A stretch of 64,000 bases of DNA from positions 1-64,000 of IMG/VR virus record IMGVR_UViG_3300020414_001694. The stretch is one strand, 5' to 3'. Position numbers and translations under genes: made by a program. A model generated the notes under the pieces. That model was not told where the DNA came from. It worked only from the letters and a program-made list of their open reading frames with translations, and did not search any database. Position 1 is the first letter of the stretch. Each line of letters begins with the position of its first letter. Shown here one piece after another: positions 1-64,000 of the stretch. This DNA is from a virus. Lineage: Duplodnaviria > Caudoviricetes.

Positions 1-845
1 AAGAATGCAGTAAGCATTGCAGTGTTAACAGAACCTGACTGGTCAATGGCAACTGCAATTTTCGCTTGTCGCTGGACTTTCTTGCCAGGATGAATATATG
101 CGTAACGCTTGTTGATTCTCTTGATAGACGCTCGTTTAGATGCCTTCTGAGAAGTTTTAATAAAGTATCGAAGAACTTTACGCCAGTCTACCTTGGTAGT
201 GATGCGTTCTAGAATCTCTTCTCGCATTGAACTGGAGACTGAACCCCAACTATTTGCTTTGCTTGCTTCTTCTGCTGCCTTCTTAACTGCTTCTTTTAAG
301 CGTTCTTTGGCAATCTCCTTAGTAGAGTTATCAACCTCGCCCCAACCAGAATGGTCATCCCAAGGTTCTGGTTCGCCTTCTCCACCTTCACCACCTTCGC
401 CGTTCTCTTGTTCTTCTTCTGCTTTCTGTTCAAGAAGTTTTAAGTATTCATCGGCAGACTTACCAATAGGGAAATCTTTAAAGTGACCCTCACCTGGAAT
501 CAAAGCACCCTCGGGTAATTTACCTAACAGGTGAGAGTTGATTGCCAAGTCAGTAGCAAAGTTCCATTTCTTTGTCATACCCTCAGAAGGCAAACGACCA
601 GTAACGTGTTCGAACACCAAGTGGTAGAACTCATGCATAAGAACACCTTGCTTATGCTCATCAGTTAGTTCAGCAAAGAACTCTGGATTGTAAAGCATTT
701 CAAAGTGACCAGTGTCAGGATTAACTTTAACACCAGCAGTAGGGATTGCTGTGGATGCTTTCTTATCTATCTTGCGAGACAGAGCAGCAAAGAACGGTTC
801 GTTCCGAAGGAGACGAGCAGTATGTTTGTTTAAATCGAAATTCAT
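1..845 (-). CDS. DUF2201-type putative metallopeptidase with C-terminal VWA domain (3' end runs off window)
   Basis: Hand translation, absent from ORF track: MNFDLNKHTARLLRNEPFFA...LMHEFYH (HExxH)...DLAIN...VDWRKVL...VAIDQSGS (MIDAS start); SD GAGGA; follows a MoxR ATPase. Confidence 0.85.
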   Translation of the reverse strand, partial: MNFDLNKHTARLLRNEPFFAALSRKIDKKASTAIPTAGVKVNPDTGHFEMLYNPEFFAELTDEHKQGVLMHEFYHLVFEHVTGRLPSEGMTKKWNFATDLAINSHLLGKLPEGALIPGEGHFKDFPIGKSADEYLKLLEQKAEEEQENGEGGEGGEGEPEPWDDHSGWGEVDNSTKEIAKERLKEAVKKAAEEASKANSWGSVSSSMREEILERITTKVDWRKVLRYFIKTSQKASKRASIKRINKRYAYIHPGKKVQRQAKIAVAIDQSGSVNTAMLTAF

Positions 846-871
846 TTGTTTCCTATCCTCAATACATAATA

Positions 872-900
872 ACAATAACGGAACTCTCACCATAAGTCAA
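872..900 (-). promoter_or_regulatory. sigma70-like promoter
   Basis: TTGACT-N17-TATTGT followed by TATTATGTATTGAG, upstream of ATG at 845. Confidence 0.65.
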
Positions 901-902
901 GG

Positions 903-962
903 AAAAAAGAACCCTCGGTAGGAAAAAGGAAAGGAAAAGTGTGAGAGATTACCTACCGAGGG
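903..962 (-). terminator. Intrinsic terminator with 29-nt loop after MoxR gene
   Basis: 11-bp inverted repeat CCCTCGGTAGG (912-922 / 952-962) followed on minus strand by TTCTTTTTT. Confidence 0.6.
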
Positions 963-973
963 CAAGGAAAGCA

Positions 974-2065
974 TTATGCTTCGGGGTCTTCACCCGTCAG
1001 CAGTTCAACGATGATTCGAGAGAACTGTCGTTTGCAAGTAGAAGTGGTAGCACCGTGAAGTTTAATCACGTTTTGCTGACCTTCTTCACCAGAGTTACCG
1101 ATAACTGTGAACAGTTTCATGGCAACTTCACTTGGAAGCATTACAAAGTAGTCAACCAAGTTTTGAATTTGGTTCTCACTCAACTCTTCTGAGAACGTTC
1201 CCTTTGCTTCCATCTTCTCAACGAAAGCAGAATGGTCATTGATTGAGAACTCTTCAACCTTTTCGAACTCACCATTGTCAAGAATATCTTCAATAAGAAC
1301 TTGACTCTCGTAGTTTTGAGCAAAGTCACGGAATGCGACTGCTGCTTCGAAACCAACGAACGCAGTTGTCAACTCATAAATCATTGAGAGCGACTCTTTA
1401 CGATTCTCATCAGAGAGAAAAGCAGCGTTTTCCAGACATTCGTTCAATCTATCCCAACTTCGTCGAGAAGGGTAGACTTTATTTGGTTCAAACTCACCAG
1501 TGTGTTCCAAGTGAGCACGGTTTTGGTTGATGAAATCCCAAATAACCTTGTTAACTTTTTCTTTTGCCCAAGTCAACCAGTCTTCAACAGTAGGTTCAAC
1601 ATCGAACACTGTCCAACGGTCAAGTTCAGCAGGGTCCATTTCGCCAACCTGATACTGCTCACCGTGTTCACCACCATTAACAGCAGCGAAAACAAGAGTA
1701 TTAGGGTGAAGAACGTGACCGTTCAACTTTCTAGAGTCAGTTAACTCGAAAATACCTTGGCGAACCTCAATGGTTGCACGGTCAACTTCATCCAAGAAGA
1801 GAACCACAGGGTTAGTGCATGCTTCTTTGAACCAGTCTGGTGGATTAAACTTGGTGCATTCTCCCTCGATAACAGGAAGACCAACCAAGTCACCTTCGGT
1901 CATCTGAGAAGCACGACGCTCAACAACTGGCAAACCTAAGTCACCAGCAGTCTGATAGACAACACAAGACTTACCAACACCGTGACGCCCACGGAGAAGT
2001 ATAGGTTTCTTTACTGCTGCCACATGGGGAGCAACTTTAACAAACGTAGCGAAATCAACTGCCAT
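974..2065 (-). CDS. MoxR-like AAA+ ATPase
   Basis: Walker A GRHGVGKS, Walker B VLFLDEVDRA, DPAELDRW, SRRSW motifs. Confidence 0.88.
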   Translation of the reverse strand: MAVDFATFVKVAPHVAAVKKPILLRGRHGVGKSCVVYQTAGDLGLPVVERRASQMTEGDLVGLPVIEGECTKFNPPDWFKEACTNPVVLFLDEVDRATIEVRQGIFELTDSRKLNGHVLHPNTLVFAAVNGGEHGEQYQVGEMDPAELDRWTVFDVEPTVEDWLTWAKEKVNKVIWDFINQNRAHLEHTGEFEPNKVYPSRRSWDRLNECLENAAFLSDENRKESLSMIYELTTAFVGFEAAVAFRDFAQNYESQVLIEDILDNGEFEKVEEFSINDHSAFVEKMEAKGTFSEELSENQIQNLVDYFVMLPSEVAMKLFTVIGNSGEEGQQNVIKLHGATTSTCKRQFSRIIVELLTGEDPEA

Positions 2066-2105
2066 TTAATTTTCCTTTCTCTTTATCTCTCTCACTTACA
2101 TAATA

Positions 2106-2134
2106 ACAATATCGGACTTTGCCTTGGATTGCAA
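2106..2134 (-). promoter_or_regulatory. sigma70-like promoter
   Basis: TTGCAA-N17-TATTGT then TATTATGT upstream of MoxR start. Confidence 0.6.
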
Positions 2135-2160
2135 GGAAAAAACGACATTAATTTCACTTT

Positions 2161-2661
2161 TTATGCAGCAGACACAACTTCGAGGTCATTATCCTGAACC
2201 CACTCAGTAAAAACACCGCCTCTACCGTAAGTGTTGGGGTACATTTCCTGAAGTTGAAGTTCCTGCTTTGTTGGTTGCAACCACTGAATCTGTGCTTGCT
2301 TCTCACCTGCTCGAATCATCAGACCGACTCGATGAGTTCTCTTGTACCGAGCATTTCGCTTAGTTTCCTTACAGCGAAGAAGAGCACCAACTTTATGCTT
2401 GGAACCTGGGGGAACCAAACGGTTAAGCATCTGAGTAGCGTTGTCCCAGAAAGAACCTGGAAAGTAGTCAGTGTAAGGGCAAGACTCTTGGTCTGCACGC
2501 TTTACATGCCAGTTAGTTCCTTCTAACTCACCAGTTTCCCAGTTCTCCTGCCAGAACCAAGAAGCAACAAGACCGTTATGGTGAATATAACACCGACGCT
2601 CGCTCTCCTCAACTTTGAGACCTAGTTTTTTTGCTTTTTTAAGAAATGATGTTCGCTTCAT
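2161..2661 (-). CDS. Hypothetical protein with C-terminal SH3/KOW-like domain
   Basis: HKVGALLRC...VGLMIR...IQWL...LEVVSAA matches the paralog family; own promoter at 2694-2722. Confidence 0.7.
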   Translation of the reverse strand: MKRTSFLKKAKKLGLKVEESERRCYIHHNGLVASWFWQENWETGELEGTNWHVKRADQESCPYTDYFPGSFWDNATQMLNRLVPPGSKHKVGALLRCKETKRNARYKRTHRVGLMIRAGEKQAQIQWLQPTKQELQLQEMYPNTYGRGGVFTEWVQDNDLEVVSAA

Positions 2662-2693
2662 GATTTTTTCCTTTTTCTCTCAACCACATAATA

Positions 2694-2722
2694 AAGGTAA
2701 CAAATGAGGGTTCAGAAGTCAA
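2694..2722 (-). promoter_or_regulatory. sigma70-like promoter
   Basis: TTGACT-N17-TACCTT then TATTATGTGGTT. Confidence 0.55.
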
Positions 2723-2725
2723 GAA

Positions 2726-2947
2726 CTATTTGCATTCTTTTATAAGATATTGGGTAAGGACAGCATGAGCATATCCACCTGACTCTTGACCGTCATAACC
2801 AACCCATTCGAGTTTTGCCATTTGACCTCTATCCCAGACATCAACAACCAACCAAGGGAATCCCTTACCTTTCTCAGTGTTGTACTGGAGGGAGTGACTT
2901 TGAGCAACTCTTTGACCTATCTTAATCATTTCTTTTATCCTTTCCAT
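2726..2947 (-). CDS. Small SH3-like hypothetical protein
   Basis: IKIGQRV...WLVVDV...KLEWV; promoter TTGACT-N18-TATAAA at 2960-2989 lies very close to the start, so the start is uncertain. Confidence 0.6.
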   Translation of the reverse strand: MERIKEMIKIGQRVAQSHSLQYNTEKGKGFPWLVVDVWDRGQMAKLEWVGYDGQESGGYAHAVLTQYLIKECK

Positions 2948-3008
2948 TGGGTATACTTATTTATACCATAACCAATTAAGGAAAGTCAAGCGTATTGTGT
3001 GTTTTATT

Positions 3009-3107
3009 TCACTTTTTCTTTCTCCCCCATTGTAAAGCAAGTCCCATGATAATGAACCCGATTGCAGTGTAGATAAACTCGTTATCGCTTAGTATTCCTT
3101 CGAACAT
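3009..3107 (-). CDS. 32-aa single-TM micro-protein
   Basis: MFEGILSDNEFIYTAIGFIIMGLALQWGERKK; SD AGGAGG upstream. Confidence 0.5.
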   Translation of the reverse strand: MFEGILSDNEFIYTAIGFIIMGLALQWGRKKK

Positions 3108-3407
3108 TTCTATCTCCTCCTAGAGCATGTTTTAATCTCAGCGCCTGTAGGGGCAATTTGTTTGTTAAGTGAAATGATTTTCTCTTTACAAGGGTAGTTA
3201 GTGTGTGCTAGATACACCCCACTTCACACCCCCTTATCACACAATATTACACTTAATAACACCCAGTACCCTACTTTAATCTGTCTTTTTTAAATTTCTT
3301 AATAGGTTTTAACTTTACTATACGATTACTTTACTACTATACCTATTAGGGTTATATCTTATTAAATTATACTATACCTTTACCCCTATTGTTAATTGTT
3401 ATATTAA

Positions 3408-3653
3408 TTAAGTTTCACCATAAGAAAGAACATCAACCATCATTTGAGGCATATCAGGTTCCTGGTGAATTAAAAGAACTGCATCTTTACCTATACCATT
3501 CTCCTTACCTATATTGCTTAACATTAACCAAATAACTTTAACTGCTTCATACTCGTTTCTTAGATAAAGTTCCTTAATAATAGGATAGTAAATCTTTGAT
3601 AACTGCTTTACAGTTTCATCTCTTATAAGGTTATCAATTTTATTATTTTTCAT
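3408..3653 (-). CDS. Hypothetical protein
   Basis: ORF track; SD AGGAGGG upstream. Confidence 0.6.
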   Translation of the reverse strand: MKNNKIDNLIRDETVKQLSKIYYPIIKELYLRNEYEAVKVIWLMLSNIGKENGIGKDAVLLIHQEPDMPQMMVDVLSYGET

Positions 3654-3664
3654 TTTATCCCTCC

Positions 3665-3823
3665 TTACTTTCTTACTATCTCTAGATTAGGAAGGACTCG
3701 CTTTAACCTAATAAAACTTGTCTTTGTTACTCGATGAGTATGAGGATGGGTTATCTTTTTTACTGTTCCATCTTCCATTCTCATCTGAATATAATGTGTT
3801 TTCTTTTTATTACCCTCGAACAT
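3665..3823 (-). CDS. 52-aa basic hypothetical protein
   Basis: Hand translation MFEGNKKKTHYIQMRMEDG...LEIVRK; SD AGGAG. Confidence 0.5.
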   Translation of the reverse strand: MFEGNKKKTHYIQMRMEDGTVKKITHPHTHRVTKTSFIRLKRVLPNLEIVRK

Positions 3824-3839
3824 TATTTTGCTCCTTTGA

Positions 3840-4199
3840 TTAGAATAATTTTAACTGATTGCTCGGACTATAAAGTGTCACGCCTAGACGTTGTAAAGAA
3901 AGTTCAAGACCTTCTTTATATCTTAAAGCATTTTTTACCTTGCTAAGTTTTGAGTCCTTTTGTCCTCCCAACAAATAAGCAATTACGTTTTCAACTGAAC
4001 CTAACCCTGCATTATAACATTGTGAAACAATATTCTTTTTATATTCTCCTCCACTCTTCCACAAACCAATCATCTGTTCGACCGAGTTTTGAAAATTGAC
4101 GCCTGTCTCCTTCTTTGTCTGGGCATAGAGAATATGTCCTACTGCATCATACTGAATATAATTCCACTTCTTATCCATGAATTCTTTTCTTTTACTCAT
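3840..4199 (-). CDS. Hypothetical protein
   Basis: ORF track; SD AGGAG. Confidence 0.65.
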   Translation of the reverse strand: MSKRKEFMDKKWNYIQYDAVGHILYAQTKKETGVNFQNSVEQMIGLWKSGGEYKKNIVSQCYNAGLGSVENVIAYLLGGQKDSKLSKVKNALRYKEGLELSLQRLGVTLYSPSNQLKLF

Positions 4200-4211
4200 T
4201 TCTCTTCTCCT

Positions 4212-4898
4212 TTAATTTAAATTATTCAACTTAATATCAAGTTTTTTTTCTAAACTCTTTCTTCTCTTCTCGTGGTAATCACGAAAACCATTGGAGCATC
4301 CCGTCATCAATGCACATCTAGGAACATCAATAAAATCTATCAAGCGTCTAAAGCAACTATGGTCTGATGTAAACTCTAATTTAGAAGATGGAAAAGTAAA
4401 GTAAACTTTCTTATTAAGTTTAATTTCACAACAGTGCGTACCATCACTTCTTTTATTGTACTCTCCACCATGTGCAAGTTGAGGTTGCATGAAACCTGGT
4501 AAGATTAATTCTTCATCCTTTACCTCTACTTTTATCGTCTTCGATGGGACATCACAAGGTCTCCATCCTTCGCCCTTCAAGGTATCCCCGACTGACTCTT
4601 TAATATGTTTAAAGATGTTTTGTTGAAACTCTTTGGTAGTGCTTGCAGAACTCCAACAATCTATAAAAAGTTTATCTTCAATCTTATTGTTCATTGACCA
4701 ATTTTTTGGCATCCGTTTGTACTGCTCACGGTCAATAATATTAATGTAAGGTCGAAATATCGCAAGTGTCTCAAGCGGGTAAACGGTATAAGCACCTCGA
4801 AGTTCGGCATTAGTATAATATTCGTCACTATCGCAACCAATCTCATCACGCCAATTCATTCCATAAACACGAGATTCATCTATATTCTCAAAAGACAT
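4212..4898 (-). CDS. Hypothetical protein (start adjusted to MSFENIDE)
   Basis: ORF track; SD GAGGG before ATG at 4898. Confidence 0.65.
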   Translation of the reverse strand: MSFENIDESRVYGMNWRDEIGCDSDEYYTNAELRGAYTVYPLETLAIFRPYINIIDREQYKRMPKNWSMNNKIEDKLFIDCWSSASTTKEFQQNIFKHIKESVGDTLKGEGWRPCDVPSKTIKVEVKDEELILPGFMQPQLAHGGEYNKRSDGTHCCEIKLNKKVYFTFPSSKLEFTSDHSCFRRLIDFIDVPRCALMTGCSNGFRDYHEKRRKSLEKKLDIKLNNLN

Positions 4899-5007
4899 TT
4901 CTCTTCCCTCCTTTTTACAAAGACACCATATCAACTATCTTTGGCAAAGTCAACACTTTTCTTAATTAATATGGAAAATTTTCCCGCAAATTCGCTTCCG
5001 CTTGCTC

Positions 5008-5109
5008 CTACTGCCCGCCCGTCACCGAATAATAAAAGAACGCTCCCGATACAATCAATAGAACTGAGATAAATGTTATCTCCCTTATCTCTCTTCCACT
5101 GTACCTCAT
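5008..5109 (-). CDS. 33-aa single-TM micro-protein
   Basis: MRYSGREIREITFISVLLIVSGAFFYYSVTGGQ; ATG overlaps transporter stop (ATGA). Confidence 0.55.
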   Translation of the reverse strand: MRYSGREIREITFISVLLIVSGAFFYYSVTGGQ

Positions 5110-6050
5110 AAGTTTCCTTTCAACCCTTGGACAATCACAACCAAGACAACTGATACTGCCAGACCCATGAATACTTTTAGCAAGTCCTTCACAACTACTG
5201 GAAGAACTCTCTTCGTCTGCCCTTTATGCCAAGTTGCTATTGCTAACTCTCGACCACATAATAAACCTACGAATACCCAAGTTGTAGACATTGGCACATT
5301 GGAGTACTCTTTAAATATTAATAGAATTGCAGCATAAACAAAATCTACTATTGTTGCTGACCTTACAAACCTTGTCGATGACTTGTTCGCTACAATATCC
5401 TGAATCTTTCCTCCACCCTCGTAAAATACAAGTCCGAGCATCGAGATTACCAGCAGGAACACAAAAGTTAAATAAAATGCATCAAGTTGTCTTGGCAAGA
5501 ACACTGCAATGTTTGCCATATCGTGCGACAACCAAGTAAACCATAGAAAACCTGTTGTTCCCCATTGGAGTCCTCTCCAGATGCGCTCTTGCTTCTCTGG
5601 TATCTTCTTTCTCTCGTTTATTAGTTTGGTTACTCCAATCCAAATAACATACGCAAGAACTGCTGCGACTGCATAACCTACAACAGATTTTATTAACATT
5701 TTCCCAAAGACAGCACCAGTTGAGAATACAGATAGGACTAAGAATGTTGTTGATACTGGTATACCTACTCTTGTCAAGCAAAGTAATACAGCAGGTGCCA
5801 TTATGTGGTACCATTCAACACTGACAGGAGGAATTCTATCTAACCTCCCGAATGTTATATCTCCGTTATAGTTAAACCAACTCCATAGGATTGCTGCCAC
5901 TGCAACAGAAGACGCTGCTATCCATAGTTTCCACCAAGCAGTTTTCTTGTTGGATACCATAAAGGTTCCAAGAGTCTGGACAGCATCGTTACTTATCACT
6001 GATGCTCCTGCTATTGTTGCACCGACAATGGCAAAGACTTGTTCTATCAT
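5106..6050 (-). CDS. PiT/Pho4-like inorganic phosphate (anion) transporter, compact form
   Basis: About 9-10 TM helices; duplicated signature SNDAVQTLG / SHDMANIA; IPVSTT and VPMSTT motifs. Confidence 0.7.
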   Translation of the reverse strand: MIEQVFAIVGATIAGASVISNDAVQTLGTFMVSNKKTAWWKLWIAASSVAVAAILWSWFNYNGDITFGRLDRIPPVSVEWYHIMAPAVLLCLTRVGIPVSTTFLVLSVFSTGAVFGKMLIKSVVGYAVAAVLAYVIWIGVTKLINERKKIPEKQERIWRGLQWGTTGFLWFTWLSHDMANIAVFLPRQLDAFYLTFVFLLVISMLGLVFYEGGGKIQDIVANKSSTRFVRSATIVDFVYAAILLIFKEYSNVPMSTTWVFVGLLCGRELAIATWHKGQTKRVLPVVVKDLLKVFMGLAVSVVLVVIVQGLKGNL

Positions 6051-6057
6051 TTGTTCC

Positions 6058-6141
6058 TCAAAATATAAAATGTAAAATAATACTTAAACTGAGTGTTACC
6101 ATTGTTGTAAGTGCAAGCATGGTTGCATAGTCTCTAATCAT
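6058..6141 (-). CDS. 27-aa hydrophobic micro-protein
   Basis: MIRDYATMLALTTMVTLSLSIILHFIF; overlaps upstream micro-ORF stop. Confidence 0.4.
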   Translation of the reverse strand: MIRDYATMLALTTMVTLSLSIILHFIF

Positions 6142-6235
6142 CTCTTCCCTTTCTTTCAAGATAAAAACAGTGCCCAAGAAACAAAACTATAAAAGTTATA
6201 AGACTTGGGGCAAAATAAACTGCAAGATGTTCCAT
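6134..6235 (-). CDS. 33-aa hydrophobic micro-protein
   Basis: MEHLAVYFAPSLITFIVLFLGHCFYLERKGRDD; TGATG overlap, SD GGAGG. Confidence 0.45.
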   Translation of the reverse strand: MEHLAVYFAPSLITFIVLFLGHCFYLERKGRDD

Positions 6236-6402
6236 CACTCTACTCCTCCGAGGTTTGACAAAACTCTCTTCGACAGTACTTTCAAGATGTCATTTATAAT
6301 ATTTCCGTTACCATTGGGTTCCCAGAACAACCATAACATTATACCACCAACGACAAGAACTGTAAGTATTCTTTTTAGAACCCCCACGTTCATCACGTCC
6401 AT
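6235..6402 (-). CDS. 55-aa single-TM protein
   Basis: MDVMNVGVLKRILTVLVVGGIMLWLFWEPNG...; overlaps upstream stop. Confidence 0.5.
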   Translation of the reverse strand: MDVMNVGVLKRILTVLVVGGIMLWLFWEPNGNGNIINDILKVLSKRVLSNLGGVE

Positions 6403-6716
6403 GCCCCAGTGTAGTTATTCTTTGCAAGAGCGTTATTGTATTCTCTAACAACCGTGAAGATTGCTTCGTTCATCGGAGTCTCTGAACTGAACTTACTTCC
6501 ATATACCTCCACCCAGTCTGAAATCTCTCCACGATTGTTCGAGTTGAACAGTAGGCACTCTGGACGTTCAAAGACAGTTGAATAACTTGCAACGATAAAG
6601 TCTCCTTTGCCATTGCAAAATAAGAACTTGTTCCCGCACTCTAAAACACTTATTAAATTGAACATTCTTACTCCTCCTCTTCCCACAAATTCATGCAGAT
6701 ATTTTCTGAATAACAA
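6393..6716 (-). CDS. Hypothetical protein
   Basis: ORF track; start uncertain. Confidence 0.55.
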   Translation of the reverse strand: MLFRKYLHEFVGRGGVRMFNLISVLECGNKFLFCNGKGDFIVASYSTVFERPECLLFNSNNRGEISDWVEVYGSKFSSETPMNEAIFTVVREYNNALAKNNYTGAWT

Positions 6717-6979
6717 TCATCTTCTACAGATTTTAATAACAAATCATCCACACATCCCTCGTATCTATCGCCTGGGCGTGCTCTTGGATTGCAAGCAATG
6801 TAAACGCTTTGAGTTTCATCACCATCTTCGTCGTAACATCGAGTTACTGAATGTGAATAAGTCTCATGATAGGGTTGACACTCCTCACTATCAACTGGAT
6901 ATGATGTAGTTTCTGTACCACATGCCAGCAATAGCGTCAGCACTAACGCATCGGTAAATATAAAAATCATCTTTCTCAC
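6668..6979 (-). CDS. Cys-rich predicted lipoprotein
   Basis: Signal peptide with lipobox LLACG; 5 further Cys. Confidence 0.65.
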   Translation of the reverse strand: MRKMIFIFTDALVLTLLLACGTETTSYPVDSEECQPYHETYSHSVTRCYDEDGDETQSVYIACNPRARPGDRYEGCVDDLLLKSVEDDCYSENICMNLWEEEE

Positions 6980-6985
6980 CTCTTT

Positions 6986-7744
6986 TCACCCGTGCCTTTC
7001 AGCAAACTCTTGCTTCTCGAACCAATCATCCTCGCCAAAGTGAGGATGCTTATTCTCTTTGTTTCTGTAATACTCATTTACCTCATGCGCTGCTCGCTCA
7101 CGGAGACGTTCAGCAACGGCAGCAGGGAAATTAGTAGAAGACTTGACCAACCACTTGTTGTTACAATCTTCTTGAGCGAAAGGACGAAGGTGATGAAGAC
7201 CGACAAACTGCCGCTCATTGTCATTGTAAACAAAGACTTTGCTTACCTCGCAACGAATAGGCGCTTCTTCTTCACCGAACATCTTCTTGGCACCAACCCA
7301 AACACGAAACGTAGGGACTTCGTACCTACTCCAGTATACCTCACCAGATACAGGTTCTTGCTCCCTGAAACGCTCTTCTTGGTAAGTGACGCCTGATTCT
7401 AACGCTTCGCCAGTTACCATGTAAGAACCTGTCAACTCTCTCCAAAATAGTTTTTGTTCAAACAAAGCACCAACACCAGCACCATAGGACTGGAACTCTA
7501 AAAGAGCACGACTGATGGAACCCTCAATTGTCTTGAGTGCCTCTTGCTTTCTACGCTTGAGGTGAGGGCAGGTACGACGATTGTGACCTAAGAGACCACA
7601 GTAGGAGCACATCGTGCTAGAACCCTTCTTTCTACCTGCTTTCTTGTAGTAAGACTCACTGAACTTCTTACTTTCTTCTGAACGCTCTGGACACGTTCGA
7701 GCATTGTGCCCATATTTACCGCAATAACCACAACGAACTGACAT
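6986..7744 (-). CDS. Protein with two CCHC zinc knuckles
   Basis: CGYCGKYGHNARTC and CSYCGLLGHNRRTC = CX2CX4HX4C; promoter TTGACT-N17-TATTAT at 7777-7805. Confidence 0.8.
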   Translation of the reverse strand: MSVRCGYCGKYGHNARTCPERSEESKKFSESYYKKAGRKKGSSTMCSYCGLLGHNRRTCPHLKRRKQEALKTIEGSISRALLEFQSYGAGVGALFEQKLFWRELTGSYMVTGEALESGVTYQEERFREQEPVSGEVYWSRYEVPTFRVWVGAKKMFGEEEAPIRCEVSKVFVYNDNERQFVGLHHLRPFAQEDCNNKWLVKSSTNFPAAVAERLRERAAHEVNEYYRNKENKHPHFGEDDWFEKQEFAERHG

Positions 7745-7772
7745 AACCTTTTCCTTTCTCTTTACCTTACTC

Positions 7773-7940
7773 TTAGATAATAGTGGAAATGATTCCAGAA
7801 GTCAAGGATAAAATGAAGATTGTTTGCATAATTCTCCATTCTTTTCTGGCAAAGTAGAAGTAGCGACCTCTAATGCATACACAAGTATAGAGGTAGTGTC
7901 GGTCAAGACCTTGGTAAAGTGTGTAGTGCTTTATCTCCAT
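7773..7940 (-). CDS. 55-aa hypothetical protein
   Basis: MEIKHYTLYQG...; own TTGACA-N17-TATTGT promoter (7976-8004) and AAAGGAAAA leader. Confidence 0.45.
   Translation of the reverse strand: MEIKHYTLYQGLDRHYLYTCVCIRGRYFYFARKEWRIMQTIFILSLTSGIISTII
7777..7805 (-). promoter_or_regulatory. sigma70-like promoter
   Basis: TTGACT-N17-TATTAT. Confidence 0.7.
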
Positions 7941-8017
7941 AGTTGTTTTCCTTTCTTCTTCTCAACTACATGAAGACAATAGCACCGTTAAGTCATGGTG
8001 TCAATAAAAAAATAAAC

Positions 8018-8188
8018 TTATTCCCAAGGACAATGCCTGCAACCCGAACAACAGCAGAATCCTCGCTTTTTAAGGTAATAAGAGGTAAGTACTTTTTTGT
8101 TTGTAGCAGGGTCAATGTAGAAGTTCTTTTTATCTTTGCACGCTTTACTGTGAAGTGCTTGGATTGTTTCTGGAAATTTTTGCGGCAA
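8018..8188 (-). CDS. DUF5522-like (C1orf53-like) Cys-rich metal-binding protein, 56 aa, TTG start
   Basis: Hand translation MPQKFPETIQALHSKACKDKKNFYIDPATNKKVLTSYYLKKRGFCCCSGCRHCPWE; SD GAGG. Confidence 0.75.
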   Translation of the reverse strand: MPQKFPETIQALHSKACKDKKNFYIDPATNKKVLTSYYLKKRGFCCCSGCRHCPWE

Positions 8189-8191
8189 GTT

Positions 8192-8491
8192 TTACCTCTC
8201 TGTTGTTCTTCGATAATAATAAAGACCGCATGCTCGACGGACAAACTCTGTTGATGGTCTTTCGCACTGCTCTGGCACAAGACCGTGACAGTAGGCATCG
8301 TTGTCATAATCTCTTGCGAGGCACTGGTCATTACATTCCGACAGGTGCCAAATCGAGTTTGGATTATGACACACATAAAGAATAGTCTCTCTGCTGGGAA
8401 GTTCTTCGAGCACAACTTCACCGTCTCCACACGAGAACGTAAACATTAGATTAAGTATTATTAACTTTATGATGCCTTGGGATGTCGTCAT
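8192..8491 (-). CDS. Cys-rich predicted lipoprotein
   Basis: Hydrophobic N-terminus ending TFSCG; 6 further Cys. Confidence 0.6.
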   Translation of the reverse strand: MTTSQGIIKLIILNLMFTFSCGDGEVVLEELPSRETILYVCHNPNSIWHLSECNDQCLARDYDNDAYCHGLVPEQCERPSTEFVRRACGLYYYRRTTER

Positions 8492-8702
8492 ACCTTTCTA
8501 AGAGAGAGTACCACTCGCTCGTTGTCCTACCATTTGCCCAAAGAACCCAACAAGATATCCTGTTATTGTGGTATTCAAAGAGTTGAGGTTCTTTGTCTTC
8601 TATCTCTATGATGATTCCTGGTCTTTTCTTCTCGGACGATGCTCCGAAGAAGAGCGAGCGGAAGTCAACCAAGTCTCCAACTTTTAGTTCTCGTTTTTGC
8701 AA
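8451..8702 (-). CDS. SH3/KOW-like paralog
   Basis: LKVGDLVDF...PGIIIEI...WVLW. Confidence 0.7.
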   Translation of the reverse strand: MQKRELKVGDLVDFRSLFFGASSEKKRPGIIIEIEDKEPQLFEYHNNRISCWVLWANGRTTSEWYSLLERYDDIPRHHKVNNT

Positions 8703-8956
8703 TTACTTTCCTTCTGCTTCTTGTAAACTGAGTAGAGTTGTAACTGACTCTTCCACTCCATCGTCAGTTCCCCAGTAGACCAAAACACTCTTATTCCCAC
8801 CTCATCGAATGTTGAAATAACAATTCCAACGGGAGGTTCTTTTGCTTCCTGTCCTGCTTTTGTGATAAAGACCCATGAATCACCTTCAATAAACGTAACC
8901 AAATCTCCTGGATTGAAGTTCGGCATACTACTGTTGAATCCAGAGGGTCTTATCAT
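8684..8956 (-). CDS. SH3/KOW-like paralog
   Basis: FNPGDLVTF...VGIVIST...RVFWSTG. Confidence 0.7.
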   Translation of the reverse strand: MIRPSGFNSSMPNFNPGDLVTFIEGDSWVFITKAGQEAKEPPVGIVISTFDEVGIRVFWSTGELTMEWKSQLQLYSVYKKQKESNCKNEN

Positions 8957-9156
8957 TCCATCTCTTGCTCCAGTTGTGCAGATTTCTGATACATTCTTAT
9001 CCCAAGAGCAAGCATTATAAATGAGTACAAGAAATACTCTTTTGCAGAGATTGAGAACTCTGCCTGCTGTTCTGGTGGAAGCAAGAAACCTTGCATGAGG
9101 GCAAATGCTCCATTGATAACCCCAAGTATAATAAACATCGGCGCAATAGTCTTCAT
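8953..9156 (-). CDS. Two-TM membrane protein
   Basis: Two hydrophobic segments; SD AGGAGG. Confidence 0.65.
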   Translation of the reverse strand: MKTIAPMFIILGVINGAFALMQGFLLPPEQQAEFSISAKEYFLYSFIMLALGIRMYQKSAQLEQEME

Positions 9157-9173
9157 AAGTCCTCCTTAATTAA

Positions 9174-9296
9174 TTAGAACCTAGAACAAACTTTCCAACA
9201 GCAATAAACAATTGTTCCTAAACCTATCCAAGCAAGAACCGAAACAGTTCCCTCAACCATTGCAACCCCCTGTAAAACTGGTAACGTATCGTACAC
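9174..9296 (-). CDS. 40-aa hydrophobic micro-protein (GTG start)
   Basis: MYDTLPVLQGVAMVEGTVSVLAWIGLGTIVYCCWKVCSRF. Confidence 0.4.
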   Translation of the reverse strand: MYDTLPVLQGVAMVEGTVSVLAWIGLGTIVYCCWKVCSRF

Positions 9297-9298
9297 TT

Positions 9299-9475
9299 CT
9301 ACTTTTTCCTAGTAAGTCTTTCAGTTCTCACCAGACTCTTCTGAATGGTGCCAGTCTCAATATGCCTCAATCTGCACATAGAACCATAATCAAGAACCTC
9401 GTACACCTCAAACTCTGGTTCGGTGTTTCTGCTAAAATTAAAAAATACTTTGTCGCCTTTTTGAATATTACCCAT
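9299..9475 (-). CDS. SH3/KOW-like paralog, 58 aa (not in ORF track)
   Basis: MGNIQKGDKVFF...YEVLDYG...RLRHIETG. Confidence 0.6.
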   Translation of the reverse strand: MGNIQKGDKVFFNFSRNTEPEFEVYEVLDYGSMCRLRHIETGTIQKSLVRTERLTRKK

Positions 9476-9704
9476 TTGCTCTACTCACTACTTCTAGGAT
9501 GTCAATCATATCGTCTGCTGGAACTTCGTAACCGTCTTTTAAATATCTGATGTGGTGAACTCCTGGGATGTCTTCGTGAAGACTAACAACTATTGCAAGT
9601 CCTCCACCATTCAACATTGCGTCAGGATTCATCCTTACCATGTCTCCAACTTTTAAGTTTAGCGAACCTGACTTTCTTAATTGTGCTGGCATATGCCCAA
9701 ACAT
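9468..9704 (-). CDS. SH3/KOW-like paralog
   Basis: LKVGDMVRM...LAIVVSL...LEVVS. Confidence 0.65.
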   Translation of the reverse strand: MFGHMPAQLRKSGSLNLKVGDMVRMNPDAMLNGGGLAIVVSLHEDIPGVHHIRYLKDGYEVPADDMIDILEVVSRANG

Positions 9705-10303
9705 TATAGCACACTCCTAGCGATGTCAATATCTTTCTGCTGCTCTTCTGTTAGTTCTTCATATTCTCTCTTGACAAACTGTCCATTATCAAGAAGACTG
9801 TCCCTAATTGGTGGATACTTGGAACCCTCTATCCATAATCGTTTTGCCCGAGGGTGACTCACGAACTTCAAAACTTTCCAAGAATTACTTCGTTCTGATG
9901 TTTTCAAGTTTGTGCCAAAGTCGTTCAAATTCACCAAGACAGAAACGTAGTCCTTAGTTCGCTCGATGAGTATTCCCAAAGATTCATCACGTAGGATTTC
10001 AAAACTACCACAGGAGGCGAGGTGATTCAGAGATACGAAACCGAGAGCACCATATCCTTTTCTAACCTGAACTATCTCCTTTGACTGAATGAGGGGTGTT
10101 TTCGTATGCTGTGGTGTCAACGTCACCGAACTTGTTTCGCTTTGCCTCGCTCGTCTGTAATAATCGTATCGTGATGGTGAAAAAGGTATATGGTAGTCGC
10201 TGTCTGCAACGCTTTCTTCGTAATCATCATACCCGTCGTCATGTTCATTATTCCAACGTCCCTTGCCAGAAGGGTTTCCAGTCTTTGATGGATATCCACT
10301 CAT
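9704..10303 (-). CDS. Hypothetical protein
   Basis: ORF track; TAATG/TGATG coupling on both sides. Confidence 0.65.
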   Translation of the reverse strand: MSGYPSKTGNPSGKGRWNNEHDDGYDDYEESVADSDYHIPFSPSRYDYYRRARQSETSSVTLTPQHTKTPLIQSKEIVQVRKGYGALGFVSLNHLASCGSFEILRDESLGILIERTKDYVSVLVNLNDFGTNLKTSERSNSWKVLKFVSHPRAKRLWIEGSKYPPIRDSLLDNGQFVKREYEELTEEQQKDIDIARSVL

Positions 10304-10509
10304 CAGTTTATCACCTCCAAATCTTTTCTAAATACTTTTGCTTTCTGTTCTCCGAACAATACCCAGAACCAATCTTCATAAAGTCTTATGTTTCCATCAC
10401 GAACACGCTCAAAGACAAGTCCAACCATGTCTTTGTTTTCTTCTCGCCACCCTGGAGTGTTCTTGTTCGCTGCCGATATCCACTTTACAAGATTGCCTAC
10501 TTGAATCAC
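10303..10509 (-). CDS. SH3/KOW-like paralog
   Basis: IQVGNLVKW...VGLVFE...WVLFG...LEVIN. Confidence 0.7.
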   Translation of the reverse strand: MIQVGNLVKWISAANKNTPGWREENKDMVGLVFERVRDGNIRLYEDWFWVLFGEQKAKVFRKDLEVIN

Positions 10510-10844
10510 TTCTTCCCCTTCTTTGGTAAGTTTGGTCTAATATAATAAGCAAAGATATGATAACCAATGTTTACTACTGTTCTTACCACAGGTAGTCTTG
10601 AAAAGCAAACACTTTTTTTAAATCCCATCTCTTCATACATACGACGAAAAGTCTCTGGACCTGTTGTTTGCTCTCCGTCAAACTCTCCAATCATTTCAGA
10701 TTCAAAGTCACGACCATCAGAACTGAAATCACTACTGCTGATATCAACGAACTCAATACCACAAGATTCCCCTTTCTTACGTACTGCGTTTATCTCTAAC
10801 GAGCACACATAACAGGACTCATCATAATAAACTTTTTTACTCAT
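10506..10844 (-). CDS. DCC1-like thiol-disulfide oxidoreductase (DUF393)
   Basis: VYYDESCYVC (DxxCxxC), FVDIS, G.ETF..MY, GY..FA pattern. Confidence 0.75.
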   Translation of the reverse strand: MSKKVYYDESCYVCSLEINAVRKKGESCGIEFVDISSSDFSSDGRDFESEMIGEFDGEQTTGPETFRRMYEEMGFKKSVCFSRLPVVRTVVNIGYHIFAYYIRPNLPKKGKK

Positions 10845-11041
10845 TTCTCCACCAAGTTCAAATCAAGTGGGAGTTGCGAAGTGTCTTCACGCTCTCCTGC
10901 CCAAGATACTGTTATAAGTCTCCATCCTTCTGAATCATCTATCTTGGATACTACTCCAACCATTTGAGATGTTGGTTTATTATATTTCTTTGGGTCTAGG
11001 CGAACCAAGTCGCCCAACTGAAAATGTCTATGAGACGGCAT
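10841..11041 (-). CDS. SH3/KOW-like paralog
   Basis: FQLGDLVRL...VGVVSKI...VSWAG. Confidence 0.7.
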   Translation of the reverse strand: MPSHRHFQLGDLVRLDPKKYNKPTSQMVGVVSKIDDSEGWRLITVSWAGEREDTSQLPLDLNLVEK

Positions 11042-11231
11042 TTAACACCTCCATATCTTTTGAATAGTACCAAATAAAATCATCACCGAAGTCTACCCTA
11101 CACTCTTCTCTGGTAATATGCTCGCCATCAGAGTTCGAGAAACCTCCCATACGAACTTCTGTTATTACACCTACTCTACCATTCCACCAGAAGTGTCCCG
11201 TAGGCATTTTAACTAAGTTACCAACTTTCAC
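11028..11231 (-). CDS. SH3/KOW-like paralog
   Basis: MKVGNLVKM...VGVITEV...MEVL. Confidence 0.7.
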   Translation of the reverse strand: MKVGNLVKMPTGHFWWNGRVGVITEVRMGGFSNSDGEHITREECRVDFGDDFIWYYSKDMEVLNAVS

Positions 11232-11398
11232 TGAACTACCTCAAAGAACTCGGCATTGCTCCAAGTTTGCTCAAGGAAAGGATTTTCCGAGCAGTGGAGT
11301 CGTAACTCTTCATAACCTCGCTCGTTGCGAGTCTCCAAGACTACAAAGAGTCTGCTGAAATCAAAACCTATTGCTCTTACCAAATTACCTTTTTTCAT
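11228..11398 (-). CDS. SH3/KOW-like paralog, 56 aa (not in ORF track)
   Basis: MKKGNLVRA...FVVLET...FEVVQ; promoter 11424-11453, SD AAGGAG. Confidence 0.65.
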   Translation of the reverse strand: MKKGNLVRAIGFDFSRLFVVLETRNERGYEELRLHCSENPFLEQTWSNAEFFEVVQ

Positions 11399-11423
11399 AA
11401 CCATCTCCTTTGCCTTACTCTTG

Positions 11424-11453
11424 TTTATAACATTATTCGGATGGATATGTCAA
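11424..11453 (-). promoter_or_regulatory. sigma70-like promoter inside the SH3 array
   Basis: TTGACA-N18-TATAAA. Confidence 0.6.
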
Positions 11454-11462
11454 GGACTTTAT

Positions 11463-11630
11463 TCATTTATTTTCACTAACTAATTCTAGGTTCTCTTTTA
11501 ATGCTGATATTATACAACCAGTATCCAACTCAAGTATCTTTACTCCACTGTTGAATCGCTCAAGAACAATAGCGAAGGTGCCTCCCTTACGACAATACTC
11601 TTTTATCCGCACCAAGTCACCTGCCTTCAC
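11463..11630 (-). CDS. SH3/KOW-like paralog (GTG start)
   Basis: MKAGDLVRIK...FAIVLER...LELVSE. Confidence 0.7.
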   Translation of the reverse strand: MKAGDLVRIKEYCRKGGTFAIVLERFNSGVKILELDTGCIISALKENLELVSENK

Positions 11631-11811
11631 TGATAACCTCCAAGTGCTGTGGCTCGATTGGTCTAACCCACTTCTTGTGAAACCAATAAACATTCTTGTA
11701 AGTAGAACCATCTTCTGCGGTTGACTCAGTATAGTCTGAAACGATAATGCCCATCGTATCAGAACTTACTTCCCCTTTCCACTTCCACATTACCAAGTCA
11801 CCTGCCTTCAT
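11617..11811 (-). CDS. SH3/KOW-like paralog
   Basis: MKAGDLVMWK...MGIIVS...VYWF...LEVISEGR. Confidence 0.72.
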   Translation of the reverse strand: MKAGDLVMWKWKGEVSSDTMGIIVSDYTESTAEDGSTYKNVYWFHKKWVRPIEPQHLEVISEGR

Positions 11812-11889
11812 TTATCCTCCGTACACAACGTAGCCAATTAGATAGCAAGTTCCATAGAACACTGCAACAGTTAACAAAGTTTCTAGCAC
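11812..11889 (-). CDS. 25-aa hydrophobic micro-protein (GTG start)
   Basis: MLETLLTVAVFYGTCYLIGYVVYGG; fills the gap exactly and provides the SD GGAGG for the next gene. Confidence 0.4.
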   Translation of the reverse strand: MLETLLTVAVFYGTCYLIGYVVYGG

Positions 11890-12080
11890 CTCACAACCTC
11901 GGATGAATGCTCTATCTGTCTACCAAATTCAATTACATCACCGTTAGAAGCAAGAGCATTCCAAGCATACAACCAAGGATGGTCAGGTGTCAACACTTTT
12001 TCTATTAAGATAACTTCTCTATTGATGCCCCAACAATTTGCTGTTGGTTGCGGAAGTCTCACCAAGTCACCGACTTTCAC
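11883..12080 (-). CDS. SH3/KOW-like paralog
   Basis: MKVGDLVRL; GTGA overlap. Confidence 0.7.
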   Translation of the reverse strand: MKVGDLVRLPQPTANCWGINREVILIEKVLTPDHPWLYAWNALASNGDVIEFGRQIEHSSEVVRC

Positions 12081-12295
12081 GCTACTACCTCAATCATCGG
12101 AGAAGTGAAAGTTCTCACACGTTGCTCACCATTCCAAGCGATTTTACAAATAGCGTTTCTCTTGGCATTTTCCGTAACTTCAACAACGACGCCGAGGTTG
12201 AGTTCTTTCGCAAGTCTTCTTGACTCACGAGCCATTGAACTTTCGATGCTTTTCTTGCCTCTCTGAGACAACCTGACTATGCTACCGACTTTCAT
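12077..12295 (-). CDS. SH3/KOW-like paralog
   Basis: MKVGSIVRL...LGVVVEV...IAWNG...IEVVA. Confidence 0.72.
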   Translation of the reverse strand: MKVGSIVRLSQRGKKSIESSMARESRRLAKELNLGVVVEVTENAKRNAICKIAWNGEQRVRTFTSPMIEVVA

Positions 12296-12483
12296 GCTAC
12301 CACCTCAAAGTGTTGTGTTACTCCCATTTTACTATGGGCAAGTTCTTCGCCATTGCTCCAACGAACATGGACTGAGTAAGGAGTGACCTCAAGAACAACT
12401 CCGACACCTCTACCTGCGAAGTCTTCCCAGAACTTTCTCTTTGACTGCCACTCTGGGACTTTTACTAGATTACCGACCTTCAC
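12292..12483 (-). CDS. SH3/KOW-like paralog
   Basis: MKVGNLVKV...VGVVLEV...VRWSNG...FEVVA. Confidence 0.72.
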   Translation of the reverse strand: MKVGNLVKVPEWQSKRKFWEDFAGRGVGVVLEVTPYSVHVRWSNGEELAHSKMGVTQHFEVVA

Positions 12484-12628
12484 TAACTACCTCCCAATCG
12501 CTTGGAGAATGGAACCCAGTGTGCCCCAAGAACTGAAATGCCAATGGACTAGCAAAAGTTACAAGGTGAACACCCTCGTGTTCAGCAAACTTAGGATTCT
12601 TGTGCTTTACCAAGTCACCGACTTTCAT
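12470..12628 (-). CDS. SH3/KOW-like paralog (start adjusted to MKVGDLVKH)
   Basis: MKVGDLVKHK...WEVVSEGR; SD GGAG. Confidence 0.7.
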   Translation of the reverse strand: MKVGDLVKHKNPKFAEHEGVHLVTFASPLAFQFLGHTGFHSPSDWEVVSEGR

Positions 12629-12740
12629 TATTTCTCCTCTCCAATGCAGCAGCGAGCAATGCCTCGCAACCTTCTTGCCCGTGCTCTTTCCAAACCTGAA
12701 GTAACAAACGAAGTGCTTCACATACTTCTTGATTAGTCAT
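12615..12740 (-). CDS. 41-aa hypothetical protein (MTNQEV...)
   Basis: Promoter TTGACT-N17-TACTAT (12772-12800) and duplicated leader. Confidence 0.55.
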   Translation of the reverse strand: MTNQEVCEALRLLLQVWKEHGQEGCEALLAAALERRNNESR

Positions 12741-12996
12741 TTCTTTTCCTTTCTCTCCTAACCACTCTTTGATAGTAGTGAAGAGCGAACACAAAGTCAA
12801 GAGTTATTTCACCCAAGCATGGTAAAAAGTGTTACCTTGATTTCTGATGAAACACTCAAGAGAGTTTAAGTTCTTGCGAGTGTAAACTATGTTGCCACAT
12901 TTAGCAGTGTAGTAACTATTAGTAGGACCGCAGTTACGGAAGACGATTCTGAAGTTTTTTTTGTTAGTCATTTCTTTTCCTTTCTCTCCTAACCAC
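12733..12996. repeat. 33-bp exact direct repeat (12733-12765 and 12964-12996) covering leader, SD and first codons
   Basis: ttagtcatttcttttcctttctctcctaaccac present twice. Confidence 0.9.
12804..12971 (-). CDS. 55-aa hypothetical protein (MTNKKN...)
   Basis: Promoter TTGACT-N17-TATCTT (13003-13031) and duplicated leader. Confidence 0.6.
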   Translation of the reverse strand: MTNKKNFRIVFRNCGPTNSYYTAKCGNIVYTRKNLNSLECFIRNQGNTFYHAWVK

Positions 12997-13027
12997 ATAA
13001 TAAAGATAACAAAGAGAAAGGCAGAAG

Positions 13028-13141
13028 TCAAACAAAAAGCGACAAGATATGTAAAATAGTTATAAACATGACGCCAGCAGAGAATATCCCAACACCTAAC
13101 TCTGCTTTCCTTATTGCTTCTTTAAATTCTTTATTCTTCAT
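13028..13141 (-). CDS. 37-aa single-TM micro-protein
   Basis: MKNKEFKEAIRKAELGVGIFSAGVMFITILHILSLFV; ATGA overlap with tdk stop. Confidence 0.5.
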   Translation of the reverse strand: MKNKEFKEAIRKAELGVGIFSAGVMFITILHILSLFV

Positions 13142-13698
13142 TGCTTCCCCATTACTGAGTGTTTATAACAAACTGGTTGATAAGACTCTGCTCCACCAAC
13201 CAAGACTTTCTTTTCTTCTTTCGCCAACCTTTCCGTATAGAAAGCATCGGCACCACATTTGTAACATACTGCTGGGCAGATGTCAATACTTGTTGCCCAA
13301 GGCATTATCTTTGTCATCTCTTGAAATGGTTCGTATCCTTTTGGTAGGAACTCCGAGGTAGAAGAAAGTTGCAGCGAAGACACTAGAACTGTTTTACCTT
13401 GTTGAAATAATTTTATTAAAGCATCTGCTGAATTCTCAATCATAAAGAGTTCATCAACACCAACAACGTCAAAATCTCTGGACAGATTGTAGATTTCGAA
13501 ACCTTTCTCAACCAAAGCACACTTGTGCTCTTGTCCCTTGTGAGTTACGACTGTCTCTTCTGAGTATCTCTTATCCATTCTTGGTTTGAATAAAATAGTC
13601 TTCTTGTTTTGATACTGGTACCTCTCCAACGCTGCGAGCATTCTTGTTGTCTTGCCTCCGAACATTGGTCCAGTAAAAACTTTGAGTTGTGGATTCAC
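13138..13698 (-). CDS. tdk: Thymidine kinase (type II)
   Basis: GPMFGGKTT, VGVDE, Zn site CYKC...YQPVCYKH. Confidence 0.93.
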   Translation of the reverse strand: MNPQLKVFTGPMFGGKTTRMLAALERYQYQNKKTILFKPRMDKRYSEETVVTHKGQEHKCALVEKGFEIYNLSRDFDVVGVDELFMIENSADALIKLFQQGKTVLVSSLQLSSTSEFLPKGYEPFQEMTKIMPWATSIDICPAVCYKCGADAFYTERLAKEEKKVLVGGAESYQPVCYKHSVMGKQ

Positions 13699-13928
13699 CC
13701 CTCCTCCCTTTCTTGTAATGCGATAAGTCTGTCGATGTAGAACCTTGCCTTCTTTAAATCTTCCAATGGTTTGCCTTTGAGTTTATGTCTCGTAACGTAC
13801 TTTACCACGTTACCTTCGTTAAAGTCAAGACTCCAAGACTCAATAAAATCAATTACTTCCACTCCCTTGTTGTAGTGCTCGGGATGGAACACCATCTCTT
13901 TTTTCTTTGGCATGTTTCCTCTATTCAA
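13695..13928 (-). CDS. DUF3310 family phage protein
   Basis: HPEHYN.G.EVIDFIE...GNVVKYV.R...EDLKKARFY. Confidence 0.85.
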   Translation of the reverse strand: MNRGNMPKKKEMVFHPEHYNKGVEVIDFIESWSLDFNEGNVVKYVTRHKLKGKPLEDLKKARFYIDRLIALQEREEG

Positions 13929-15756
13929 CTGTTACTGATTTAGCAAGATTCCTCGGTTTATCAACATCCTTATTTCTAATCCTCGCTATCTTATGTGAGA
14001 ATATTTGAAGAGGGATTGTTGTCAACAACGGGGTTAACTCTGGTTTTGTCTTAGGTACTATAATAACAGCATCTGCTGCTTCTGTTAAGTTTTTATCTTC
14101 TTTATCTGTAATTGCAATGACTTTGCCTGACCTTGCCTTTATCTCTTGTAAGTTTGAAATGGTCTTTTCATAAGAGTCGTCGTGTGGCATTACAAAGACA
14201 GAAGGGCAAGACTCATCAATAAGAGCGATGGGTCCATGCTTCATTTCACCAGCAGGATAACCTTCTGCGTGAACATAACTTATTTCTTTTAATTTAAGAG
14301 CACCTTCGAGAGCAACTGGGAAACTTACTCCTCTTCCAAGAAAAAGAAAATCGTCATAGTTCGAATAGATACTTGCTACTGATTCAATTACTCCTGAGTC
14401 GTCTAGTATTTCCTGAACTTGGTCTGGTATTATTGCTAGTGCGTCTTTAAGGTCCATCAGTTTCTCGTCGTCAATATGCCCGAGGCGATGGGACAACTTT
14501 ATAGCAAGCATGGTAATTGCTGCAACCTGTCCAGTGAATGCCTTTGTGGATGCTACGCCAATCTCTGTGCCAGAGTGTGTATAAATTCCTGCATCTGATA
14601 GTCTGGCAATTGAAGAACCTACAACATTGACGATGCCGATGATGAGTGCTCCCTTTCGTTTTGCTAGTTCCAGTGCTGCTTTCGTGTCTGCTGTTTCCCC
14701 TGACTGAGTTATACCTATAACTACATCGTCATTGGCAATGATAGGTTTCCTGTATCTATACTCTGATGCATAGTCAACCTCGACTGGTATTCTGGTGAGA
14801 GATTCTATAAGATACTTGCCAATAAGAGCAGAGTGCCAAGATGTTCCGCAAGATACAATGGTAATTTTCTTTGCTCTAAGGAGTCTCGGCATAACATCTT
14901 CAATGCCACCAAGAGCAATCTCTGGTCCTGCTGCTGCCAATCTACCTCGCAAGCAGTCTGCAATAGTCTCTGGTTGCTCGTTAATCTCCTTCATCATGAA
15001 AGATTCAAAACCTTTTTTCTCAACTGCCTGCAAGTCAAGGAGAAGTTTCTCTGGAAAGAATCCAGTCTCCCTGTTATCTATATCTTTTACTTGGAGTTTA
15101 TCACGAGTAACGATAGCAATCTGGTCGTCTTCTAAGTAAATAACCTCTTTTGCTCTACCAATAATTGGAGTTGCGTCAGAACCAATAATGAAACTACCGT
15201 CACCAATTCCAACTGCGAGTGGCGAAGACTTCTTCGCACAGACTATCATCTCTGCATTAGGTTCAACGACACAAATCGCATAGGCACCGTGAACATATTT
15301 AAGTGCCTCGTGGACTGCATCTTCTAAACTCGAATTGTTTTTTAGTTTTGTGTACTCTATCCAGTTCGCAAGAACTTCAGTATCCGTTTCTGAACGAAAG
15401 AAATATCCATCGTCCATTAAAAGTTCCTTCAAGTGCTTGTAGTTCTCGATGATTCCATTGTGAACTATGGCAAGTTCACCTTTGAGTGACATGTGTGGGT
15501 GGGCATTCTCTTCCGAAGGTTTACCATGAGTTGCCCATCGTGTGTGTCCGATTGCCAAATCTTGTGGCGCAATGTTAGAAGACTTCTTATCAAGTCCCGA
15601 GACTGCACCTTTTGCTCGGACAACTTTTATTTCTTTGTCTTCGATGTAAGCAAGTCCCGCTGAGTCGTAACCTCTGTACTCTAACCTGTAAAGTCCCTCG
15701 ATGACAACCTTTTCTGCTTTCTTTTCCTTACCAATATATCCAACTATACCACACAT
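13921..15756 (-). CDS. glmS: Glutamine--fructose-6-phosphate aminotransferase
   Basis: MCGIVG N-terminal nucleophile, GHTRWATHG, HNGIIENY, QSGETADT, STKAFT, KPRNLAKSVTVE. Confidence 0.97.
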   Translation of the reverse strand: MCGIVGYIGKEKKAEKVVIEGLYRLEYRGYDSAGLAYIEDKEIKVVRAKGAVSGLDKKSSNIAPQDLAIGHTRWATHGKPSEENAHPHMSLKGELAIVHNGIIENYKHLKELLMDDGYFFRSETDTEVLANWIEYTKLKNNSSLEDAVHEALKYVHGAYAICVVEPNAEMIVCAKKSSPLAVGIGDGSFIIGSDATPIIGRAKEVIYLEDDQIAIVTRDKLQVKDIDNRETGFFPEKLLLDLQAVEKKGFESFMMKEINEQPETIADCLRGRLAAAGPEIALGGIEDVMPRLLRAKKITIVSCGTSWHSALIGKYLIESLTRIPVEVDYASEYRYRKPIIANDDVVIGITQSGETADTKAALELAKRKGALIIGIVNVVGSSIARLSDAGIYTHSGTEIGVASTKAFTGQVAAITMLAIKLSHRLGHIDDEKLMDLKDALAIIPDQVQEILDDSGVIESVASIYSNYDDFLFLGRGVSFPVALEGALKLKEISYVHAEGYPAGEMKHGPIALIDESCPSVFVMPHDDSYEKTISNLQEIKARSGKVIAITDKEDKNLTEAADAVIIVPKTKPELTPLLTTIPLQIFSHKIARIRNKDVDKPRNLAKSVTVE

Positions 15757-15789
15757 ATAAAACCCTCCGTATGATGTAATTAGATAAGT

Positions 15790-15912
15790 TTACTTGTATT
15801 TTCCAAGTTCTTTCGCTATTTCGCTGGCAAGAATCCAGCGTGCCGCTTCGGAAGATAAATTAAGTTGAGCGTCTTTGTGTTTCTCTAAAATTGCTTGAAT
15901 AATCTCAGTCAT
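15790..15912 (-). CDS. 40-aa hypothetical protein
   Basis: Hand translation MTEIIQAILEKHK...; overlaps upstream stop. Confidence 0.45.
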   Translation of the reverse strand: MTEIIQAILEKHKDAQLNLSSEAARWILASEIAKELGKYK

Positions 15913-16102
15913 CTTTCTCCATCTTTCTCATCATCTCTTCTAATCTTGCTTCGATTGTTTTTTCCTGACTGCCTTTGTTTTTGTGCATCTTTTCTTCAAC
16001 TTCTCTCAGTTCATTATATGCTATGCCAAGCATGACAACGCACAAAGCAAGAAGCGAAAAGAGAACCAAACCCAGTCTATTTAAAAAGTCAATCGCTTTC
16101 AT
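15905..16102 (-). CDS. Single-TM coiled-coil protein
   Basis: N-terminal TM, charged tail. Confidence 0.6.
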   Translation of the reverse strand: MKAIDFLNRLGLVLFSLLALCVVMLGIAYNELREVEEKMHKNKGSQEKTIEARLEEMMRKMEKDD

Positions 16103-16391
16103 ACTCTTTTCTCAAAACTTTCTCATAGTTTTCACTAAGAAGTGCAGAAGATAAAGTCATGACATCTTGATATCTTTTCAACTCTTCGATAGGGTTGAGC
16201 ATCAGCAGGTCATCGTGTCTTACCCATTCCGTCCTGTCTGAAACTGGCAAAGGGTTTTCGCCTGAATTAATCCACTGAACTTCAAGATACTTCCATCCGT
16301 TACTTCTCAACTCGGTGTCGGTCACTGCGCCGATTTCATAACGTGCGTGTCCACAAGAATTCTTTCTTGCCACAACCTGTCCTCGTTTCAT
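16089..16391 (-). CDS. SH3/KOW-like paralog
   Basis: MKRGQVVARK...IGAVTDT...LEVQW. Confidence 0.65.
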   Translation of the reverse strand: MKRGQVVARKNSCGHARYEIGAVTDTELRSNGWKYLEVQWINSGENPLPVSDRTEWVRHDDLLMLNPIEELKRYQDVMTLSSALLSENYEKVLRKEYESD

Positions 16392-16606
16392 TACGATTCC
16401 TTTTCTGTTAATTTAACTAAATCTGATTCTTTTAGGAAGGCGGTCCAAGTGCCAAATCTTACAACATACTTTCTTTCTCTCACCTCTACAACAATTCCGT
16501 GCCCTTTGAGGCAATGGTCTTCTTCTTTCTCTTCCAAGTGTTTCCACTCTTCCGTCTCGTTGTTGATTCGAACTAAGTCGCCTTTTTCTAATTTGCTATC
16601 GCTCAT
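16391..16606 (-). CDS. SH3/KOW-like paralog
   Basis: LEKGDLVRI...HGIVVEV...VVRFG...DLVKL. Confidence 0.7.
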   Translation of the reverse strand: MSDSKLEKGDLVRINNETEEWKHLEEKEEDHCLKGHGIVVEVRERKYVVRFGTWTAFLKESDLVKLTEKES

Positions 16607-16608
16607 GA

Positions 16609-16815
16609 TTATAAATAGTTTTTTCTTAATTTGAGGATTACTTTATCTCGCTTTTTGGCAAGTTTATATATCTCCTCATCTATGGTCGCCTTCTCCCTAG
16701 TAAGATTCACTATCTTCAAATTCAACCTTGATATCTTCATAGAAAGTTTTTCTTTTTCTTCTTCTTTTTCTTGTGCCATAATGCACCTCCAATAAACCGC
16801 TGTCGATACTTTCAT
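16609..16815 (-). CDS. Small coiled-coil protein (true start likely near MAQEK)
   Basis: ORF track; overlaps neighbour. Confidence 0.45.
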   Translation of the reverse strand: MKVSTAVYWRCIMAQEKEEEKEKLSMKISRLNLKIVNLTREKATIDEEIYKLAKKRDKVILKLRKNYL

Positions 16816-16996
16816 ACACCTTCTGCTTTGATGCCCTGTCTTCTGTTATTTGAAAAACTGGATTATCTCCCATAGTGGAGGACATTAGATAGAAGTGAAA
16901 GTAATGCCTTGTTGACTTCACTATCAAACCAAGTGCCGTGTTCTTCGAATTATGTAGCAAGTCTCCAACTCGGAGGTGATACTTTCCTTCCGTCAT
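16697..16996 (-). CDS. SH3/KOW-like paralog
   Basis: LRVGDLLHN...LGLIVK. Confidence 0.6.
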   Translation of the reverse strand: MTEGKYHLRVGDLLHNSKNTALGLIVKSTRHYFHFYLMSSTMGDNPVFQITEDRASKQKVYESIDSGLLEVHYGTRKRRRKRKTFYEDIKVEFEDSESY

Positions 16997-16999
16997 CCA

Positions 17000-17485
17000 T
17001 CAAAACTCCAAACTCTTTATGTGATAGTCCTCAACACTCATAAGTGTAAGAGAGTCTGGGTGATAGACAACTGCTTCAAGAAACAAGACCTCCGTGACAA
17101 TACCCATCAGTCTGGCAAGTTCTTGCTTCTCATGATTAATGTCTCTTATCTGAAACTCTGCTTTCTTTAGGACAACCTTCTCCCCTCCAATAAGGGTTGC
17201 TCTGATGTTCCCCATTGCTGCAATGCGTGAGTTGAAAGCAAGTTTTTGTCTTATCATTGCTTCCTTTGTTGTCCCTTTCCAGTGACTAAAAGGTTTTTGA
17301 AAATCTGAATAGTCCATCCAGTTTATGACTGTGTGCTTGTGCTCCTTCACCATCTCTCCTATAACGCCCATCGTCTGAACTATATCGAACTCGATAGTCT
17401 CCATAGCAGTGAAAACATCTAGTGGTTCAGAATATACTGTGCGAACCACCTGTGGTAACTCAAATTTTAAAATATTAGAAGACAT
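17000..17485 (-). CDS. Hypothetical protein
   Basis: ORF track, abutting neighbours. Confidence 0.7.
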   Translation of the reverse strand: MSSNILKFELPQVVRTVYSEPLDVFTAMETIEFDIVQTMGVIGEMVKEHKHTVINWMDYSDFQKPFSHWKGTTKEAMIRQKLAFNSRIAAMGNIRATLIGGEKVVLKKAEFQIRDINHEKQELARLMGIVTEVLFLEAVVYHPDSLTLMSVEDYHIKSLEF

Positions 17486-18082
17486 TTAATCCTCGTACTC
17501 ATCGTCGGTTGGATAGTATCCACTATCACAGTTTTCATAAAGTCCATCGTTCGGGTCGTCATCGTCAGCACCGAACCACTCATCGAGAACCTGAGAGAAA
17601 GGGTCGGAACTCGAAGTTGCTGACCGAATTGGTGGCGAGTTCGATACCTTTACACTTTTGTTTGTCGATGTCCTTACTGGTGGTGGTGGAATGATAGGTG
17701 CCATTGGTTGAGTAACCCTTTCATCCCTATCTTTATTGTTTTTCTTTAGTTTCTCTTTTACTGAATCTGTTGCACTCTTGTTTCTCTTCCTTCTCCACTT
17801 TTCATCAAAGTTGTCGATAACCAGACTAGGATAAACGATTGGAATATGAGAGTTTCCAGCGTGATATACTCTCACTTTTTTACCATCATCGAGAGTAAGT
17901 GTCGGGTCGCAATCTCTATAGTCAGAGTGGGCAACGAGACCTGCTGCTGTCAGTTCCAGACTCTTTGTAGTAGGATATCCAGATGAAGTTAGACCAGGAA
18001 CTCTTATGCTGAACAAACCAGTGGGACCAGGAGTGATAATCATTCTTTTTCCATCCTTGTAAAAAGAAATGTGTTTAATCAC
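17486..18082 (-). CDS. Hypothetical protein with disordered acidic C-terminus
   Basis: ORF track. Confidence 0.65.
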   Translation of the reverse strand: MIKHISFYKDGKRMIITPGPTGLFSIRVPGLTSSGYPTTKSLELTAAGLVAHSDYRDCDPTLTLDDGKKVRVYHAGNSHIPIVYPSLVIDNFDEKWRRKRNKSATDSVKEKLKKNNKDRDERVTQPMAPIIPPPPVRTSTNKSVKVSNSPPIRSATSSSDPFSQVLDEWFGADDDDPNDGLYENCDSGYYPTDDEYED

Positions 18083-18212
18083 GATTCTCGTACCTCTCTC
18101 TTGCTAACTCCTTTGCGAGACAATAAGCAGCAAAGGGCATCATCATTGCTGAACCGATGACGAGAGGAACCGCAATAATAAACGTATCCAAACAAATGAG
18201 TGTTCTTTTCAT
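18075..18212 (-). CDS. 45-aa single-TM protein (different frame from track ORF 18079..18276)
   Basis: MKRTLICLDTFIIAVPLVIGSAMMMPFAAYCLAKEL...; SD GAGGAG; promoter TTGCTT-N17-TATTAT upstream. Confidence 0.55.
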   Translation of the reverse strand: MKRTLICLDTFIIAVPLVIGSAMMMPFAAYCLAKELARERYENRD

Positions 18213-18317
18213 AAACTCTTTCTTTCTCCTCTCTTTCTAATAAATAGATAATATCAAAAAGAGAGGAAGAAAGCAAGAGAAAGGAGCAGGGAAAATGAAA
18301 AAAACCCTACAAAAAAT

Positions 18318-18410
18318 TGGCAGTGGGAGAGGGATTCGAACCCCCGTGACGCTACAAACGCCAAACGGTTTTCAAGACCGTCGCAATCAGCCAGACTCTG
18401 CCATCCCACT
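18318..18410 (-). tRNA. trnS: tRNA-Ser(UGA)
   Basis: Acceptor AGTGGGA/TCCCACT, G73, encoded CCA, anticodon arm ACGGT-CTTGAAA-ACCGT, long variable arm, GGTTCGAATCC. Confidence 0.95.
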
Positions 18411-18467
18411 ACAAAAACAACTCTCGGTTGCTGTTAATAATTAGTTCTTTACCTGTTTCTTTTTGAA

Positions 18468-18791
18468 TTAGATTCCAAAACTTTCGCCACATCCGCAGGT
18501 TCTTTTCGCTGTCGGATTTTCAAATTTAAAACCTGATTGTCCCAATTCATTTCTGTAATCTATCTGAGTTCCCATAAGGTAGAGAAGTGATTTTCTGTCT
18601 ATCACTATCTTTACACCGTGACTCTCCAACTCCCTATCCTCATCTTTCACTTCATAGGCGTATTTAAGTTGATAAGTAAACCCCGAGCATCCACCGCCCT
18701 GGACACCAACACGTACACCAATTGGTCTAGGGTCCATGTTCGAAAAGAAGTTTTTCAAAGCATCTGCTGCTGCTTCAGTCAAGGTTATCAT
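18468..18791 (-). CDS. iscA: A-type Fe-S carrier IscA/HesB
   Basis: GGGCSGFTY, F.FENP...CGCGESF. Confidence 0.95.
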   Translation of the reverse strand: MITLTEAAADALKNFFSNMDPRPIGVRVGVQGGGCSGFTYQLKYAYEVKDEDRELESHGVKIVIDRKSLLYLMGTQIDYRNELGQSGFKFENPTAKRTCGCGESFGI

Positions 18792-19296
18792 CGTCAGTCA
18801 CCTTGTTGTAAAACCTGAAATCATCGAAGAATTTATCTTGTGCTGTTAGTTTTATTTCTTCTGCCAGTCTAAGAATAGACTTAGAATACCTTCTTTTGAC
18901 TGCCCTGGATGTTCTAGAATTCGGTTTGTTGATACAAACATTACCAGCATTGTATCCGCACAGTGCTCTCTCCATGTCGCCTTTCGCCCTCGCCAACCAG
19001 TATTGCAAGGCAACCGTGCCCGCCTTAATGGATGTCTTGGGTCTCTTTAGTTGTTCGCAAGTGTAGTCGGAATACTGAGGTAACACTTGGGTAAGACCAC
19101 AAGCACCTGCACGACTGACTGCACGAGGGCGAAAGGCACTTTCGTGAAAGATAAGAGATGAAAATACAACAGGGTCTATCCCCCTCTTTTCGGACTCTTC
19201 AACTATGTTGGGCATGACTTCGCAGACTGTTCTACTCTGAACACTGGGCATCCCAAGGGTTGCTACAACCGCTATGCATAATTGTGTTGCAAACAT
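18775..19296 (-). CDS. Lytic transglycosylase (SLT domain) with N-terminal signal/anchor
   Basis: IFHESAF (catalytic Glu), AVSRAGACGLTQV, ALCGYNAG. Confidence 0.88.
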   Translation of the reverse strand: MFATQLCIAVVATLGMPSVQSRTVCEVMPNIVEESEKRGIDPVVFSSLIFHESAFRPRAVSRAGACGLTQVLPQYSDYTCEQLKRPKTSIKAGTVALQYWLARAKGDMERALCGYNAGNVCINKPNSRTSRAVKRRYSKSILRLAEEIKLTAQDKFFDDFRFYNKVTDDDNLD

Positions 19297-19309
19297 CTCT
19301 TTCTCTCAC

Positions 19310-19912
19310 TTACTCTACTTCAATATCCACTGATATGTTCACATACATAGTTGGAAGTCTCAAATGGTTTGCCATATTATGCTTCTTACATTCTTCTGCT
19401 TCCAAGAACCAGTCTGCGTGCTTCTTCTTATCCACAATCTTCAAGAAGTGGTCGTCCTTCTTCCCACAATTGCGTGCCATCATTGTATAAATCTTTTGGT
19501 TTAATCTATCTGCCTCTGCTGCGCCTGCTTTGAGTTCCTCGACCTTGCCCCAGTCCATTGAACTTACGTCGTGAATCATTACAGTTGCGTCTTTGTCCAT
19601 AAAACGAAGACCGTCTTCGCCAAAAGAAAAAAGAACAGCACCACAAGACATTGCTTTGCCTTCAACAATTGTTGCGACTGGTAGTTCGGAATCCCGAATG
19701 GCAGCAATCATTGACATCAAAGAGTATACCTGACCGCCATAAGAATCAATAACAACAGGAATAATCTTCTGCCCCGTATTGTGTGCCTGTGCCATGTCCA
19801 GTGCAAAGTTCTTGGCAGACTCTTCATCAAACTTGTTTACACGAATGATGACTGGTGCCTTCCTGAGTTCTACAGTTTTGATTAGTGGCGAAATCTCTAC
19901 TTTATGCTTCAT
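19310..19912 (-). CDS. clpP: ClpP-family serine protease (copy 1)
   Basis: IDSYGG, AMSCG (Ser), MIHD (His), ADWF..AEE (Asp). Confidence 0.9.
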   Translation of the reverse strand: MKHKVEISPLIKTVELRKAPVIIRVNKFDEESAKNFALDMAQAHNTGQKIIPVVIDSYGGQVYSLMSMIAAIRDSELPVATIVEGKAMSCGAVLFSFGEDGLRFMDKDATVMIHDVSSMDWGKVEELKAGAAEADRLNQKIYTMMARNCGKKDDHFLKIVDKKKHADWFLEAEECKKHNMANHLRLPTMYVNISVDIEVE

Positions 19913-20141
19913 CTTCTTCTTCCTTTTCACAAATAACTTCTGACTCTGTTTCTATCCAGACTTTTGCTCCACAAGATAGAGGTTTGTCTGGAGAATAAAT
20001 AATTCTACAAGGACCGTTCACATAAACCTCACTGCAATAAGTGTTGTCTTTATAAGTTTTCACTGTAATAACTGGTTCTCTGTCTCCAGTCTTTGAGTTA
20101 GAACGAATTTTGTGCTGGTTTACATGGATACGCTTCTTCAT
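19902..20141 (-). CDS. Conserved phage hypothetical protein
   Basis: IHVNQH.I...EPVITVK...GP.R.IYSPDKPLSCGAKVWIET pattern recalled from phage genomes. Confidence 0.75.
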   Translation of the reverse strand: MKKRIHVNQHKIRSNSKTGDREPVITVKTYKDNTYCSEVYVNGPCRIIYSPDKPLSCGAKVWIETESEVICEKEEEDEA

Positions 20142-20230
20142 AGTCTTCTATGCCTGTACCAATCATATGCTACTGAACCAACGAAGATAGCAGCAGCGAG
20201 AGTAAGAATGTCTATCAAAAAATCAAACAT
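20138..20230 (-). CDS. 30-aa single-TM micro-protein
   Basis: MFDFLIDILTLAAAIFVGSVAYDWYRHRRL; ATGA coupling to next gene. Confidence 0.5.
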   Translation of the reverse strand: MFDFLIDILTLAAAIFVGSVAYDWYRHRRL

Positions 20231-20426
20231 TGTCATTTTCCTCTGTTGCCTTCATTGTCTCCAAATACTCTTTTATAAACTCTTTATTTTTCAAGAGTTC
20301 TTGAAATTTTTTTTGTGCTTCAATTTCTTGCTTTATCCTCCTAACTTTCAAGTCAAAATAGATTGCTCCTGACCAGAAGAAAAGTAATGAGAGGGTATAA
20401 GCAGAACCTTGTAGGATTTCTAACAT
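20223..20426 (-). CDS. Single-TM coiled-coil protein
   Basis: ORF track. Confidence 0.6.
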   Translation of the reverse strand: MLEILQGSAYTLSLLFFWSGAIYFDLKVRRIKQEIEAQKKFQELLKNKEFIKEYLETMKATEENDNV

Positions 20427-20449
20427 TTACTAACCTTTTTAATTGATGT

Positions 20450-20668
20450 TTAACCAGTAAAGAAAGATAGGAACTTTTCAAACAAACTCTTGTCATTCTG
20501 TTGATTATCAATGTTCCATCTTGTCTGGTCTATTGCTTCACGCTGCTCGAACTCGTCCCACTGAAGTGTTCTCGCTTTAATTATTGCTTCTTGCTCGTCC
20601 GATGCCTCGATAGACACCCAGGCATTCTTTTCAATAAGATGTGATTGTCTTACTCTGAATGTCTTCAT
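20450..20668 (-). CDS. Hypothetical protein
   Basis: ORF track. Confidence 0.6.
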   Translation of the reverse strand: MKTFRVRQSHLIEKNAWVSIEASDEQEAIIKARTLQWDEFEQREAIDQTRWNIDNQQNDKSLFEKFLSFFTG

Positions 20669-20689
20669 GCATTCCCTTTCAAAGAAAAG

Positions 20690-20765
20690 TGGTGCTGGCG
20701 GTAGGAATCGAACCTACGACCTGATGATTACAAATCAACTGCTCTGCCAACTGAGCTACGCCAGC
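20690..20765 (-). tRNA. trnT: tRNA-Thr(UGU)
   Basis: GCTGGCG acceptor, TAGCTCAGTTGG D-arm, loop TTTGTAA, GGTTCGATTCC, CCA. Confidence 0.95.
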
Positions 20766-20770
20766 GTAAG

Positions 20771-20844
20771 CACCCCAGGCAGGATTCGAACCTGCGACCC
20801 ACGGATTAGAAGTCCGTTGCTCTATCCAACTGAGCTACTGAGGT
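20771..20844 (-). tRNA. trnR: tRNA-Arg(UCU), CCA not encoded
   Basis: ACCTCAG/CTGGGGT acceptor, ACGGA-CTTCTAA-TCCGT anticodon arm. Confidence 0.93.
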
Positions 20845-20847
20845 ACA

Positions 20848-20923
20848 TGGTGGAGGTGAGGAGATTCGAACTCCTGACCTTCTGCGTGCAAGGCAGACGT
20901 TCTCCCAACTGAACTACACCCCC
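20848..20923 (-). tRNA. trnA: tRNA-Ala(UGC)
   Basis: G3:U70 identity pair, TCTGC-CTTGCAC-GCAGA, CCA. Confidence 0.96.
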
Positions 20924-20946
20924 ATGTCTTTTTAAATAGTTACCAA

Positions 20947-21156
20947 CTAAAAACCCATCCAAGGACCAGACATCTCATCCATCCTAATTAATCTCAACTC
21001 ATCAATAAAATGCTTGGCAACAATACCGTCAGACCATCTTACTAATGCTAACTTATCTTCGAAAACCTGAACTACTCTGCCTGTTACTTTCGGTTCAGTT
21101 CTTACAAGTTTTACAAAATCATCTTGCTTTATTTTCTTATTATAATCTTTATTCAT
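20947..21156 (-). CDS. SH3/KOW-like paralog (start adjusted)
   Basis: IKQDDFVKL...TGRVVQV...LVRWSDG...ELRLI. Confidence 0.65.
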   Translation of the reverse strand: MNKDYNKKIKQDDFVKLVRTEPKVTGRVVQVFEDKLALVRWSDGIVAKHFIDELRLIRMDEMSGPWMGF

Positions 21157-21173
21157 TCTCTTGTTAACTCCTT

Positions 21174-21515
21174 TTAAAAAAAGATTTGAATCAAAACAAC
21201 TGTAAGTGCAAGTGTAAAGCAAATCATTGTTTTTGTTGTAAACATAGATTCACCAAGCAAGACGTAAGTTAGGATAGGAAATATAACTATCCCTACACTC
21301 GAACCTATAAACCTCGCCGACCAAACTGAACCTGCTGCATCCGCTGCTGTGGTCCAAGCATAGTAAAACATCATAGAGCATGGAATGCCCCAGACTAAAG
21401 CAGAGATAAATGCCTTGCCCCTCCACCATTCCCAGATGTACTGCGAGTTCAACTGGAACCATGCGAATAGTTGTGCCATTGTGAACAGGGCAACTGCTTT
21501 TAAGACTGCCGTCAT
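21174..21515 (-). CDS. Four-TM small membrane protein, DMT/SMR-like
   Basis: Four hydrophobic helices; LLGE motif before last TM. Confidence 0.6.
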   Translation of the reverse strand: MTAVLKAVALFTMAQLFAWFQLNSQYIWEWWRGKAFISALVWGIPCSMMFYYAWTTAADAAGSVWSARFIGSSVGIVIFPILTYVLLGESMFTTKTMICFTLALTVVLIQIFF

Positions 21516-21979
21516 TAATCCTCCAACTTTCCAATGAGTGTAAAGTTTTCTTTTACTACGCCTAGTTTAAACAAATAATTCAAACTATTAGAACCAGGGT
21601 CACCACCGTTTACTGTTCTGAAATAAAGTTTATTCTCAATCATCTTCTTTAAATCAGATGTCCTAATCACATACATACTCTTGTCACCACTGGGTTCGTG
21701 AGTCTTGTAAAGATAAAAGTCTGCCTTAGAGACAGAAATTCCAGAAGGTTTTCCCCTGCAATGATACTCAAGACCGATGTTTCCAGTCTTCTGACAAGTG
21801 AAATCTTCTTTTATCTCGATAGTTACGACCTCGCCTGAAGGCGTCTTCATTCGAATGTCGTAGTCTGCATTGTCACATTCGTCAATAAACTCGTAACCTT
21901 TCGACACGAGATAGTCTGAGATTTGTCTCTCAGTCTTTCTTGCTATCGGATGGTCTTTTCTAAAGTTATAGTGAGGCAT
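21515..21979 (-). CDS. PD-(D/E)xK restriction-endonuclease-like protein
   Basis: TERQI...YDIRM...IEIKEDF...TGNIGLEY..RGKPSG...KADFY. Confidence 0.7.
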   Translation of the reverse strand: MPHYNFRKDHPIARKTERQISDYLVSKGYEFIDECDNADYDIRMKTPSGEVVTIEIKEDFTCQKTGNIGLEYHCRGKPSGISVSKADFYLYKTHEPSGDKSMYVIRTSDLKKMIENKLYFRTVNGGDPGSNSLNYLFKLGVVKENFTLIGKLED

Positions 21980-21981
21980 CT

Positions 21982-22956
21982 TTACTCCTCCAAAAATCTC
22001 TCTGCTAAATCCTGAACTGTTTCTCGGAGAGCAGAGACGTTTGCTACTTCTGTTTGTTGCTCCTCAATAGTAACATAGAAAGTCGTTGGAACATACTCGC
22101 CCTCAAACAGAGTATTCTCATGTCGCTCAAAGAACTCGTAAGTCGTAACACCAGGGTCTGCTGTGTCTGATAGTGCAGTGGATAACTCTCCTAGCAAGTC
22201 CTTGTGGAAATAGAAAGTGTCCCAGTCTTCTGCTTGTTCCAAGTACATTTGAGCAGCAAGTGCTCGTGCTGTCTCAAAACTTGTTGCTGTTTTTGTTTCT
22301 GAACTTGAGTGAACTCTCTTATAATCGTCAGTTGTTGATGTTCCTGTTACAACATAAATTGATTCACCATTGATTACATTACTCATTTTTGCTTCTTCCT
22401 CCTCTGCTTCTCGCTGATATCTAGCAACTATTTCTTCCATTGATTCTTGATGGGTAGTGTGCTTCTTTACAACACACCCAAATAATGATGCTTCAAACCC
22501 AATGTGACGCTTCTTTCCCTTGAACATTGCCTTGAACTCGTCCTCTGTGAGAACTGGTGTCGTAACCCAACTGGTTGACCAGTTTTGGTCGCTTGCCTGA
22601 ACAACCTCGTAGCAATGGTTTGTAGTAACCATTCGCTCGTCGTCATCGTCAAGGATAATGTGCTCCCTAGTAGGAGTTTCATTAGCGAATGCTTTCTTGC
22701 CTGGTCCTGAATAACAACTAAACATGTCAAGGTTTCCGATGCCTTTCACAGGAACTTCTGAAGAAGTGTTCATAAAGTTCTTTGTTCTATTGTAAGTTCG
22801 TACAACAGCACCTGGGACAATGCCCTTTTCTGTTAGACTCTCTACATAACCTTGCCTAACCAGAGTACTTACATTTAAGTAAGTCTGAAAGTCGTTACTA
22901 ATTTCTTCACACTGCTTTCGAGTGTGCTTTGGATTACCACAATATGTACACGGCAT
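21982..22956 (-). CDS. Zinc-knuckle protein, possibly two fused genes
   Basis: CTYCGNPKHTRKQC = CX2CX4HX4C; internal GAGGAGG SD and ATG at 22386. Confidence 0.7.
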   Translation of the reverse strand: MPCTYCGNPKHTRKQCEEISNDFQTYLNVSTLVRQGYVESLTEKGIVPGAVVRTYNRTKNFMNTSSEVPVKGIGNLDMFSCYSGPGKKAFANETPTREHIILDDDDERMVTTNHCYEVVQASDQNWSTSWVTTPVLTEDEFKAMFKGKKRHIGFEASLFGCVVKKHTTHQESMEEIVARYQREAEEEEAKMSNVINGESIYVVTGTSTTDDYKRVHSSSETKTATSFETARALAAQMYLEQAEDWDTFYFHKDLLGELSTALSDTADPGVTTYEFFERHENTLFEGEYVPTTFYVTIEEQQTEVANVSALRETVQDLAERFLEE

Positions 22957-23168
22957 TATCTTAACCCCTGTCGTCGTTGTCGTTTTTTAGGTTCTTTATA
23001 ATCTTTCCACTCTTTGTAGTATTCTTTTGTCTCTTCGATAATCTCGTCATACTCTTGCTGGGTAATGTATCCCTTCTTGAGTCTCGTTTTCAGAAGAGTT
23101 TTTTCAGTCTTGAGTGCTTGCCCCTTCCTTCGAAGCATGCTATCAATTAGAGTTTCTTTTGTCCACAT
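22956..23168 (-). CDS. Small basic hypothetical protein
   Basis: ORF track; TAATG coupling. Confidence 0.6.
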   Translation of the reverse strand: MWTKETLIDSMLRRKGQALKTEKTLLKTRLKKGYITQQEYDEIIEETKEYYKEWKDYKEPKKRQRRQGLR

Positions 23169-23413
23169 TATCTCTTCCCTTTCTTTAATCGCTTTCTCAA
23201 ATAAGCGCCGACTTCAGAGTCTTCTGGCAACTCAATCTCCTCTAAACCTTCTTCCTCTTCGGGTTCAATAATATCCCATTGAACGTTCTCCATATTATCA
23301 CGTCCGTAAATGGATGTCAAGTGTTTTTTTAAGGTTGCTTCTGTTCTAAATGGAAAGGTGGTAGTTCTACTCTTGATACCATCTTCTTCAAGCAAATAAA
23401 TCGTTACTTCCAT
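23168..23413 (-). CDS. Hypothetical protein (start adjusted to MEVTIY)
   Basis: ATG immediately after upstream stop. Confidence 0.6.
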   Translation of the reverse strand: MEVTIYLLEEDGIKSRTTTFPFRTEATLKKHLTSIYGRDNMENVQWDIIEPEEEEGLEEIELPEDSEVGAYLRKRLKKGKR

Positions 23414-23414
23414 T

Positions 23415-23936
23415 TTATAAAGACCTCTGAATTGCCTCAAAGATGACTTTTTCCATATCCACCTGACGTGACGTATCAGAGGGAACTTTGTCGGCAACGA
23501 CATTTACAATGCTTTGGTCATCGACCCTGCACATGACGTTTGAGTCATTCTCCTTCATGGTCAATTGTTCAAAGTCAACGACGCCTACCTTCCTCTTACC
23601 CGTGTCAATAAAAATCATCTTATCGAATGTCTTTGATGGGACGCCAAGGTTGCGACCTCTGTGGTTTTTAAGAATGACTGATGAAGTGTGTGGCACTCTC
23701 GGTTGAAAGATTGTCCCCTGCATCTTGCACTCGTAACGGAGTCCATCTGAACCCTCGAAGTCCATACCGTCAGCAGAGTCACCGACGTACTTTAACTTGC
23801 CATTGCTGTATTTGTCGATTGCTAACTCAACAATCTCTGTCCGCAATGGTCTAGTCTGGTTACGTTTAAGAGTTCCAGTAGAATCTATGACTCTAAATAC
23901 TTTAGTCCAGTTCACTTCTTTTCTCAAATCAAGCAT
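23415..23936 (-). CDS. PD-(D/E)xK nuclease-like protein
   Basis: RTEIVELAI...GMDF...YECKMQ (E..D..ExK); overlaps MTase stop. Confidence 0.6.
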   Translation of the reverse strand: MLDLRKEVNWTKVFRVIDSTGTLKRNQTRPLRTEIVELAIDKYSNGKLKYVGDSADGMDFEGSDGLRYECKMQGTIFQPRVPHTSSVILKNHRGRNLGVPSKTFDKMIFIDTGKRKVGVVDFEQLTMKENDSNVMCRVDDQSIVNVVADKVPSDTSRQVDMEKVIFEAIQRSL

Positions 23937-24831
23937 TGCTATTCTTCCTTTCATAATTTGTTATTAGCAATTCTTTTCTGTCTCTTTGTGCTTCTGTATA
24001 CACTTTACTAGAACGCATCGTATATGTCAAGTCCCAATCGTTAAAAAAGTAATCAGAAAAGCGCTTTTTTAAGACCTCATTTGAGTTATAAGTAATCATC
24101 CAGTTATGAGGACACTGAACCACGTCTTCATAGAACCTCATGTGATTGAACCCAGAGTGCATGTTTCCGTTCTTTCCATACAAATCGTCCTTTATATCAT
24201 ATGGAGGGTCTAGGAAAACAAAGCAATCCTTTCCTGGAGAGTTCATCACATCTGCATAATCATGATTTGTAATCTTCCACTTCTTTATCAATTTAGAATA
24301 TTCTGGTAACTTGTTGATACCAGTCATGTTAAAGTTCTGTTCAGATGCCTGCTCTGAAAATGAACTGCTCTCGCCAAGACCTGAAAAACTGCACTTGTTC
24401 AGGATATAGAACTGCACTGCTCTTGTCAAGTCACAAGTTTCAGAAGATATGTTTGACTTAGCGTTATTGAACAATTCTCGATGCTTGTCTATCATCAGGT
24501 GTATCTTGGGTTCCCACTCTGATTTTGGCACCTTCTTCTTCCTCAGAGGTTTTGAAGCATAGATGATAGGTTGCTTTATCTTAACCAACTCTTGATGTAG
24601 TTTGCCCCCATTATCTCTAAGTTGAACCCAAAAGTTATATAAATTGTAGTAAGCATCATTGACCCAAACAGATGCGTTCGGTCTAGTCTGTGTTATATGA
24701 AGTGCCATTGAACCACCGCCCAAGAATGGTTCCCTGAAGTCGCTGAAACTTTCAAGCAAACTTGGACTCAACTTCTTTATCGCTCGGGACTTGCCACCAG
24801 GATACCTCAATGGTGTCTTTAAACTTGTCAT
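23929..24831 (-). CDS. dam: D12-class N6-adenine DNA methyltransferase (Dam family)
   Basis: LRYPGGKS, EPFLGGGS, WVND, FLDPPY, WMITYN, ELLITNY. Confidence 0.92.
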   Translation of the reverse strand: MTSLKTPLRYPGGKSRAIKKLSPSLLESFSDFREPFLGGGSMALHITQTRPNASVWVNDAYYNLYNFWVQLRDNGGKLHQELVKIKQPIIYASKPLRKKKVPKSEWEPKIHLMIDKHRELFNNAKSNISSETCDLTRAVQFYILNKCSFSGLGESSSFSEQASEQNFNMTGINKLPEYSKLIKKWKITNHDYADVMNSPGKDCFVFLDPPYDIKDDLYGKNGNMHSGFNHMRFYEDVVQCPHNWMITYNSNEVLKKRFSDYFFNDWDLTYTMRSSKVYTEAQRDRKELLITNYERKNSNA

Positions 24832-25064
24832 ATCTCTTTCTCCGTTACTATCCAACAACCTGGGTTCCTCCACCACTGAGGGTGTGTCTTCAACTCTAGT
24901 TTCTCAGCAAGAGTTCTGACAAGTTCCTGATAATATTGGGAATGTCCCGTGATTATCGCAATGGGCAACTCGTCTATCATCTCCAACATAAAATCTTCTA
25001 TTAAGTGTTCTGCCTTTTCGTGCCTCACACCATGCAAATCTAATGTTGGAAATTTTTCCCTCAT
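24828..25064 (-). CDS. Stand-alone Smr-domain protein
   Basis: TLDLHG...IITGHS...NPG; ATGA-coupled to MTase. Confidence 0.8.
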   Translation of the reverse strand: MREKFPTLDLHGVRHEKAEHLIEDFMLEMIDELPIAIITGHSQYYQELVRTLAEKLELKTHPQWWRNPGCWIVTEKEI

Positions 25065-25122
25065 TGTCTATATTAACACCTTATCACATCAGTCTACGAA
25101 AGTCAAGACTATTTAATCTGTT

Positions 25123-25785
25123 ATGGTAAAAAAAATTCGTCGTAAAGTCAAAAAGATTACAATGAAAGCATCTCTCGTTAGCATGGAACTCGAAGATTTG
25201 ACTGAGGAGAATAAGGAGCAAAAGAACAAACTCTCCAAAGATTTCGAAGACGAGTTTGCCTTCATCGAATGGAAGCGGCAACAAGAAATGAAACAAAAGG
25301 AACAAGAAAGTCCTGAAGAGAAACCAGAAGTTCCCCCTGATGTTCCCCTAGACGAAGACGGACGTGTTGAAAGTAGTACTCCACCTGATACTCCTGATGA
25401 ATTAAAAAAACTTTATCGCTCTATCGCTCAGAAAACTCATCCTGATAAAGTACAAGACGAAGAACTGAACGAAATATTCAAACTTGCTGCCGAAGCAGTT
25501 GACGAAGAAAACTGGATGCTCCTCGTCGAACTTGCTGGTGAATTAAGACTAGACATTGACTTTCTCTCTGATGAAACTCTCGAACTGATAGAGCAAAGTA
25601 TCGAACGCAATCAAAAACAAATCTCTGGAATCAAAAACTCTTTCTCTTACATTTGGTGTAGTCAAAAAGATGACAAAGGAAAGGAAATCTTCAAAGCACT
25701 CTTCTACAAACAGTTCAAAATAAATAAAGAAGAGTTTGCAGAGTGGTTAAAAAATAAACCTACTCCTTCTTGTCAAAAGTCATAG
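25123..25785 (+). CDS. J-domain (DnaJ-like) co-chaperone protein
   Basis: LKKLYRSIAQKTHPDK (HPD motif) flanked by coiled coils; only clear plus-strand gene. Confidence 0.85.
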   Translation: MVKKIRRKVKKITMKASLVSMELEDLTEENKEQKNKLSKDFEDEFAFIEWKRQQEMKQKEQESPEEKPEVPPDVPLDEDGRVESSTPPDTPDELKKLYRSIAQKTHPDKVQDEELNEIFKLAAEAVDEENWMLLVELAGELRLDIDFLSDETLELIEQSIERNQKQISGIKNSFSYIWCSQKDDKGKEIFKALFYKQFKINKEEFAEWLKNKPTPSCQKS

Positions 25786-25996
25786 TTCTTAAAACTCTAT
25801 TCAGATTGGCATTCTCTTTTTCTAACATCACTGCATAGTCAAACAACAGAGGACAACCTTTCTGAACTTCTCCTATTGCCTCTTCCAGTGCCAGCATTAC
25901 GTCTGGAACAATGTATTGAGGTTTAGTCCTTGCGACGAATACTGCCGATGCAAACCCAAGATTGAATAGCAAAGAATATAATAAAAACTTTCTCAT
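25760..25996 (-). CDS. Single-TM/secreted coiled-coil protein
   Basis: N-terminal hydrophobic segment. Confidence 0.6.
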   Translation of the reverse strand: MRKFLLYSLLFNLGFASAVFVARTKPQYIVPDVMLALEEAIGEVQKGCPLLFDYAVMLEKENANLNRVLRTMTFDKKE

Positions 25997-26150
25997 AACA
26001 TTTCCTCTACAGCAAAAATTCTAAACCCCTTGTACAAAGAATTCTTTTTAAAGTAAGCGAATGATGCTGCCTCTGCAAACGTAACGAAATCTCCAAAAAT
26101 GCTTGGGAAATTTTCTTCGCCATTCGTAAATGTAATCTTCCATCTTCTCA

Positions 26151-27158
26151 TTAGATTCTGTCCTTATGTCCCGAAAAGATAATCTCAAAGTTATCTCTCT
26201 TTAAATGCTCTGTGATGTAGTACTGCATGTCGTCCATTGAATCAAACTCAAACTTATTATCTCCATGATAAAGCATAAAGCGTCGAACCTGCTCTAAGAC
26301 ATCAACCTTGTTGATTACAAGTGTGGTAAGTCCGTTAATGTCAACTGCCTTAGACACCGCATCTAAGTCAAACCAGTCAACCTTTCTCGGTCTTCCTGTC
26401 GTTGCTCCGTACTCTTCCCCAACATCTCGAATTGCCTTAGCAACAATACCTTCTTCCATGCCAAAGTCTTTTGCCCCGACATAAGTTTCATAAATCTTTG
26501 CAGCACCATAAACATTACGCACTGACTGTGCTGGGATTCCGTTCAAGACTGCTCCACCGACAGTGCAATGAGATGAAGTTACGTAAGGATAGTCTCCCCA
26601 GTCCACGTCAAGTCCAAAACCCTGAGCGCCTTCAAAAAGAATCTTTACAGTAGACTCATTGTTGTGGTGAAATTCTTGATAGATATCAATAAGATACTCT
26701 TGCAGTTCTGGTACCTGCTCTGCCCTCACACCTTTCCTACCGTATTTATCACGATAAGCAGGTCCGTTGCCTCTCTTGGTAGTTCCAATTGCTTTATCTT
26801 TATTGTCTTCTGCTAAGTGCCAATCTGTAATGACATGAGCGTTTTTAGCAATTGACAAAAGATTATCTATATCAATACCAGCATCTCGCAACTCTTTCAT
26901 CTCTGAAAGCAGTCTGTCTGGATTCACCACACACCCTGGACCGATGATGGATTCTATTCCAAAGAACACACCGCAAGGGATGACGTGGGTTACAAACTTC
27001 TTGCCCTCGTGATAGATAGTGTGCCCAGCGTTGTGCCCGCCATTGTAGCGAACAACGTGTGTGTAATCACCTGTTCTTGCAAGATGATGTGTTATCTTAC
27101 CTTTACCGCAATCTCCGTGCTGCACATCAACAACTACGTCGGCAATGATGTTAGACAT
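26151..27158 (-). CDS. purA: Adenylosuccinate synthetase (short form)
   Basis: GDCGKGK, GGHNAGHT, GTTKRGNGPAY, FEGAQG, YPYVTSS, GATTGRPR, NKVD. Confidence 0.93.
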   Translation of the reverse strand: MSNIIADVVVDVQHGDCGKGKITHHLARTGDYTHVVRYNGGHNAGHTIYHEGKKFVTHVIPCGVFFGIESIIGPGCVVNPDRLLSEMKELRDAGIDIDNLLSIAKNAHVITDWHLAEDNKDKAIGTTKRGNGPAYRDKYGRKGVRAEQVPELQEYLIDIYQEFHHNNESTVKILFEGAQGFGLDVDWGDYPYVTSSHCTVGGAVLNGIPAQSVRNVYGAAKIYETYVGAKDFGMEEGIVAKAIRDVGEEYGATTGRPRKVDWFDLDAVSKAVDINGLTTLVINKVDVLEQVRRFMLYHGDNKFEFDSMDDMQYYITEHLKRDNFEIIFSGHKDRI

Positions 27159-27208
27159 TTCAGTCCCTTTCTGTTGTTTTATTTATTATAACATCTTATC
27201 TTTATCTG

Positions 27209-28150
27209 TTAAGCAGCGAGTGAAACTTTTTCTTCAAGCAACTGACGCATCTTGAACAGACCCTGCTCTTTGTGTTTGCACTCCAACATAACATCAATGT
27301 TGTGTCCGTAAGTTTCAATAGCAGTCCAGTAAGAGTCCGAGTGTGCCTGTGGACGAATCTTAGGGTCATTGTGTTCTACGCTTCTATCCTGCGAGTAGTG
27401 TACGACAGGTGTAACACCGTGCCAAGTAGACATAGCAAGTTCTAGTGCTTCTTGCTCAGTCTGCCCACCAGTACAGAACTTGTGGTGGTGATAGTCAAAC
27501 ACGATAGGAATGTGAATAACCTTGTGAATATAGTCATAAAGATGACGAGTGCTCCACATAGATGCTTTGTCGTCGTTCTCCACAGTCAAACGATTCTGAC
27601 AGTTGACAGATAGTTTAAAGAAGTTACGGCACCAGCGTTCTGCTGTACCAGCAAAGTCACCACCGTAAGTACCACCAACGTGAATATTAATCTTGGCATA
27701 GGGACTATCGGGCAATCCCATCATATCAAATATCTCAGAGTGAGTATTCAACTCTTTGATAGTCTTGGTCACTACGTCCTCCTTGGGAGAACCAAGTACG
27801 TTGAATGGTCCTGGGTGAGTAGTAATGCGATGACCATTGTCGTGAACAAAGTCACCTGCTTCTTGTAGAGCAAGGCAGATGTCATCGTAGTCTGGTAAGT
27901 CTGAGATGTTGTACTCTGACGACCAAGGAAATAAATCTGATGATAAACGGAAGAAGTGTATACCGTTGGCGTGATTCCACTTGAGAACTGTTAGCAAGTC
28001 CTTGCAGTTCTGAAGAGCAAGTTCTGACGCATAAGGCAAACCTCGCTCCTTGAATGTTCGCTTGACCATAGAGCGATTAGTTGTGACTCGCCTAGACTTA
28101 GGCAAAGTATTGAGCACTGTATTAATACAGGCATATCCTAGATTAGACAT
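27209..28150 (-). CDS. uvsE: UV damage endonuclease UvsE/UvdE
   Basis: LGYAC, FFRLSSDLFP, THPGPF, LTVENDD, FDYHHH, HSD, MLECKHKE; promoter TTGACA-N17-TATAGT at 28178-28206. Confidence 0.95.
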   Translation of the reverse strand: MSNLGYACINTVLNTLPKSRRVTTNRSMVKRTFKERGLPYASELALQNCKDLLTVLKWNHANGIHFFRLSSDLFPWSSEYNISDLPDYDDICLALQEAGDFVHDNGHRITTHPGPFNVLGSPKEDVVTKTIKELNTHSEIFDMMGLPDSPYAKINIHVGGTYGGDFAGTAERWCRNFFKLSVNCQNRLTVENDDKASMWSTRHLYDYIHKVIHIPIVFDYHHHKFCTGGQTEQEALELAMSTWHGVTPVVHYSQDRSVEHNDPKIRPQAHSDSYWTAIETYGHNIDVMLECKHKEQGLFKMRQLLEEKVSLAA

Positions 28151-28209
28151 TTAGTTCCTCCTCGTAGTTACAAGAAGACTATATTATAATGTGATGGGAA
28201 TGTCAAGGA

Positions 28210-29115
28210 TTAAAACCAACTTTTTTTCCAAATACAATTCTTTGATTCTTCCCAAGGTTTGAAGGTTGATTTAACTTCTGCAAGGGAATATAATTTTAAT
28301 AGTTCTCCACCAAATGTTGACACACCTGGGGTGAGTGCTTTTTCATACTGGAAGTGCCACCACTCTGCGCCGAGGTAACTGCCACCCTTCTTGAACGAAC
28401 GTCTAGCAGAGATGCCTTTGAAACCGTGCTTCTCAGCAAGTTCAGTAAAAGAAAAGAATCTATCTTCCACAACAACCTTAGTGTTCTGATAAGTGTATGC
28501 CTGTATCTTCCTAACTGGAACATTCTCGTTCTCAGTTCTGCACCAGACATTCCACTTTCTACCTTCACCTTCTTCTATGACAATCATTTCTTTTTTGGGA
28601 TTGTTCATACCAGAGTCAAGTGCCATATCGAACGCCAAACCTGTGTAGTGTAGAGATTTTAGAGAACGACTTGCCATCGGTTTACTGTCCGTTAGAGGGC
28701 GCTTTGCTCCTGCTGACGTGATTACGCCTCCGAGGGCGAGAACGTCTTCTCTGAGAGCGTTATACGCCTCTGCTGCGTCTTTACGAAGACGAAAATAAGA
28801 ATAACCGCCTGAACCTTTTACTTTGTCTGCTTCTACCTTAGTCCAAGGTAATTTTATAAAAGTTTCATCTGGGTCTGGTTCGCCGTCGATTTGAAATTTT
28901 AAATTATCAGGTAATTGAGGATTCATAGCAGAAAGAGTTCCTGAACCAACGATGCCATCTGGGTACAAATCATTGTCCTCCTGAAATTTCTCTACCTGCA
29001 CTCTTGTGCCCATTCCGAAAATCCCGTCTGCAATTCCGCAATTATACCCTAGTTCCTTCAATGCTCTTTGAAGTTCTTTTACATCTGTTCCTTTGGAACC
29101 TTCCTTTATAACCAT
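28210..29115 (-). CDS. Endolysin: peptidoglycan-binding domain plus M15-like Zn peptidase
   Basis: GSKGTDVKELQ..L...DGIFG...FQ...DGIVG; SLHYTGLAFD; EWWHFQ. Confidence 0.88.
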   Translation of the reverse strand: MVIKEGSKGTDVKELQRALKELGYNCGIADGIFGMGTRVQVEKFQEDNDLYPDGIVGSGTLSAMNPQLPDNLKFQIDGEPDPDETFIKLPWTKVEADKVKGSGGYSYFRLRKDAAEAYNALREDVLALGGVITSAGAKRPLTDSKPMASRSLKSLHYTGLAFDMALDSGMNNPKKEMIVIEEGEGRKWNVWCRTENENVPVRKIQAYTYQNTKVVVEDRFFSFTELAEKHGFKGISARRSFKKGGSYLGAEWWHFQYEKALTPGVSTFGGELLKLYSLAEVKSTFKPWEESKNCIWKKSWF

Positions 29116-29319
29116 TTATCCCTTTCTCCTAAAATGTTTTAATTCTTTTCTATCATATATCGGTTGAAGTTCTCCTCCAATCCAATAAATATCATAAATC
29201 TCGTGTATTGAAGATGGATTCATAACCTCTGCTATGATGCCAACTTTATTTACAAGCGACACGTTTCTCTTCAACTTCTTTGCGTAACTCGATAGTTCCA
29301 CTAAATCTCCAACCTTCAT
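29116..29319 (-). CDS. SH3/KOW-like paralog
   Basis: MKVGDLVEL...VGIIAEV...IYWIG. Confidence 0.72.
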   Translation of the reverse strand: MKVGDLVELSSYAKKLKRNVSLVNKVGIIAEVMNPSSIHEIYDIYWIGGELQPIYDRKELKHFRRKG

Positions 29320-29672
29320 TCTTCTTCCTTTTCCTCATCATACTCAGTGAAGTCTATGTCTTCCTCGTATTCTGGGTCTGGTTCATCTGGATTGACCCTT
29401 GACAAAAGAATCAATTCATCTTCATAAAAATACTTATCATCCCAATAGTTTCCAGCAGGTGCGTTCAACCACTTTACCTTGTAGACATAATAAGGTATGT
29501 CAAAAAAGGCATCTGGAAATCTCTTGTGAACAGACATCACAATACCTATGGTCTGCTTTGCTTCACCCTCCGAGGGGTCAGACTCCTCATTAATGAAAAT
29601 AAAAGACTTATGGTAAAACTTCCAATAAAGAGAATGGTCCTCTGCTACCAGGTCGCCAACACGAAAAGGCAT
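29316..29672 (-). CDS. SH3/KOW-like paralog with insertion and acidic tail
   Basis: FRVGDLVAE...IGIVMSV...YKVKWL...ELILL. Confidence 0.68.
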   Translation of the reverse strand: MPFRVGDLVAEDHSLYWKFYHKSFIFINEESDPSEGEAKQTIGIVMSVHKRFPDAFFDIPYYVYKVKWLNAPAGNYWDDKYFYEDELILLSRVNPDEPDPEYEEDIDFTEYDEEKEEE

Positions 29673-29676
29673 TCAA

Positions 29677-29883
29677 TCAGTCCTCCGATGATTCGTTCAA
29701 ATCTTCTCTTCTTGCGAATCCACACAGACCCAAGAGAGAATAAATTCTTGCATCAAGAGAACTCAAAAGCGCCTTCTTCAATTCTTCGTTTTGTTCTCTG
29801 AGTTTCTCAACTTCTTGTCGAAGTGCCTCTATTTCTTCGAAGTTTTTCTCTAAGTTAGGCGATTCTATCTTCTTACCCTCCAG
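29677..29883 (-). CDS. Coiled-coil ORF lacking an ATG/GTG/TTG 5' start
   Basis: Open frame LEGKKIESPNLEKNFEEIEALRQEVEKLREQNEELKK...ESSED fills the gap. Confidence 0.4.
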   Translation of the reverse strand: MEGKKIESPNLEKNFEEIEALRQEVEKLREQNEELKKALLSSLDARIYSLLGLCGFARREDLNESSED

Positions 29884-29910
29884 TTACTTGTTGTAAATAG
29901 GATGGTAAAA

Positions 29911-30129
29911 TCAGTTTTCCTCGTTTTCGAATTGACTAAAGTCTAGTTTCGCCCTAACATCTTCAATAAATTCGTCTCTGTTTCGCTCTAGAGTCTTTAA
30001 AAGAGCATGATGAAGTTTTTTATTTTCTAATAAAAGTTTTTCAACGATAGCAGCAGCGAATAGAAGAGGTTTTTCGTGAGACCACATCTCTTTCTGAAAC
30101 TGATTAAACTCTTTTTCTACATCAATCAC
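29911..30129 (-). CDS. Hypothetical coiled-coil protein
   Basis: ORF track. Confidence 0.6.
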   Translation of the reverse strand: MIDVEKEFNQFQKEMWSHEKPLLFAAAIVEKLLLENKKLHHALLKTLERNRDEFIEDVRAKLDFSQFENEEN

Positions 30130-30413
30130 TGGTTTTCCGTAACAGGTTCACCAGTGCTTGCCTCTACAGCGTTGCCAAGAAGAATTGAGTGAACCTCTGG
30201 GATGCCCGCTGAAATAAGTCCCTTGAACCATTCGTTGAATCGCTTCTCTGACCACTTCTTTAGTCCTTGAGATTCCTTGAACCAATCTTCAAACTCCTCT
30301 GTCATTTCAACTTTAAACTCGAAGTTTCCATCTGAATGAACTGTCTCGATGTTGAGCATCTTCAATGCTTCTACTGATTCTTTATTGTCTGCCATTTCTT
30401 TCTCCTCTTTCAT
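30126..30413 (-). CDS. Hypothetical protein
   Basis: ORF track. Confidence 0.6.
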   Translation of the reverse strand: MKEEKEMADNKESVEALKMLNIETVHSDGNFEFKVEMTEEFEDWFKESQGLKKWSEKRFNEWFKGLISAGIPEVHSILLGNAVEASTGEPVTENQ

Positions 30414-30420
30414 AAAGAAT

Positions 30421-30438
30421 TGCCCTCCGAAGAGGGCA
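30421..30438 (-). terminator. GC-rich hairpin with cUUCGg tetraloop
   Basis: TGCCCTC-TTCG-GAGGGCA followed by ATTCTTT; weak U-tract. Confidence 0.5.
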
Positions 30439-30926
30439 TTGTATTAAATAGTTTTTGGTAACTTCTTTTTTACTACAAAAGCACAGTGTCCTTGCTGTAA
30501 TAATTTTATCATTTGTCTCTCCGCTGATACTGCGGAAGGAAACACTGCTTTAAGTAAAGGTTTGTCCTTATGTAGTCCTAACTCTCCTTTAACCCATAAC
30601 TCGTAAAGCATTTACTCCTTTTCTATCTTGCGGATAGTATGCTCATGGTGCGAAGCAATATCCGCTGGTGTTAGATGACGAAACTCATTACGGTTTCGCT
30701 TGTTCTCAACTAAAATAGGTTTACTCTGCTTGGGCATTACGACCCCTTTCAATCCTTCTCTTTACGAGTTCTGCTACAATAGCATTCTTGAACTCTGGTT
30801 CTAAATTAGACAAGACTTCTTGTATCTTGTCTTCACTTCTATCTATAAGTTTAAATGCCAAGCGTCGTGCCGAGGCATTTGTGAAATTTGGGTGTTGCAT
30901 GAGAACTCCTCGTTGATTACTCTCTA

Positions 30927-30955
30927 TTTATAGCAAATGAATTATGGTTTGTCAA
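30927..30955 (-). promoter_or_regulatory. sigma70-like promoter driving three small ORFs (59, 41 and 55 aa) in 30450-30901
   Basis: TTGACA-N17-TATAAA; SD GAGGAG before ATG at 30901. Confidence 0.65.
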
Positions 30956-30963
30956 TAACTTTT

Positions 30964-31314
30964 TTACATTAATGGAACAACTTGTTCGCCAGTATCTTCA
31001 TAATACATTCTGCAAAACTCTTCTGCAAGTTCTGGTGTGATTTCACGTTTCTCTTTCCACCAAGGGTGCCAAACCTTAATGTTCTGCTCCAAAGCAATAC
31101 TAATGTTTATGGATGCAAAAGCAGAGAGAATTCTCTCCTGCTTTGTATAGGCATGTTTTTGAGATACTGGTAGTCCGTAAAGTGCCGCAATCTCCATATA
31201 AAAACAACGGAACCAAGGGTCGTTGTCGAACACTTCAGAGATTCCATTATATGGTCCGAGATAAAAACCCCTAGATTTTACAACTTGTTTTAACGTCTCT
31301 GCTTCTTCAGACAT
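30964..31314 (-). CDS. Hypothetical protein
   Basis: ORF track; promoter TTGACT-N17-TATAGT at 31338-31366. Confidence 0.65.
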   Translation of the reverse strand: MSEEAETLKQVVKSRGFYLGPYNGISEVFDNDPWFRCFYMEIAALYGLPVSQKHAYTKQERILSAFASINISIALEQNIKVWHPWWKEKREITPELAEEFCRMYYEDTGEQVVPLM

Positions 31315-31371
31315 TCTTCCTCCTTCTTCATGGTATTACTATAGAGGAAGTTAATGTGAAAGTCAAGTGTT

Positions 31372-31626
31372 TTATTGGTTATTTTCTGGTTCTTCGACTT
31401 GAATTAAGATGGGACGGATATATTTCTCCTTCACCTCTGTTTTAACAAAAACGATTTTACCGTCTTCGTCTCTCGCAACTGTGTAGTCCTCACCGTAGAC
31501 CGAGGCAGTTGTCTTTACCGCAGGAACAATCTTCAATTCACTCTCTGGTGCTGGGGGCATGATGGTTTCTTGAGCGAATGCCCAAGGTGCTGTCAAAAGT
31601 ACTGCCATAGCGATAATTGTTTTCAT
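31372..31626 (-). CDS. Secreted small protein
   Basis: Signal peptide ending AFA-QE. Confidence 0.6.
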   Translation of the reverse strand: MKTIIAMAVLLTAPWAFAQETIMPPAPESELKIVPAVKTTASVYGEDYTVARDEDGKIVFVKTEVKEKYIRPILIQVEEPENNQ

Positions 31627-31982
31627 TTTGTTTCTCCCTTATTTTCGTCCTTTGAAGAACTAACTTTGCTAAGTAGTTCTATTTCGTTATAAAACATCCA
31701 AATATTTCTAAAAACATTTTTTGTTGTTGAACCTCCTTGCCAGTGAACCAAATATACTGAAGTATTTAATAGATATTTGTCTGCTGCCTGGAGAGCGTCC
31801 GACACATCGTTATCCTTTTCTGGGTCTATCCCAAGTTGTTTTACAAAATCTTTTATAATGTCTGCCGAATCGTCTCGCCTATCTAGAATAAGTCCGATTC
31901 CATGAGATAAGAAGTCATCCCCTTTTAGTCGAACTAAGTCTCCAATTGAGAATTCTTGTTCACAACTATGCTTTGTCGTCAT
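31623..31982 (-). CDS. SH3/KOW-like paralog with helical insertion
   Basis: FSIGDLVRL...IGLILD...YLVHWQ...IELLS. Confidence 0.68.
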   Translation of the reverse strand: MTTKHSCEQEFSIGDLVRLKGDDFLSHGIGLILDRRDDSADIIKDFVKQLGIDPEKDNDVSDALQAADKYLLNTSVYLVHWQGGSTTKNVFRNIWMFYNEIELLSKVSSSKDENKGETK

Positions 31983-32016
31983 TCAACATAAAACCTCGCT
32001 ATTACAAGTAAATAGT

Positions 32017-32538
32017 TCAGTCTTCTTGTTGTGGTTTGTAAAGAGTTTTTATCTCTCCCTCTTCTGTTGGAAAAGAAGAGATTTCAACATTCGCAAACCC
32101 ACTTTCTTTCAACTGTTCTAGGTTAGGTGTTCCTGAGAAAATTACATTTCTAACTGCGTCAAAAGGAATGTTTGTTCCGAGAGTATCGACCATGTTATCG
32201 ACACCAGAACCTGACATTGCTGCTGAATCCTTCATTCTCACCCTGCACCCTTTTGAGTTTGGATAAGATTCATATTGCATCGAACCCTCAAGGAATGCCC
32301 CATCAATCTCTAGAACGACGTTACCAAACGATTTTGCATCTTGAGGGTCAGAGCAAGTCGGAACGCCCATCTTGTCCTGCTCAATATCTAAATCTGTTGG
32401 CAAGTTTACGATTCCGTTGTCTCTGATGTTTGGTAAATTCTGAATGTCTGTTCCGTAATAAACCTTCATTGGAAAACCTTTGTCCGTCATCGCTGTTTCT
32501 TGGAGGTATTTTCTCCACTCTGTTAAAATCTTTTTCAT
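32017..32538 (-). CDS. ADP-ribosyltransferase-fold-like protein with MKKILTEWRKYL leader
   Basis: VYYGT..NL..I...GI; S.PQDAKSFG.VVLEID; IPFDAV. Confidence 0.5.
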   Translation of the reverse strand: MKKILTEWRKYLQETAMTDKGFPMKVYYGTDIQNLPNIRDNGIVNLPTDLDIEQDKMGVPTCSDPQDAKSFGNVVLEIDGAFLEGSMQYESYPNSKGCRVRMKDSAAMSGSGVDNMVDTLGTNIPFDAVRNVIFSGTPNLEQLKESGFANVEISSFPTEEGEIKTLYKPQQED

Positions 32539-32540
32539 AA

Positions 32541-32753
32541 TTAATCCGACCCGTCTGCTATGATTCCCGAGAACTCTTCTCTGAATTCTTCGTTATCCAT
32601 CTTTTTTATTCTTTCTGCTTCCTTTTCATCGAGCAGTTTTTCAATTTCTTCTACGTGTTCCTCGTCAAGAACTTCTTTCATTTCGGCAAGGTTTCTTCTT
32701 GCTTCACTGATAGTTAAGCGACTCATTTCAAATTCAACGCATATAATACACAT
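32541..32753 (-). CDS. Conserved phage hypothetical protein
   Basis: MCIICVEF..RLT..EARRNL.EM. Confidence 0.65.
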   Translation of the reverse strand: MCIICVEFEMSRLTISEARRNLAEMKEVLDEEHVEEIEKLLDEKEAERIKKMDNEEFREEFSGIIADGSD

Positions 32754-32789
32754 GCTAGTCTCCTAATTTTATCTAACTATAAGTAGTCT

Positions 32790-34874
32790 TTAGAAGCACA
32801 TTCGTAGCGTGAAATCAAGACGAATTTTAGAACTAACAGGCATGAAATAGTTTTCCTCGGCAGGAAGTGATGCAGACTCATCTGGCAGACAAATCTCATC
32901 AAGTATGGACATTAAATCTTCATACATCTGGTCTGCACTAGAAGATAATTCAAATCTTTCACCACCAGTCTCGTTAACGTAATCATCCCAAGTTCTCCCC
33001 TGAAAACCTCCGTTGGTAAAGGCATACAACTTAGTGTTCGGAGAGGAACCGAGTGCTTCAATCACCTCTGGTTTCCGAATCTTTGGCGACATATAAGATT
33101 GGTCTTCTTCATCAGTAAATAATATTACAATTCTATCTGCATCAGTTCTCCAGTTTACTCTAAAAAACTTTAATTCTGGAATAGAGTGAATATCCCGACC
33201 CATAGACTGACCCCATACTGCTCCTTGTAAGTCGTAAGGCAGAGTCGTTGCGATAGAGCGAACAGATAAATACAATGCGTCTCTGAGCATCTCCGAAGAA
33301 GAACCTGATTCAAATGCACCTGCCGAAGAAAATGCGCTCATAAAAGTGGAAAAATCTGTGATGTCAGAATCTAGTCTCAAATATTCTGGAAGGTTAACGT
33401 TTCTTGTCCCAGGTGTTGGGAAAACTCTCGGTCCTGTAATCAATCCCCACTTTAACTTTCCTTCCGCAGAGAACTGAGTAGCGAACCTAGTCATTGCCAT
33501 TCTTACGGCATTGATGTTATATTCCATAGAACCAGACCAATCCAAAATAAAAAGAATATCTGTGTCTGGTATGACTTGACCAAAATCTGTCGTACCATCG
33601 CAGTCGTTGTCTGCTCCGTCACATATCTCTCTGCTTGGTACAACCTCGCCTGCACAAAAGTCAAGGACGTAATTGCCGCTACTGGTCTCCCCATACCACT
33701 GACCGTTTTGACATATCTGATTTCCTGGAGTGCAAACGCCGACACCTCCTGTTCCTTCTGGTCCAGAGTAGCAAGATTTCTCTAAACTCTCGTCAATTAA
33801 CTCATCACAATCTTCATCAAAGTTGTTACACATCTCAGGTTCTACTGGCATGCCCAGAGTCTCGTCGCAAGTATCCTCTGAGTCTTCTGGGACTATCTCT
33901 GGTGGCAACCAAGCGCAGAGTGCAAGACAGTCTGACATTTTTGTTATAGTACAATCTTCGTTGTCGCATTCGCAAGTCTTAAACCCCATGCCGCAAGAGA
34001 GAGGAGGTTCACCGCAAGGTAAGAGAGCGCCCACCATTTCGGGAGGGCACTGACAGTTCAACCCCTCGTCAACTCTACCGTCGCAGTCAGAGTCGAAACC
34101 ATCGCACGCCTCTTCATATGGTTGTTGTGCAGTGCAACCAATCCAGTTTCCTTGCTCGCAAACTTCGATACCTCTTTCGCAATCAGTGACACACTCTTTA
34201 ACTAAGTTTTCATCAATCTGCCCATCACAGTCGTTATCAATATTGTCGCAAGTATCTGGTGGTAACTGCCCACACTCTCCACATTCATTTAGTTGGTTTT
34301 CATCTATCAAGTCATCGCAATCATTATCCTGACCATCACACACTTCGTCAGTGCTATAGCAAGACACACACTCGCCATATGAAAGTCTACCCTTATCACA
34401 GACGACCTCCTGAGTTCCTGGTCTACCTTCAATCTCACAATCGTAATACATTGTAAAGTCTTCATTTATCCCTGGTGGGCAATCAAAAGCATGAGTACAT
34501 CCCGTTTCAAAAATAATCTCTGCTGGTGGACAAGTATCGTTTATGCTTCTATCACAGGGAACATAGTCGTCGCCACAGATATCTAGGATTGCTTCTTTGG
34601 CAAGTATCTCCGTACCTCTCGGAGGACAATACCAGGTCTGCCTTTGGCAGCAACGAGGGTGACATTGGCAGTAGTTATCATCTGTGTTCTGAACTCCCTC
34701 GCAAGGGTCAACGTAGGCATCCACTGTAATGTCTGGAAGTAGTTGAACAATTTGAACATCAGGAGACATAATATCCCCAGTTACTGCTCGCTGCTGACTA
34801 TCTGTCTCGCTGAACTGTGTCACTTCGTCTTGACAAGCAAAGAGCAAGACTAATGGAATCAATAGTTTAAGCAT
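32790..34874 (-). CDS. Lipoprotein with five myxococcal Cys/Asp-rich (MopE-like) repeats and C-terminal VWA domain
   Basis: Lipobox LFAC; repeats E.CDG.DNDCDG..DE; CYSGPEGT.GVG.C; MIDAS DWSGS...FTDE. Confidence 0.88.
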   Translation of the reverse strand: MLKLLIPLVLLFACQDEVTQFSETDSQQRAVTGDIMSPDVQIVQLLPDITVDAYVDPCEGVQNTDDNYCQCHPRCCQRQTWYCPPRGTEILAKEAILDICGDDYVPCDRSINDTCPPAEIIFETGCTHAFDCPPGINEDFTMYYDCEIEGRPGTQEVVCDKGRLSYGECVSCYSTDEVCDGQDNDCDDLIDENQLNECGECGQLPPDTCDNIDNDCDGQIDENLVKECVTDCERGIEVCEQGNWIGCTAQQPYEEACDGFDSDCDGRVDEGLNCQCPPEMVGALLPCGEPPLSCGMGFKTCECDNEDCTITKMSDCLALCAWLPPEIVPEDSEDTCDETLGMPVEPEMCNNFDEDCDELIDESLEKSCYSGPEGTGGVGVCTPGNQICQNGQWYGETSSGNYVLDFCAGEVVPSREICDGADNDCDGTTDFGQVIPDTDILFILDWSGSMEYNINAVRMAMTRFATQFSAEGKLKWGLITGPRVFPTPGTRNVNLPEYLRLDSDITDFSTFMSAFSSAGAFESGSSSEMLRDALYLSVRSIATTLPYDLQGAVWGQSMGRDIHSIPELKFFRVNWRTDADRIVILFTDEEDQSYMSPKIRKPEVIEALGSSPNTKLYAFTNGGFQGRTWDDYVNETGGERFELSSSADQMYEDLMSILDEICLPDESASLPAEENYFMPVSSKIRLDFTLRMCF

Positions 34875-34875
34875 T

Positions 34876-35124
34876 TTATTTCATCTTTCTTGGATATATA
34901 AGTGCCTGGACAGTTGCTTTTTGTCCTTTATGAATTATGTCCATGTCGCCTTGAATGATTCTGGGTTTCTCTGTTTTGTGAGTGTGTCCCTTATCTTCCT
35001 TGGTTTCTTGAATCTTTTTTATGATTCTTCCTATTCTCTCAAATCTTTCTTTGTAGGTTACGATGGTGTACCATTGCATTCCGATGATGGATGCCAGCAC
35101 CATTATTGTGACTGCTTCAAACAT
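34876..35124 (-). CDS. Single-TM protein
   Basis: ORF track. Confidence 0.6.
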   Translation of the reverse strand: MFEAVTIMVLASIIGMQWYTIVTYKERFERIGRIIKKIQETKEDKGHTHKTEKPRIIQGDMDIIHKGQKATVQALIYPRKMK

Positions 35125-35181
35125 AATTTGCCTTTACTAAAATAGTAACATAAACTTAATGTCTTGTAAAGTAATTAGTTT

Positions 35182-35559
35182 TTAGATGTATTTTTTCCAG
35201 TGGTAGAACGGACGGTTTTCAAGATACAAAGGGTCGTTCTCATGCGTATATGCTTCTTCCTCGAATGCATTAGAATAGTACGCTTCTCTGCCTGACTTCT
35301 TTGCCATGACACCTCGCAACCAGTACCACCCGTATAATATCCATTGCCCGATGAATAGGCACTCGACCTGCTGGGCAAAATGGATTCGCTCGTGCCTTAT
35401 GGTTACTGGAGACATGATGCCTCGACACCAGACAAATGGACCAAAAGATATAGCCCAAATGTCTATTGGTGCGAAGTGTGATAAAAAGACTGGAACTTTG
35501 GAATTCTCAATCATTATCGGTTTTAAATTTCTTATTTTATTTAATAGTCTTTTTAACAC
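35182..35559 (-). CDS. Small HExxH zincin-like protein
   Basis: IRHERIHFAQQ.E...AY..N.FE.EAY. Confidence 0.7.
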   Translation of the reverse strand: MLKRLLNKIRNLKPIMIENSKVPVFLSHFAPIDIWAISFGPFVWCRGIMSPVTIRHERIHFAQQVECLFIGQWILYGWYWLRGVMAKKSGREAYYSNAFEEEAYTHENDPLYLENRPFYHWKKYI

Positions 35560-35574
35560 CCTTTTCTTTCTCCC

Positions 35575-35670
35575 TTAGCAGCAACCTTTCTCGCAGTTGC
35601 AGCAACCGCAACAACAGCAGCAATGCTTCGGGTCAAATAGAGTGACTAATTTGTGTAAAAACTTTTTCAT
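35575..35670 (-). CDS. 31-aa metallothionein-like Cys-rich peptide (not in ORF track)
   Basis: MKKFLHKLVTLFDPKHCCCCCGCCNCEKGCC; SD AGGAGG 8 nt upstream; ACTATTTA motif at 35701-35708. Confidence 0.75.
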   Translation of the reverse strand: MKKFLHKLVTLFDPKHCCCCCGCCNCEKGCC

Positions 35671-35709
35671 GATAATATCCTCCTGACAGTGTTTACAAAT
35701 TAAATAGTA

Positions 35710-36090
35710 TCAGGAATTTTGTTTTTCTCTGTAATCTTCGATGGCAGATTTGATTGCGTCCTCTGCAAGCACTGAGCAGTGGATTTTTACTGGAGGAAGC
35801 GAGAGGTGCTCTGCGATATCCTTGTTTTTTACCTCTTTTGCTTCGTCCAAGGTCATGCCCTTCAACCACTCTGTTGCGAGCGATGACGCTGCGATTGCAG
35901 AACCGCAACCATAAGTTTTAAAGCGTGCCTCTTTAATAACGCCGTCTTCAACTTTTATTTGCAGGCGCATCACATCTCCACAAGCAGGAGCACCGACCAA
36001 ACCAGTACCAACGTCAAGCGCATTCTTGTCCAGGGTGCCTACGTTTCTTGGATTCTCGTAGTGGTCTAGAACTTCTTTTGAGTAAGTCAT
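35710..36090 (-). CDS. iscU: Fe-S cluster scaffold IscU (start MTYSKEV)
   Basis: DHYENPRN, GAPACGD, FKTYGCGSAIA, LPPVKIHCS. Confidence 0.96.
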   Translation of the reverse strand: MTYSKEVLDHYENPRNVGTLDKNALDVGTGLVGAPACGDVMRLQIKVEDGVIKEARFKTYGCGSAIAASSLATEWLKGMTLDEAKEVKNKDIAEHLSLPPVKIHCSVLAEDAIKSAIEDYREKQNS

Positions 36091-36539
36091 AGATTGCTCT
36101 TGTCTTGCCATTCGTGAGAAATTTGGTCATCAACGATAGGACCGCCCTTTGCCCAAGTGTAGCAAGACCTAGCAGAGTGGCACTTGAAGTGGTGCATCCA
36201 GCAGTAACCCAACTCTCCGTCCTTGTCGGTAGTTACACCTGGCATACATTCTTTCATTCTAGGAGAAATGTCGAAGGCGACACAATTAGAGCAGTTAGAT
36301 TTCTTTGCTGCCTTCTCTGTAGTGTCCCAATATTTTGCGATGTCTTTCCAGTAGTCGCCAGGTTCATCAACATTCAATGGACCGTATTTTATGTGGTCTG
36401 CGTGGATGGCAGCATCTCTATTCTTCGTGTTGAGTTTCAAGTCTTGAGTTGCTGGTGGGCAAACGTAATCCTTTACCTTTCCCACAGTGACTTTCACCTC
36501 GCTCATAAACTTGCGCCAATTTTCCATTAATTGTTTCAT
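36087..36539 (-). CDS. Cys-rich conserved phage protein, possible HiPIP-like Fe-S fold, with MKQLMENWRKF leader
   Basis: CPPATQD; CSNC...GYC-x12-C-x2-W; ATGA-coupled to iscU. Confidence 0.7.
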   Translation of the reverse strand: MKQLMENWRKFMSEVKVTVGKVKDYVCPPATQDLKLNTKNRDAAIHADHIKYGPLNVDEPGDYWKDIAKYWDTTEKAAKKSNCSNCVAFDISPRMKECMPGVTTDKDGELGYCWMHHFKCHSARSCYTWAKGGPIVDDQISHEWQDKSNL

Positions 36540-36542
36540 AAT

Positions 36543-38537
36543 CTATCTCTTTGTGTAACTCTTGGTTACTTTGCCCTTTTTTGTAGCAGCAACGTTTTGC
36601 TTGCCCTTCTTTGTGCCTGCTCGCTTCTTTGCGTTGTCTGCTGCCTTTTCACCCTTAGACATCTTCGCCCACTTTGCCTTTGGTTTGCAACGCTCAACTG
36701 AACCGTCTTCACGACCATCGCCACAAGGTGTTCCATCAGAGTGAACCCACTTTTCGTCTGCCCACTTTTGTAAGTCACCCTCTTCGATGCTCTCGTCTTT
36801 CTTGCCTCGACCGTAGTTATCATCTTTACAGTATTTAGAAGCAATCTGTGCTGCACGAGCAGACCAGTTCTTGAGAACACCGTCTTCACACTTAACATCT
36901 TTAATCCCTGGCGAGTCAGAGTTTACAACAAACTTTAGACCTGCTGTGCAAATCTCTTTGTCAGAGTAGCAACCGCCTTCTTCTTCAAGTCGTTGGACAA
37001 TAGTTTCCCTGACTCTTGTGCGAAGTGCTTCGTCTGCTTTGATGCAGTTACGATATTGTTTGCCGAACATTTCTTTTGTCTTTCTGGTAGGATGTGTCTT
37101 GTAACCCTTTTGGCACTTGCCCGCTTCTTCGAGTTTGCCAATGACATCCTCAATCACCATACGAATTTCTTCAGTGGTATACTCTTCTTTCATAGACTTT
37201 TTACCACGGCATTTCCACTTCTTTCTGGAAAGGTTGTTAGGAGTGTTGGGGTCATTCTGCTTTTCTTTGGACAACCCTTTCTTGATTCCGTAAGAGCGAG
37301 CGCAATAACTATCTCCCTTAGAAGTACCTGGAGCAATCCTGTATCCCTTTGCTCCATAACTAACTTTTTTCTTTCTACCAGTCTTGGGATTAGTCACAGT
37401 CTTTGAATATTTCTTGCCCTTTGCTGGTTCTTCATCGAGCATATTCAAAACCTCTTCCTTAATCTTTTGTATCAAATCTTCATTCTTGACCTGTGCAGGG
37501 AGACCCTTGTGCTTGGTTCCAGCAAAATCATCAACCTGCTTTGTAGTCATTTTATCTGCTTTGCTCTTCATTTCTGCGTCGGGGCAATCGCCGTCCTCTT
37601 TGCACTTTTTTAACATACCGAAGTATCTTTGTTGCGCCTTAGAGACTGCTTTTTCATCAAGTTCTCCTTCTTCCTTCATCTTGATAGGTTTTACGATACT
37701 CCTTTGATACTCGCCGTCGTCCTTATCTAAAATCTTTTCTGCTACATGCCCAACAACATCTGCAACGGTCGCCTGCTCGTTTGTCTTTCTCAATTGAGAA
37801 AGAATTTTTGAGACATCGCCTGAGTCCATTGCCTGAAAAACTTTTATTACGAGTTCGTAAAGTCCTTCCTTTGTGTAACCAAACTCGTCAACCTTATCGT
37901 TGAGAGCGTCCATGTCATCCATCGAAAGAACTGCTTCGTCAACCTTTTCAGAAGATAAAGACATCAAGGTATTCCAGTGTTCATCTGATATACCCCTCGG
38001 AGGTTTGCCATCAGTCTTCTGAGCAATAGCATCCAGTGCCGACCTGTACTTCTTTTTTGATTTTGGCGTTGGATTATCAGAAAGGTTATGTACCATGTCT
38101 GCCAATTTTACACGAAGAGTGGGAACGTCACCCATCAAACCGACAACATAAGACTGGTAATCCCCACCTTTTTCGTGGGTTAGGGCACGAACAACCCTGA
38201 TAACTTCATCTGCTGATGCTGGGTCTTGAATCGAACCCTTAATGTAATCTTCCATCTCCTCGACCGTCGATACAGTAGAACCAGGAGCATCTTCAAGGGC
38301 ATCATGTAAAAGTGCTGCCATCTGAATAACATTGTCTTTTGGATAAAACTTTCTCGCAATATTCCTGACCTCTGATGGATGAGAGAAATAGTCCGAACCA
38401 TCTCTTCTCTTTTGACCAACGTGTGCCATCTGTGCTGTCTGATAGACATCTTTAAAGTCTTCTGGTGAAAACTTCTCTTCTACTTTTTTATTTTCTCGCA
38501 AGTACTTTTGCCAATTGTCTGTAATCTTGTTGCTCAT
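36543..38537 (-). CDS. Mosaic polyprotein: RelA/SpoT-type HD hydrolase plus about 6 short modules
   Basis: AH.GQ.R..G..Y..HP; AALLHD.LED; VKLAD..HN; modules separated by linkers ending xDE/xEE. Confidence 0.85.
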   Translation of the reverse strand: MSNKITDNWQKYLRENKKVEEKFSPEDFKDVYQTAQMAHVGQKRRDGSDYFSHPSEVRNIARKFYPKDNVIQMAALLHDALEDAPGSTVSTVEEMEDYIKGSIQDPASADEVIRVVRALTHEKGGDYQSYVVGLMGDVPTLRVKLADMVHNLSDNPTPKSKKKYRSALDAIAQKTDGKPPRGISDEHWNTLMSLSSEKVDEAVLSMDDMDALNDKVDEFGYTKEGLYELVIKVFQAMDSGDVSKILSQLRKTNEQATVADVVGHVAEKILDKDDGEYQRSIVKPIKMKEEGELDEKAVSKAQQRYFGMLKKCKEDGDCPDAEMKSKADKMTTKQVDDFAGTKHKGLPAQVKNEDLIQKIKEEVLNMLDEEPAKGKKYSKTVTNPKTGRKKKVSYGAKGYRIAPGTSKGDSYCARSYGIKKGLSKEKQNDPNTPNNLSRKKWKCRGKKSMKEEYTTEEIRMVIEDVIGKLEEAGKCQKGYKTHPTRKTKEMFGKQYRNCIKADEALRTRVRETIVQRLEEEGGCYSDKEICTAGLKFVVNSDSPGIKDVKCEDGVLKNWSARAAQIASKYCKDDNYGRGKKDESIEEGDLQKWADEKWVHSDGTPCGDGREDGSVERCKPKAKWAKMSKGEKAADNAKKRAGTKKGKQNVAATKKGKVTKSYTKR

Positions 38538-38546
38538 TTTTATTCC

Positions 38547-38792
38547 TTATCTCAGAGAAGGGTCTCTGTGTGTGTTTTTTAATTTTGGTATAAAATCTTT
38601 TTTCAATTTCAGGAGTCGCTCAAACTTTACTTTAGACTGCGTATCCAAGTACATTACCTGGGGTTTTTTATATTCACCATTGATAAGTAAGTCATCAAAA
38701 TCATAAAACTTTGTCTTTGGCGAATCTTCTTGTGCCTCTACATTAGCACAAAGTAAGAGAATTGTTAATGCTGCCAATAGTGTTTTCTTCAT
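38547..38792 (-). CDS. Secreted protein resembling myxobacterial gliding protein CglF/GltF
   Basis: Signal peptide (VEA-QE); YDFDDLLINGEYKKPQVMY...KFERLLKLKKDFIPKL. Confidence 0.6.
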   Translation of the reverse strand: MKKTLLAALTILLLCANVEAQEDSPKTKFYDFDDLLINGEYKKPQVMYLDTQSKVKFERLLKLKKDFIPKLKNTHRDPSLR

Positions 38793-38832
38793 TTGTTTGC
38801 GCTCCAAGTCATAATAAATAGTTCGAAAACAA

Positions 38833-38857
38833 AGAAAAAGGCACCCGAAGGTGCCTT
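38833..38857 (-). terminator. Intrinsic terminator of hsp20
   Basis: AGGCACC-TTCG-GGTGCCT followed by TTTTCTTT. Confidence 0.9.
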
Positions 38858-38884
38858 ATAAAGAGTGGTGTTGCTGATTTTGTT

Positions 38885-39322
38885 TTACTCGATATCAATC
38901 TTTTGAGGTTGCGCCTCTAGGACTGGTGGAACCTTTACTACTAATAACCCATTCTCAAACTTAGCGGTAATCCTCTCTAAGTCAAGTTTGTTGCCGTAGT
39001 CGTAAAACGTTTTTGAGAAAGAACGTCTGGCAATTCTACGTGAAGTAGACTCGCCTTCTGTACTTCCTGCATCAGCGTGGATAGTGATACCCCTATCCTT
39101 TACTTCAATGTTTAATTGTTCTTTTGTAAAACCAGCAAGAGCAAGTTCAATAGTTGAATTGCCTGACTCGTCTACATAAATGTCAGTCACTGGATAACCA
39201 GAAGTTGCCTTCTGAATCATTGGTGCTGGGTTAGCAAAAAACCCGTCCCAAATGTCATCAATAACTGAACGTGTTAGTAAATTCGGAATTCGATATAATG
39301 TTGGTAATGTGTTATTTGTCAT
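38885..39322 (-). CDS. Small heat shock protein (Hsp20/IbpA family)
   Basis: YP..DI...IELALAGF.K..L.I...RIARRSF...A.FENGLL.V. Confidence 0.93.
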   Translation of the reverse strand: MTNNTLPTLYRIPNLLTRSVIDDIWDGFFANPAPMIQKATSGYPVTDIYVDESGNSTIELALAGFTKEQLNIEVKDRGITIHADAGSTEGESTSRRIARRSFSKTFYDYGNKLDLERITAKFENGLLVVKVPPVLEAQPQKIDIE

Positions 39323-39411
39323 AATTTTATTCTCCTTAATATAAGCAAGTTACCATTTTTTGTGTTCCTTTCGGCAACACGGTTTGTTTAGAGAGCAACA
39401 CCTGCCTCTCT
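39323..39411 (-). ncRNA. ROSE-like RNA thermometer in hsp20 5' UTR
   Basis: CTTGCTT-ATATT-AAGGAG hairpin (UUGCU with bulged G over SD) preceded by two hairpins (39390-39411, 39362-39380). Confidence 0.6.
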
Positions 39412-39454
39412 TGTATATAAATATAATAACGGATTGATTTTTGTCAAGTGATTT

Positions 39455-39595
39455 TTATCTTTTTACTGAAATTACCATTGGTGTCTCAATGGTAATAAAC
39501 TCTTGTGCTTGAGCGGTAGGTAACTTTGGTGCAGACGCCAAAGAAACAATAGAAGCACCAAGAACAAAGGTGCCCGCAATCTTTAAAAACTTCAT
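39455..39595 (-). CDS. 46-aa secreted micro-protein
   Basis: MKFLKIAGTFVLGASIVSLASAPKLPTAQAQE...; SD AAGGAG. Confidence 0.5.
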   Translation of the reverse strand: MKFLKIAGTFVLGASIVSLASAPKLPTAQAQEFITIETPMVISVKR

Positions 39596-39667
39596 TTCAT
39601 TTCTCCTTTTTTATTGGTGTGTAAGTATACCACAAATTTATAAAAAGTAAAGTTTTTTTGCTATTTT

Positions 39668-40015
39668 TTAATGTTTTTTTAGAGATACATTCTGGGAGAG
39701 AAGTGTGCCTTCTAAATTAAGAATCCCTATAAGAAGTTCAGTAATGGTGAGGTAATCTAAGTCCTCAACAACAATAGAGTTTTCTGGAACCTTAGCACCT
39801 CGGGCGTTCACCTCTTTCTGCATTGTCTTCATTATTATTTCTTTGATTCTCGTGCATCCTGCATAGAATTCACACAAGTCCTCAACCAAGGGTGTCCCTT
39901 CTTCCTTGCTTGCCTCTTCTTTGAGAAAATAATAGCAGACTTTTCTGTATTCTTCAAGCATCTCTATTGCGTCTAAGAACTCTTGTTGAGGTACAGCAAT
40001 AATTTTATCTTCCAT
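39668..40015 (-). CDS. Hypothetical protein
   Basis: ORF track. Confidence 0.65.
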   Translation of the reverse strand: MEDKIIAVPQQEFLDAIEMLEEYRKVCYYFLKEEASKEEGTPLVEDLCEFYAGCTRIKEIIMKTMQKEVNARGAKVPENSIVVEDLDYLTITELLIGILNLEGTLLSQNVSLKKH

Positions 40016-40328
40016 GCTCTTTATCTTTCACTGCGCTGTAATAGTCTTGCGCTTGCTCCAATGTTTGCAAGTCTAGAACTTTAAATTTTCTTTTTCTTAA
40101 TGCTTCTGCTGCGAGTCTTGCTCTTTTGCCTGTGGCACAATAGACAACTATTGTTTTATCCTTTGGGATTTTACCTTCCCAAAATCCAAGAGAAGTTGGC
40201 GTGGCAATTGCTCTGACTTTTCTACTCGGCAAGTTATAAGAACCTTCAATGTTTTTTTCTTCAAACTCCGACTCTTCTCTTACGTCCAAGAAAAAGTATT
40301 CTTCTAACTCCTCTTTGGATAATTTCAC
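40005..40328 (-). CDS. Single-domain rhodanese (sulfurtransferase)
   Basis: LDVRE..EF...I.GS.NLP; IVVYCATGKRA. Confidence 0.88.
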   Translation of the reverse strand: MKLSKEELEEYFFLDVREESEFEEKNIEGSYNLPSRKVRAIATPTSLGFWEGKIPKDKTIVVYCATGKRARLAAEALRKRKFKVLDLQTLEQAQDYYSAVKDKEHGR

Positions 40329-40334
40329 TAAATC

Positions 40335-40997
40335 TCACTCCACTAAACGATGGTACCAGAGTGGAAGGTGAGTATAACCGTCAGAGGTTGCAACTGCTGC
40401 TTCAAATGCAGACTTGCTGTAACGGACACCTCTCCCACTACCTGTTCCTAAATAGCCTCCCATAAACCTTTCTGACCATGTTCCTGCTGGGTCATTGGTC
40501 GTATATGAGTTTCCATCGAATCCCGTAGCAACAAGAACGTGCCCATATCCTGTGAAATATCCGTGAATTATCGTTGGTTTTCCTTCTCGTAGTAATCGCT
40601 GTAACTCTTCAAGAGTCCCATAGAGAACGGGTTCAATGCGTGCCCCAATTCCCTCTCTTTGTGCGATTGTGTTGAAGACGTTAGCCAACCCTTGAGGCGA
40701 CTGAGCATAATCTTTACCCCATTCCCTAGTAATGTCATCTGGAACTCCCTGCCAACCATACTTTGCCAACAACATCGCAATGGAAGTGTTCTGACAGGTT
40801 GAACCTGGACTTACATAGTTATCATACTGATAAAAGTAAGGAAGTTCTGAGTTATTAGTTTCTTCCTCGTGTGCCTCACATTGTGAGACATCGTTGTCCT
40901 TTTGTGAGACCTGCTTGTCTCCATAGTTTTCTGGAAATTCCTCAATAGTTCCGCAGGCAACCAAGAATAGTGCTAATAGTGTTATATTTTTCATCAT
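40335..40997 (-). CDS. Lipoprotein with peptidase C39-like domain
   Basis: Lipobox LVACG; TCQNTSIAM (Cys), GHVLV (His), NDP (Asp). Confidence 0.8.
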   Translation of the reverse strand: MMKNITLLALFLVACGTIEEFPENYGDKQVSQKDNDVSQCEAHEEETNNSELPYFYQYDNYVSPGSTCQNTSIAMLLAKYGWQGVPDDITREWGKDYAQSPQGLANVFNTIAQREGIGARIEPVLYGTLEELQRLLREGKPTIIHGYFTGYGHVLVATGFDGNSYTTNDPAGTWSERFMGGYLGTGSGRGVRYSKSAFEAAVATSDGYTHLPLWYHRLVE

Positions 40998-40998
40998 T

Positions 40999-41160
40999 TT
41001 ATCTCCTTATGATGTCTATGTCCTCAATGTGGACGTATTTTGATATTATATCATCCATCCAGAATACTTTCACGATAGATGCACTATTAGGTGTTTCAAG
41101 AATTATGCCAAGCATGAGATGATTCCAAGATTTAAGGTGGACAAGGCTGCCTACCCTCAC
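40999..41160 (-). CDS. SH3/KOW-like paralog (GTG start)
   Basis: MRVGSLVHL...LGIILE...KVFWMD...IDII. Confidence 0.65.
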   Translation of the reverse strand: MRVGSLVHLKSWNHLMLGIILETPNSASIVKVFWMDDIISKYVHIEDIDIIRR

Positions 41161-41654
41161 AACAAGGCACGCCTCTTCATCTTGACTGGTACGCTTTGAC
41201 CCTCGCCCCATACGAAGCGAGACTTACGCTTGTTCGTAACCATAAGAACTTCAAGAACGAGTTGCCCGTCCTTCTCTCTTGGAGTTAGTTTCGCAGGTTC
41301 TGGTTGTAAAATTCCAAACAAAGGTTTGGTAATTCTTTTCTGAAACTTTCTCCTGACAGGTGGTTTGTTTAGAAACTTTATACATCCTCTGTAAATGTCC
41401 TCGATGGAGTGTCCTTCTGATAGAAGTTGTTTCCAGTCAATCACGATGTATCCACCGATGACCCAACGATTAACACCGAAACCTTTTATACTCCAAAAAT
41501 TAGAACCGTGATAGCGAGCAAGACGAGTTTCGTCGCCACTTTCTTCCGAATTAATTCGAAGAGTCTGAAATTCGTTTAGTTCCAAAAGTTTACACTCGAA
41601 TTCTGGACCGTCTATAACTGGAACCTCTTCTACTGTTCGTTTTCTTCTTGGCAT
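41157..41654 (-). CDS. Hypothetical protein
   Basis: ORF track. Confidence 0.7.
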   Translation of the reverse strand: MPRRKRTVEEVPVIDGPEFECKLLELNEFQTLRINSEESGDETRLARYHGSNFWSIKGFGVNRWVIGGYIVIDWKQLLSEGHSIEDIYRGCIKFLNKPPVRRKFQKRITKPLFGILQPEPAKLTPREKDGQLVLEVLMVTNKRKSRFVWGEGQSVPVKMKRRALL

Positions 41655-41923
41655 TCTGCCTCTCTTTCAAGATGTTTTACAAGTTCGGTGTACCCTCCGA
41701 TAAACTCTTCATGAATCTCATCATTGTCAGTAACAACAAACTTTGAAATAATCGGGACAGTGCTGTGATTGTATCTCTTCTTTGCCTCGTTTAGTGCCAC
41801 GTCTTCCCAGTCATAGTATCTTGCATAGTACTCACGAGGTTCAGAGGAAATCAACTGCATTGCAGACTCGCAATATGGACACCCATCTGCAAGGTATAAA
41901 GTGTAATAAACTCTGCTGTCCAT
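41630..41923 (-). CDS. Glutaredoxin
   Basis: GCPYC, TVP, FIGGY. Confidence 0.9.
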   Translation of the reverse strand: MDSRVYYTLYLADGCPYCESAMQLISSEPREYYARYYDWEDVALNEAKKRYNHSTVPIISKFVVTDNDEIHEEFIGGYTELVKHLEREAECQEENEQ

Positions 41924-41924
41924 C

Positions 41925-42233
41925 TTAACCTCTCAACAACTCTCTCGTTGAGAGTCTCAACTTTTCTGTCACTTGATTCGGGTCTCCGACAACCGTAAGT
42001 TCCAGTCCTGCCTGCCCCCTGTCAAGAATAACTCTCGTGAAGCGTTGGCGAGTGTCCATGCCTTCTGGCATCCTACCTTCGTTCAAGTGACTGGTCATTG
42101 AAGCATCCTCACGTAAACAAATTACGTGTGCTGGATTAACAGTGACTTCACGCAAAGTATAGGTTTTGCTTGCCACCGAAGAACCATAATGGTTTGCGTT
42201 GCTGGAAACAACCTCAGTTAGTGTAACTAACAT
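41925..42233 (-). CDS. Hypothetical protein, weakly FlbD/SwrD-like
   Basis: VNP..V..L.E...T.V.L..G..L.V.G.P..V.EK pattern. Confidence 0.55.
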   Translation of the reverse strand: MLVTLTEVVSSNANHYGSSVASKTYTLREVTVNPAHVICLREDASMTSHLNEGRMPEGMDTRQRFTRVILDRGQAGLELTVVGDPNQVTEKLRLSTRELLRG

Positions 42234-42462
42234 TCTCTTTTCCTTTCACTGCGTAGTTTCGCAGCATATCATTAGGTGCAGTCCAAATAGAACCACGATA
42301 AAACAAATCCGAATGAGTTTGATACCTTCTCAAAAGCAAAGCAATATAAGGTTCCTTTAACTCACAATATTCACTTATACTACCATCATCGTTTACTTTT
42401 GTCAACATAAAATGTGCTGGAAGATACACTAAATCGCCTGTGCTAAGAATTTTCACCCTCAA
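42214..42462 (-). CDS. SH3/KOW-like paralog (start adjusted)
   Basis: LSTGDLVYL...IALLL. Confidence 0.55.
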   Translation of the reverse strand: MRVKILSTGDLVYLPAHFMLTKVNDDGSISEYCELKEPYIALLLRRYQTHSDLFYRGSIWTAPNDMLRNYAVKGKENVSYTN

Positions 42463-42784
42463 TTCCTTCCACCCGAGTTCCTTCACCATCTTCGGGTTCC
42501 TCCAACTGAGGTTCCATAGTCGCCATTGCCTGATAAGCATAAGCAGCATAAAGGCGATAGGCGTCCATGAGGTTTTGAGATAATAAATCAATCTCATATA
42601 GTTCTCTCCTGAAAGCATCCATCTTTACATAGGAGTCGTAAATCTTTTCAGGATGAACATTGTCCAACTTACTTTCTAGTTTTTTTGACCTTTGTGAAAT
42701 CTCTTGAATTGTTTTAGATATATCTTTAGGCAACTGAGATATTGATGTTTGATTTTCTATTTTCATTTCTTTGCTGCTCTCCAA
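42443..42784 (-). CDS. Coiled-coil hypothetical protein
   Basis: ORF track. Confidence 0.6.
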   Translation of the reverse strand: MESSKEMKIENQTSISQLPKDISKTIQEISQRSKKLESKLDNVHPEKIYDSYVKMDAFRRELYEIDLLSQNLMDAYRLYAAYAYQAMATMEPQLEEPEDGEGTRVEGIEGENS

Positions 42785-43566
42785 GTTTTAATGTGTCGCT
42801 CTTCTACAACAATCGGGGTTGTTTCGCCAATAGGCAATACCTGATATACCTTATTGCCAGCACAAGCAGAGGTGGGAGAAGTGTAGTTGGTTTTGATAAC
42901 CATTACTTTCTTAAATGCTCGTTGAGGCGCTGTTGCTCGTAATTGAGCAAGAGAACCAGCAGGGAACTTTGGTTCGGCAAAATGACCAGCAAGAATCTTC
43001 TTGGCATATTTGTTTTCTACAATCTTATTGTATTGAGAAAGACTAGGAACATAGTTCTCGTCTGCGACGACCATTCTACAGATGTCTCGAAAGTAAGGAG
43101 TTGTAAGATAGTAATTGGCAACAACTAATGCTTTTGCACGGAGACCAGTAGACTCGTCTTTGTACTTGGCAGCAAATTCTTGGCGCTCTACTTGAACTGA
43201 GTAACTGTTCTCTTTCTCTAACTTGGCAATAATTTCCAGTTGACGTGGAGACAGGGTAGCGCCCGATTGAACCTGCCCAAGAACAGACTCTGCGAAACCT
43301 TGACCCCAAGAACGCTCGTCTTCAATGCTGGCGATGAGATTCTGAATGCGAGTAATAAGTTCGGTGTTTAGAGACGGCGCTCTAGCGGCAACTGCTTCTT
43401 CAGAATATTTCTCTTCCAATCTGTCAAGCCAGGGGCGGCGACCAGGAGTCAGGCGACCCTGGCGTTGGTATGCTTCTTGAAGTGAAACAGCAAAATTATA
43501 ATCTCGCTTGTTTGCCTTGAGGTGGGGATTAGAAACCAACTCTTCTAATCGCTTTGATATGCTCAT
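42763..43566 (-). CDS. Protein with duplicated LT/SxRQ helical repeat and C-terminal SH3-like domain
   Basis: F..SL..Q..GRLTP..R / F.ESV..Q..G.TLSPRQ; FPAGSLAQL; promoter 43602-43630. Confidence 0.7.
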   Translation of the reverse strand: MSISKRLEELVSNPHLKANKRDYNFAVSLQEAYQRQGRLTPGRRPWLDRLEEKYSEEAVAARAPSLNTELITRIQNLIASIEDERSWGQGFAESVLGQVQSGATLSPRQLEIIAKLEKENSYSVQVERQEFAAKYKDESTGLRAKALVVANYYLTTPYFRDICRMVVADENYVPSLSQYNKIVENKYAKKILAGHFAEPKFPAGSLAQLRATAPQRAFKKVMVIKTNYTSPTSACAGNKVYQVLPIGETTPIVVEERHIKTWRAAKK

Positions 43567-43601
43567 AAATCAACCTTCTTTCTCATTCTCAATACATAAT
43601 A

Positions 43602-43630
43602 ACTATAATGGATAGGAAGTTATTTGTCAA
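43602..43630 (-). promoter_or_regulatory. sigma70-like promoter
   Basis: TTGACA-N17-TATAGT then TATTATGTATTGAG, identical to the sequence at 858-871. Confidence 0.75.
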
Positions 43631-43649
43631 CCCTTTTGTGAGATTATTT

Positions 43650-44108
43650 TTACTTTATCATAGAAAATACTGCTTTTGCCATCAGACCAATAGTGCCTGA
43701 ACCAACTATCCACAATATTTTGTTAACATTAGACACTCTCTCTTTCAAGAGAATAATTTCGTCTCGTTGCTTTTTATCCTCTTCAACGACTTCTTTGAAG
43801 TTTTCCAAGTCGAAAAGAATTCTTTGCTGCTTTTCCATTGCTGGTTCAACAGTCTTTTCCATGAACCTCTCTCTATCGTCAAAGTTTTTTTCTAAACCTG
43901 CAACACGAGTAACAATGCCCATGTTCTGACCATCGCCCATAAGCATGAACTGTAACTCGCCCATTGATGATTTGATAGAGGACACGTCTTCCACAAGTCT
44001 CTCTATTTTTATTGATAAGTCTGTTGAGTGCTTTAACTGCTTTTCAACTGTATCTATTTTCTCGTTGAGTGAAGCAAGTAGTTGGACAAGTTCTAGTTCT
44101 TTTTGCAA
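43650..44108 (-). CDS. Coiled-coil protein with C-terminal TM (XhlA/holin-like candidate)
   Basis: Long heptad region then KILWIVGSGTIGLMAKAVF. Confidence 0.55.
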   Translation of the reverse strand: MQKELELVQLLASLNEKIDTVEKQLKHSTDLSIKIERLVEDVSSIKSSMGELQFMLMGDGQNMGIVTRVAGLEKNFDDRERFMEKTVEPAMEKQQRILFDLENFKEVVEEDKKQRDEIILLKERVSNVNKILWIVGSGTIGLMAKAVFSMIK

Positions 44109-44174
44109 AACATATTTCCTCTATAAAACAAAGACAGAGTTTATCCCCTGTCCTTGTAAATAGATTCTAGATTC

Positions 44175-45764
44175 TTATTCCGTCTCAACAATTCCGTGAG
44201 AAGTGGTAATAAGTGTGCCTGCTGCGGATACAGCGTTTAGGAGGGCAGTTTTTGTTACCTTTAATGGGTCGATAACTCCAGTCTCGTAAAGGTTGCTAAC
44301 TTCACCTGTTGCAAAGTTGTAACCTGAACCTGTTTCTGCTTCTCTCACAGTCTTCTCAGTCAAGTCAACTGAAAGTCCAGCATTCGATGCCATCTTGCGA
44401 AGTGGTGCTGAAACTGCTGACAAAACAATTCTCGCTCCAAGTGCCTGGTCGTTGTTCTCAGTCCCAAGGGTGTCGAACGGAACCTCGCTAAGTCGTTGAG
44501 ATGCCTGAACTAATGCTGTTCCACCACCTGCTACGGTTCCGTCTTCTTGCGCTGAACGAACTGCCTGTAGAGCATCCTCTGCTCGGTGAAGTGCTTCCAT
44601 CATTTCTATCTCGGTGCTTCCACCAATCTTTAAAATAGCAACACCAGAAGCAAGACGATTAACACGAGTCTGAATTCTCTCACATTCTTTAAGAGAGTCT
44701 GTTTGCTGAATCTCTGCCTTTAACTGCTCGATTCTCTCTTCGAGAACGCTTGGGTCACCTGCTCCACCGACAAATGTTGCCCAGTTTTTCTTCGCCTCGC
44801 AGACCTTAACTGTGCCCAAATGTGAGACATCTACCTTGGACAGAGATTGCTTACCAGCAGGACCAAGGACAGTTGCTCCAACCGAACTTGCTAAATCTTC
44901 AAGACAAGCACGTCGGTCTTCTCCATATCCTGGTGCTCGAATTGCTGCAACCTTCATTGTACCTCGAACAGTGTTCATAATAAGAGCAGCGAGTGCTTGG
45001 TCTTGAACATCCTCTGCAACAATAATAAGTGCTCGTCCTTCTCTTGAAGCAATTTGTAAAGCAGGAAAGATTTGTTCTACTGCTGAAATAGTTGTATCTG
45101 AAACAAGAACAAGTGCGTTCTCGTGTCTCATAGTCCATCTGCGCTTGTCAGTTACAAACTGAGGTGAAAGATAACCAGAGTCAAACTGAAAACCTTCAAT
45201 AAGTTCTAAAGAAGTTGTTGAAGAGTTTGCTGGTTCAATAGTGATAGCACCATCTTTGCCTGCCTTGTCTACTGCCTCGGAAATAAGGTTTCCAAGGTGC
45301 TTATCTCCATTGGCAGAGATGGTTGCAATGTGTCGAATATCGTCGAGCGTTTCAATAGGTCGTGAGACCGTCTCTAACTCTGTTGTAAGAGCAGTTACTG
45401 CCTTATCCATTCCTCTCTTAATTTCCACTGGTGAAATACCCGCAGAGAGGTGTGCTGTCGCTTGACGAAAGATTTCGTGAGACAAGATAGTAGAAGTGGT
45501 TGTTCCGTCTCCTGCTTCGTCTGCTGTGACTTGTGCTGCCTGCTTAATAACCTGTGCTCCCAAGTTTGCAACAGGGTCAGAAAGTGAAACGAAAGAAGCA
45601 ACCGTTACACCATCTTTGGTGATAACTGGGTTTTCACCCTTCTTTTGTAGAATAACATTTCTACCTTTAGGTCCGAGAGTAGCGCCAACATTTTCTGCTA
45701 ATGTTGTTACACCCTCCAATAGTTTAGTTGATAGTTCTTGATTATTAGAATAGACTTTGCTCAA
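44175..45764 (-). CDS. groEL: Chaperonin GroEL (phage type, TTG start, no GGM tail)
   Basis: TLGPKGRNV, TKDGVTVA, AGDGTTT, EGFQFDSGY, APGYG, VAGGG, GVIDP; promoter TTTACA-N17-TATAAT at 45793-45821. Confidence 0.96.
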   Translation of the reverse strand: MSKVYSNNQELSTKLLEGVTTLAENVGATLGPKGRNVILQKKGENPVITKDGVTVASFVSLSDPVANLGAQVIKQAAQVTADEAGDGTTTSTILSHEIFRQATAHLSAGISPVEIKRGMDKAVTALTTELETVSRPIETLDDIRHIATISANGDKHLGNLISEAVDKAGKDGAITIEPANSSTTSLELIEGFQFDSGYLSPQFVTDKRRWTMRHENALVLVSDTTISAVEQIFPALQIASREGRALIIVAEDVQDQALAALIMNTVRGTMKVAAIRAPGYGEDRRACLEDLASSVGATVLGPAGKQSLSKVDVSHLGTVKVCEAKKNWATFVGGAGDPSVLEERIEQLKAEIQQTDSLKECERIQTRVNRLASGVAILKIGGSTEIEMMEALHRAEDALQAVRSAQEDGTVAGGGTALVQASQRLSEVPFDTLGTENNDQALGARIVLSAVSAPLRKMASNAGLSVDLTEKTVREAETGSGYNFATGEVSNLYETGVIDPLKVTKTALLNAVSAAGTLITTSHGIVETE

Positions 45765-45824
45765 AGCAACCTCCAGTTTGTTGTCTTTTCTTATTATATG
45801 GTATGTTTTTGAATTTGTAAAGGA

Positions 45825-47450
45825 TTAATTTTCTTCTTTCTCAAGTCTCTCAGCAATGTCGAGTAGTTTCCCGAGGTACTTGGTTTTCTCAACGTAGTGA
45901 CGAACATTCTTTATTGTTTCGCCCTTGCCTTCAACTCTCATTCTTATTTCGATTAGAGTCTCATTGTTCCCATCATCTCTGATAAGAATTTTAGGAAAAC
46001 CGCTTGAAGACTGAGTATACTTAACCCCTAGTTTAAAGTTCTCTCTTCTCCTAAACACGTCTTCCAGTTTATCATCAAAGTTTAGTACTTTGTAATCGCC
46101 ACCGTCGAAGTCAACTAAGAAAACACCCTTCTCGCCTCCAGTTGCTGCCTTTCGGACACCATACATGATGCTCTGGATAACATCAACTTGCTCTTCTGGT
46201 TTGTCTCTTCGAAGTGCTGGTTCCCTGGCAAGTTCATCAACAATATCTTTGTAAACTGCTTGCCCTGCTGCGATAACCGCTGCTTTTTCTCTATTTGAAA
46301 CTGCGGTTTTCCAAGGTTCCTCAAGTGCTGAGTCGGGTTTTATTCCAAACATGTCAGAAAGCAAACCTGAAAGTTTATTCCAGTCGCCGCTACCAACTTG
46401 ACCCATCGTCTTAGAACCTGCTTTTAGTGAAATGCTTCCGAGTTTGGTAAACTTGCCATCAACTTTAACTTGAACATCTACTTTGGTGCCTGTTTGGTCC
46501 GAGACACCATCTGAAATAACTTCTATCACGTTAGGGTTCTTGTCCATTTCCTGCTGCATTGCTTCATCAACAATCGCTTCGCCGTTGACGTATGCTACTG
46601 CTGACTTATAGTGATTAGACAACTCTGAGTGCCATTTTGGGTCCACCAGTCCTTCATAGTTTCCAGTAGATAAAGCAACCCTAAACGAAATTTCGTCTAC
46701 TCCATTTTTGCCTTTGAGAGTCTTGTCTACCTTTTTGGGGTTATCCTTCTCGGCATCGGGTCTAACACTTATCATCTCCAGTACTTTCTTGACTGCTGAA
46801 TCTGTAACCTTGAGTTCAGGGTTCATAAACTTTGCATAAAGGGCAGCACCAAGGATGCCTTCCGCAATGTCGCCCTTGTTTATGTTTTTGCCAAAAGGTT
46901 TGTAAACATATTTTGCAAGATTTCTCTTTCCGCTCTTAACCACATATCCAATTGGAGTGCTCTTGTCGGTTGCCAGGAGAGTGTTGATAGCGGTAGCGTC
47001 TGGAAAACTGGTCTGAAGAACAGATTTCAAAGCATCCATCAATCCCGCTTCTTGTCTAAGAAAGGTGGGTACTCCTATCTTTCTTAACTTTGGGTCGCCA
47101 TAAACCGTAATATCTTCCAAGTTTACGTCTGGACTGTTTGCCTTGACAAATTCTTTTGTAGCAGCGAGTACTTTTGCGTCTAGTTCTGCGTCAACCTGTT
47201 CCTCCAAAACACCAAAACCAGCAGGTGCTGACTTTGAGCGTTCTTTTGGTGGGTCTTCGTCAAATGGTTCACCACCTGTTTTCTTGGTGCCCTTAGTAGA
47301 CAACCTCATTGAAGAGTGTTTCTTGATAATATCTGAGTCTTGATAACCCTCTTCCAAGAGAACCTGCTCAACAAGTTCATAAATGGTTTCAGCGTCAATC
47401 TTGCTCTTTTTCTCGTAATGCTCTTCAATGAGTTTTTCCCAATTTGCCAT
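45825..47450 (-). CDS. Modular protein: E-terminated leader, RSKSAP module and PD-(D/E)xK-like domain (start MANWEK)
   Basis: GDIAEG...TKVDV...ISLK; module boundaries at LLEE and VLEE. Confidence 0.65.
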   Translation of the reverse strand: MANWEKLIEEHYEKKSKIDAETIYELVEQVLLEEGYQDSDIIKKHSSMRLSTKGTKKTGGEPFDEDPPKERSKSAPAGFGVLEEQVDAELDAKVLAATKEFVKANSPDVNLEDITVYGDPKLRKIGVPTFLRQEAGLMDALKSVLQTSFPDATAINTLLATDKSTPIGYVVKSGKRNLAKYVYKPFGKNINKGDIAEGILGAALYAKFMNPELKVTDSAVKKVLEMISVRPDAEKDNPKKVDKTLKGKNGVDEISFRVALSTGNYEGLVDPKWHSELSNHYKSAVAYVNGEAIVDEAMQQEMDKNPNVIEVISDGVSDQTGTKVDVQVKVDGKFTKLGSISLKAGSKTMGQVGSGDWNKLSGLLSDMFGIKPDSALEEPWKTAVSNREKAAVIAAGQAVYKDIVDELAREPALRRDKPEEQVDVIQSIMYGVRKAATGGEKGVFLVDFDGGDYKVLNFDDKLEDVFRRRENFKLGVKYTQSSSGFPKILIRDDGNNETLIEIRMRVEGKGETIKNVRHYVEKTKYLGKLLDIAERLEKEEN

Positions 47451-47463
47451 CTTCTTTATTCCT

Positions 47464-48204
47464 TTAGATAATAATATCAGCAATGCCGAAATCAACTGCT
47501 TGCTGTGCGTCAAGGTAAATGTTGACTTTCTTGTCAAGAAGTTTCTTTACCATTCTTCTTGTCATGTCCGTCTCACGTACAAGAACGTCGATATATCGTT
47601 CCTGAACCCATTTAATTTCCTCAACCTCATTTTCAATGTTGTGAATAGGACCGTGAGCACCAGCAATAACAGAGTGAATCATAACACGAGTGTTGCGACC
47701 GATTCTGCGACTACCCTTAGTGCCAGAGGCAAGAATTAAAACACCTGCTGACATAACCTTGCCGATGCCCGTTGTGATAATCGGACACTCTTCCTGAACG
47801 ACACGCATCATATCACAAATGCCGAACATGTCAAGTGCTGAACCGCCGAAAGTTGATACAATCATCTCGATAGGGAGAGATTTCTCAATGATTTCAGAAT
47901 TCATGTCAGTTGGGTCTGCAAGAACCTTTTTCTTTCCTGTCTCACGAAGTGTCAAAAGTCCTGCGACCACTTCGAGTGCCATTCTTTCCGATACGTCGCC
48001 AATAACTGGTACGACTCTCGGTTTCTTTTCGGCGGTACTACCGCCTGTCATTGGTGGAAGGAGAATGATTGACTTTCCGTCTCCACCGCCTGCGAGTTGT
48101 TCAAGCAACTCTTCATCTGTGAGTTCTTCCTCTAACTCTTCAACTTGTTCTTCCTGAACTTGCTCCTCCTGGATTTTTTCTTCTTTCTTTTTCTTTTTAG
48201 GCAT
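47464..48204 (-). CDS. clpP: ClpP-family protease (copy 2) with acidic N-terminal extension
   Basis: STFGG, VMSAG (Ser), MIHS (His), VNIY (Asn at the Asp position), GIAD.I. Confidence 0.88.
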   Translation of the reverse strand: MPKKKKKEEKIQEEQVQEEQVEELEEELTDEELLEQLAGGGDGKSIILLPPMTGGSTAEKKPRVVPVIGDVSERMALEVVAGLLTLRETGKKKVLADPTDMNSEIIEKSLPIEMIVSTFGGSALDMFGICDMMRVVQEECPIITTGIGKVMSAGVLILASGTKGSRRIGRNTRVMIHSVIAGAHGPIHNIENEVEEIKWVQERYIDVLVRETDMTRRMVKKLLDKKVNIYLDAQQAVDFGIADIII

Positions 48205-48232
48205 GGTTTCTCTTTCCTTTTTAGTTTGAACC

Positions 48233-48484
48233 TTATTTCAACTTCCTAACATAAAGCGTTCCATTTTCCCAGAACATCTCTATATCTCCCTTTAGGTAAG
48301 CAGAAATAGCATTTAAATAATTCTTGACTTGCTCTTCATCGAACTCTCCTGCCTTTGCTTCCGCAACGACCCATTTCACAACAGAATAAACGATGAAGCA
48401 CTTCTCTCCATAAAAAACATTGTCTTTATAAAAGAAATGTTTTCCCTCTTTGATGAGGTTCATTATGAAGTTCTTTGCTTCCAT
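48233..48484 (-). CDS. Hypothetical protein
   Basis: ORF track. Confidence 0.6.
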   Translation of the reverse strand: MEAKNFIMNLIKEGKHFFYKDNVFYGEKCFIVYSVVKWVVAEAKAGEFDEEQVKNYLNAISAYLKGDIEMFWENGTLYVRKLK

Positions 48485-48520
48485 TGTATATCATTTCTGT
48501 CCTACGAAGTCAAGTAAAAA

Positions 48521-49855
48521 TTACTCTTCTTTAGTAAGTAGAATCTCACGAATGATTTCCTTCACTTGGTCGTGAAGTTTTGCTTCTTCAGCGGTGAGTT
48601 TTGGACCATCGGTATAGCGGTCACCCTTTTTCATATTGGCAAGTTTTTCAATTCTTTTCTTTTTCTCGTCGTCGGACAAATCATCTCTACCCTTGATATC
48701 GTTGGCAACCATCTTGCGCCAGACCTCAAAAGGAATCTTGCTTCGCTTGGTATCAAGTTCGCCTGCTGTTGGGTCACGAAGTTTTCCGTCTTCTCCCGAC
48801 CTTGCCTGTCCCTGCTTGTAACCAGCAACTTTTTGAGAACGCTGCGCCTTAGCAAACATTTCTCTTGCACCACCAAGTTCAGCAATCTTTTCGCCTGCTG
48901 CTACAATTGCTGGGTCTTGCAAAAGTTCAGGGTCGTGAGCGGCAACGATAAAGTCAGTAAGACGATTACCTAATTTATCACCTGATTTATCTAAAAGCGC
49001 CATCATCCCCCTATACAGAATCTTGCCATTCTTGTTTTTAGGTTCACGAGTCGAACCATCAAGAAAGTCTGTAAGGTCTTTGGTCGCTTTGGCAAGAACT
49101 TGCTTGGCATACTCTGGTGTATAAGGTTTTCCGTCCTTAGTTTTCATTTCGTCTGCCAATTCTTTTGGAACAAGAAGTGAATCATCACGCAAGTCATAAA
49201 TGTTAGCATAGATGTCGCCACCAAGAATCTTGATATTGCGATATCCGTCAAAAAGTTGAAAGTATCCTCTGTCGTCCTGAACCTCGTCCTGATATTGTTT
49301 TGAGATAGTTGCGGTTGGAGCACCAACTGTTCTTGCTCTGTCCTTATCTCTCTGAATAGAAACTTCTGGTGGAACATTAATTTGAAAAACAGCAACATCG
49401 TAACCCGCTTCGTTTAGTTCCTCTGCTCGGACACCCATCTTCATTACGTCTTCGCCAGTTGTGTCGAAAATAACAGGTGTAGCAGTGTTTAACCAGTTTG
49501 CTGTTTTTGCTTGTGAAGCATTTTGAAGTTTTTCACGAAATGCTTGTTGTTGCTTCCAGTTGTCCAAGTCTGTTTTATCTGCAAACTTCAAACCAACGCC
49601 AAAGTTACCAAATTGTGCTTCAATGTCTTCGTCTGGGTTGGAAGTTACGAACTCTTCTGGAATACCCAACTTACCTGAGATAAAAGATTTACCAGCGCCA
49701 GCAGGTCCAAAGATGAAAATTGCCTTAAACGGATTTGGGTTATTCCGAAGTGCAATTTCTTCAAGCGGTTGCGGTTCCTCAAGGAGCATTGTTTTCTTAT
49801 GCTCTTCGACTGCCTCTTTGATGAGACTTTTTAGGTTTTTCAAATCTAGTTTCAT
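48521..49855 (-). CDS. Zeta-toxin/AAA_33-like P-loop kinase with helical leader
   Basis: KAIFIFGPAGAGKS, NPD, IFDTT, GYDV....V..E.S..R...R.R. Confidence 0.75.
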   Translation of the reverse strand: MKLDLKNLKSLIKEAVEEHKKTMLLEEPQPLEEIALRNNPNPFKAIFIFGPAGAGKSFISGKLGIPEEFVTSNPDEDIEAQFGNFGVGLKFADKTDLDNWKQQQAFREKLQNASQAKTANWLNTATPVIFDTTGEDVMKMGVRAEELNEAGYDVAVFQINVPPEVSIQRDKDRARTVGAPTATISKQYQDEVQDDRGYFQLFDGYRNIKILGGDIYANIYDLRDDSLLVPKELADEMKTKDGKPYTPEYAKQVLAKATKDLTDFLDGSTREPKNKNGKILYRGMMALLDKSGDKLGNRLTDFIVAAHDPELLQDPAIVAAGEKIAELGGAREMFAKAQRSQKVAGYKQGQARSGEDGKLRDPTAGELDTKRSKIPFEVWRKMVANDIKGRDDLSDDEKKKRIEKLANMKKGDRYTDGPKLTAEEAKLHDQVKEIIREILLTKEE

Positions 49856-49881
49856 TTATTTACTCCGTTAATAATGACAAT

Positions 49882-49913
49882 AAAAAAGCAGGACATTTTC
49901 GTGCCCTGCTTTA
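49882..49913 (-). terminator. Intrinsic terminator
   Basis: GCAGGGCA-CGAAAA-TGTCCTGC followed by TTTTTTA. Confidence 0.85.
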
Positions 49914-49946
49914 TTCTCTCACACCAAACCAAAAGGTTTATTTAAA

Positions 49947-50636
49947 TTATTTAAGAGAACGAAGTCGAGCAACGACTGCTTTGGTGATTTCTTCGAGTTG
50001 TTCCTCGCTTGCCTCTTCCATCTTCTCTTCGTCGTCTTCTTTGCCGTAACCTTCTTCGATTTCTTCTTCGTTGGTTGTGCAATTACCTTCTTCGATTTCT
50101 TCTTCGTTGGTTGTGCAGTTTGACTCTTCAAGGGCAGCGTCTTCGTCAAGAATAGACTGAACTGCTGCTGCGATTCTTTCAGCAAGTGAAGGAGTTGTCT
50201 CCTCCATCATCTCTTCTTCTTCTGCTGGTTCCTCTTCACCCATGTCCATCTCTGGTTCTGCATCCATCTCTGGTGCATCGTCAGCAGGTGCTTCTTCGTC
50301 ATCAACTCGCTCTGCGGGAACGCCAGTCTCAGACTCAATAGCAGCAAGAACTGCGTCTACAAGTGACTCGATTTTCTCTTGTGGAACTTCTTCTTCAGCA
50401 GGTGCTTCAGCGTCCATCTCCATCTCTTCTTCTTCGGCAACAATCTCTTCGTTTGTTGTCTCAGTCTCCTCAGTGGTAGTCTCCTCAGTTGCCTCGTTGG
50501 TCGTCTCTTCAGTTGTAGTCTCTTCAGTATCTTCTGACTGAATTTCAACCTTTTCTGAGATACGGTTGAGGGCAGGAATACCAGCAATAGTTGCCATTCT
50601 TCTAATCTGTGCTTCTGTAAGCAAGTTCTTCTTCAT
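49947..50636 (-). CDS. Highly acidic low-complexity protein, scaffold/head-core-like (start MKKNLL)
   Basis: Glu-rich; amphipathic segments; SD AAGGAG. Confidence 0.7.
   Translation of the reverse strand: MKKNLLTEAQIRRMATIAGIPALNRISEKVEIQSEDTEETTTEETTNEATEETTTEETETTNEEIVAEEEEMEMDAEAPAEEEVPQEKIESLVDAVLAAIESETGVPAERVDDEEAPADDAPEMDAEPEMDMGEEEPAEEEEMMEETTPSLAERIAAAVQSILDEDAALEESNCTTNEEEIEEGNCTTNEEEIEEGYGKEDDEEKMEEASEEQLEEITKAVVARLRSLK
50049..50120. repeat. 2 x 36-bp tandem repeat (one mismatch) encoding NCTTNEEEIEEG
   Basis: accttcttcgatttcttcttcgttggttgtgca(a/g)tt twice. Confidence 0.9.
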
Positions 50637-50707
50637 TTTCTTTCTCCTTCTTTGGGAATGATAAAAATTTGGGCGTAAATAGCCAATCACTTTATAAATA
50701 GTTAGTT

Positions 50708-50965
50708 TTATGGAAACAGGTCGTCGTTTTTAAGTTTTTTACGAACCTTTTCTGTTGCTTTTTTCGCTATTTGGTCAATTCTGACGTGACTTAGGTTCAA
50801 TCTCAACCCAATATCACGCAAAGTCATCGGTCTTCCATCGTTGTTGTCGATAGCAATAAGAGCACAGTTTAAATCTCCTTCATAGTCCATCCAAAAACGG
50901 CAGTCTTTGTTTTCTTCTGGACAAGACACGTTTAGTTTCTTGCAAATGTCGCTACATTCTCTCAT
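50708..50965 (-). CDS. Stand-alone sigma70 region-4 HTH protein with Cys-rich N-terminus
   Basis: MTLRDIG.RLNLSHVRIDQI resembles TLEEIG..L.V.RERIRQI; 5 Cys. Confidence 0.75.
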   Translation of the reverse strand: MRECSDICKKLNVSCPEENKDCRFWMDYEGDLNCALIAIDNNDGRPMTLRDIGLRLNLSHVRIDQIAKKATEKVRKKLKNDDLFP

Positions 50966-51306
50966 AAATCTGGGTGCTCCCTTGCTATTAAGTCGAAGAT
51001 ATCATCTATCTCTTCGTTGTCTAAGTTAAATTGCTTTTCTATTTCTTCTTGCTTTTGTTGCGCTTTTTCTTCTATCTCTTGTACTCGTTTAGAACGTTTT
51101 CTCGACTTTTTATTGGAGTTATCGTCTATCATACGAATAATGTCTTTTGATATTTGATTCTCCTCCAACATACAAGTTACAAGATAGCGAAAAAGTTTAG
51201 ATTGCGTTAATCCGTACCTATCGAGCATAATTTTTAGTTCTTTATGACGCTCGTCGGTATCAAAAAATACTATCTTCTTTTTATTTTCTCCGTACTTACC
51301 CTCCAT
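50962..51306 (-). CDS. Ribbon-helix-helix-like DNA-binding protein (start MEGKYG)
   Basis: KKIVFF (strand), H.ELK..L...GLTQSKLFR.LV; TAATG-coupled to guaB-like gene. Confidence 0.5.
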   Translation of the reverse strand: MEGKYGENKKKIVFFDTDERHKELKIMLDRYGLTQSKLFRYLVTCMLEENQISKDIIRMIDDNSNKKSRKRSKRVQEIEEKAQQKQEEIEKQFNLDNEEIDDIFDLIAREHPDL

Positions 51307-52352
51307 TAAGAGTATCTCCCAAATATGTGAGCATTTGACTCTTTTTGCGAAGAAGCAGACTGTACAATAAACTTTGCCTTTAGTCTTAACTCCTCTAGAG
51401 AGGTTACTCCCGAGTAAGAACACCCTGAACGAATGCCTTGTTCGAGTTCATAGACGATTTCCGCTACTGGACCTCTGCAAGGAACTGATGTAGCCACACC
51501 TTCGAGTGAAGAAAACTTGCCTCTCCAATCTTTTTGCGCTTCTTTGGATGCCATACCCCGAAAATTTTTACGCAAGTTTCCGTCTGCGTCCTCAAAGGTA
51601 CTTCCTGGCGTCTCGTCCGTCCCCGAAAGCAACGAACCCAACATAACCAAGTCTGCACCTGCTGCAAGTGCCTTGACCGCATCACCTGAGTTGCGAATAC
51701 CGCCGTCTGCGATAATCATGACTGTTCCTGCATACTGAGATTCCGCACAATCAAGAATAGTCTGAAGTCCTGGTACCCCGTGTCCTGTCTGAATACGAGT
51801 GGTGCAAATGGAACCTCCTCCAACATTGCAGCGCACAGAATCAGCACCCCAGTTAGCAAGTGCTTCATACCCTTCCTTGGTTGCGACATTACCTGCCATG
51901 ACGTGAAGATAATCAGGTGCCCAAGATTTAATATTGTCTATTGCTTCTTGCATCATCTTGTGATGCCCATGAGCAACATCTATACAAATAACTGATGCAC
52001 CTTTGGCAACAAGTTCCTGAGTTCTCTCCAGATAATCGCCTGTAACTCCAACGGCAGCGCCGAGTAGAAAACCACCCTTCTTCATAGCAGACTCAACAAG
52101 TTGCGCTTGCTTCTCAATAGTGTTGTAGCGATGGATAATCCCCAAACCGCCCATACGAAACATCATTGCTGCCATGTTAGCACCAGTAATAGTATCCATT
52201 GGACTAGAAATAATCGGAATAGCAAGATTAAACCCTGGTTCAAACGGTACGGACAAGTCTACCTGCGTTCTTGTTTGAATAGAACTATACTGAGGGACAA
52301 GCAGAACATCATCATATGTCAATGCTGGTTCTTTGCTTATAAACTTACTCAT
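51306..52352 (-). CDS. guaB: IMP dehydrogenase/GMP reductase family, CBS-less (start MSKFIS)
   Basis: LTYDDVLLVP, SSPMDT, IDVAHGH, GSICTTR (catalytic Cys), IIADGG, FRGMAS, EGV. Confidence 0.88.
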   Translation of the reverse strand: MSKFISKEPALTYDDVLLVPQYSSIQTRTQVDLSVPFEPGFNLAIPIISSPMDTITGANMAAMMFRMGGLGIIHRYNTIEKQAQLVESAMKKGGFLLGAAVGVTGDYLERTQELVAKGASVICIDVAHGHHKMMQEAIDNIKSWAPDYLHVMAGNVATKEGYEALANWGADSVRCNVGGGSICTTRIQTGHGVPGLQTILDCAESQYAGTVMIIADGGIRNSGDAVKALAAGADLVMLGSLLSGTDETPGSTFEDADGNLRKNFRGMASKEAQKDWRGKFSSLEGVATSVPCRGPVAEIVYELEQGIRSGCSYSGVTSLEELRLKAKFIVQSASSQKESNAHIFGRYS

Positions 52353-52758
52353 CTTTAGTTTCTCCTTCTTTGGGGACTTTAACCTTCGGCGTACCTTTTT
52401 TAATATAATCCTCAACCTCTGGATAGTCTTGCGAATCTGGTACAACCTTGTTCCTCCTCTTTTTCGGGTCTTCCTTTTTTATCAGATGCCTATCTAGTGC
52501 TGTCTGCTTCTTATAAACGTGTTCTTTTGCTGCCGCCAACCCATTGTCCCAACAGTCTGGGCAAAAGAGACTTACCCTTTTCTGCTCTCTTCTCTCGACA
52601 ACAATCCAAGTGTTATGATGCTCCTTGCTCGTTTTGTCAAAGTCCTTGTAACACATAACACAGCAATCAGGCATTCTATCAAAAGACATTACTTTATCTT
52701 TTAGTTCTTTCTCTGCCTTTTTCTTTTTTGCTTTCTGTATCTTTCTTTTAAGACTCAT
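52345..52758 (-). CDS. Zn-finger hypothetical protein
   Basis: C..C...CPDCW. Confidence 0.65.
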   Translation of the reverse strand: MSLKRKIQKAKKKKAEKELKDKVMSFDRMPDCCVMCYKDFDKTSKEHHNTWIVVERREQKRVSLFCPDCWDNGLAAAKEHVYKKQTALDRHLIKKEDPKKRRNKVVPDSQDYPEVEDYIKKGTPKVKVPKEGETKDE

Positions 52759-53212
52759 CAGTCGAACCTAGAGCGCCGTCGCCTCGGTTAGAAATCGTAA
52801 TTGGATGCCAATTGTACAAATCTCCCGTACCAGTCTCAAGTGCTCGAAAATGAACAACTGGGACCATCACTGCCTGAGCAATCTTATCGTGACGTGTAAC
52901 AATCTGTTCTTCGCTCCCAACATTGTGCAAGTTTACGAAAATCTCTCCGTCATACCCAGAATCAACGACACAAGCACCTACAAGCAAACTTCTCTTTGCT
53001 GCGACGGAAGAGCGATTCTTAATCTCAAGCATGTACCCATGAGGAACTCCGACACGGATGCCTGTTTGAAAAAGTTTGCTTTCCCCTGGTTTAATTCGAA
53101 CTCCCGCTTCAATACTCTCTGGATTAAAAAACAAATCCAATCCAGCATCAGAAGGGTTTGCCCTCGTGGGCGGTTTCGCATCTGGGCGAACTCGTGAATA
53201 CTCAATAATCAT
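52748..53212 (-). CDS. dut: Trimeric dUTPase
   Basis: AGLDL, RSS, VVDSGYDGEI, KIAQ, RGDGALGST. Confidence 0.95.
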   Translation of the reverse strand: MIIEYSRVRPDAKPPTRANPSDAGLDLFFNPESIEAGVRIKPGESKLFQTGIRVGVPHGYMLEIKNRSSVAAKRSLLVGACVVDSGYDGEIFVNLHNVGSEEQIVTRHDKIAQAVMVPVVHFRALETGTGDLYNWHPITISNRGDGALGSTDES

Positions 53213-53273
53213 AATATCTCCTTTATTTTAACTTTTATCACTATAACACAGTGTTTTTCTGTTTTCAAGTATT

Positions 53274-56200
53274 TTATGCTAATAATTTAAAATTATGTCT
53301 GATGGAACGAGTTGAGAAACCCCACTGTTCACTATAGTCTAGTCTTGCCATGTAAGGTTTATTAATCTCGACCACATCTGTGTCCCTGACACCCCAACAC
53401 TTAATTGTGCTAATAGTAGAAGTTGAATCAATAACCTTGACCATCCAATACTTCTTGTTATTCTTCGTCTTTCTTTCAATAACTTCACGAGGAATAAACC
53501 AAGCAACTGGAACCTCTGGGTAGAAATCACCAAGTGGTGGAATGTCACTGTTCTCTAACTGTTCTCGGACTGATGCTGACATAACCAAGTGAATAGGAAA
53601 CATGCCAGTCAAGTTAGTCTGGTGCTCAATCATCTCTTCCTTAGAGAAGTCACCCTCTGGTTCATAGAGTTCAATGTTCTCGTGAAACTTCTTCTTTGTC
53701 TTTGCCCTGTCTACTGCCACGGCAGACCAGAAATGTCTTGTACCCTTGAACCTCTCATCCATAAGAGGCATAAGTGCTTCTGAGCGAACAAGAACGTCCA
53801 GTGCCTTCTTATTTAATTTAGAGTAAACAACCCTATCGTGAAACAAGAATTCCTCAATCGTATTAAACGGACGGAAATTAAGAATCTGGTCTATTGCTGC
53901 ATCACCCAAACCTTTGATAGAAGAGAATGGTTGAATTAGCGCACCGTCGTCACCAATCTCCCAGTTACGAGTTGACAGGTTGATATCAAGAGGACGTATC
54001 TCAAAACCCATCTTCTTAGCAGTGTTGATTGCTCGCTCTTTTCTAGACTCTGGTTCTTTATCCAAGAATGCCGCCATCCACTCAACTGGGTAGTAGTTAA
54101 GCAACCAAGCGCACTGATAAGATAGAATAGAATAGGAAACTGCGTGAGACTTATTAAAACCATACCCTGAGAAGAACTCAAAGGTTTCCCAGAGTTTGGT
54201 TGCCTTATGCTCTGGAATACCTTTCTCAACGCACCCCGTAACAAACTTTTGATAAATCTTATTCTTCTCCTCGGCACCCTTGCCAGTGCCCTTCTTGGTA
54301 AGCAACTTACGAAGTAAGTTACCTTCATCAAGAGAAACATCTTTACCTAGTTTGTGAGCGAGAAGTGCAATTTGTTCCTGAAAGATAAGGAACCCATAAG
54401 TCTCCTCTGTCACTTCTTTGATAGTCGGATGAATATATTCTACTCCATCTGGATTTTCTTTTGCTCGGACATAACTTCTGTCAACCTTGGCAGAAAGTGG
54501 TCCTGGGCGAAAGATAGAAGTAATAGCAGAGATATCAACAATACTTCTAGGTTTAGCGTTTACACAGAAGTTCTGCGCTCCTGTCTCCGTAAACTGGAAT
54601 ACTCCTGCCCACTTGCCCTTATGAAAGATATTTTCATAAACCTCTTGGTCATCAAAATTGATAACATCGGGATGCAAGTTCTCCTGATAGTATTTCTTGA
54701 TGTCGGCAAATGTAGGTTTCCTGACACCCTTATGACGAACAAGAATAGAGCGAATTGCATCTTCCATCATTCGGAGAGAAGCAAGTCCAAGAATATCAAA
54801 CTTAATGAAACCCATTGGTTCCAGATGACGAACATTCTGACCCTCGGACCAAGGTGTTTGACGAACACCGCCAGAAGTAATAAGAGGCATTTGCTTGTGT
54901 AAGTCGTCTGCGATTACCACACCACCAGCGTGACGTGAAGAAGAACGCACTTGTCCGTATAGTGCTTCAACGTGCGTCTTGACGTGGGGATACTGTTGTA
55001 GAAATCTTTGCAAAGTGTCTGAAAACTCCATTACTTCTTCAAACGTAGGAGTGTAAACACCAGCAGAAATGTTGTGCTTCGCCTTTGCTTTTGGCGTTGC
55101 CTCTGCCATCATCCTACCAGTCACATTATTCACCTCATTGAAAGGTATCTTGTAAAACTTAGAGATATCTTTAATAAGAGAACGCAACTGCAAGGTGTTC
55201 CAGTTTGTAATCGGAACAACAGTGTTTTCGCCCCACTCTTCAACTAACTTTTCTTTAAGTTCCATTGGCGAACTTACATCGTAGTCAATATCTGGATAGT
55301 CTTTTGCGTCGGAACGTAAGAACCGAGAAAAGAGAAGTCCATATTTAATTGGGTCTACCTGGGTAATACCCAAGACGTATGCCACAAGTGAACCTGCTGC
55401 TGAACCTCGCCCTGGACCTGTAAGTTGCTCCTGCGTTGCTCTATCCGCAATTGCTTTCATTGTCAAGAAATACTTTGAGAAACCTCTATCGGCAATGACG
55501 TTTAGTTCTAATTTAAGTCTTTCAACGTAGTCTTTCTTCTTAGATAACTTAAAGTTTCTCAACCCCTCAATAGAAGCGGCGACGAGTGCCTCATCTGCTG
55601 TCTTGCCTGGGGGTACTACAAAGTCAGGCAAACGAACTTCGTTACTTGGGTAAAAAGATTCAATCATCTCGTGAGCAATCTTATGTGTTACAACAATACT
55701 TTCTCTAATAACATCATCGTCATACTCAACGCCTGCTTCTGCTGAATACTTCTTGTAACTTTCCCACATCTGGTCGCCATTCTTTGGGTAAAGTTCGTAA
55801 CCTACTTCTTCTACGTCAATAGGAAGTTCGGTGTCCATTTCCTTGCCCTTACCTAACCACCCCAACTTCTTGTAAAGAATCCTGTCTTTCCAAGATTCAG
55901 AAGTAGGATAGTGACTATCCGCAGTTGAGACAAGGGTTAAATCAAACTCTTTTGCGACCTGAATCACAAACTTATTTAAATCATGCTGCTCTTCAATATT
56001 GTTCCACTGCAACTCACACAGAAACCTATCTTTCCCAAGAATAGAAGTCATACGCTTGGCAGTTTCTCGCATGGCATTCAGAACTGCCTCATCACCATCT
56101 TCTCTATTTCTCCACATATCACCAGCGAACAAACCACCGAGACAAGCGGTTGATACAATGATGCCCTCAGAGTGCTGCTCTAACATATCGTAGTCAATTC

Positions 56201-56693
56201 TTGGGAAACGATAAAAGTTATCACCCTGAAAAGACTTAGAAATAAGTTGGAATATGTTTTCTAAACCTTTTTGGTTCTGGGCAAGAATAACAAGGTGATG
56301 ACGCCTGTTCACAATAGATTTATATGTTCTTACCTCAGTCTCAACGACAGCACCAGAAGTATTTGTATCCTTTAGGGCAGCAGCATTCTTTTTATTCTGT
56401 TTTGCCACCTCCATATCTTCTTTCCACTGCTTAATGGAGGGATGGAAATACGCCTCTACGCCAAAGATTGGTTTGAAGTCTTTACCAGACTTCTGCATCT
56501 TCTTAGCGTGTAGAACCATTTCTGCGAGTGCATTCTGGTTGCCGTGGTCTGTAATGGCGAAAGCATCAAGACCATTTTCATAAGCAGAGTCCATATGCTC
56601 TGATACGTATCCCAATGCATCAAAAGGAGAACCACCCACAGAGTGAGCGTGAAGTCCTACGAACGGTAAATTAGACTGAAGTCTATCTGTCAT
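53274..56693 (-). CDS. dnaE: DNA polymerase III alpha subunit (family C)
   Basis: PHP domain LHAHS/TDHG, GRGSAAGS, PDIDYD, HAGGVV, IKFDILGL, IFQEQ, GYGFNKSH, IKGLG. Confidence 0.97.
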   Translation of the reverse strand: MTDRLQSNLPFVGLHAHSVGGSPFDALGYVSEHMDSAYENGLDAFAITDHGNQNALAEMVLHAKKMQKSGKDFKPIFGVEAYFHPSIKQWKEDMEVAKQNKKNAAALKDTNTSGAVVETEVRTYKSIVNRRHHLVILAQNQKGLENIFQLISKSFQGDNFYRFPRIDYDMLEQHSEGIIVSTACLGGLFAGDMWRNREDGDEAVLNAMRETAKRMTSILGKDRFLCELQWNNIEEQHDLNKFVIQVAKEFDLTLVSTADSHYPTSESWKDRILYKKLGWLGKGKEMDTELPIDVEEVGYELYPKNGDQMWESYKKYSAEAGVEYDDDVIRESIVVTHKIAHEMIESFYPSNEVRLPDFVVPPGKTADEALVAASIEGLRNFKLSKKKDYVERLKLELNVIADRGFSKYFLTMKAIADRATQEQLTGPGRGSAAGSLVAYVLGITQVDPIKYGLLFSRFLRSDAKDYPDIDYDVSSPMELKEKLVEEWGENTVVPITNWNTLQLRSLIKDISKFYKIPFNEVNNVTGRMMAEATPKAKAKHNISAGVYTPTFEEVMEFSDTLQRFLQQYPHVKTHVEALYGQVRSSSRHAGGVVIADDLHKQMPLITSGGVRQTPWSEGQNVRHLEPMGFIKFDILGLASLRMMEDAIRSILVRHKGVRKPTFADIKKYYQENLHPDVINFDDQEVYENIFHKGKWAGVFQFTETGAQNFCVNAKPRSIVDISAITSIFRPGPLSAKVDRSYVRAKENPDGVEYIHPTIKEVTEETYGFLIFQEQIALLAHKLGKDVSLDEGNLLRKLLTKKGTGKGAEEKNKIYQKFVTGCVEKGIPEHKATKLWETFEFFSGYGFNKSHAVSYSILSYQCAWLLNYYPVEWMAAFLDKEPESRKERAINTAKKMGFEIRPLDINLSTRNWEIGDDGALIQPFSSIKGLGDAAIDQILNFRPFNTIEEFLFHDRVVYSKLNKKALDVLVRSEALMPLMDERFKGTRHFWSAVAVDRAKTKKKFHENIELYEPEGDFSKEEMIEHQTNLTGMFPIHLVMSASVREQLENSDIPPLGDFYPEVPVAWFIPREVIERKTKNNKKYWMVKVIDSTSTISTIKCWGVRDTDVVEINKPYMARLDYSEQWGFSTRSIRHNFKLLA

Positions 56694-56935
56694 TTCTTAT
56701 CCTCTAGAATTTGGTTGCAAACAGTTGACATCTCTTCTGCCAGTTGTCTGATACTTTCCTTTTCTTCTTCAAAAGTCTCATACATAATATTACTCATTGA
56801 CTCTTGAAATTCAAGAAAAAAACGAATCTGGTCGTTAGTAAGACTTGATGATACAAGCGGAAAACCAACCCTTTCCTTGATATGATACGGTATATTGTCA
56901 TACACTGATTCGTAACTTAAAACATTTTTCGCCAT
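56690..56935 (-). CDS. Hypothetical protein
   Basis: ORF track. Confidence 0.6.
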   Translation of the reverse strand: MAKNVLSYESVYDNIPYHIKERVGFPLVSSSLTNDQIRFFLEFQESMSNIMYETFEEEKESIRQLAEEMSTVCNQILEDKK

Positions 56936-57804
56936 TCTCTTTTCCTCCTCTTAAATCTTGTTATTGCTTCTGGTTTTTCTAGATTAATATTGCTTCCCAT
57001 AAGTTCCCGATATCCTTGAAACTTATCTATCTGATGATACTCATCGACCTCTATCTTGTGGAAATTGTCTCCATCATAGACGTTCTCAAACACTTTGTCA
57101 AGAGAAAAGAACCTGCCCGTGAAAGATTCAGACACTGAACGCTTTCTTCTCTTACCCTCTTCATCGACAAATTGATGTCCGACTTCCATCTTTTTAAAGT
57201 TTTTAGTTCTCTCTTCAACCTGCTCCTTTGTCAAAGAAAATCCAAGTTGAGTTCCATTTATAACAGAGTTGCCCTGGTGAGTCAAGACAATATTTTTATT
57301 TTGTAAAAAATTATGCTTTTCGCCTTCTCTGAAGAATCTTAAATTATCTGGTTCATAAACGCCGTGTGGAAATGCCACCCAGAACTTGTCCGTCTGTATT
57401 CTATACGAGATTCTCCTAGCAAACATATTTGCAACATTTGCTCCGTAAAGAATACTCCAAGCAAGGCAATCTCTTCGCTCTCTGTCCTTTGGGTGAATAG
57501 GCAGATAGTAGATTGGAATCCTTCTGTGCTCAAATGACTCTTTTTGGCGATTCTTCTTGTTCATTTGCAGCGGGTCCAGCAACCAACTTCCGACTATCTC
57601 TTTTACAAGTGGTTGAAACTCTAAATCAGAGACAATCCAGACTGCATCGCAACCAACAACGGCACACTCATAAACTGCTCTCTCGATAGCATAGTAATCT
57701 TTGTTTAAAGGCATTAAACAGTCGTGCCAAGGAAAAACATAGTCTGCTCTACGCTGCCCTGCAATTGGGACTATTCCTGCTATGTGTTTTTCCTTACTCG
57801 GCAT
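56917..57804 (-). CDS. Divergent sugar-phosphate nucleotidyltransferase (GT-A)-like protein
   Basis: GIVPIAG...LMP...IERAV.EC...GCD.VWIV resembles NTP-transferase N-terminus; canonical GxGxR absent. Confidence 0.5.
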   Translation of the reverse strand: MPSKEKHIAGIVPIAGQRRADYVFPWHDCLMPLNKDYYAIERAVYECAVVGCDAVWIVSDLEFQPLVKEIVGSWLLDPLQMNKKNRQKESFEHRRIPIYYLPIHPKDRERRDCLAWSILYGANVANMFARRISYRIQTDKFWVAFPHGVYEPDNLRFFREGEKHNFLQNKNIVLTHQGNSVINGTQLGFSLTKEQVEERTKNFKKMEVGHQFVDEEGKRRKRSVSESFTGRFFSLDKVFENVYDGDNFHKIEVDEYHQIDKFQGYRELMGSNINLEKPEAITRFKRRKREWRKMF

Positions 57805-58528
57805 ACATATAATCCATTATTTTAGTCAAATAAGCGTTATCACTAATATATTCTATTTCTTGCTTCTCGTCAAGGAAAATAATATCTTTTATTGGTTCAT
57901 AAACGTTTCTTCCTAACTCGATTATCTCTCTTTTTTGTGATTTTAGGGACATTTCTGTGCCAAAGTGTTTTGAAAGCAATTCTTCTGATTTGAAACGAGC
58001 AAATAATTCTGAAAATTCGTCTTTTGTTGTATCTTTTCTCGTTAAAGTGCTTTTTGCAACCAAATCTTTATAAGTTGTATTTCTCGCTCTTGGTTTTGTA
58101 TAAAAATAAAACTTTTCTATGAATCCCTCGGTGAATTCTTTGGTTCCACTCTCCATTGAAGGACATTTTATAATCTGAAACCAGTCATACACCTCAACCA
58201 AGTCAGAAGTTGTGCCAATAGGTTCTGGAAGTCCAGTCATTCCTTTGTCATCAAATAAAAATAACTTGTCGTAAGAAATTTGAAAAGTTTTCTTTTCAGT
58301 GAGAAGTTCTAGTTTGTTGTTATCCAACAACTTTGCTCTTCTTATATTATTTGCAAATGGAATAAACCCTGCGAGGGATAAAAAGAAGTAACATTGTTTC
58401 CAGTTGTTTACTTTTTCGTCGTGAGCGAAAGGTTTGGAGGGGATAGAATAGACGAGGGGGTAACCATTCTTCAATGCAAAGAATAGTGAATCTAGTGTTG
58501 CACCATAAACAAGTTTCTCATAGTGCAT
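57794..58528 (-). CDS. Hypothetical protein with degenerate Rossmann-like N-terminus
   Basis: LVYGATLDSLFFA..N.YP.VY resembles beta-alpha-beta of FAD/NAD-binding folds. Confidence 0.5.
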   Translation of the reverse strand: MHYEKLVYGATLDSLFFALKNGYPLVYSIPSKPFAHDEKVNNWKQCYFFLSLAGFIPFANNIRRAKLLDNNKLELLTEKKTFQISYDKLFLFDDKGMTGLPEPIGTTSDLVEVYDWFQIIKCPSMESGTKEFTEGFIEKFYFYTKPRARNTTYKDLVAKSTLTRKDTTKDEFSELFARFKSEELLSKHFGTEMSLKSQKREIIELGRNVYEPIKDIIFLDEKQEIEYISDNAYLTKIMDYMYAE

Positions 58529-59253
58529 TAATGCCCCTGTCTATTCTCTCGGTATGCAGAGACTGTGTGAGGAAAGTGCTCCTGAGCAAAAGTCAAACAA
58601 GCATTAGCAACTTGCTGAATCTCCCATTGTGCCCCTTCGTGAGTTCTCAAATCAATAAATTTAAGAAGATTCGAAAGATTACAACTTCCAATATACTGAG
58701 TGTAAAGGTTCTGAGGCAAAACACCTCTCGCTTGCTCTCTACAAACACCATTATTAAGAAGAGATTCGAACAAGTCCAAACAACGTCGGTGATGCATCAT
58801 AATAGCATCACTGGCATAGTTTGGAGAAACTGGAAGCAACGTATCCTTGAAGTTGCTGATATTTGGGTTTATCTCATCCAAGTTACTTGCTTGCCTGTTT
58901 GTCTCGTGCTGAGTTCTAAAAGTTTTTGGTTCATAGAACTGTAAATCTACAGAAGTATATCGACGTGAAATCTCGTTGTAACTCCAAGTCCTATGTCTGT
59001 GATGCTGTGAGCGCACATAGAGAGGAACAACGAACTTGAACGTCATAAAGCAGTGCTCAAGGGTTGAAGTGTGTCGGTGTTTTACAAGGTAATTAATAAG
59101 TTTTTTATCTTTCTCATCAATCTCTTCTTTTTCAACACCGAAACTTACTCTTGCTGCATTCACGACAGACAAGTCGTTCCCAATAGTTTGGATTAGTTCT
59201 ACCTTGCCGATATCGTCGCCGTAAAGGTGAATTGTGTTCCCTTCTCTTTGCAT
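58528..59253 (-). CDS. thyX: Flavin-dependent thymidylate synthase
   Basis: VVNAARVS, H.STLEH, RSQHHRHRTWSYNEISRRY, EQAR..LP, HEGAQWEI. Confidence 0.96.
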   Translation of the reverse strand: MQREGNTIHLYGDDIGKVELIQTIGNDLSVVNAARVSFGVEKEEIDEKDKKLINYLVKHRHTSTLEHCFMTFKFVVPLYVRSQHHRHRTWSYNEISRRYTSVDLQFYEPKTFRTQHETNRQASNLDEINPNISNFKDTLLPVSPNYASDAIMMHHRRCLDLFESLLNNGVCREQARGVLPQNLYTQYIGSCNLSNLLKFIDLRTHEGAQWEIQQVANACLTFAQEHFPHTVSAYRENRQGH

Positions 59254-59526
59254 TTAACCCTCAACATATCCTAAGACATAATTCTCTGAAACAAGATTTA
59301 CTTTACTTCCGTTGATGTCAACCTGTTGCAACATATTAGAAGGGAAGACAATGAAACTGCCTTGCTTCCAAGTGGTGTTACAATCAGACGCAACAGCAAC
59401 AACTTTCGCAACCTCAAACTCTGCTTTTGGTTGAAAACCCTCGGGCAAGAGAACACTGGTTTGCTCTTCTTGCTCCGAAGTCTTCAGTTCCAATAAAAGA
59501 TTTCTATTGGTAGGCGTGAACATCAA
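59254..59526 (-). CDS. groES: Co-chaperonin GroES-like (Cpn10)
   Basis: P..R.LL.E...SVLLP (mobile loop)...VVAV...G..IVF...V.I.G...LV.E..VLG.V. Confidence 0.75.
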   Translation of the reverse strand: MMFTPTNRNLLLELKTSEQEEQTSVLLPEGFQPKAEFEVAKVVAVASDCNTTWKQGSFIVFPSNMLQQVDINGSKVNLVSENYVLGYVEG

Positions 59527-59780
59527 TTAACTCGCTTCACAGTTTCGTAGAAATCCATGAGTTGCTCTGGGTCTACTCCGTTCTTAATCATACGGAATGC
59601 CTTCACTGCCATAGAAATCTCATCCTTGTCTAACCAACCGTTCTCAACGTAATTGGTCTTCAATGCTCGCTTTTGCTCCTTGAAAGGTTCCATTGCTTCC
59701 TCAAGCGCAGCGAGTGATTGAACGTAGTTCAAGATATGCTCTTCCTTGCGCTCTTCGAGCGTCTTAAATGTATCAGTCAT
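59523..59780 (-). CDS. T4 DsbA/GapR-like dsDNA-binding protein
   Basis: I..Y...LE.......KRAL......A...R..K pattern; promoter 59810-59839. Confidence 0.5.
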   Translation of the reverse strand: MTDTFKTLEERKEEHILNYVQSLAALEEAMEPFKEQKRALKTNYVENGWLDKDEISMAVKAFRMIKNGVDPEQLMDFYETVKRVN

Positions 59781-59853
59781 ATTTTCTCCTTTGTCTGACT
59801 GTGTGTCTTACTATAACACAAGTTGTTTTTGTTTGTCAAGAGTTTTTTTAACT

Positions 59854-62268
59854 TTATCCACACTTGGCGTAACCACAAGACGTGCAAGTAGCGCAACCAT
59901 CTTGGTAAATCATTCCTTCATTACCACACTCTGGGCAGGTCTTGTCTGAGGAAACCTCTGAACCGTCTTGAATGTAGTTCTTCAAGATACGAGCAACACA
60001 TCGAGAAAAGGAGAACATTTCACTTTCCTTATCCTTTTGTAGTTGTTCTACCATAAACCTAACCTCTGCACCGTGACGAAGACCTAATGAAATCATTCTG
60101 GTGAAAGCAGAGTTGTTAGGATTATCAAATACCTTAACTACATCTTTAATAACACCATCATCACCGAAAGTCAAGTCATATCTGTTATCTTTTGTCTTAA
60201 AAGAATTTTTTCTTAAAGTGCCTGAAATGTGCTTCTTTGGAATCTCAATTAAACTAGATTCTCCACCGAGAACCTCGTAAGGTTTGCCGTCTAACTTACC
60301 AATAAGAATAGTCCAAGGTTTGCCCTGAATAGTTGTGTGGTGAATATCACACTCCAAGTCCTCTGGTCGTTTTGGCGCTGAACGCTGTGGAAAATCTTCT
60401 GTTTGAGTTTCCGTGTTCGTGACCAAAACACCTGAACGTGAACCATCAACATAAACCGTGATGCCCTTTAATCCTCGTTTCCAACCTTCTCGATAAAGTC
60501 TTTCAACAACTGCTGGTTCCGTGCCTGCTGGGAGATTGATAGTTGAAGAAATAGCATGGTCGATGTTATTCTGAATTGCTTCCTGAATTTCAACTCTCTT
60601 CATCCAGTCAATCTGGTCTGATTCAACAAAGAAGGCAGGAAGGGTTTGTCCTGGGTTTTGCGACAACCACTCCTGTGCGTTATGGTGAAATACTTCAAAG
60701 TTCTTCCAACCATCGCCCAATTCGTCCACGAAATCTGGAGTGACATTTACCTCATCATGAGATAACTTACGTCGTCGAATGTAAGAATTTCTAAATACTG
60801 GTTCCAGTCCTGAACTTGTCTGAGACATAATAGAGACTGAACCCGTTGGGGCATTCGTCAATATAGAAATGTTTCTTCTACCGTGAGTTGCCATCTGGTC
60901 TTGCATCTCCACTGGCAGTCTTTGAATAAAAGCGTTTCCACTTTCCTTACCCCAATTGAACACTGGGAAAGACCCTCTTTCTGTGGCAAGGTTGAGTGAT
61001 TCACCGTAAGCAGTGTTACGAAGTGTCTCGTAAATGACAGAAATGACCTTTAACCCGTCTTCCGAATCGTAAGCAAGATTTAAGCAAGCAAGAGCATCAG
61101 CGAGACCATGAGTCCCAAGACCAGTACGCCTTCCATTTGCCGCCGCTTGATGAAGTTTCTTCCAAAGAGTTACTTCGTCTGATGTATCCGCTACATCAAT
61201 AATCTTCTCTAACTTTTCTAACTCCAACTCAACCAAGTCGTCTGACAGACGCATTGCTGCTGAAACGGTTTCAGTAAACTTCTGGAAGTTGAATGTCGCC
61301 TGCTCTGTGAAAGCATTTTCAACAAAGTTCTTCAAGTTTACAGAGATAAGACGACAGGAGTCATAAGCAGAGAGTGGAATCTCCGCACAAGGGTTTGTGC
61401 AGATAGTAGCGTAACCCTCCTCCTTGTATTCGTTTGCTGGCAGGTTGTCACAGATGTTGTCCCACATGAGAATACCTGGTTCGGCGGTCTCTGTTGCTGA
61501 CTTTACAATCTGATTCCAGATGTCTCTCGCCTTAACTTCACGAGTAGTGTCAGGATTGTCCGAACCTACTGGAAATTGAAGTTCATAAGTCTCGTCTGCT
61601 TCAACTGCTTGCATAAAGTCATTAGTAATCTTTACTGAAACATTAGCACCTGTGACTTTCGTCAAGTCGTGTTTCATAGTGACAAATTGCTCGATATCTG
61701 GATGGCGAACATCCATAGAAATCATTAGAGCACCTCGTCTACCATTCTGTCCAATCATACGACAAACGTAAGAGTAGAAGTCAGCAAATGACCAAGCACC
61801 AGTCGTAGTGCCTGCTGAATTGTTTACAATTGCCCCATCTGGACGCAACTCGGATAAATCCAAACCTACGCCACATCTTCGCTTGAACAGGTTTGCCAAG
61901 TCTCTACCAGAATTAATAATAGAAGATACATTATCCTCTGGTGACGCAACTACTACGCAATTTGATAAGGAAACATTAACAAAATCATTGCCAATGCCCA
62001 TCATTGGCGAACCTTGTGGAACTATATGTTTAAAATTATCTAAATAATCATAAATCCTTGCCTCGGTTAAGGCACGAGGACCGCCGAACTTACTTTCAAT
62101 TCTCGCAAATTCTGATGCGAGTCTCTTATGCATGTCCCTTGGCGTAAGTTCCTGAAAGTTACCCTCCCTATCTTTCAGGCAATATTTCGTCATAAAGACG
62201 TTGGTGGCGAGTTCATCGCCTTGGAAGTAATCTAAGGTTGCCTTCCTAACCTGCTCTTCTGTATACAT
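59854..62268 (-). CDS. nrdJ: Class II (B12-dependent) ribonucleotide reductase
   Basis: PQGSP, SNC, GVGLD, RRGA.M, TNPCAEI, APTGS, KGITVY.DGSR, TSCPD-like domain, C-terminal CPEC...CTSCGYAKCG. Confidence 0.95.
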   Translation of the reverse strand: MYTEEQVRKATLDYFQGDELATNVFMTKYCLKDREGNFQELTPRDMHKRLASEFARIESKFGGPRALTEARIYDYLDNFKHIVPQGSPMMGIGNDFVNVSLSNCVVVASPEDNVSSIINSGRDLANLFKRRCGVGLDLSELRPDGAIVNNSAGTTTGAWSFADFYSYVCRMIGQNGRRGALMISMDVRHPDIEQFVTMKHDLTKVTGANVSVKITNDFMQAVEADETYELQFPVGSDNPDTTREVKARDIWNQIVKSATETAEPGILMWDNICDNLPANEYKEEGYATICTNPCAEIPLSAYDSCRLISVNLKNFVENAFTEQATFNFQKFTETVSAAMRLSDDLVELELEKLEKIIDVADTSDEVTLWKKLHQAAANGRRTGLGTHGLADALACLNLAYDSEDGLKVISVIYETLRNTAYGESLNLATERGSFPVFNWGKESGNAFIQRLPVEMQDQMATHGRRNISILTNAPTGSVSIMSQTSSGLEPVFRNSYIRRRKLSHDEVNVTPDFVDELGDGWKNFEVFHHNAQEWLSQNPGQTLPAFFVESDQIDWMKRVEIQEAIQNNIDHAISSTINLPAGTEPAVVERLYREGWKRGLKGITVYVDGSRSGVLVTNTETQTEDFPQRSAPKRPEDLECDIHHTTIQGKPWTILIGKLDGKPYEVLGGESSLIEIPKKHISGTLRKNSFKTKDNRYDLTFGDDGVIKDVVKVFDNPNNSAFTRMISLGLRHGAEVRFMVEQLQKDKESEMFSFSRCVARILKNYIQDGSEVSSDKTCPECGNEGMIYQDGCATCTSCGYAKCG

Positions 62269-63680
62269 TACGTGTTATTCTCCTTCTTCTTGTTCATGAT
62301 ACTTGTCCTGTGTTTTTTATATTTCTCTCTCAACGATTCCGCTTGTTGTTTAACAACATCGGAAGACTTCTGGGGTACCACACCCTGAAGATTTTGTGTG
62401 TTAGAAACTCTTATCCTAACGTTTTTTGTAGTCATGTGTATTGGAAAGGTTAATCCATCTGCCCCGTTCCGATTTTTTGCTATAAAAATCCTTCCAGAGT
62501 CTGTAACCTTGTCCTCATTATTTCTTGACAACGAAAATATGAAGTCAGCCACAAAGCATTTGTTGAATGCTTCGGAAATATGTTCTGTCGTGACGAGTTC
62601 TGCATTTTTACCTGACCTATTCGTTTGAGATGCTGTCCAGAGTGGACAACCGTAAATCTGTGCGATGCCTCGCATCTCTTCATAAATAGACTCTAGTTCG
62701 TTTCTCTTCTCTTTTTGTATGGAAACTGGACGCAATAAATCGCCATAGTCAACAATAACCATGCCAATCTCTTCTCCTCTGCGGACCAACTTTTCCAAGT
62801 GAGTCTTCAATGTATTTGTGGAAGCAGATTTCGTTGGATATTCCTTGACAATTAACTTACCTTCAATATCTTTTATCTTTCCAAGAATATAATCTTTGTT
62901 GTAAACAACCTTACCCAACTCAATTCCAGTCAAACAACTATCATACCTTCTCGCAACAACAGTATCAGCAAGTTCTAGGGTATAATGAACAACTGTCTTA
63001 CCTTGCTTTAATGCTTCTGCACCGAGGTGGACGAGTGCCATAGATTTACCAGCACCAGTCGGAGCGATGCAGACACCAAGTTCGCCAGAACCCAGTCCTC
63101 CACCTGTAATATTGTCAACTGGAACCCATCCCGTTCCAACTGGATTTCTCATGGTTATTTCAAATCTTTTCTCAAAGTCCTTCATATAGTCGTATCCGAC
63201 ATCATTACTAGAACCGAGTGTAATAGATTCTGTCATAATCTTTGCTATCTCATCAAATGAAGATGTCTTTACCAAGTCAACGCACTTCAACATTGCCTTC
63301 TTTACATTTTGCTTTCTACAAAACTCTAAGGAGGTATCTCTAATGTATGGAGCAGAAGTAAACTCAACTGGTGCTGCGGATAGTCGTGAGAAATAGTCTC
63401 TTATCTGCTTCTTTGACAAATCAGTCTCATTGTCCAGTTCTGCTCTCACGATGGTAAGCATTGTTTCCCTGCTCGGATGAGTACCATACTTTTCACGGTA
63501 ATTAAAGACGAGTTTCACGAAAGAACGGAGATATCCTAATTCTAGAAAGTCGTAATCAAACACTTCCATTATCTGGTCTGCGAAAACCCTGTCGTCTAAA
63601 ATAATTTGAACAAGTCCTTCTTGAAACTTTGTACCATAATGTGAAAAGTCTGTCTTTTCTTTCATTGCAGATGCCGCCAT
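62268..63680 (-). CDS. dnaB: DnaB-family replicative helicase (start MAASAM)
   Basis: APTGAGKS, YTLE, VDYGDL, TASQTNR, AKNRNG; SD AGGA. Confidence 0.93.
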   Translation of the reverse strand: MAASAMKEKTDFSHYGTKFQEGLVQIILDDRVFADQIMEVFDYDFLELGYLRSFVKLVFNYREKYGTHPSRETMLTIVRAELDNETDLSKKQIRDYFSRLSAAPVEFTSAPYIRDTSLEFCRKQNVKKAMLKCVDLVKTSSFDEIAKIMTESITLGSSNDVGYDYMKDFEKRFEITMRNPVGTGWVPVDNITGGGLGSGELGVCIAPTGAGKSMALVHLGAEALKQGKTVVHYTLELADTVVARRYDSCLTGIELGKVVYNKDYILGKIKDIEGKLIVKEYPTKSASTNTLKTHLEKLVRRGEEIGMVIVDYGDLLRPVSIQKEKRNELESIYEEMRGIAQIYGCPLWTASQTNRSGKNAELVTTEHISEAFNKCFVADFIFSLSRNNEDKVTDSGRIFIAKNRNGADGLTFPIHMTTKNVRIRVSNTQNLQGVVPQKSSDVVKQQAESLREKYKKHRTSIMNKKKENNT

Positions 63681-63714
63681 TTGATTTCCTATTGATTGTT
63701 GTAAGATGATAACA

Positions 63715-64000
63715 TTATTTATTAGAATTGTCAACACATATTCTTCTAAAGATAGCGTAGAGGTCAGTAAAGTTAACCGTACCAAATCCATCGTAAACCA
63801 TCATTTTATCAACCTCAGTTTTATTAAACTGAAACTCAAAATTGTTGAGTGCGTATTTTATTTTTTGTTTTCCCTGAATTGAAATAAGCGGAGAATAAAG
63901 TTGCATCATTTTGTAATTCTGCTCAATGACATCCTGATTATCCATAATTCCTTGATGAACCTTTAGTGGTTTTTCTACTTCCTCGCAAATATCCACAAGT
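63715..64000 (-). CDS. C-terminus of 5'-3' exonuclease/RNase H (T4 rnh-like), 5' end off window
   Basis: I..N...I..NY.MMQL..P pattern; position upstream of helicase. Confidence 0.6.
   Translation of the reverse strand, partial: LVDICEEVEKPLKVHQGIMDNQDVIEQNYKMMQLYSPLISIQGKQKIKYALNNFEFQFNKTEVDKMMVYDGFGTVNFTDLYAIFRRICVDNSNK

What the first reader, a model, noticed from the sequence alone, without database searches (positions are those of the whole stretch)
36543..38537. Beads-on-a-string polyprotein led by a (p)ppGpp-hydrolase-like HD domain
Seen: leader MSNKITDNWQKYLRE, a RelA/SpoT-type HD domain, then about 6 modules (an acidic helical unit; KAVSKAQQRYFGM; KVSYGAKGY..GDSYCARS; KCQKGY..NCIK; WSARAAQ; LQKWADEKWV), separated by helical linkers ending LDE/LEE/VDE/IEE. 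Established: small alarmone hydrolases remove (p)ppGpp/(p)ppApp; T4 prohead protease cuts after (I/L)xE and frees internal proteins. Inference: a head-packaged polyprotein cut into an injected alarmone hydrolase (anti-stringent-response or anti-toxSAS) plus basic DNA-binding peptides.
Basis: partly seen in the sequence, partly recalled or inferred. Interest (0 to 1): 0.8.

Follow-up and report, generated by a model that had tools for sequence, protein, structure and literature searches.

The report
Tagged alarmone hydrolase fused to shuffled modules
A large uncultured marine phage encodes one 664-residue protein that strings an intact alarmone-degrading enzyme and five small virus-specific modules together with copies of an "address-tag" helix, an arrangement that most likely marks it for loading into the phage head and cutting into pieces, though neither loading nor cutting has been shown.

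Summary
ORF 36543-38537 (-) is one 664-aa frame: a 15-aa leader, a RelA/SpoT-type HD hydrolase domain with all catalytic residues, an acidic helical segment, and five small Cys-pair modules (DUF3008, DUF6321-like, a CxxGY..NC unit, two halves of DUF5872) joined by about 17-aa helices ending in [LIV]-[DE]-E.

New here:
- The modules are massively shuffled among over 250 relatives and stand alone in small phages.
- The linkers are homologous to the N-terminal leaders of free-standing versions.
- The leader belongs to a virus-specific tag family (ENWRKFLxE). It gave at least 100 N-terminal hits on unrelated cargo in IMG/VR and about 2 in 596 Gb of prokaryote genomes.
- All 8 near-complete related or tag-bearing genomes tested encode a T4 gp21-type prohead protease, which cuts after Glu.

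Best reading (about 0.5): a string of T4-CTS-like tag-cargo units, packed into the prohead and cleaved, delivering a ready-made alarmone hydrolase plus basic peptides.

Not shown: packaging, cleavage and enzyme activity. The LxE count in this protein alone is not beyond composition. The module folds match nothing solved.

The scan has reported CTS-like tags on other phages. The concatenated form and this tag sequence are the new part.

The parts
38493..38537 (-). N-terminal leader/tag, residues 1-15 (MSNKITDNWQKYLRE), ending L-R-E
   Evidence: A variant of the ENWRKFLxE tag family. W[RQK]K[YFW][LMIV]x[ED] occurs only 3 times in six frames of the 75-kb record, each at an ORF N-terminus. The tag family is N-terminal on unrelated cargo in IMG/VR.
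37938..38492 (-). RelA/SpoT-type HD hydrolase domain (small alarmone hydrolase-like), residues 16-200
   Evidence: Pfam HD_4/HD, phrog_990 at E 2e-25, Rel/SpoT structures at E 8e-10. R44, Y50, H53, H78-D79, E82-D83, D147 and N151 align to the hydrolase residues. NCBIfam hits cover only the hydrolase part of SpoT/RelA.
37653..37937 (-). Acidic helical segment M2, residues 201-295 (pI 4.4), ending ELDE
   Evidence: It travels with the HD domain in most relatives. It also occurs with the leader but without HD in P0189 and P0203. No family match.
37482..37652 (-). Module M3 = DUF3008, residues 296-352 (KAVSKAQQRYFGM...)
   Evidence: PF11450 at E 3.8e-5, 24.2 bits against cut-off 24. phrog_30268 at E 4e-11. 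[LV]xE sits directly before it in 19 of 19 distinct junctions.
37425..37481 (-). Helical linker 1, residues 353-371 (..EDLIQKIKEEVLNMLDEE)
   Evidence: Predicted helix. Homologous to the N-terminal leader of the free-standing M4 protein P0135.
37182..37424 (-). Module M4, residues 372-452 (PAKGKKYSK..GAKGY..GDSYCARS..KKWKC), basic; the junction-to-junction unit 372-469, which includes the downstream linker, has pI 10.1
   Evidence: Weak DUF6321 match. 97-100% conserved among relatives whose HD is about 80% identical. Free-standing in CRP-212, Vibrio phages and 80 IMG/VR loci.
37125..37181 (-). Helical linker 2, residues 453-471 (..EEIRMVIEDVIGKLEE)
   Evidence: Predicted helix. Ends in L-E-E.
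37032..37124 (-). Module M5 core, residues 472-502 (GKCQKGY...YRNCIK), a CxxGY..NC unit
   Evidence: Weak PHROG matches only. The same CW.GY...PNCVP unit is seen in many relatives.
36978..37031 (-). Helical linker 3, residues 503-520 (DEALRTRVRETIVQRLEEE)
   Evidence: Predicted helix. Ends in L-E-E.
36780..36977 (-). Module M6, residues 521-586 (..EICTAG..NWSARAAQIASKYC..), ending SIEE
   Evidence: Together with M7 it resembles DUF5872. Present in 87 of the fetched proteins. Model pLDDT is about 80-88 over the core.
36546..36779 (-). Module M7, residues 587-664 (LQKWADEKWV...Lys-rich tail; residues 585-664 have pI 9.8)
   Evidence: phrog_14910 at E 5e-10. Weak DUF5872 match. Invariant W, C, G, R, C, P columns. 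Stands alone in P0133.
36087..36539 (-). Next gene downstream, 3 nt away, with the same tag (MKQLMENWRKFMSE) on an unrelated Cys-rich cargo
   Evidence: The same cargo with the tag recurs in IMG/VR (L241, L250, L254).
32017..32538 (-). Another tagged gene (MKKILTEWRKYLQE) with unrelated cargo

Best explanation
The ORF is a chain of 'tag-cargo' units from a roughly 180-kb marine phage with a T4-type head.

Proposed mechanism:
- The N-terminal 15 residues are a lineage-specific capsid-targeting-type tag.
- The first cargo is an RSH-type HD hydrolase for (p)ppGpp/(p)ppApp.
- The remaining cargoes are small basic Cys-pair modules. Each is preceded by an internal copy of a leader helix ending in [LIV]-x-E.
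- The tag docks the protein to the scaffolding core, so it is enclosed in the prohead.
- The gp21-type prohead protease, which cuts after Glu, removes the tag and probably cuts at the linker ends.
- The hydrolase and the basic peptides stay with the DNA and enter the host at infection. There the hydrolase removes alarmones before any phage gene is expressed, blunting the stringent response or toxSAS-type defence.

Shown: the architecture, the intact catalytic residues, module shuffling, linker-leader homology, virus-specificity and N-terminal position of the tag, and co-occurrence with a T4-type protease.

Inferred: packaging, cleavage, injection, substrate, and any DNA binding by the modules.
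For: 1. HD domain. Pfam, PHROG and PDB matches, with every hydrolase residue aligned. No synthetase domain.
2. Shuffling. More than 250 relatives carry the same units in other orders, for example M1-M2-M4, X-M3..M7, X-M5-M6-M7 and M6-M7-..-M4.
3. Linker = leader. P0135 starts MSNNLRNRIKEAILKRLNEKPAKGKKYSK, while the internal linker of P0053 reads EELRSRIKEAILGRLAEAPAKGKKYSK. P0132 is leader + M6.
4. Junction motif. [LIVMF]xE lies within 8 residues upstream of a module start in 121 of 198 distinct junctions, against 14.6% for random windows. For DUF3008 it is 19 of 19, directly adjacent, in at least 5 unrelated upstream contexts and in S-PM2. Other PHROG families start DUF3008 at profile position 3, so LxE is not part of that domain.
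5. Matching N-termini. In 80 small-phage loci M4 is a free gene starting M-(A)K-PxKGK with no leader. That is the residue that would follow the cut in MLDEE|PAKGK.
6. Tag distribution. ENWRKFLxE gave at least 100 stretches in IMG/VR. All 111 matches lie at or near a frame start, on dozens of unrelated cargoes. In 596 Gb of prokaryote genomes there were 24 near-chance hits, of which 2 are tag-like.
7. Protease. PF03420 (T4 gp21 type) is present in 8 of 8 near-complete related or tag-bearing genomes. The HK97-type S78 family was absent from the three near-complete relatives checked for it (G001-G003), plus a fourth, 65%-complete record. G002 has a T4-like head gene order and an array of 9 tagged orphan genes.
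8. Precedent. The T4 CTS MKTYQEFIAE packs any fused protein and is cut off, and T4 internal proteins are highly basic (PMC8442874). gp21 cuts after Glu, and the 682-aa Alt is cut at ITE-6 and LTE-619 (PMC5694885). Phage SAH PaSpo neutralises toxSAS toxins (PMC9712102).
Against: - There are no proteomic or experimental data for this lineage.
- The head module is not on this 75-kb fragment, so the protease is inferred from relatives with 65-70% identical polymerase.
- The 8 [LI]xE sites in P0001 are not more than composition predicts for acidic, Leu-rich helices.
- Junction motifs could be inherited from fused leaders rather than selected as cut sites.
- The tag shares only a pattern with the T4 CTS, not detectable homology.
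- The S-PM2 and S-TIM5 homologues of M3 and M4 are annotated 'hypothetical', while neighbouring genes are annotated as virion proteins.
- The gene lies among iscU, hsp20, groEL and replication genes.
Confidence: 0.5

Rival explanations
1. A cytoplasmic, uncleaved multidomain protein made after infection. The alarmone hydrolase acts in the cell. The small modules bind nucleic acid or host factors. The leader and linker helices are only spacers or self-association helices inherited from gene fusions.
For: - The gene sits in a replication and auxiliary-gene region beside iscU, hsp20 and groEL.
- The LxE count is not beyond composition.
- The S-PM2 and S-TIM5 homologues are not annotated as virion proteins.
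- Free-standing phage SAHs are known as ordinary expressed genes.
Against: - It does not explain why an identical 13-15-aa N-terminal peptide sits on dozens of unrelated proteins only in phages with a T4-type protease.
- It does not explain why the same modules lack leader and LxE in small phages.
- It does not explain why LxE abuts DUF3008 in every context.
Confidence: 0.3
2. The tag is a docking signal for another destination or partner, not the capsid. Examples are the phage's own chaperonin/Hsp20, a replication or assembly factory, or a degradation or timing signal. The polyprotein brings several clients there together.
For: - The tag is an amphipathic helix on very varied cargo.
- The phage encodes GroEL and Hsp20 close by.
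- There is no direct link from the tag to the capsid.
Against: - No precedent is known to me for such a tag.
- The helix ends in the P3-P1 pattern of the lineage's own head protease.
- The scaffold candidate and the major capsid protein N-terminus of G002 carry similar helices.
- The T4 precedent fits every observed feature.
Confidence: 0.12
3. An artefact: several small genes joined by assembly error, frameshift or mis-called stops.
For: Related proteins have poly-Lys (poly-A) linkers that could slip.
Against: - The frame is open for 1,992 nt.
- Four independent database proteins on other contigs have the same full architecture at 91-92% identity.
- Many others show in-frame variants.
Confidence: 0.03

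Closest known systems
Phage T4 internal proteins IPI-III and Alt, with the capsid-targeting sequence (CTS) removed by prohead protease gp21
   Same: - A short amphipathic N-terminal peptide ending hydrophobic-x-Glu on unrelated, often basic cargo.
- The genes lie away from the head genes.
- The lineage has a gp21-type (Peptidase_S77) protease and a gp23-type capsid protein.
- Large cargo is possible (Alt is 682 aa and is cut at both ends).
   Different: - The tag sequence differs (ENWRKFLxE or QLKxIIKEE types against MKTYQEFIAE) and is 13-17 aa long.
- Several tag-cargo units are joined in one ORF, with internal tag copies as linkers.
- The cargo includes an alarmone hydrolase.
- Packaging and cleavage are untested.
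Polyvalent proteins of phages and conjugative elements (Iyer, Burroughs, Anand, de Souza, Aravind 2017, PMC5512222)
   Same: - Many domains in one polypeptide.
- Extreme mosaicism between close relatives.
- Solo versions of the domains exist.
- Proposed delivery with the DNA and processing into units.
   Different: - None of the signature domains was detected (MuF, zincin-like MPTase, ArdC, DNA methylase, SNF2, ParB, PBECR).
- That survey lists the RelA/SpoT synthetase, not the HD hydrolase.
- Processing here would rely on the head protease, not a built-in peptidase.
Small alarmone hydrolases (SAH), e.g. PaSpo of Salmonella phage SSU5, Mesh1, and the hydrolase domain of Rel/SpoT
   Same: An HD domain of the RSH hydrolase type with all catalytic residues and no synthetase domain. 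Phage SAHs are known and can neutralise toxSAS toxins.
   Different: It carries an N-terminal tag and 460 residues of extra modules. It shares only about 30% identity with characterised enzymes. The substrate (ppGpp, ppApp or pyrophosphorylated tRNA) is unknown.
Pfam DUF3008, DUF6321 and DUF5872 (uncharacterised viral mini-domains)
   Same: M3 passes the DUF3008 cut-off. M4 resembles DUF6321 and M6-M7 resemble DUF5872. All are found in marine phages, and DUF5872 is also found in giant viruses.
   Different: Here they are chained in one protein and each is preceded by a leader-type helix. No function or solved fold is known for any of them.

Membership tests
RSH-type small alarmone hydrolase (HD_4 / SpoT hydrolase domain) | Sequence membership of the RelA/SpoT HD hydrolase domain | tested here: met
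   PF13328 at 27.2 bits, equal to the cut-off. PF01966 at 25.1 against 22. phrog_990 at E 2e-25. Rel/SpoT structures at E 8e-10 to 1e-8. NCBIfam SpoT/RelA models match on the hydrolase part.
RSH-type small alarmone hydrolase (HD_4 / SpoT hydrolase domain) | Catalytic residues: H..HP, HD, ED, D...N | tested here: met
   The alignment to M. tuberculosis Rel (5xnx) places H53-P54, H78-D79, E82-D83, D147 and N151, plus R44 and Y50.
RSH-type small alarmone hydrolase (HD_4 / SpoT hydrolase domain) | No synthetase, TGS or ACT domains | tested here: met
   No such Pfam or NCBIfam hit anywhere in the 664 residues.
RSH-type small alarmone hydrolase (HD_4 / SpoT hydrolase domain) | Hydrolysis of (p)ppGpp or (p)ppApp | not testable with these tools
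   Needs an enzyme assay.
T4-type CTS-tagged internal/ejected head proteins | Short N-terminal tag shared by unrelated proteins of the phage | tested here: met
   There are 3 exact tags in G000, 9 in G002 and at least 100 in IMG/VR, all N-terminal and on diverse cargo.
T4-type CTS-tagged internal/ejected head proteins | Tag ends in the protease motif hydrophobic-x-Glu | tested here: met
   YLRE in P0001 and FLxE in the family. The T4 motif is taken from PMC5694885 and PMC8442874.
T4-type CTS-tagged internal/ejected head proteins | Phage encodes a gp21-type prohead protease | tested here: inconclusive
   Absent from the 75-kb fragment, which is 41% complete and lacks the head module. Present in 8 of 8 near-complete related or tag-bearing genomes.
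T4-type CTS-tagged internal/ejected head proteins | Sequence homology of the tag to the T4 CTS | tested here: not met
   Only a shared pattern (amphipathic, aromatic, ends hydrophobic-x-E). The sequences differ by direct comparison with MKTYQEFIAE.
T4-type CTS-tagged internal/ejected head proteins | Protein present in virions and tag removed | not testable with these tools
Polyvalent proteins (Iyer et al. 2017) | Many-domain mosaic protein with solo versions of the domains | tested here: met
Polyvalent proteins (Iyer et al. 2017) | Signature domains (MuF, MPTase peptidase, ArdC, methylase, SNF2, ParB, PBECR ...) | tested here: not met
   No such Pfam or PHROG match in P0001.
Pfam DUF3008 | Score over the gathering cut-off | tested here: met
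   24.2 bits against 24 when residues 296-352 are scanned alone, but 17.9 bits in the whole protein.
Pfam DUF5872 / DUF6321 | Score over the gathering cut-off | tested here: not met
   13.3 against 27.5 bits and 18.5 against 28.5 bits. The Atlas feature search points to DUF5872 clusters at 0.86-0.87, which is a lead only.

The most novel reading that the evidence does not exclude
A dsDNA phage uses a polyprotein strategy for its injected arsenal. Tag-cargo cassettes, each with its own capsid-address helix and head-protease site, are recombined in frame into one ORF. One gene then loads a changeable set of effectors into the head and the maturation protease releases them. One of them is a pre-made alarmone hydrolase that disarms stringent-response or toxSAS (CapRel/FaRel-type) immunity at the moment of DNA entry.
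Probability: 0.35. Interest if true: 0.8.

Novelty: new variant of a known kind. Interest (0 to 1): 0.62.

Why it matters
If the reading holds, three things follow:
- It extends the T4 "capsid-targeting sequence" principle to a large, abundant group of uncultured marine phages with their own tag.
- It shows that tag-cargo units can be chained and shuffled like cassettes.
- It identifies an alarmone hydrolase as a probable pre-packaged counter-defence or host-takeover enzyme.

The tag also gives a simple sequence handle (ENWRKFLxE or QLKxIIKEE at an N-terminus) for listing candidate injected proteins in metagenomes. Most of these have no known function, including the widespread DUF3008, DUF6321 and DUF5872 modules. 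If the reading is wrong, the result is still a clear map of a highly mosaic phage protein family headed by a phage SAH.

Tried and rejected
- **LxE statistics in P0001.** Shuffling within cores and within linkers showed no significant depletion in domains (0 observed, 1.3 expected, P 0.25). There was also no excess in linkers (8 observed against 5.1 expected). This argument was dropped.
- **DNA repeats between linkers.** Only short, weak direct repeats were found, with no evidence of recent DNA-level duplication.
- **Fold assignment.** The AF2 model of M3-M7 was poor (mean pLDDT 52). The M6-M7 model (pLDDT 71) found no solved fold (best Z 3.0) and only uncharacterised viral proteins. No DNA-binding fold can be claimed.
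- **Head module in G000.** PF03420 is absent from the 75-kb fragment, which holds replication genes and the end of a tape-measure-like gene.
- **HK97-type protease (PF04586).** Absent from the relatives checked.
- **Close relatives on long contigs.** IMG/VR relatives were therefore found through the DnaE-type polymerase instead.
- **IMG/VR search with P0001.** It returned only M4-bearing small phages. These were used as a leaderless control.
- **Literature on DUF3008, DUF5872 and DUF6321.** Nothing functional was found.
- **Cargo of the G002 tagged array.** No Pfam family matched above its cut-off; one sub-threshold match only.
Full report
**1. The object**

ORF 36543..38537 (-) is a single 664-aa frame, P0001. 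The window is the first 64 kb of a 75-kb IMG/VR virus record estimated to be 41% complete.

Its genes run almost all on the minus strand. They encode a DnaE-type polymerase, RNR, a DnaB helicase, GroEL, UvsX-like and SSB proteins, IscU, Hsp20 and four tRNAs. A tape-measure-like gene sits at the far end. No head genes are on the fragment.

**2. The HD domain**

Residues about 25-171 match the following:
- Pfam HD_4 (27.2 bits, exactly at the cut-off) and HD.
- phrog_990 'metal-dependent phosphohydrolase' at E 2e-25.
- The hydrolase part of SpoT/RelA NCBIfam models.
- Solved Rel/SpoT hydrolase domains at E 8e-10.

In the printed alignment to M. tuberculosis Rel, the residues R44, Y50, H53-P54, H78-D79, E82-D83, D147 and N151 take the places of the hydrolase residues. 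There is no synthetase domain. By sequence this is an intact small alarmone hydrolase.

Phage SAHs are known. PaSpo of Salmonella phage SSU5 neutralises toxSAS toxins (PMC9712102), and a Pakpunavirus SAH has been described (PMC12846349).

**3. The modules**

Downstream of the HD domain lie these units:
- An acidic helical segment, residues 201-295, pI 4.4.
- M3, which is DUF3008. It passes the cut-off when scanned alone.
- M4, which is weakly DUF6321-like. The junction-to-junction unit 372-469, including the downstream linker, has pI 10.1.
- M5, a CxxGY..NC unit.
- M6 and M7, which together resemble DUF5872.

M3, M4, M5 and M7 each have two Cys, and M6 has four. AF2 predicts helices for the three long linkers, but confidence is low overall (mean pLDDT 52). 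A separate M6-M7 model (pLDDT 71) matches no solved fold (best Z 3.0) and only uncharacterised viral proteins. 'DNA-binding' therefore rests on charge alone.

**4. Shuffling**

A word-indexed search gave 193 relatives of similar length, and a full HMMER scan gave 4,081 cluster representatives. Mapping the modules onto 253 fetched proteins shows many architectures:
- the same full chain in four other proteins at 91-92% identity;
- M1-M2-M4;
- M1-M2-M3-M4;
- other N-terminal domains followed by M3..M7 or M5..M7;
- M6-M7-...-M4;
- each module alone.

M4 stays 97-100% identical where the HD domain is about 80% identical. M4 and M3 are separate small genes in roseophage CRP-212, Vibrio phages, S-TIM5 and S-PM2.

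**5. Linkers are internal leaders**

N-termini of the relatives fall into two leader types:
- Type A: MKxLMENWRKFLxE. P0001's MSNKITDNWQKYLRE is a variant.
- Type B: MKITKxQLKxIIKEE.. or MKLLREYIRxLLKE.

The linkers of P0001 (EDLIQKIKEEVLNMLDEE, EEIRMVIEDVIGKLEE, EALRTRVRETIVQRLEEE) are of type B. The free-standing protein P0135 begins MSNNLRNRIKEAILKRLNEKPAKGKKYSK. That is nearly the same as the internal linker plus M4 start of P0053. The ORF is therefore a chain of leader-cargo units.

**6. Junction motif**

[LIVMF]xE lies within 8 residues upstream of a module start in 121 of 198 distinct junctions, against 14.6% of random windows. The spacing is fixed for each module.
- For DUF3008 it is 19 of 19 and directly adjacent, behind at least five unrelated upstream sequences. 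In the T4-like cyanophage S-PM2 the junction reads VLHE|KSVSK.
- In other PHROG families DUF3008 begins at profile position 3. LxE is therefore not part of that domain.
- In 80 small-phage IMG/VR loci M4 is a free gene that starts M-(A)K-PxKGK with no leader. That is exactly the residue that follows MLDEE in P0001.

Caveat: in P0001 itself six of the eight [LI]xE sites lie at the leader end or at junctions. Even so, shuffling shows that this number is not beyond the composition of the linkers. Junction motifs could also be inherited rather than selected.

**7. The tag is virus-specific and N-terminal**

In the 75-kb record W[RQK]K[YFW][LMIV]x[ED] occurs three times in six frames, each at an ORF start (38537, 36539, 32538).

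All 111 matches lie at or near the start of a frame, and 86 have an ATG no more than 8 codons upstream. They sit on dozens of unrelated cargoes.

The same pattern in 596 Gb of prokaryote genomes gave 24 hits, about the chance number by my own estimate. Only two of those look like tags, and both are on MAG contigs, one of which (a 116-kb contig) I suspect is binned phage DNA, unchecked.

**8. The lineage has a T4-type head**

Relatives were found through the polymerase (65-70% identity). They include complete 184-190-kb genomes.
- PF03420, the T4 gp21 prohead protease family, is present in G001-G003 and in five further large tag-bearing genomes, 8 of 8 in all. The HK97-type S78 family is absent from the relatives checked, G001-G004.
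- G002 has the gene order terminase, portal, two unknown genes, protease, a 189-aa scaffold candidate, then a gp23-type capsid protein.
- G002 also has an array of nine type-A tagged genes with no recognisable domains.
- The scaffold candidate and the capsid protein N-terminus carry similar helices (..EQLKKLLKPIVAECIQEE....LINKWEATGLLEG..).

**9. Comparison with the known**

In T4 the about 10-aa CTS MKTYQEFIAE loads the basic internal proteins, or any fused protein, into the prohead and is then cut off (PMC8442874). gp21 cuts after Glu in a short motif, and the 682-aa Alt is cut at ITE-6 and LTE-619 (PMC5694885).

The present tag has the same build but a different sequence. What has no described counterpart that I could find is the chaining of several tag-cargo units into one ORF.

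The polyvalent proteins of Iyer et al. (PMC5512222) share the logic of many domains, mosaicism and processing. They do not share the domains or the built-in peptidase.

Earlier notes of this scan pointed out the shared leader in this genome (e1-5897938, e1-5897952) and reported CTS-like tags in other phages (e1-5635093, e1-5367280). I tested the first claim here. The others concern other DNA.

**10. Verdict**

The architecture, enzyme identity, shuffling, linker-leader homology, tag specificity and protease co-occurrence are shown. Packaging, cleavage, injection, substrate and module function are inferred.

I put about 0.5 on the packaged-and-processed reading. The uncleaved cytoplasmic protein gets 0.3, another destination for the tag 0.12, and an artefact 0.03.

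I class the finding as a new variant of a known kind.

Noticed in passing
P0215, P0217, P0220, P0223, P0226, P0227, P0230, P0232, P0235, P0237, P0239, P0240, P0244: M4-bearing proteins from other phage lineages share a different N-terminus, M-x-LTP-x-x-LR-x-D, often followed by ..C.(G).....KC.K... This may be another lineage-specific leader or a conserved N-terminal domain.
   Followed up: no
P0040, P0046, P0088, P0099, P0101, P0185: Some relatives have runs of 8-12 Lys between modules. At the DNA level these are presumably poly-A tracts and possible slippage sites that could switch fusions on or off.
   Followed up: no
window 26151-27158 (-): A 335-aa protein matches phrog_1211 '2-aminooxy adenylosuccinate synthetase' (PurZ/PurA-like) at E 1e-72. 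The next gene is an endonuclease-like gene (phrog_8420). This may hint at modified-base metabolism.
   Followed up: no
G002 (IMGVR_UViG_3300029319_000003) 9891-19506: An array of nine consecutive or near-consecutive genes all start MKLxMENWRxFLxE. Their cargo has no Pfam match.
   Followed up: partly
window 48521-49855 (-): A 444-aa ORF begins with a type-B-like leader (MKLDLKNLKSLIKEAVEE..LLEE). The cargo matches only phrog_12810 of unknown function.
   Followed up: no
window 18318-20923 (-): Four tRNA genes (Ser-TGA, Thr-TGT, Arg-TCT, Ala-TGC), three of them in a tight cluster.
   Followed up: no
window 44175-45764 (-), 35710-36111 (-), 38885-39322 (-): The phage encodes GroEL (phrog_5725, E 1e-134) and, by reading the translations alone (no family search), IscU-like and Hsp20-like proteins close to the tagged genes.
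   Followed up: no
L297 (NHHP01000006.1, 116-kb contig binned as Candidatus Pelagibacter TMED166): It carries a true tag (MKLILENWRKFLKE). The contig may be phage DNA binned into a MAG.
   Followed up: no
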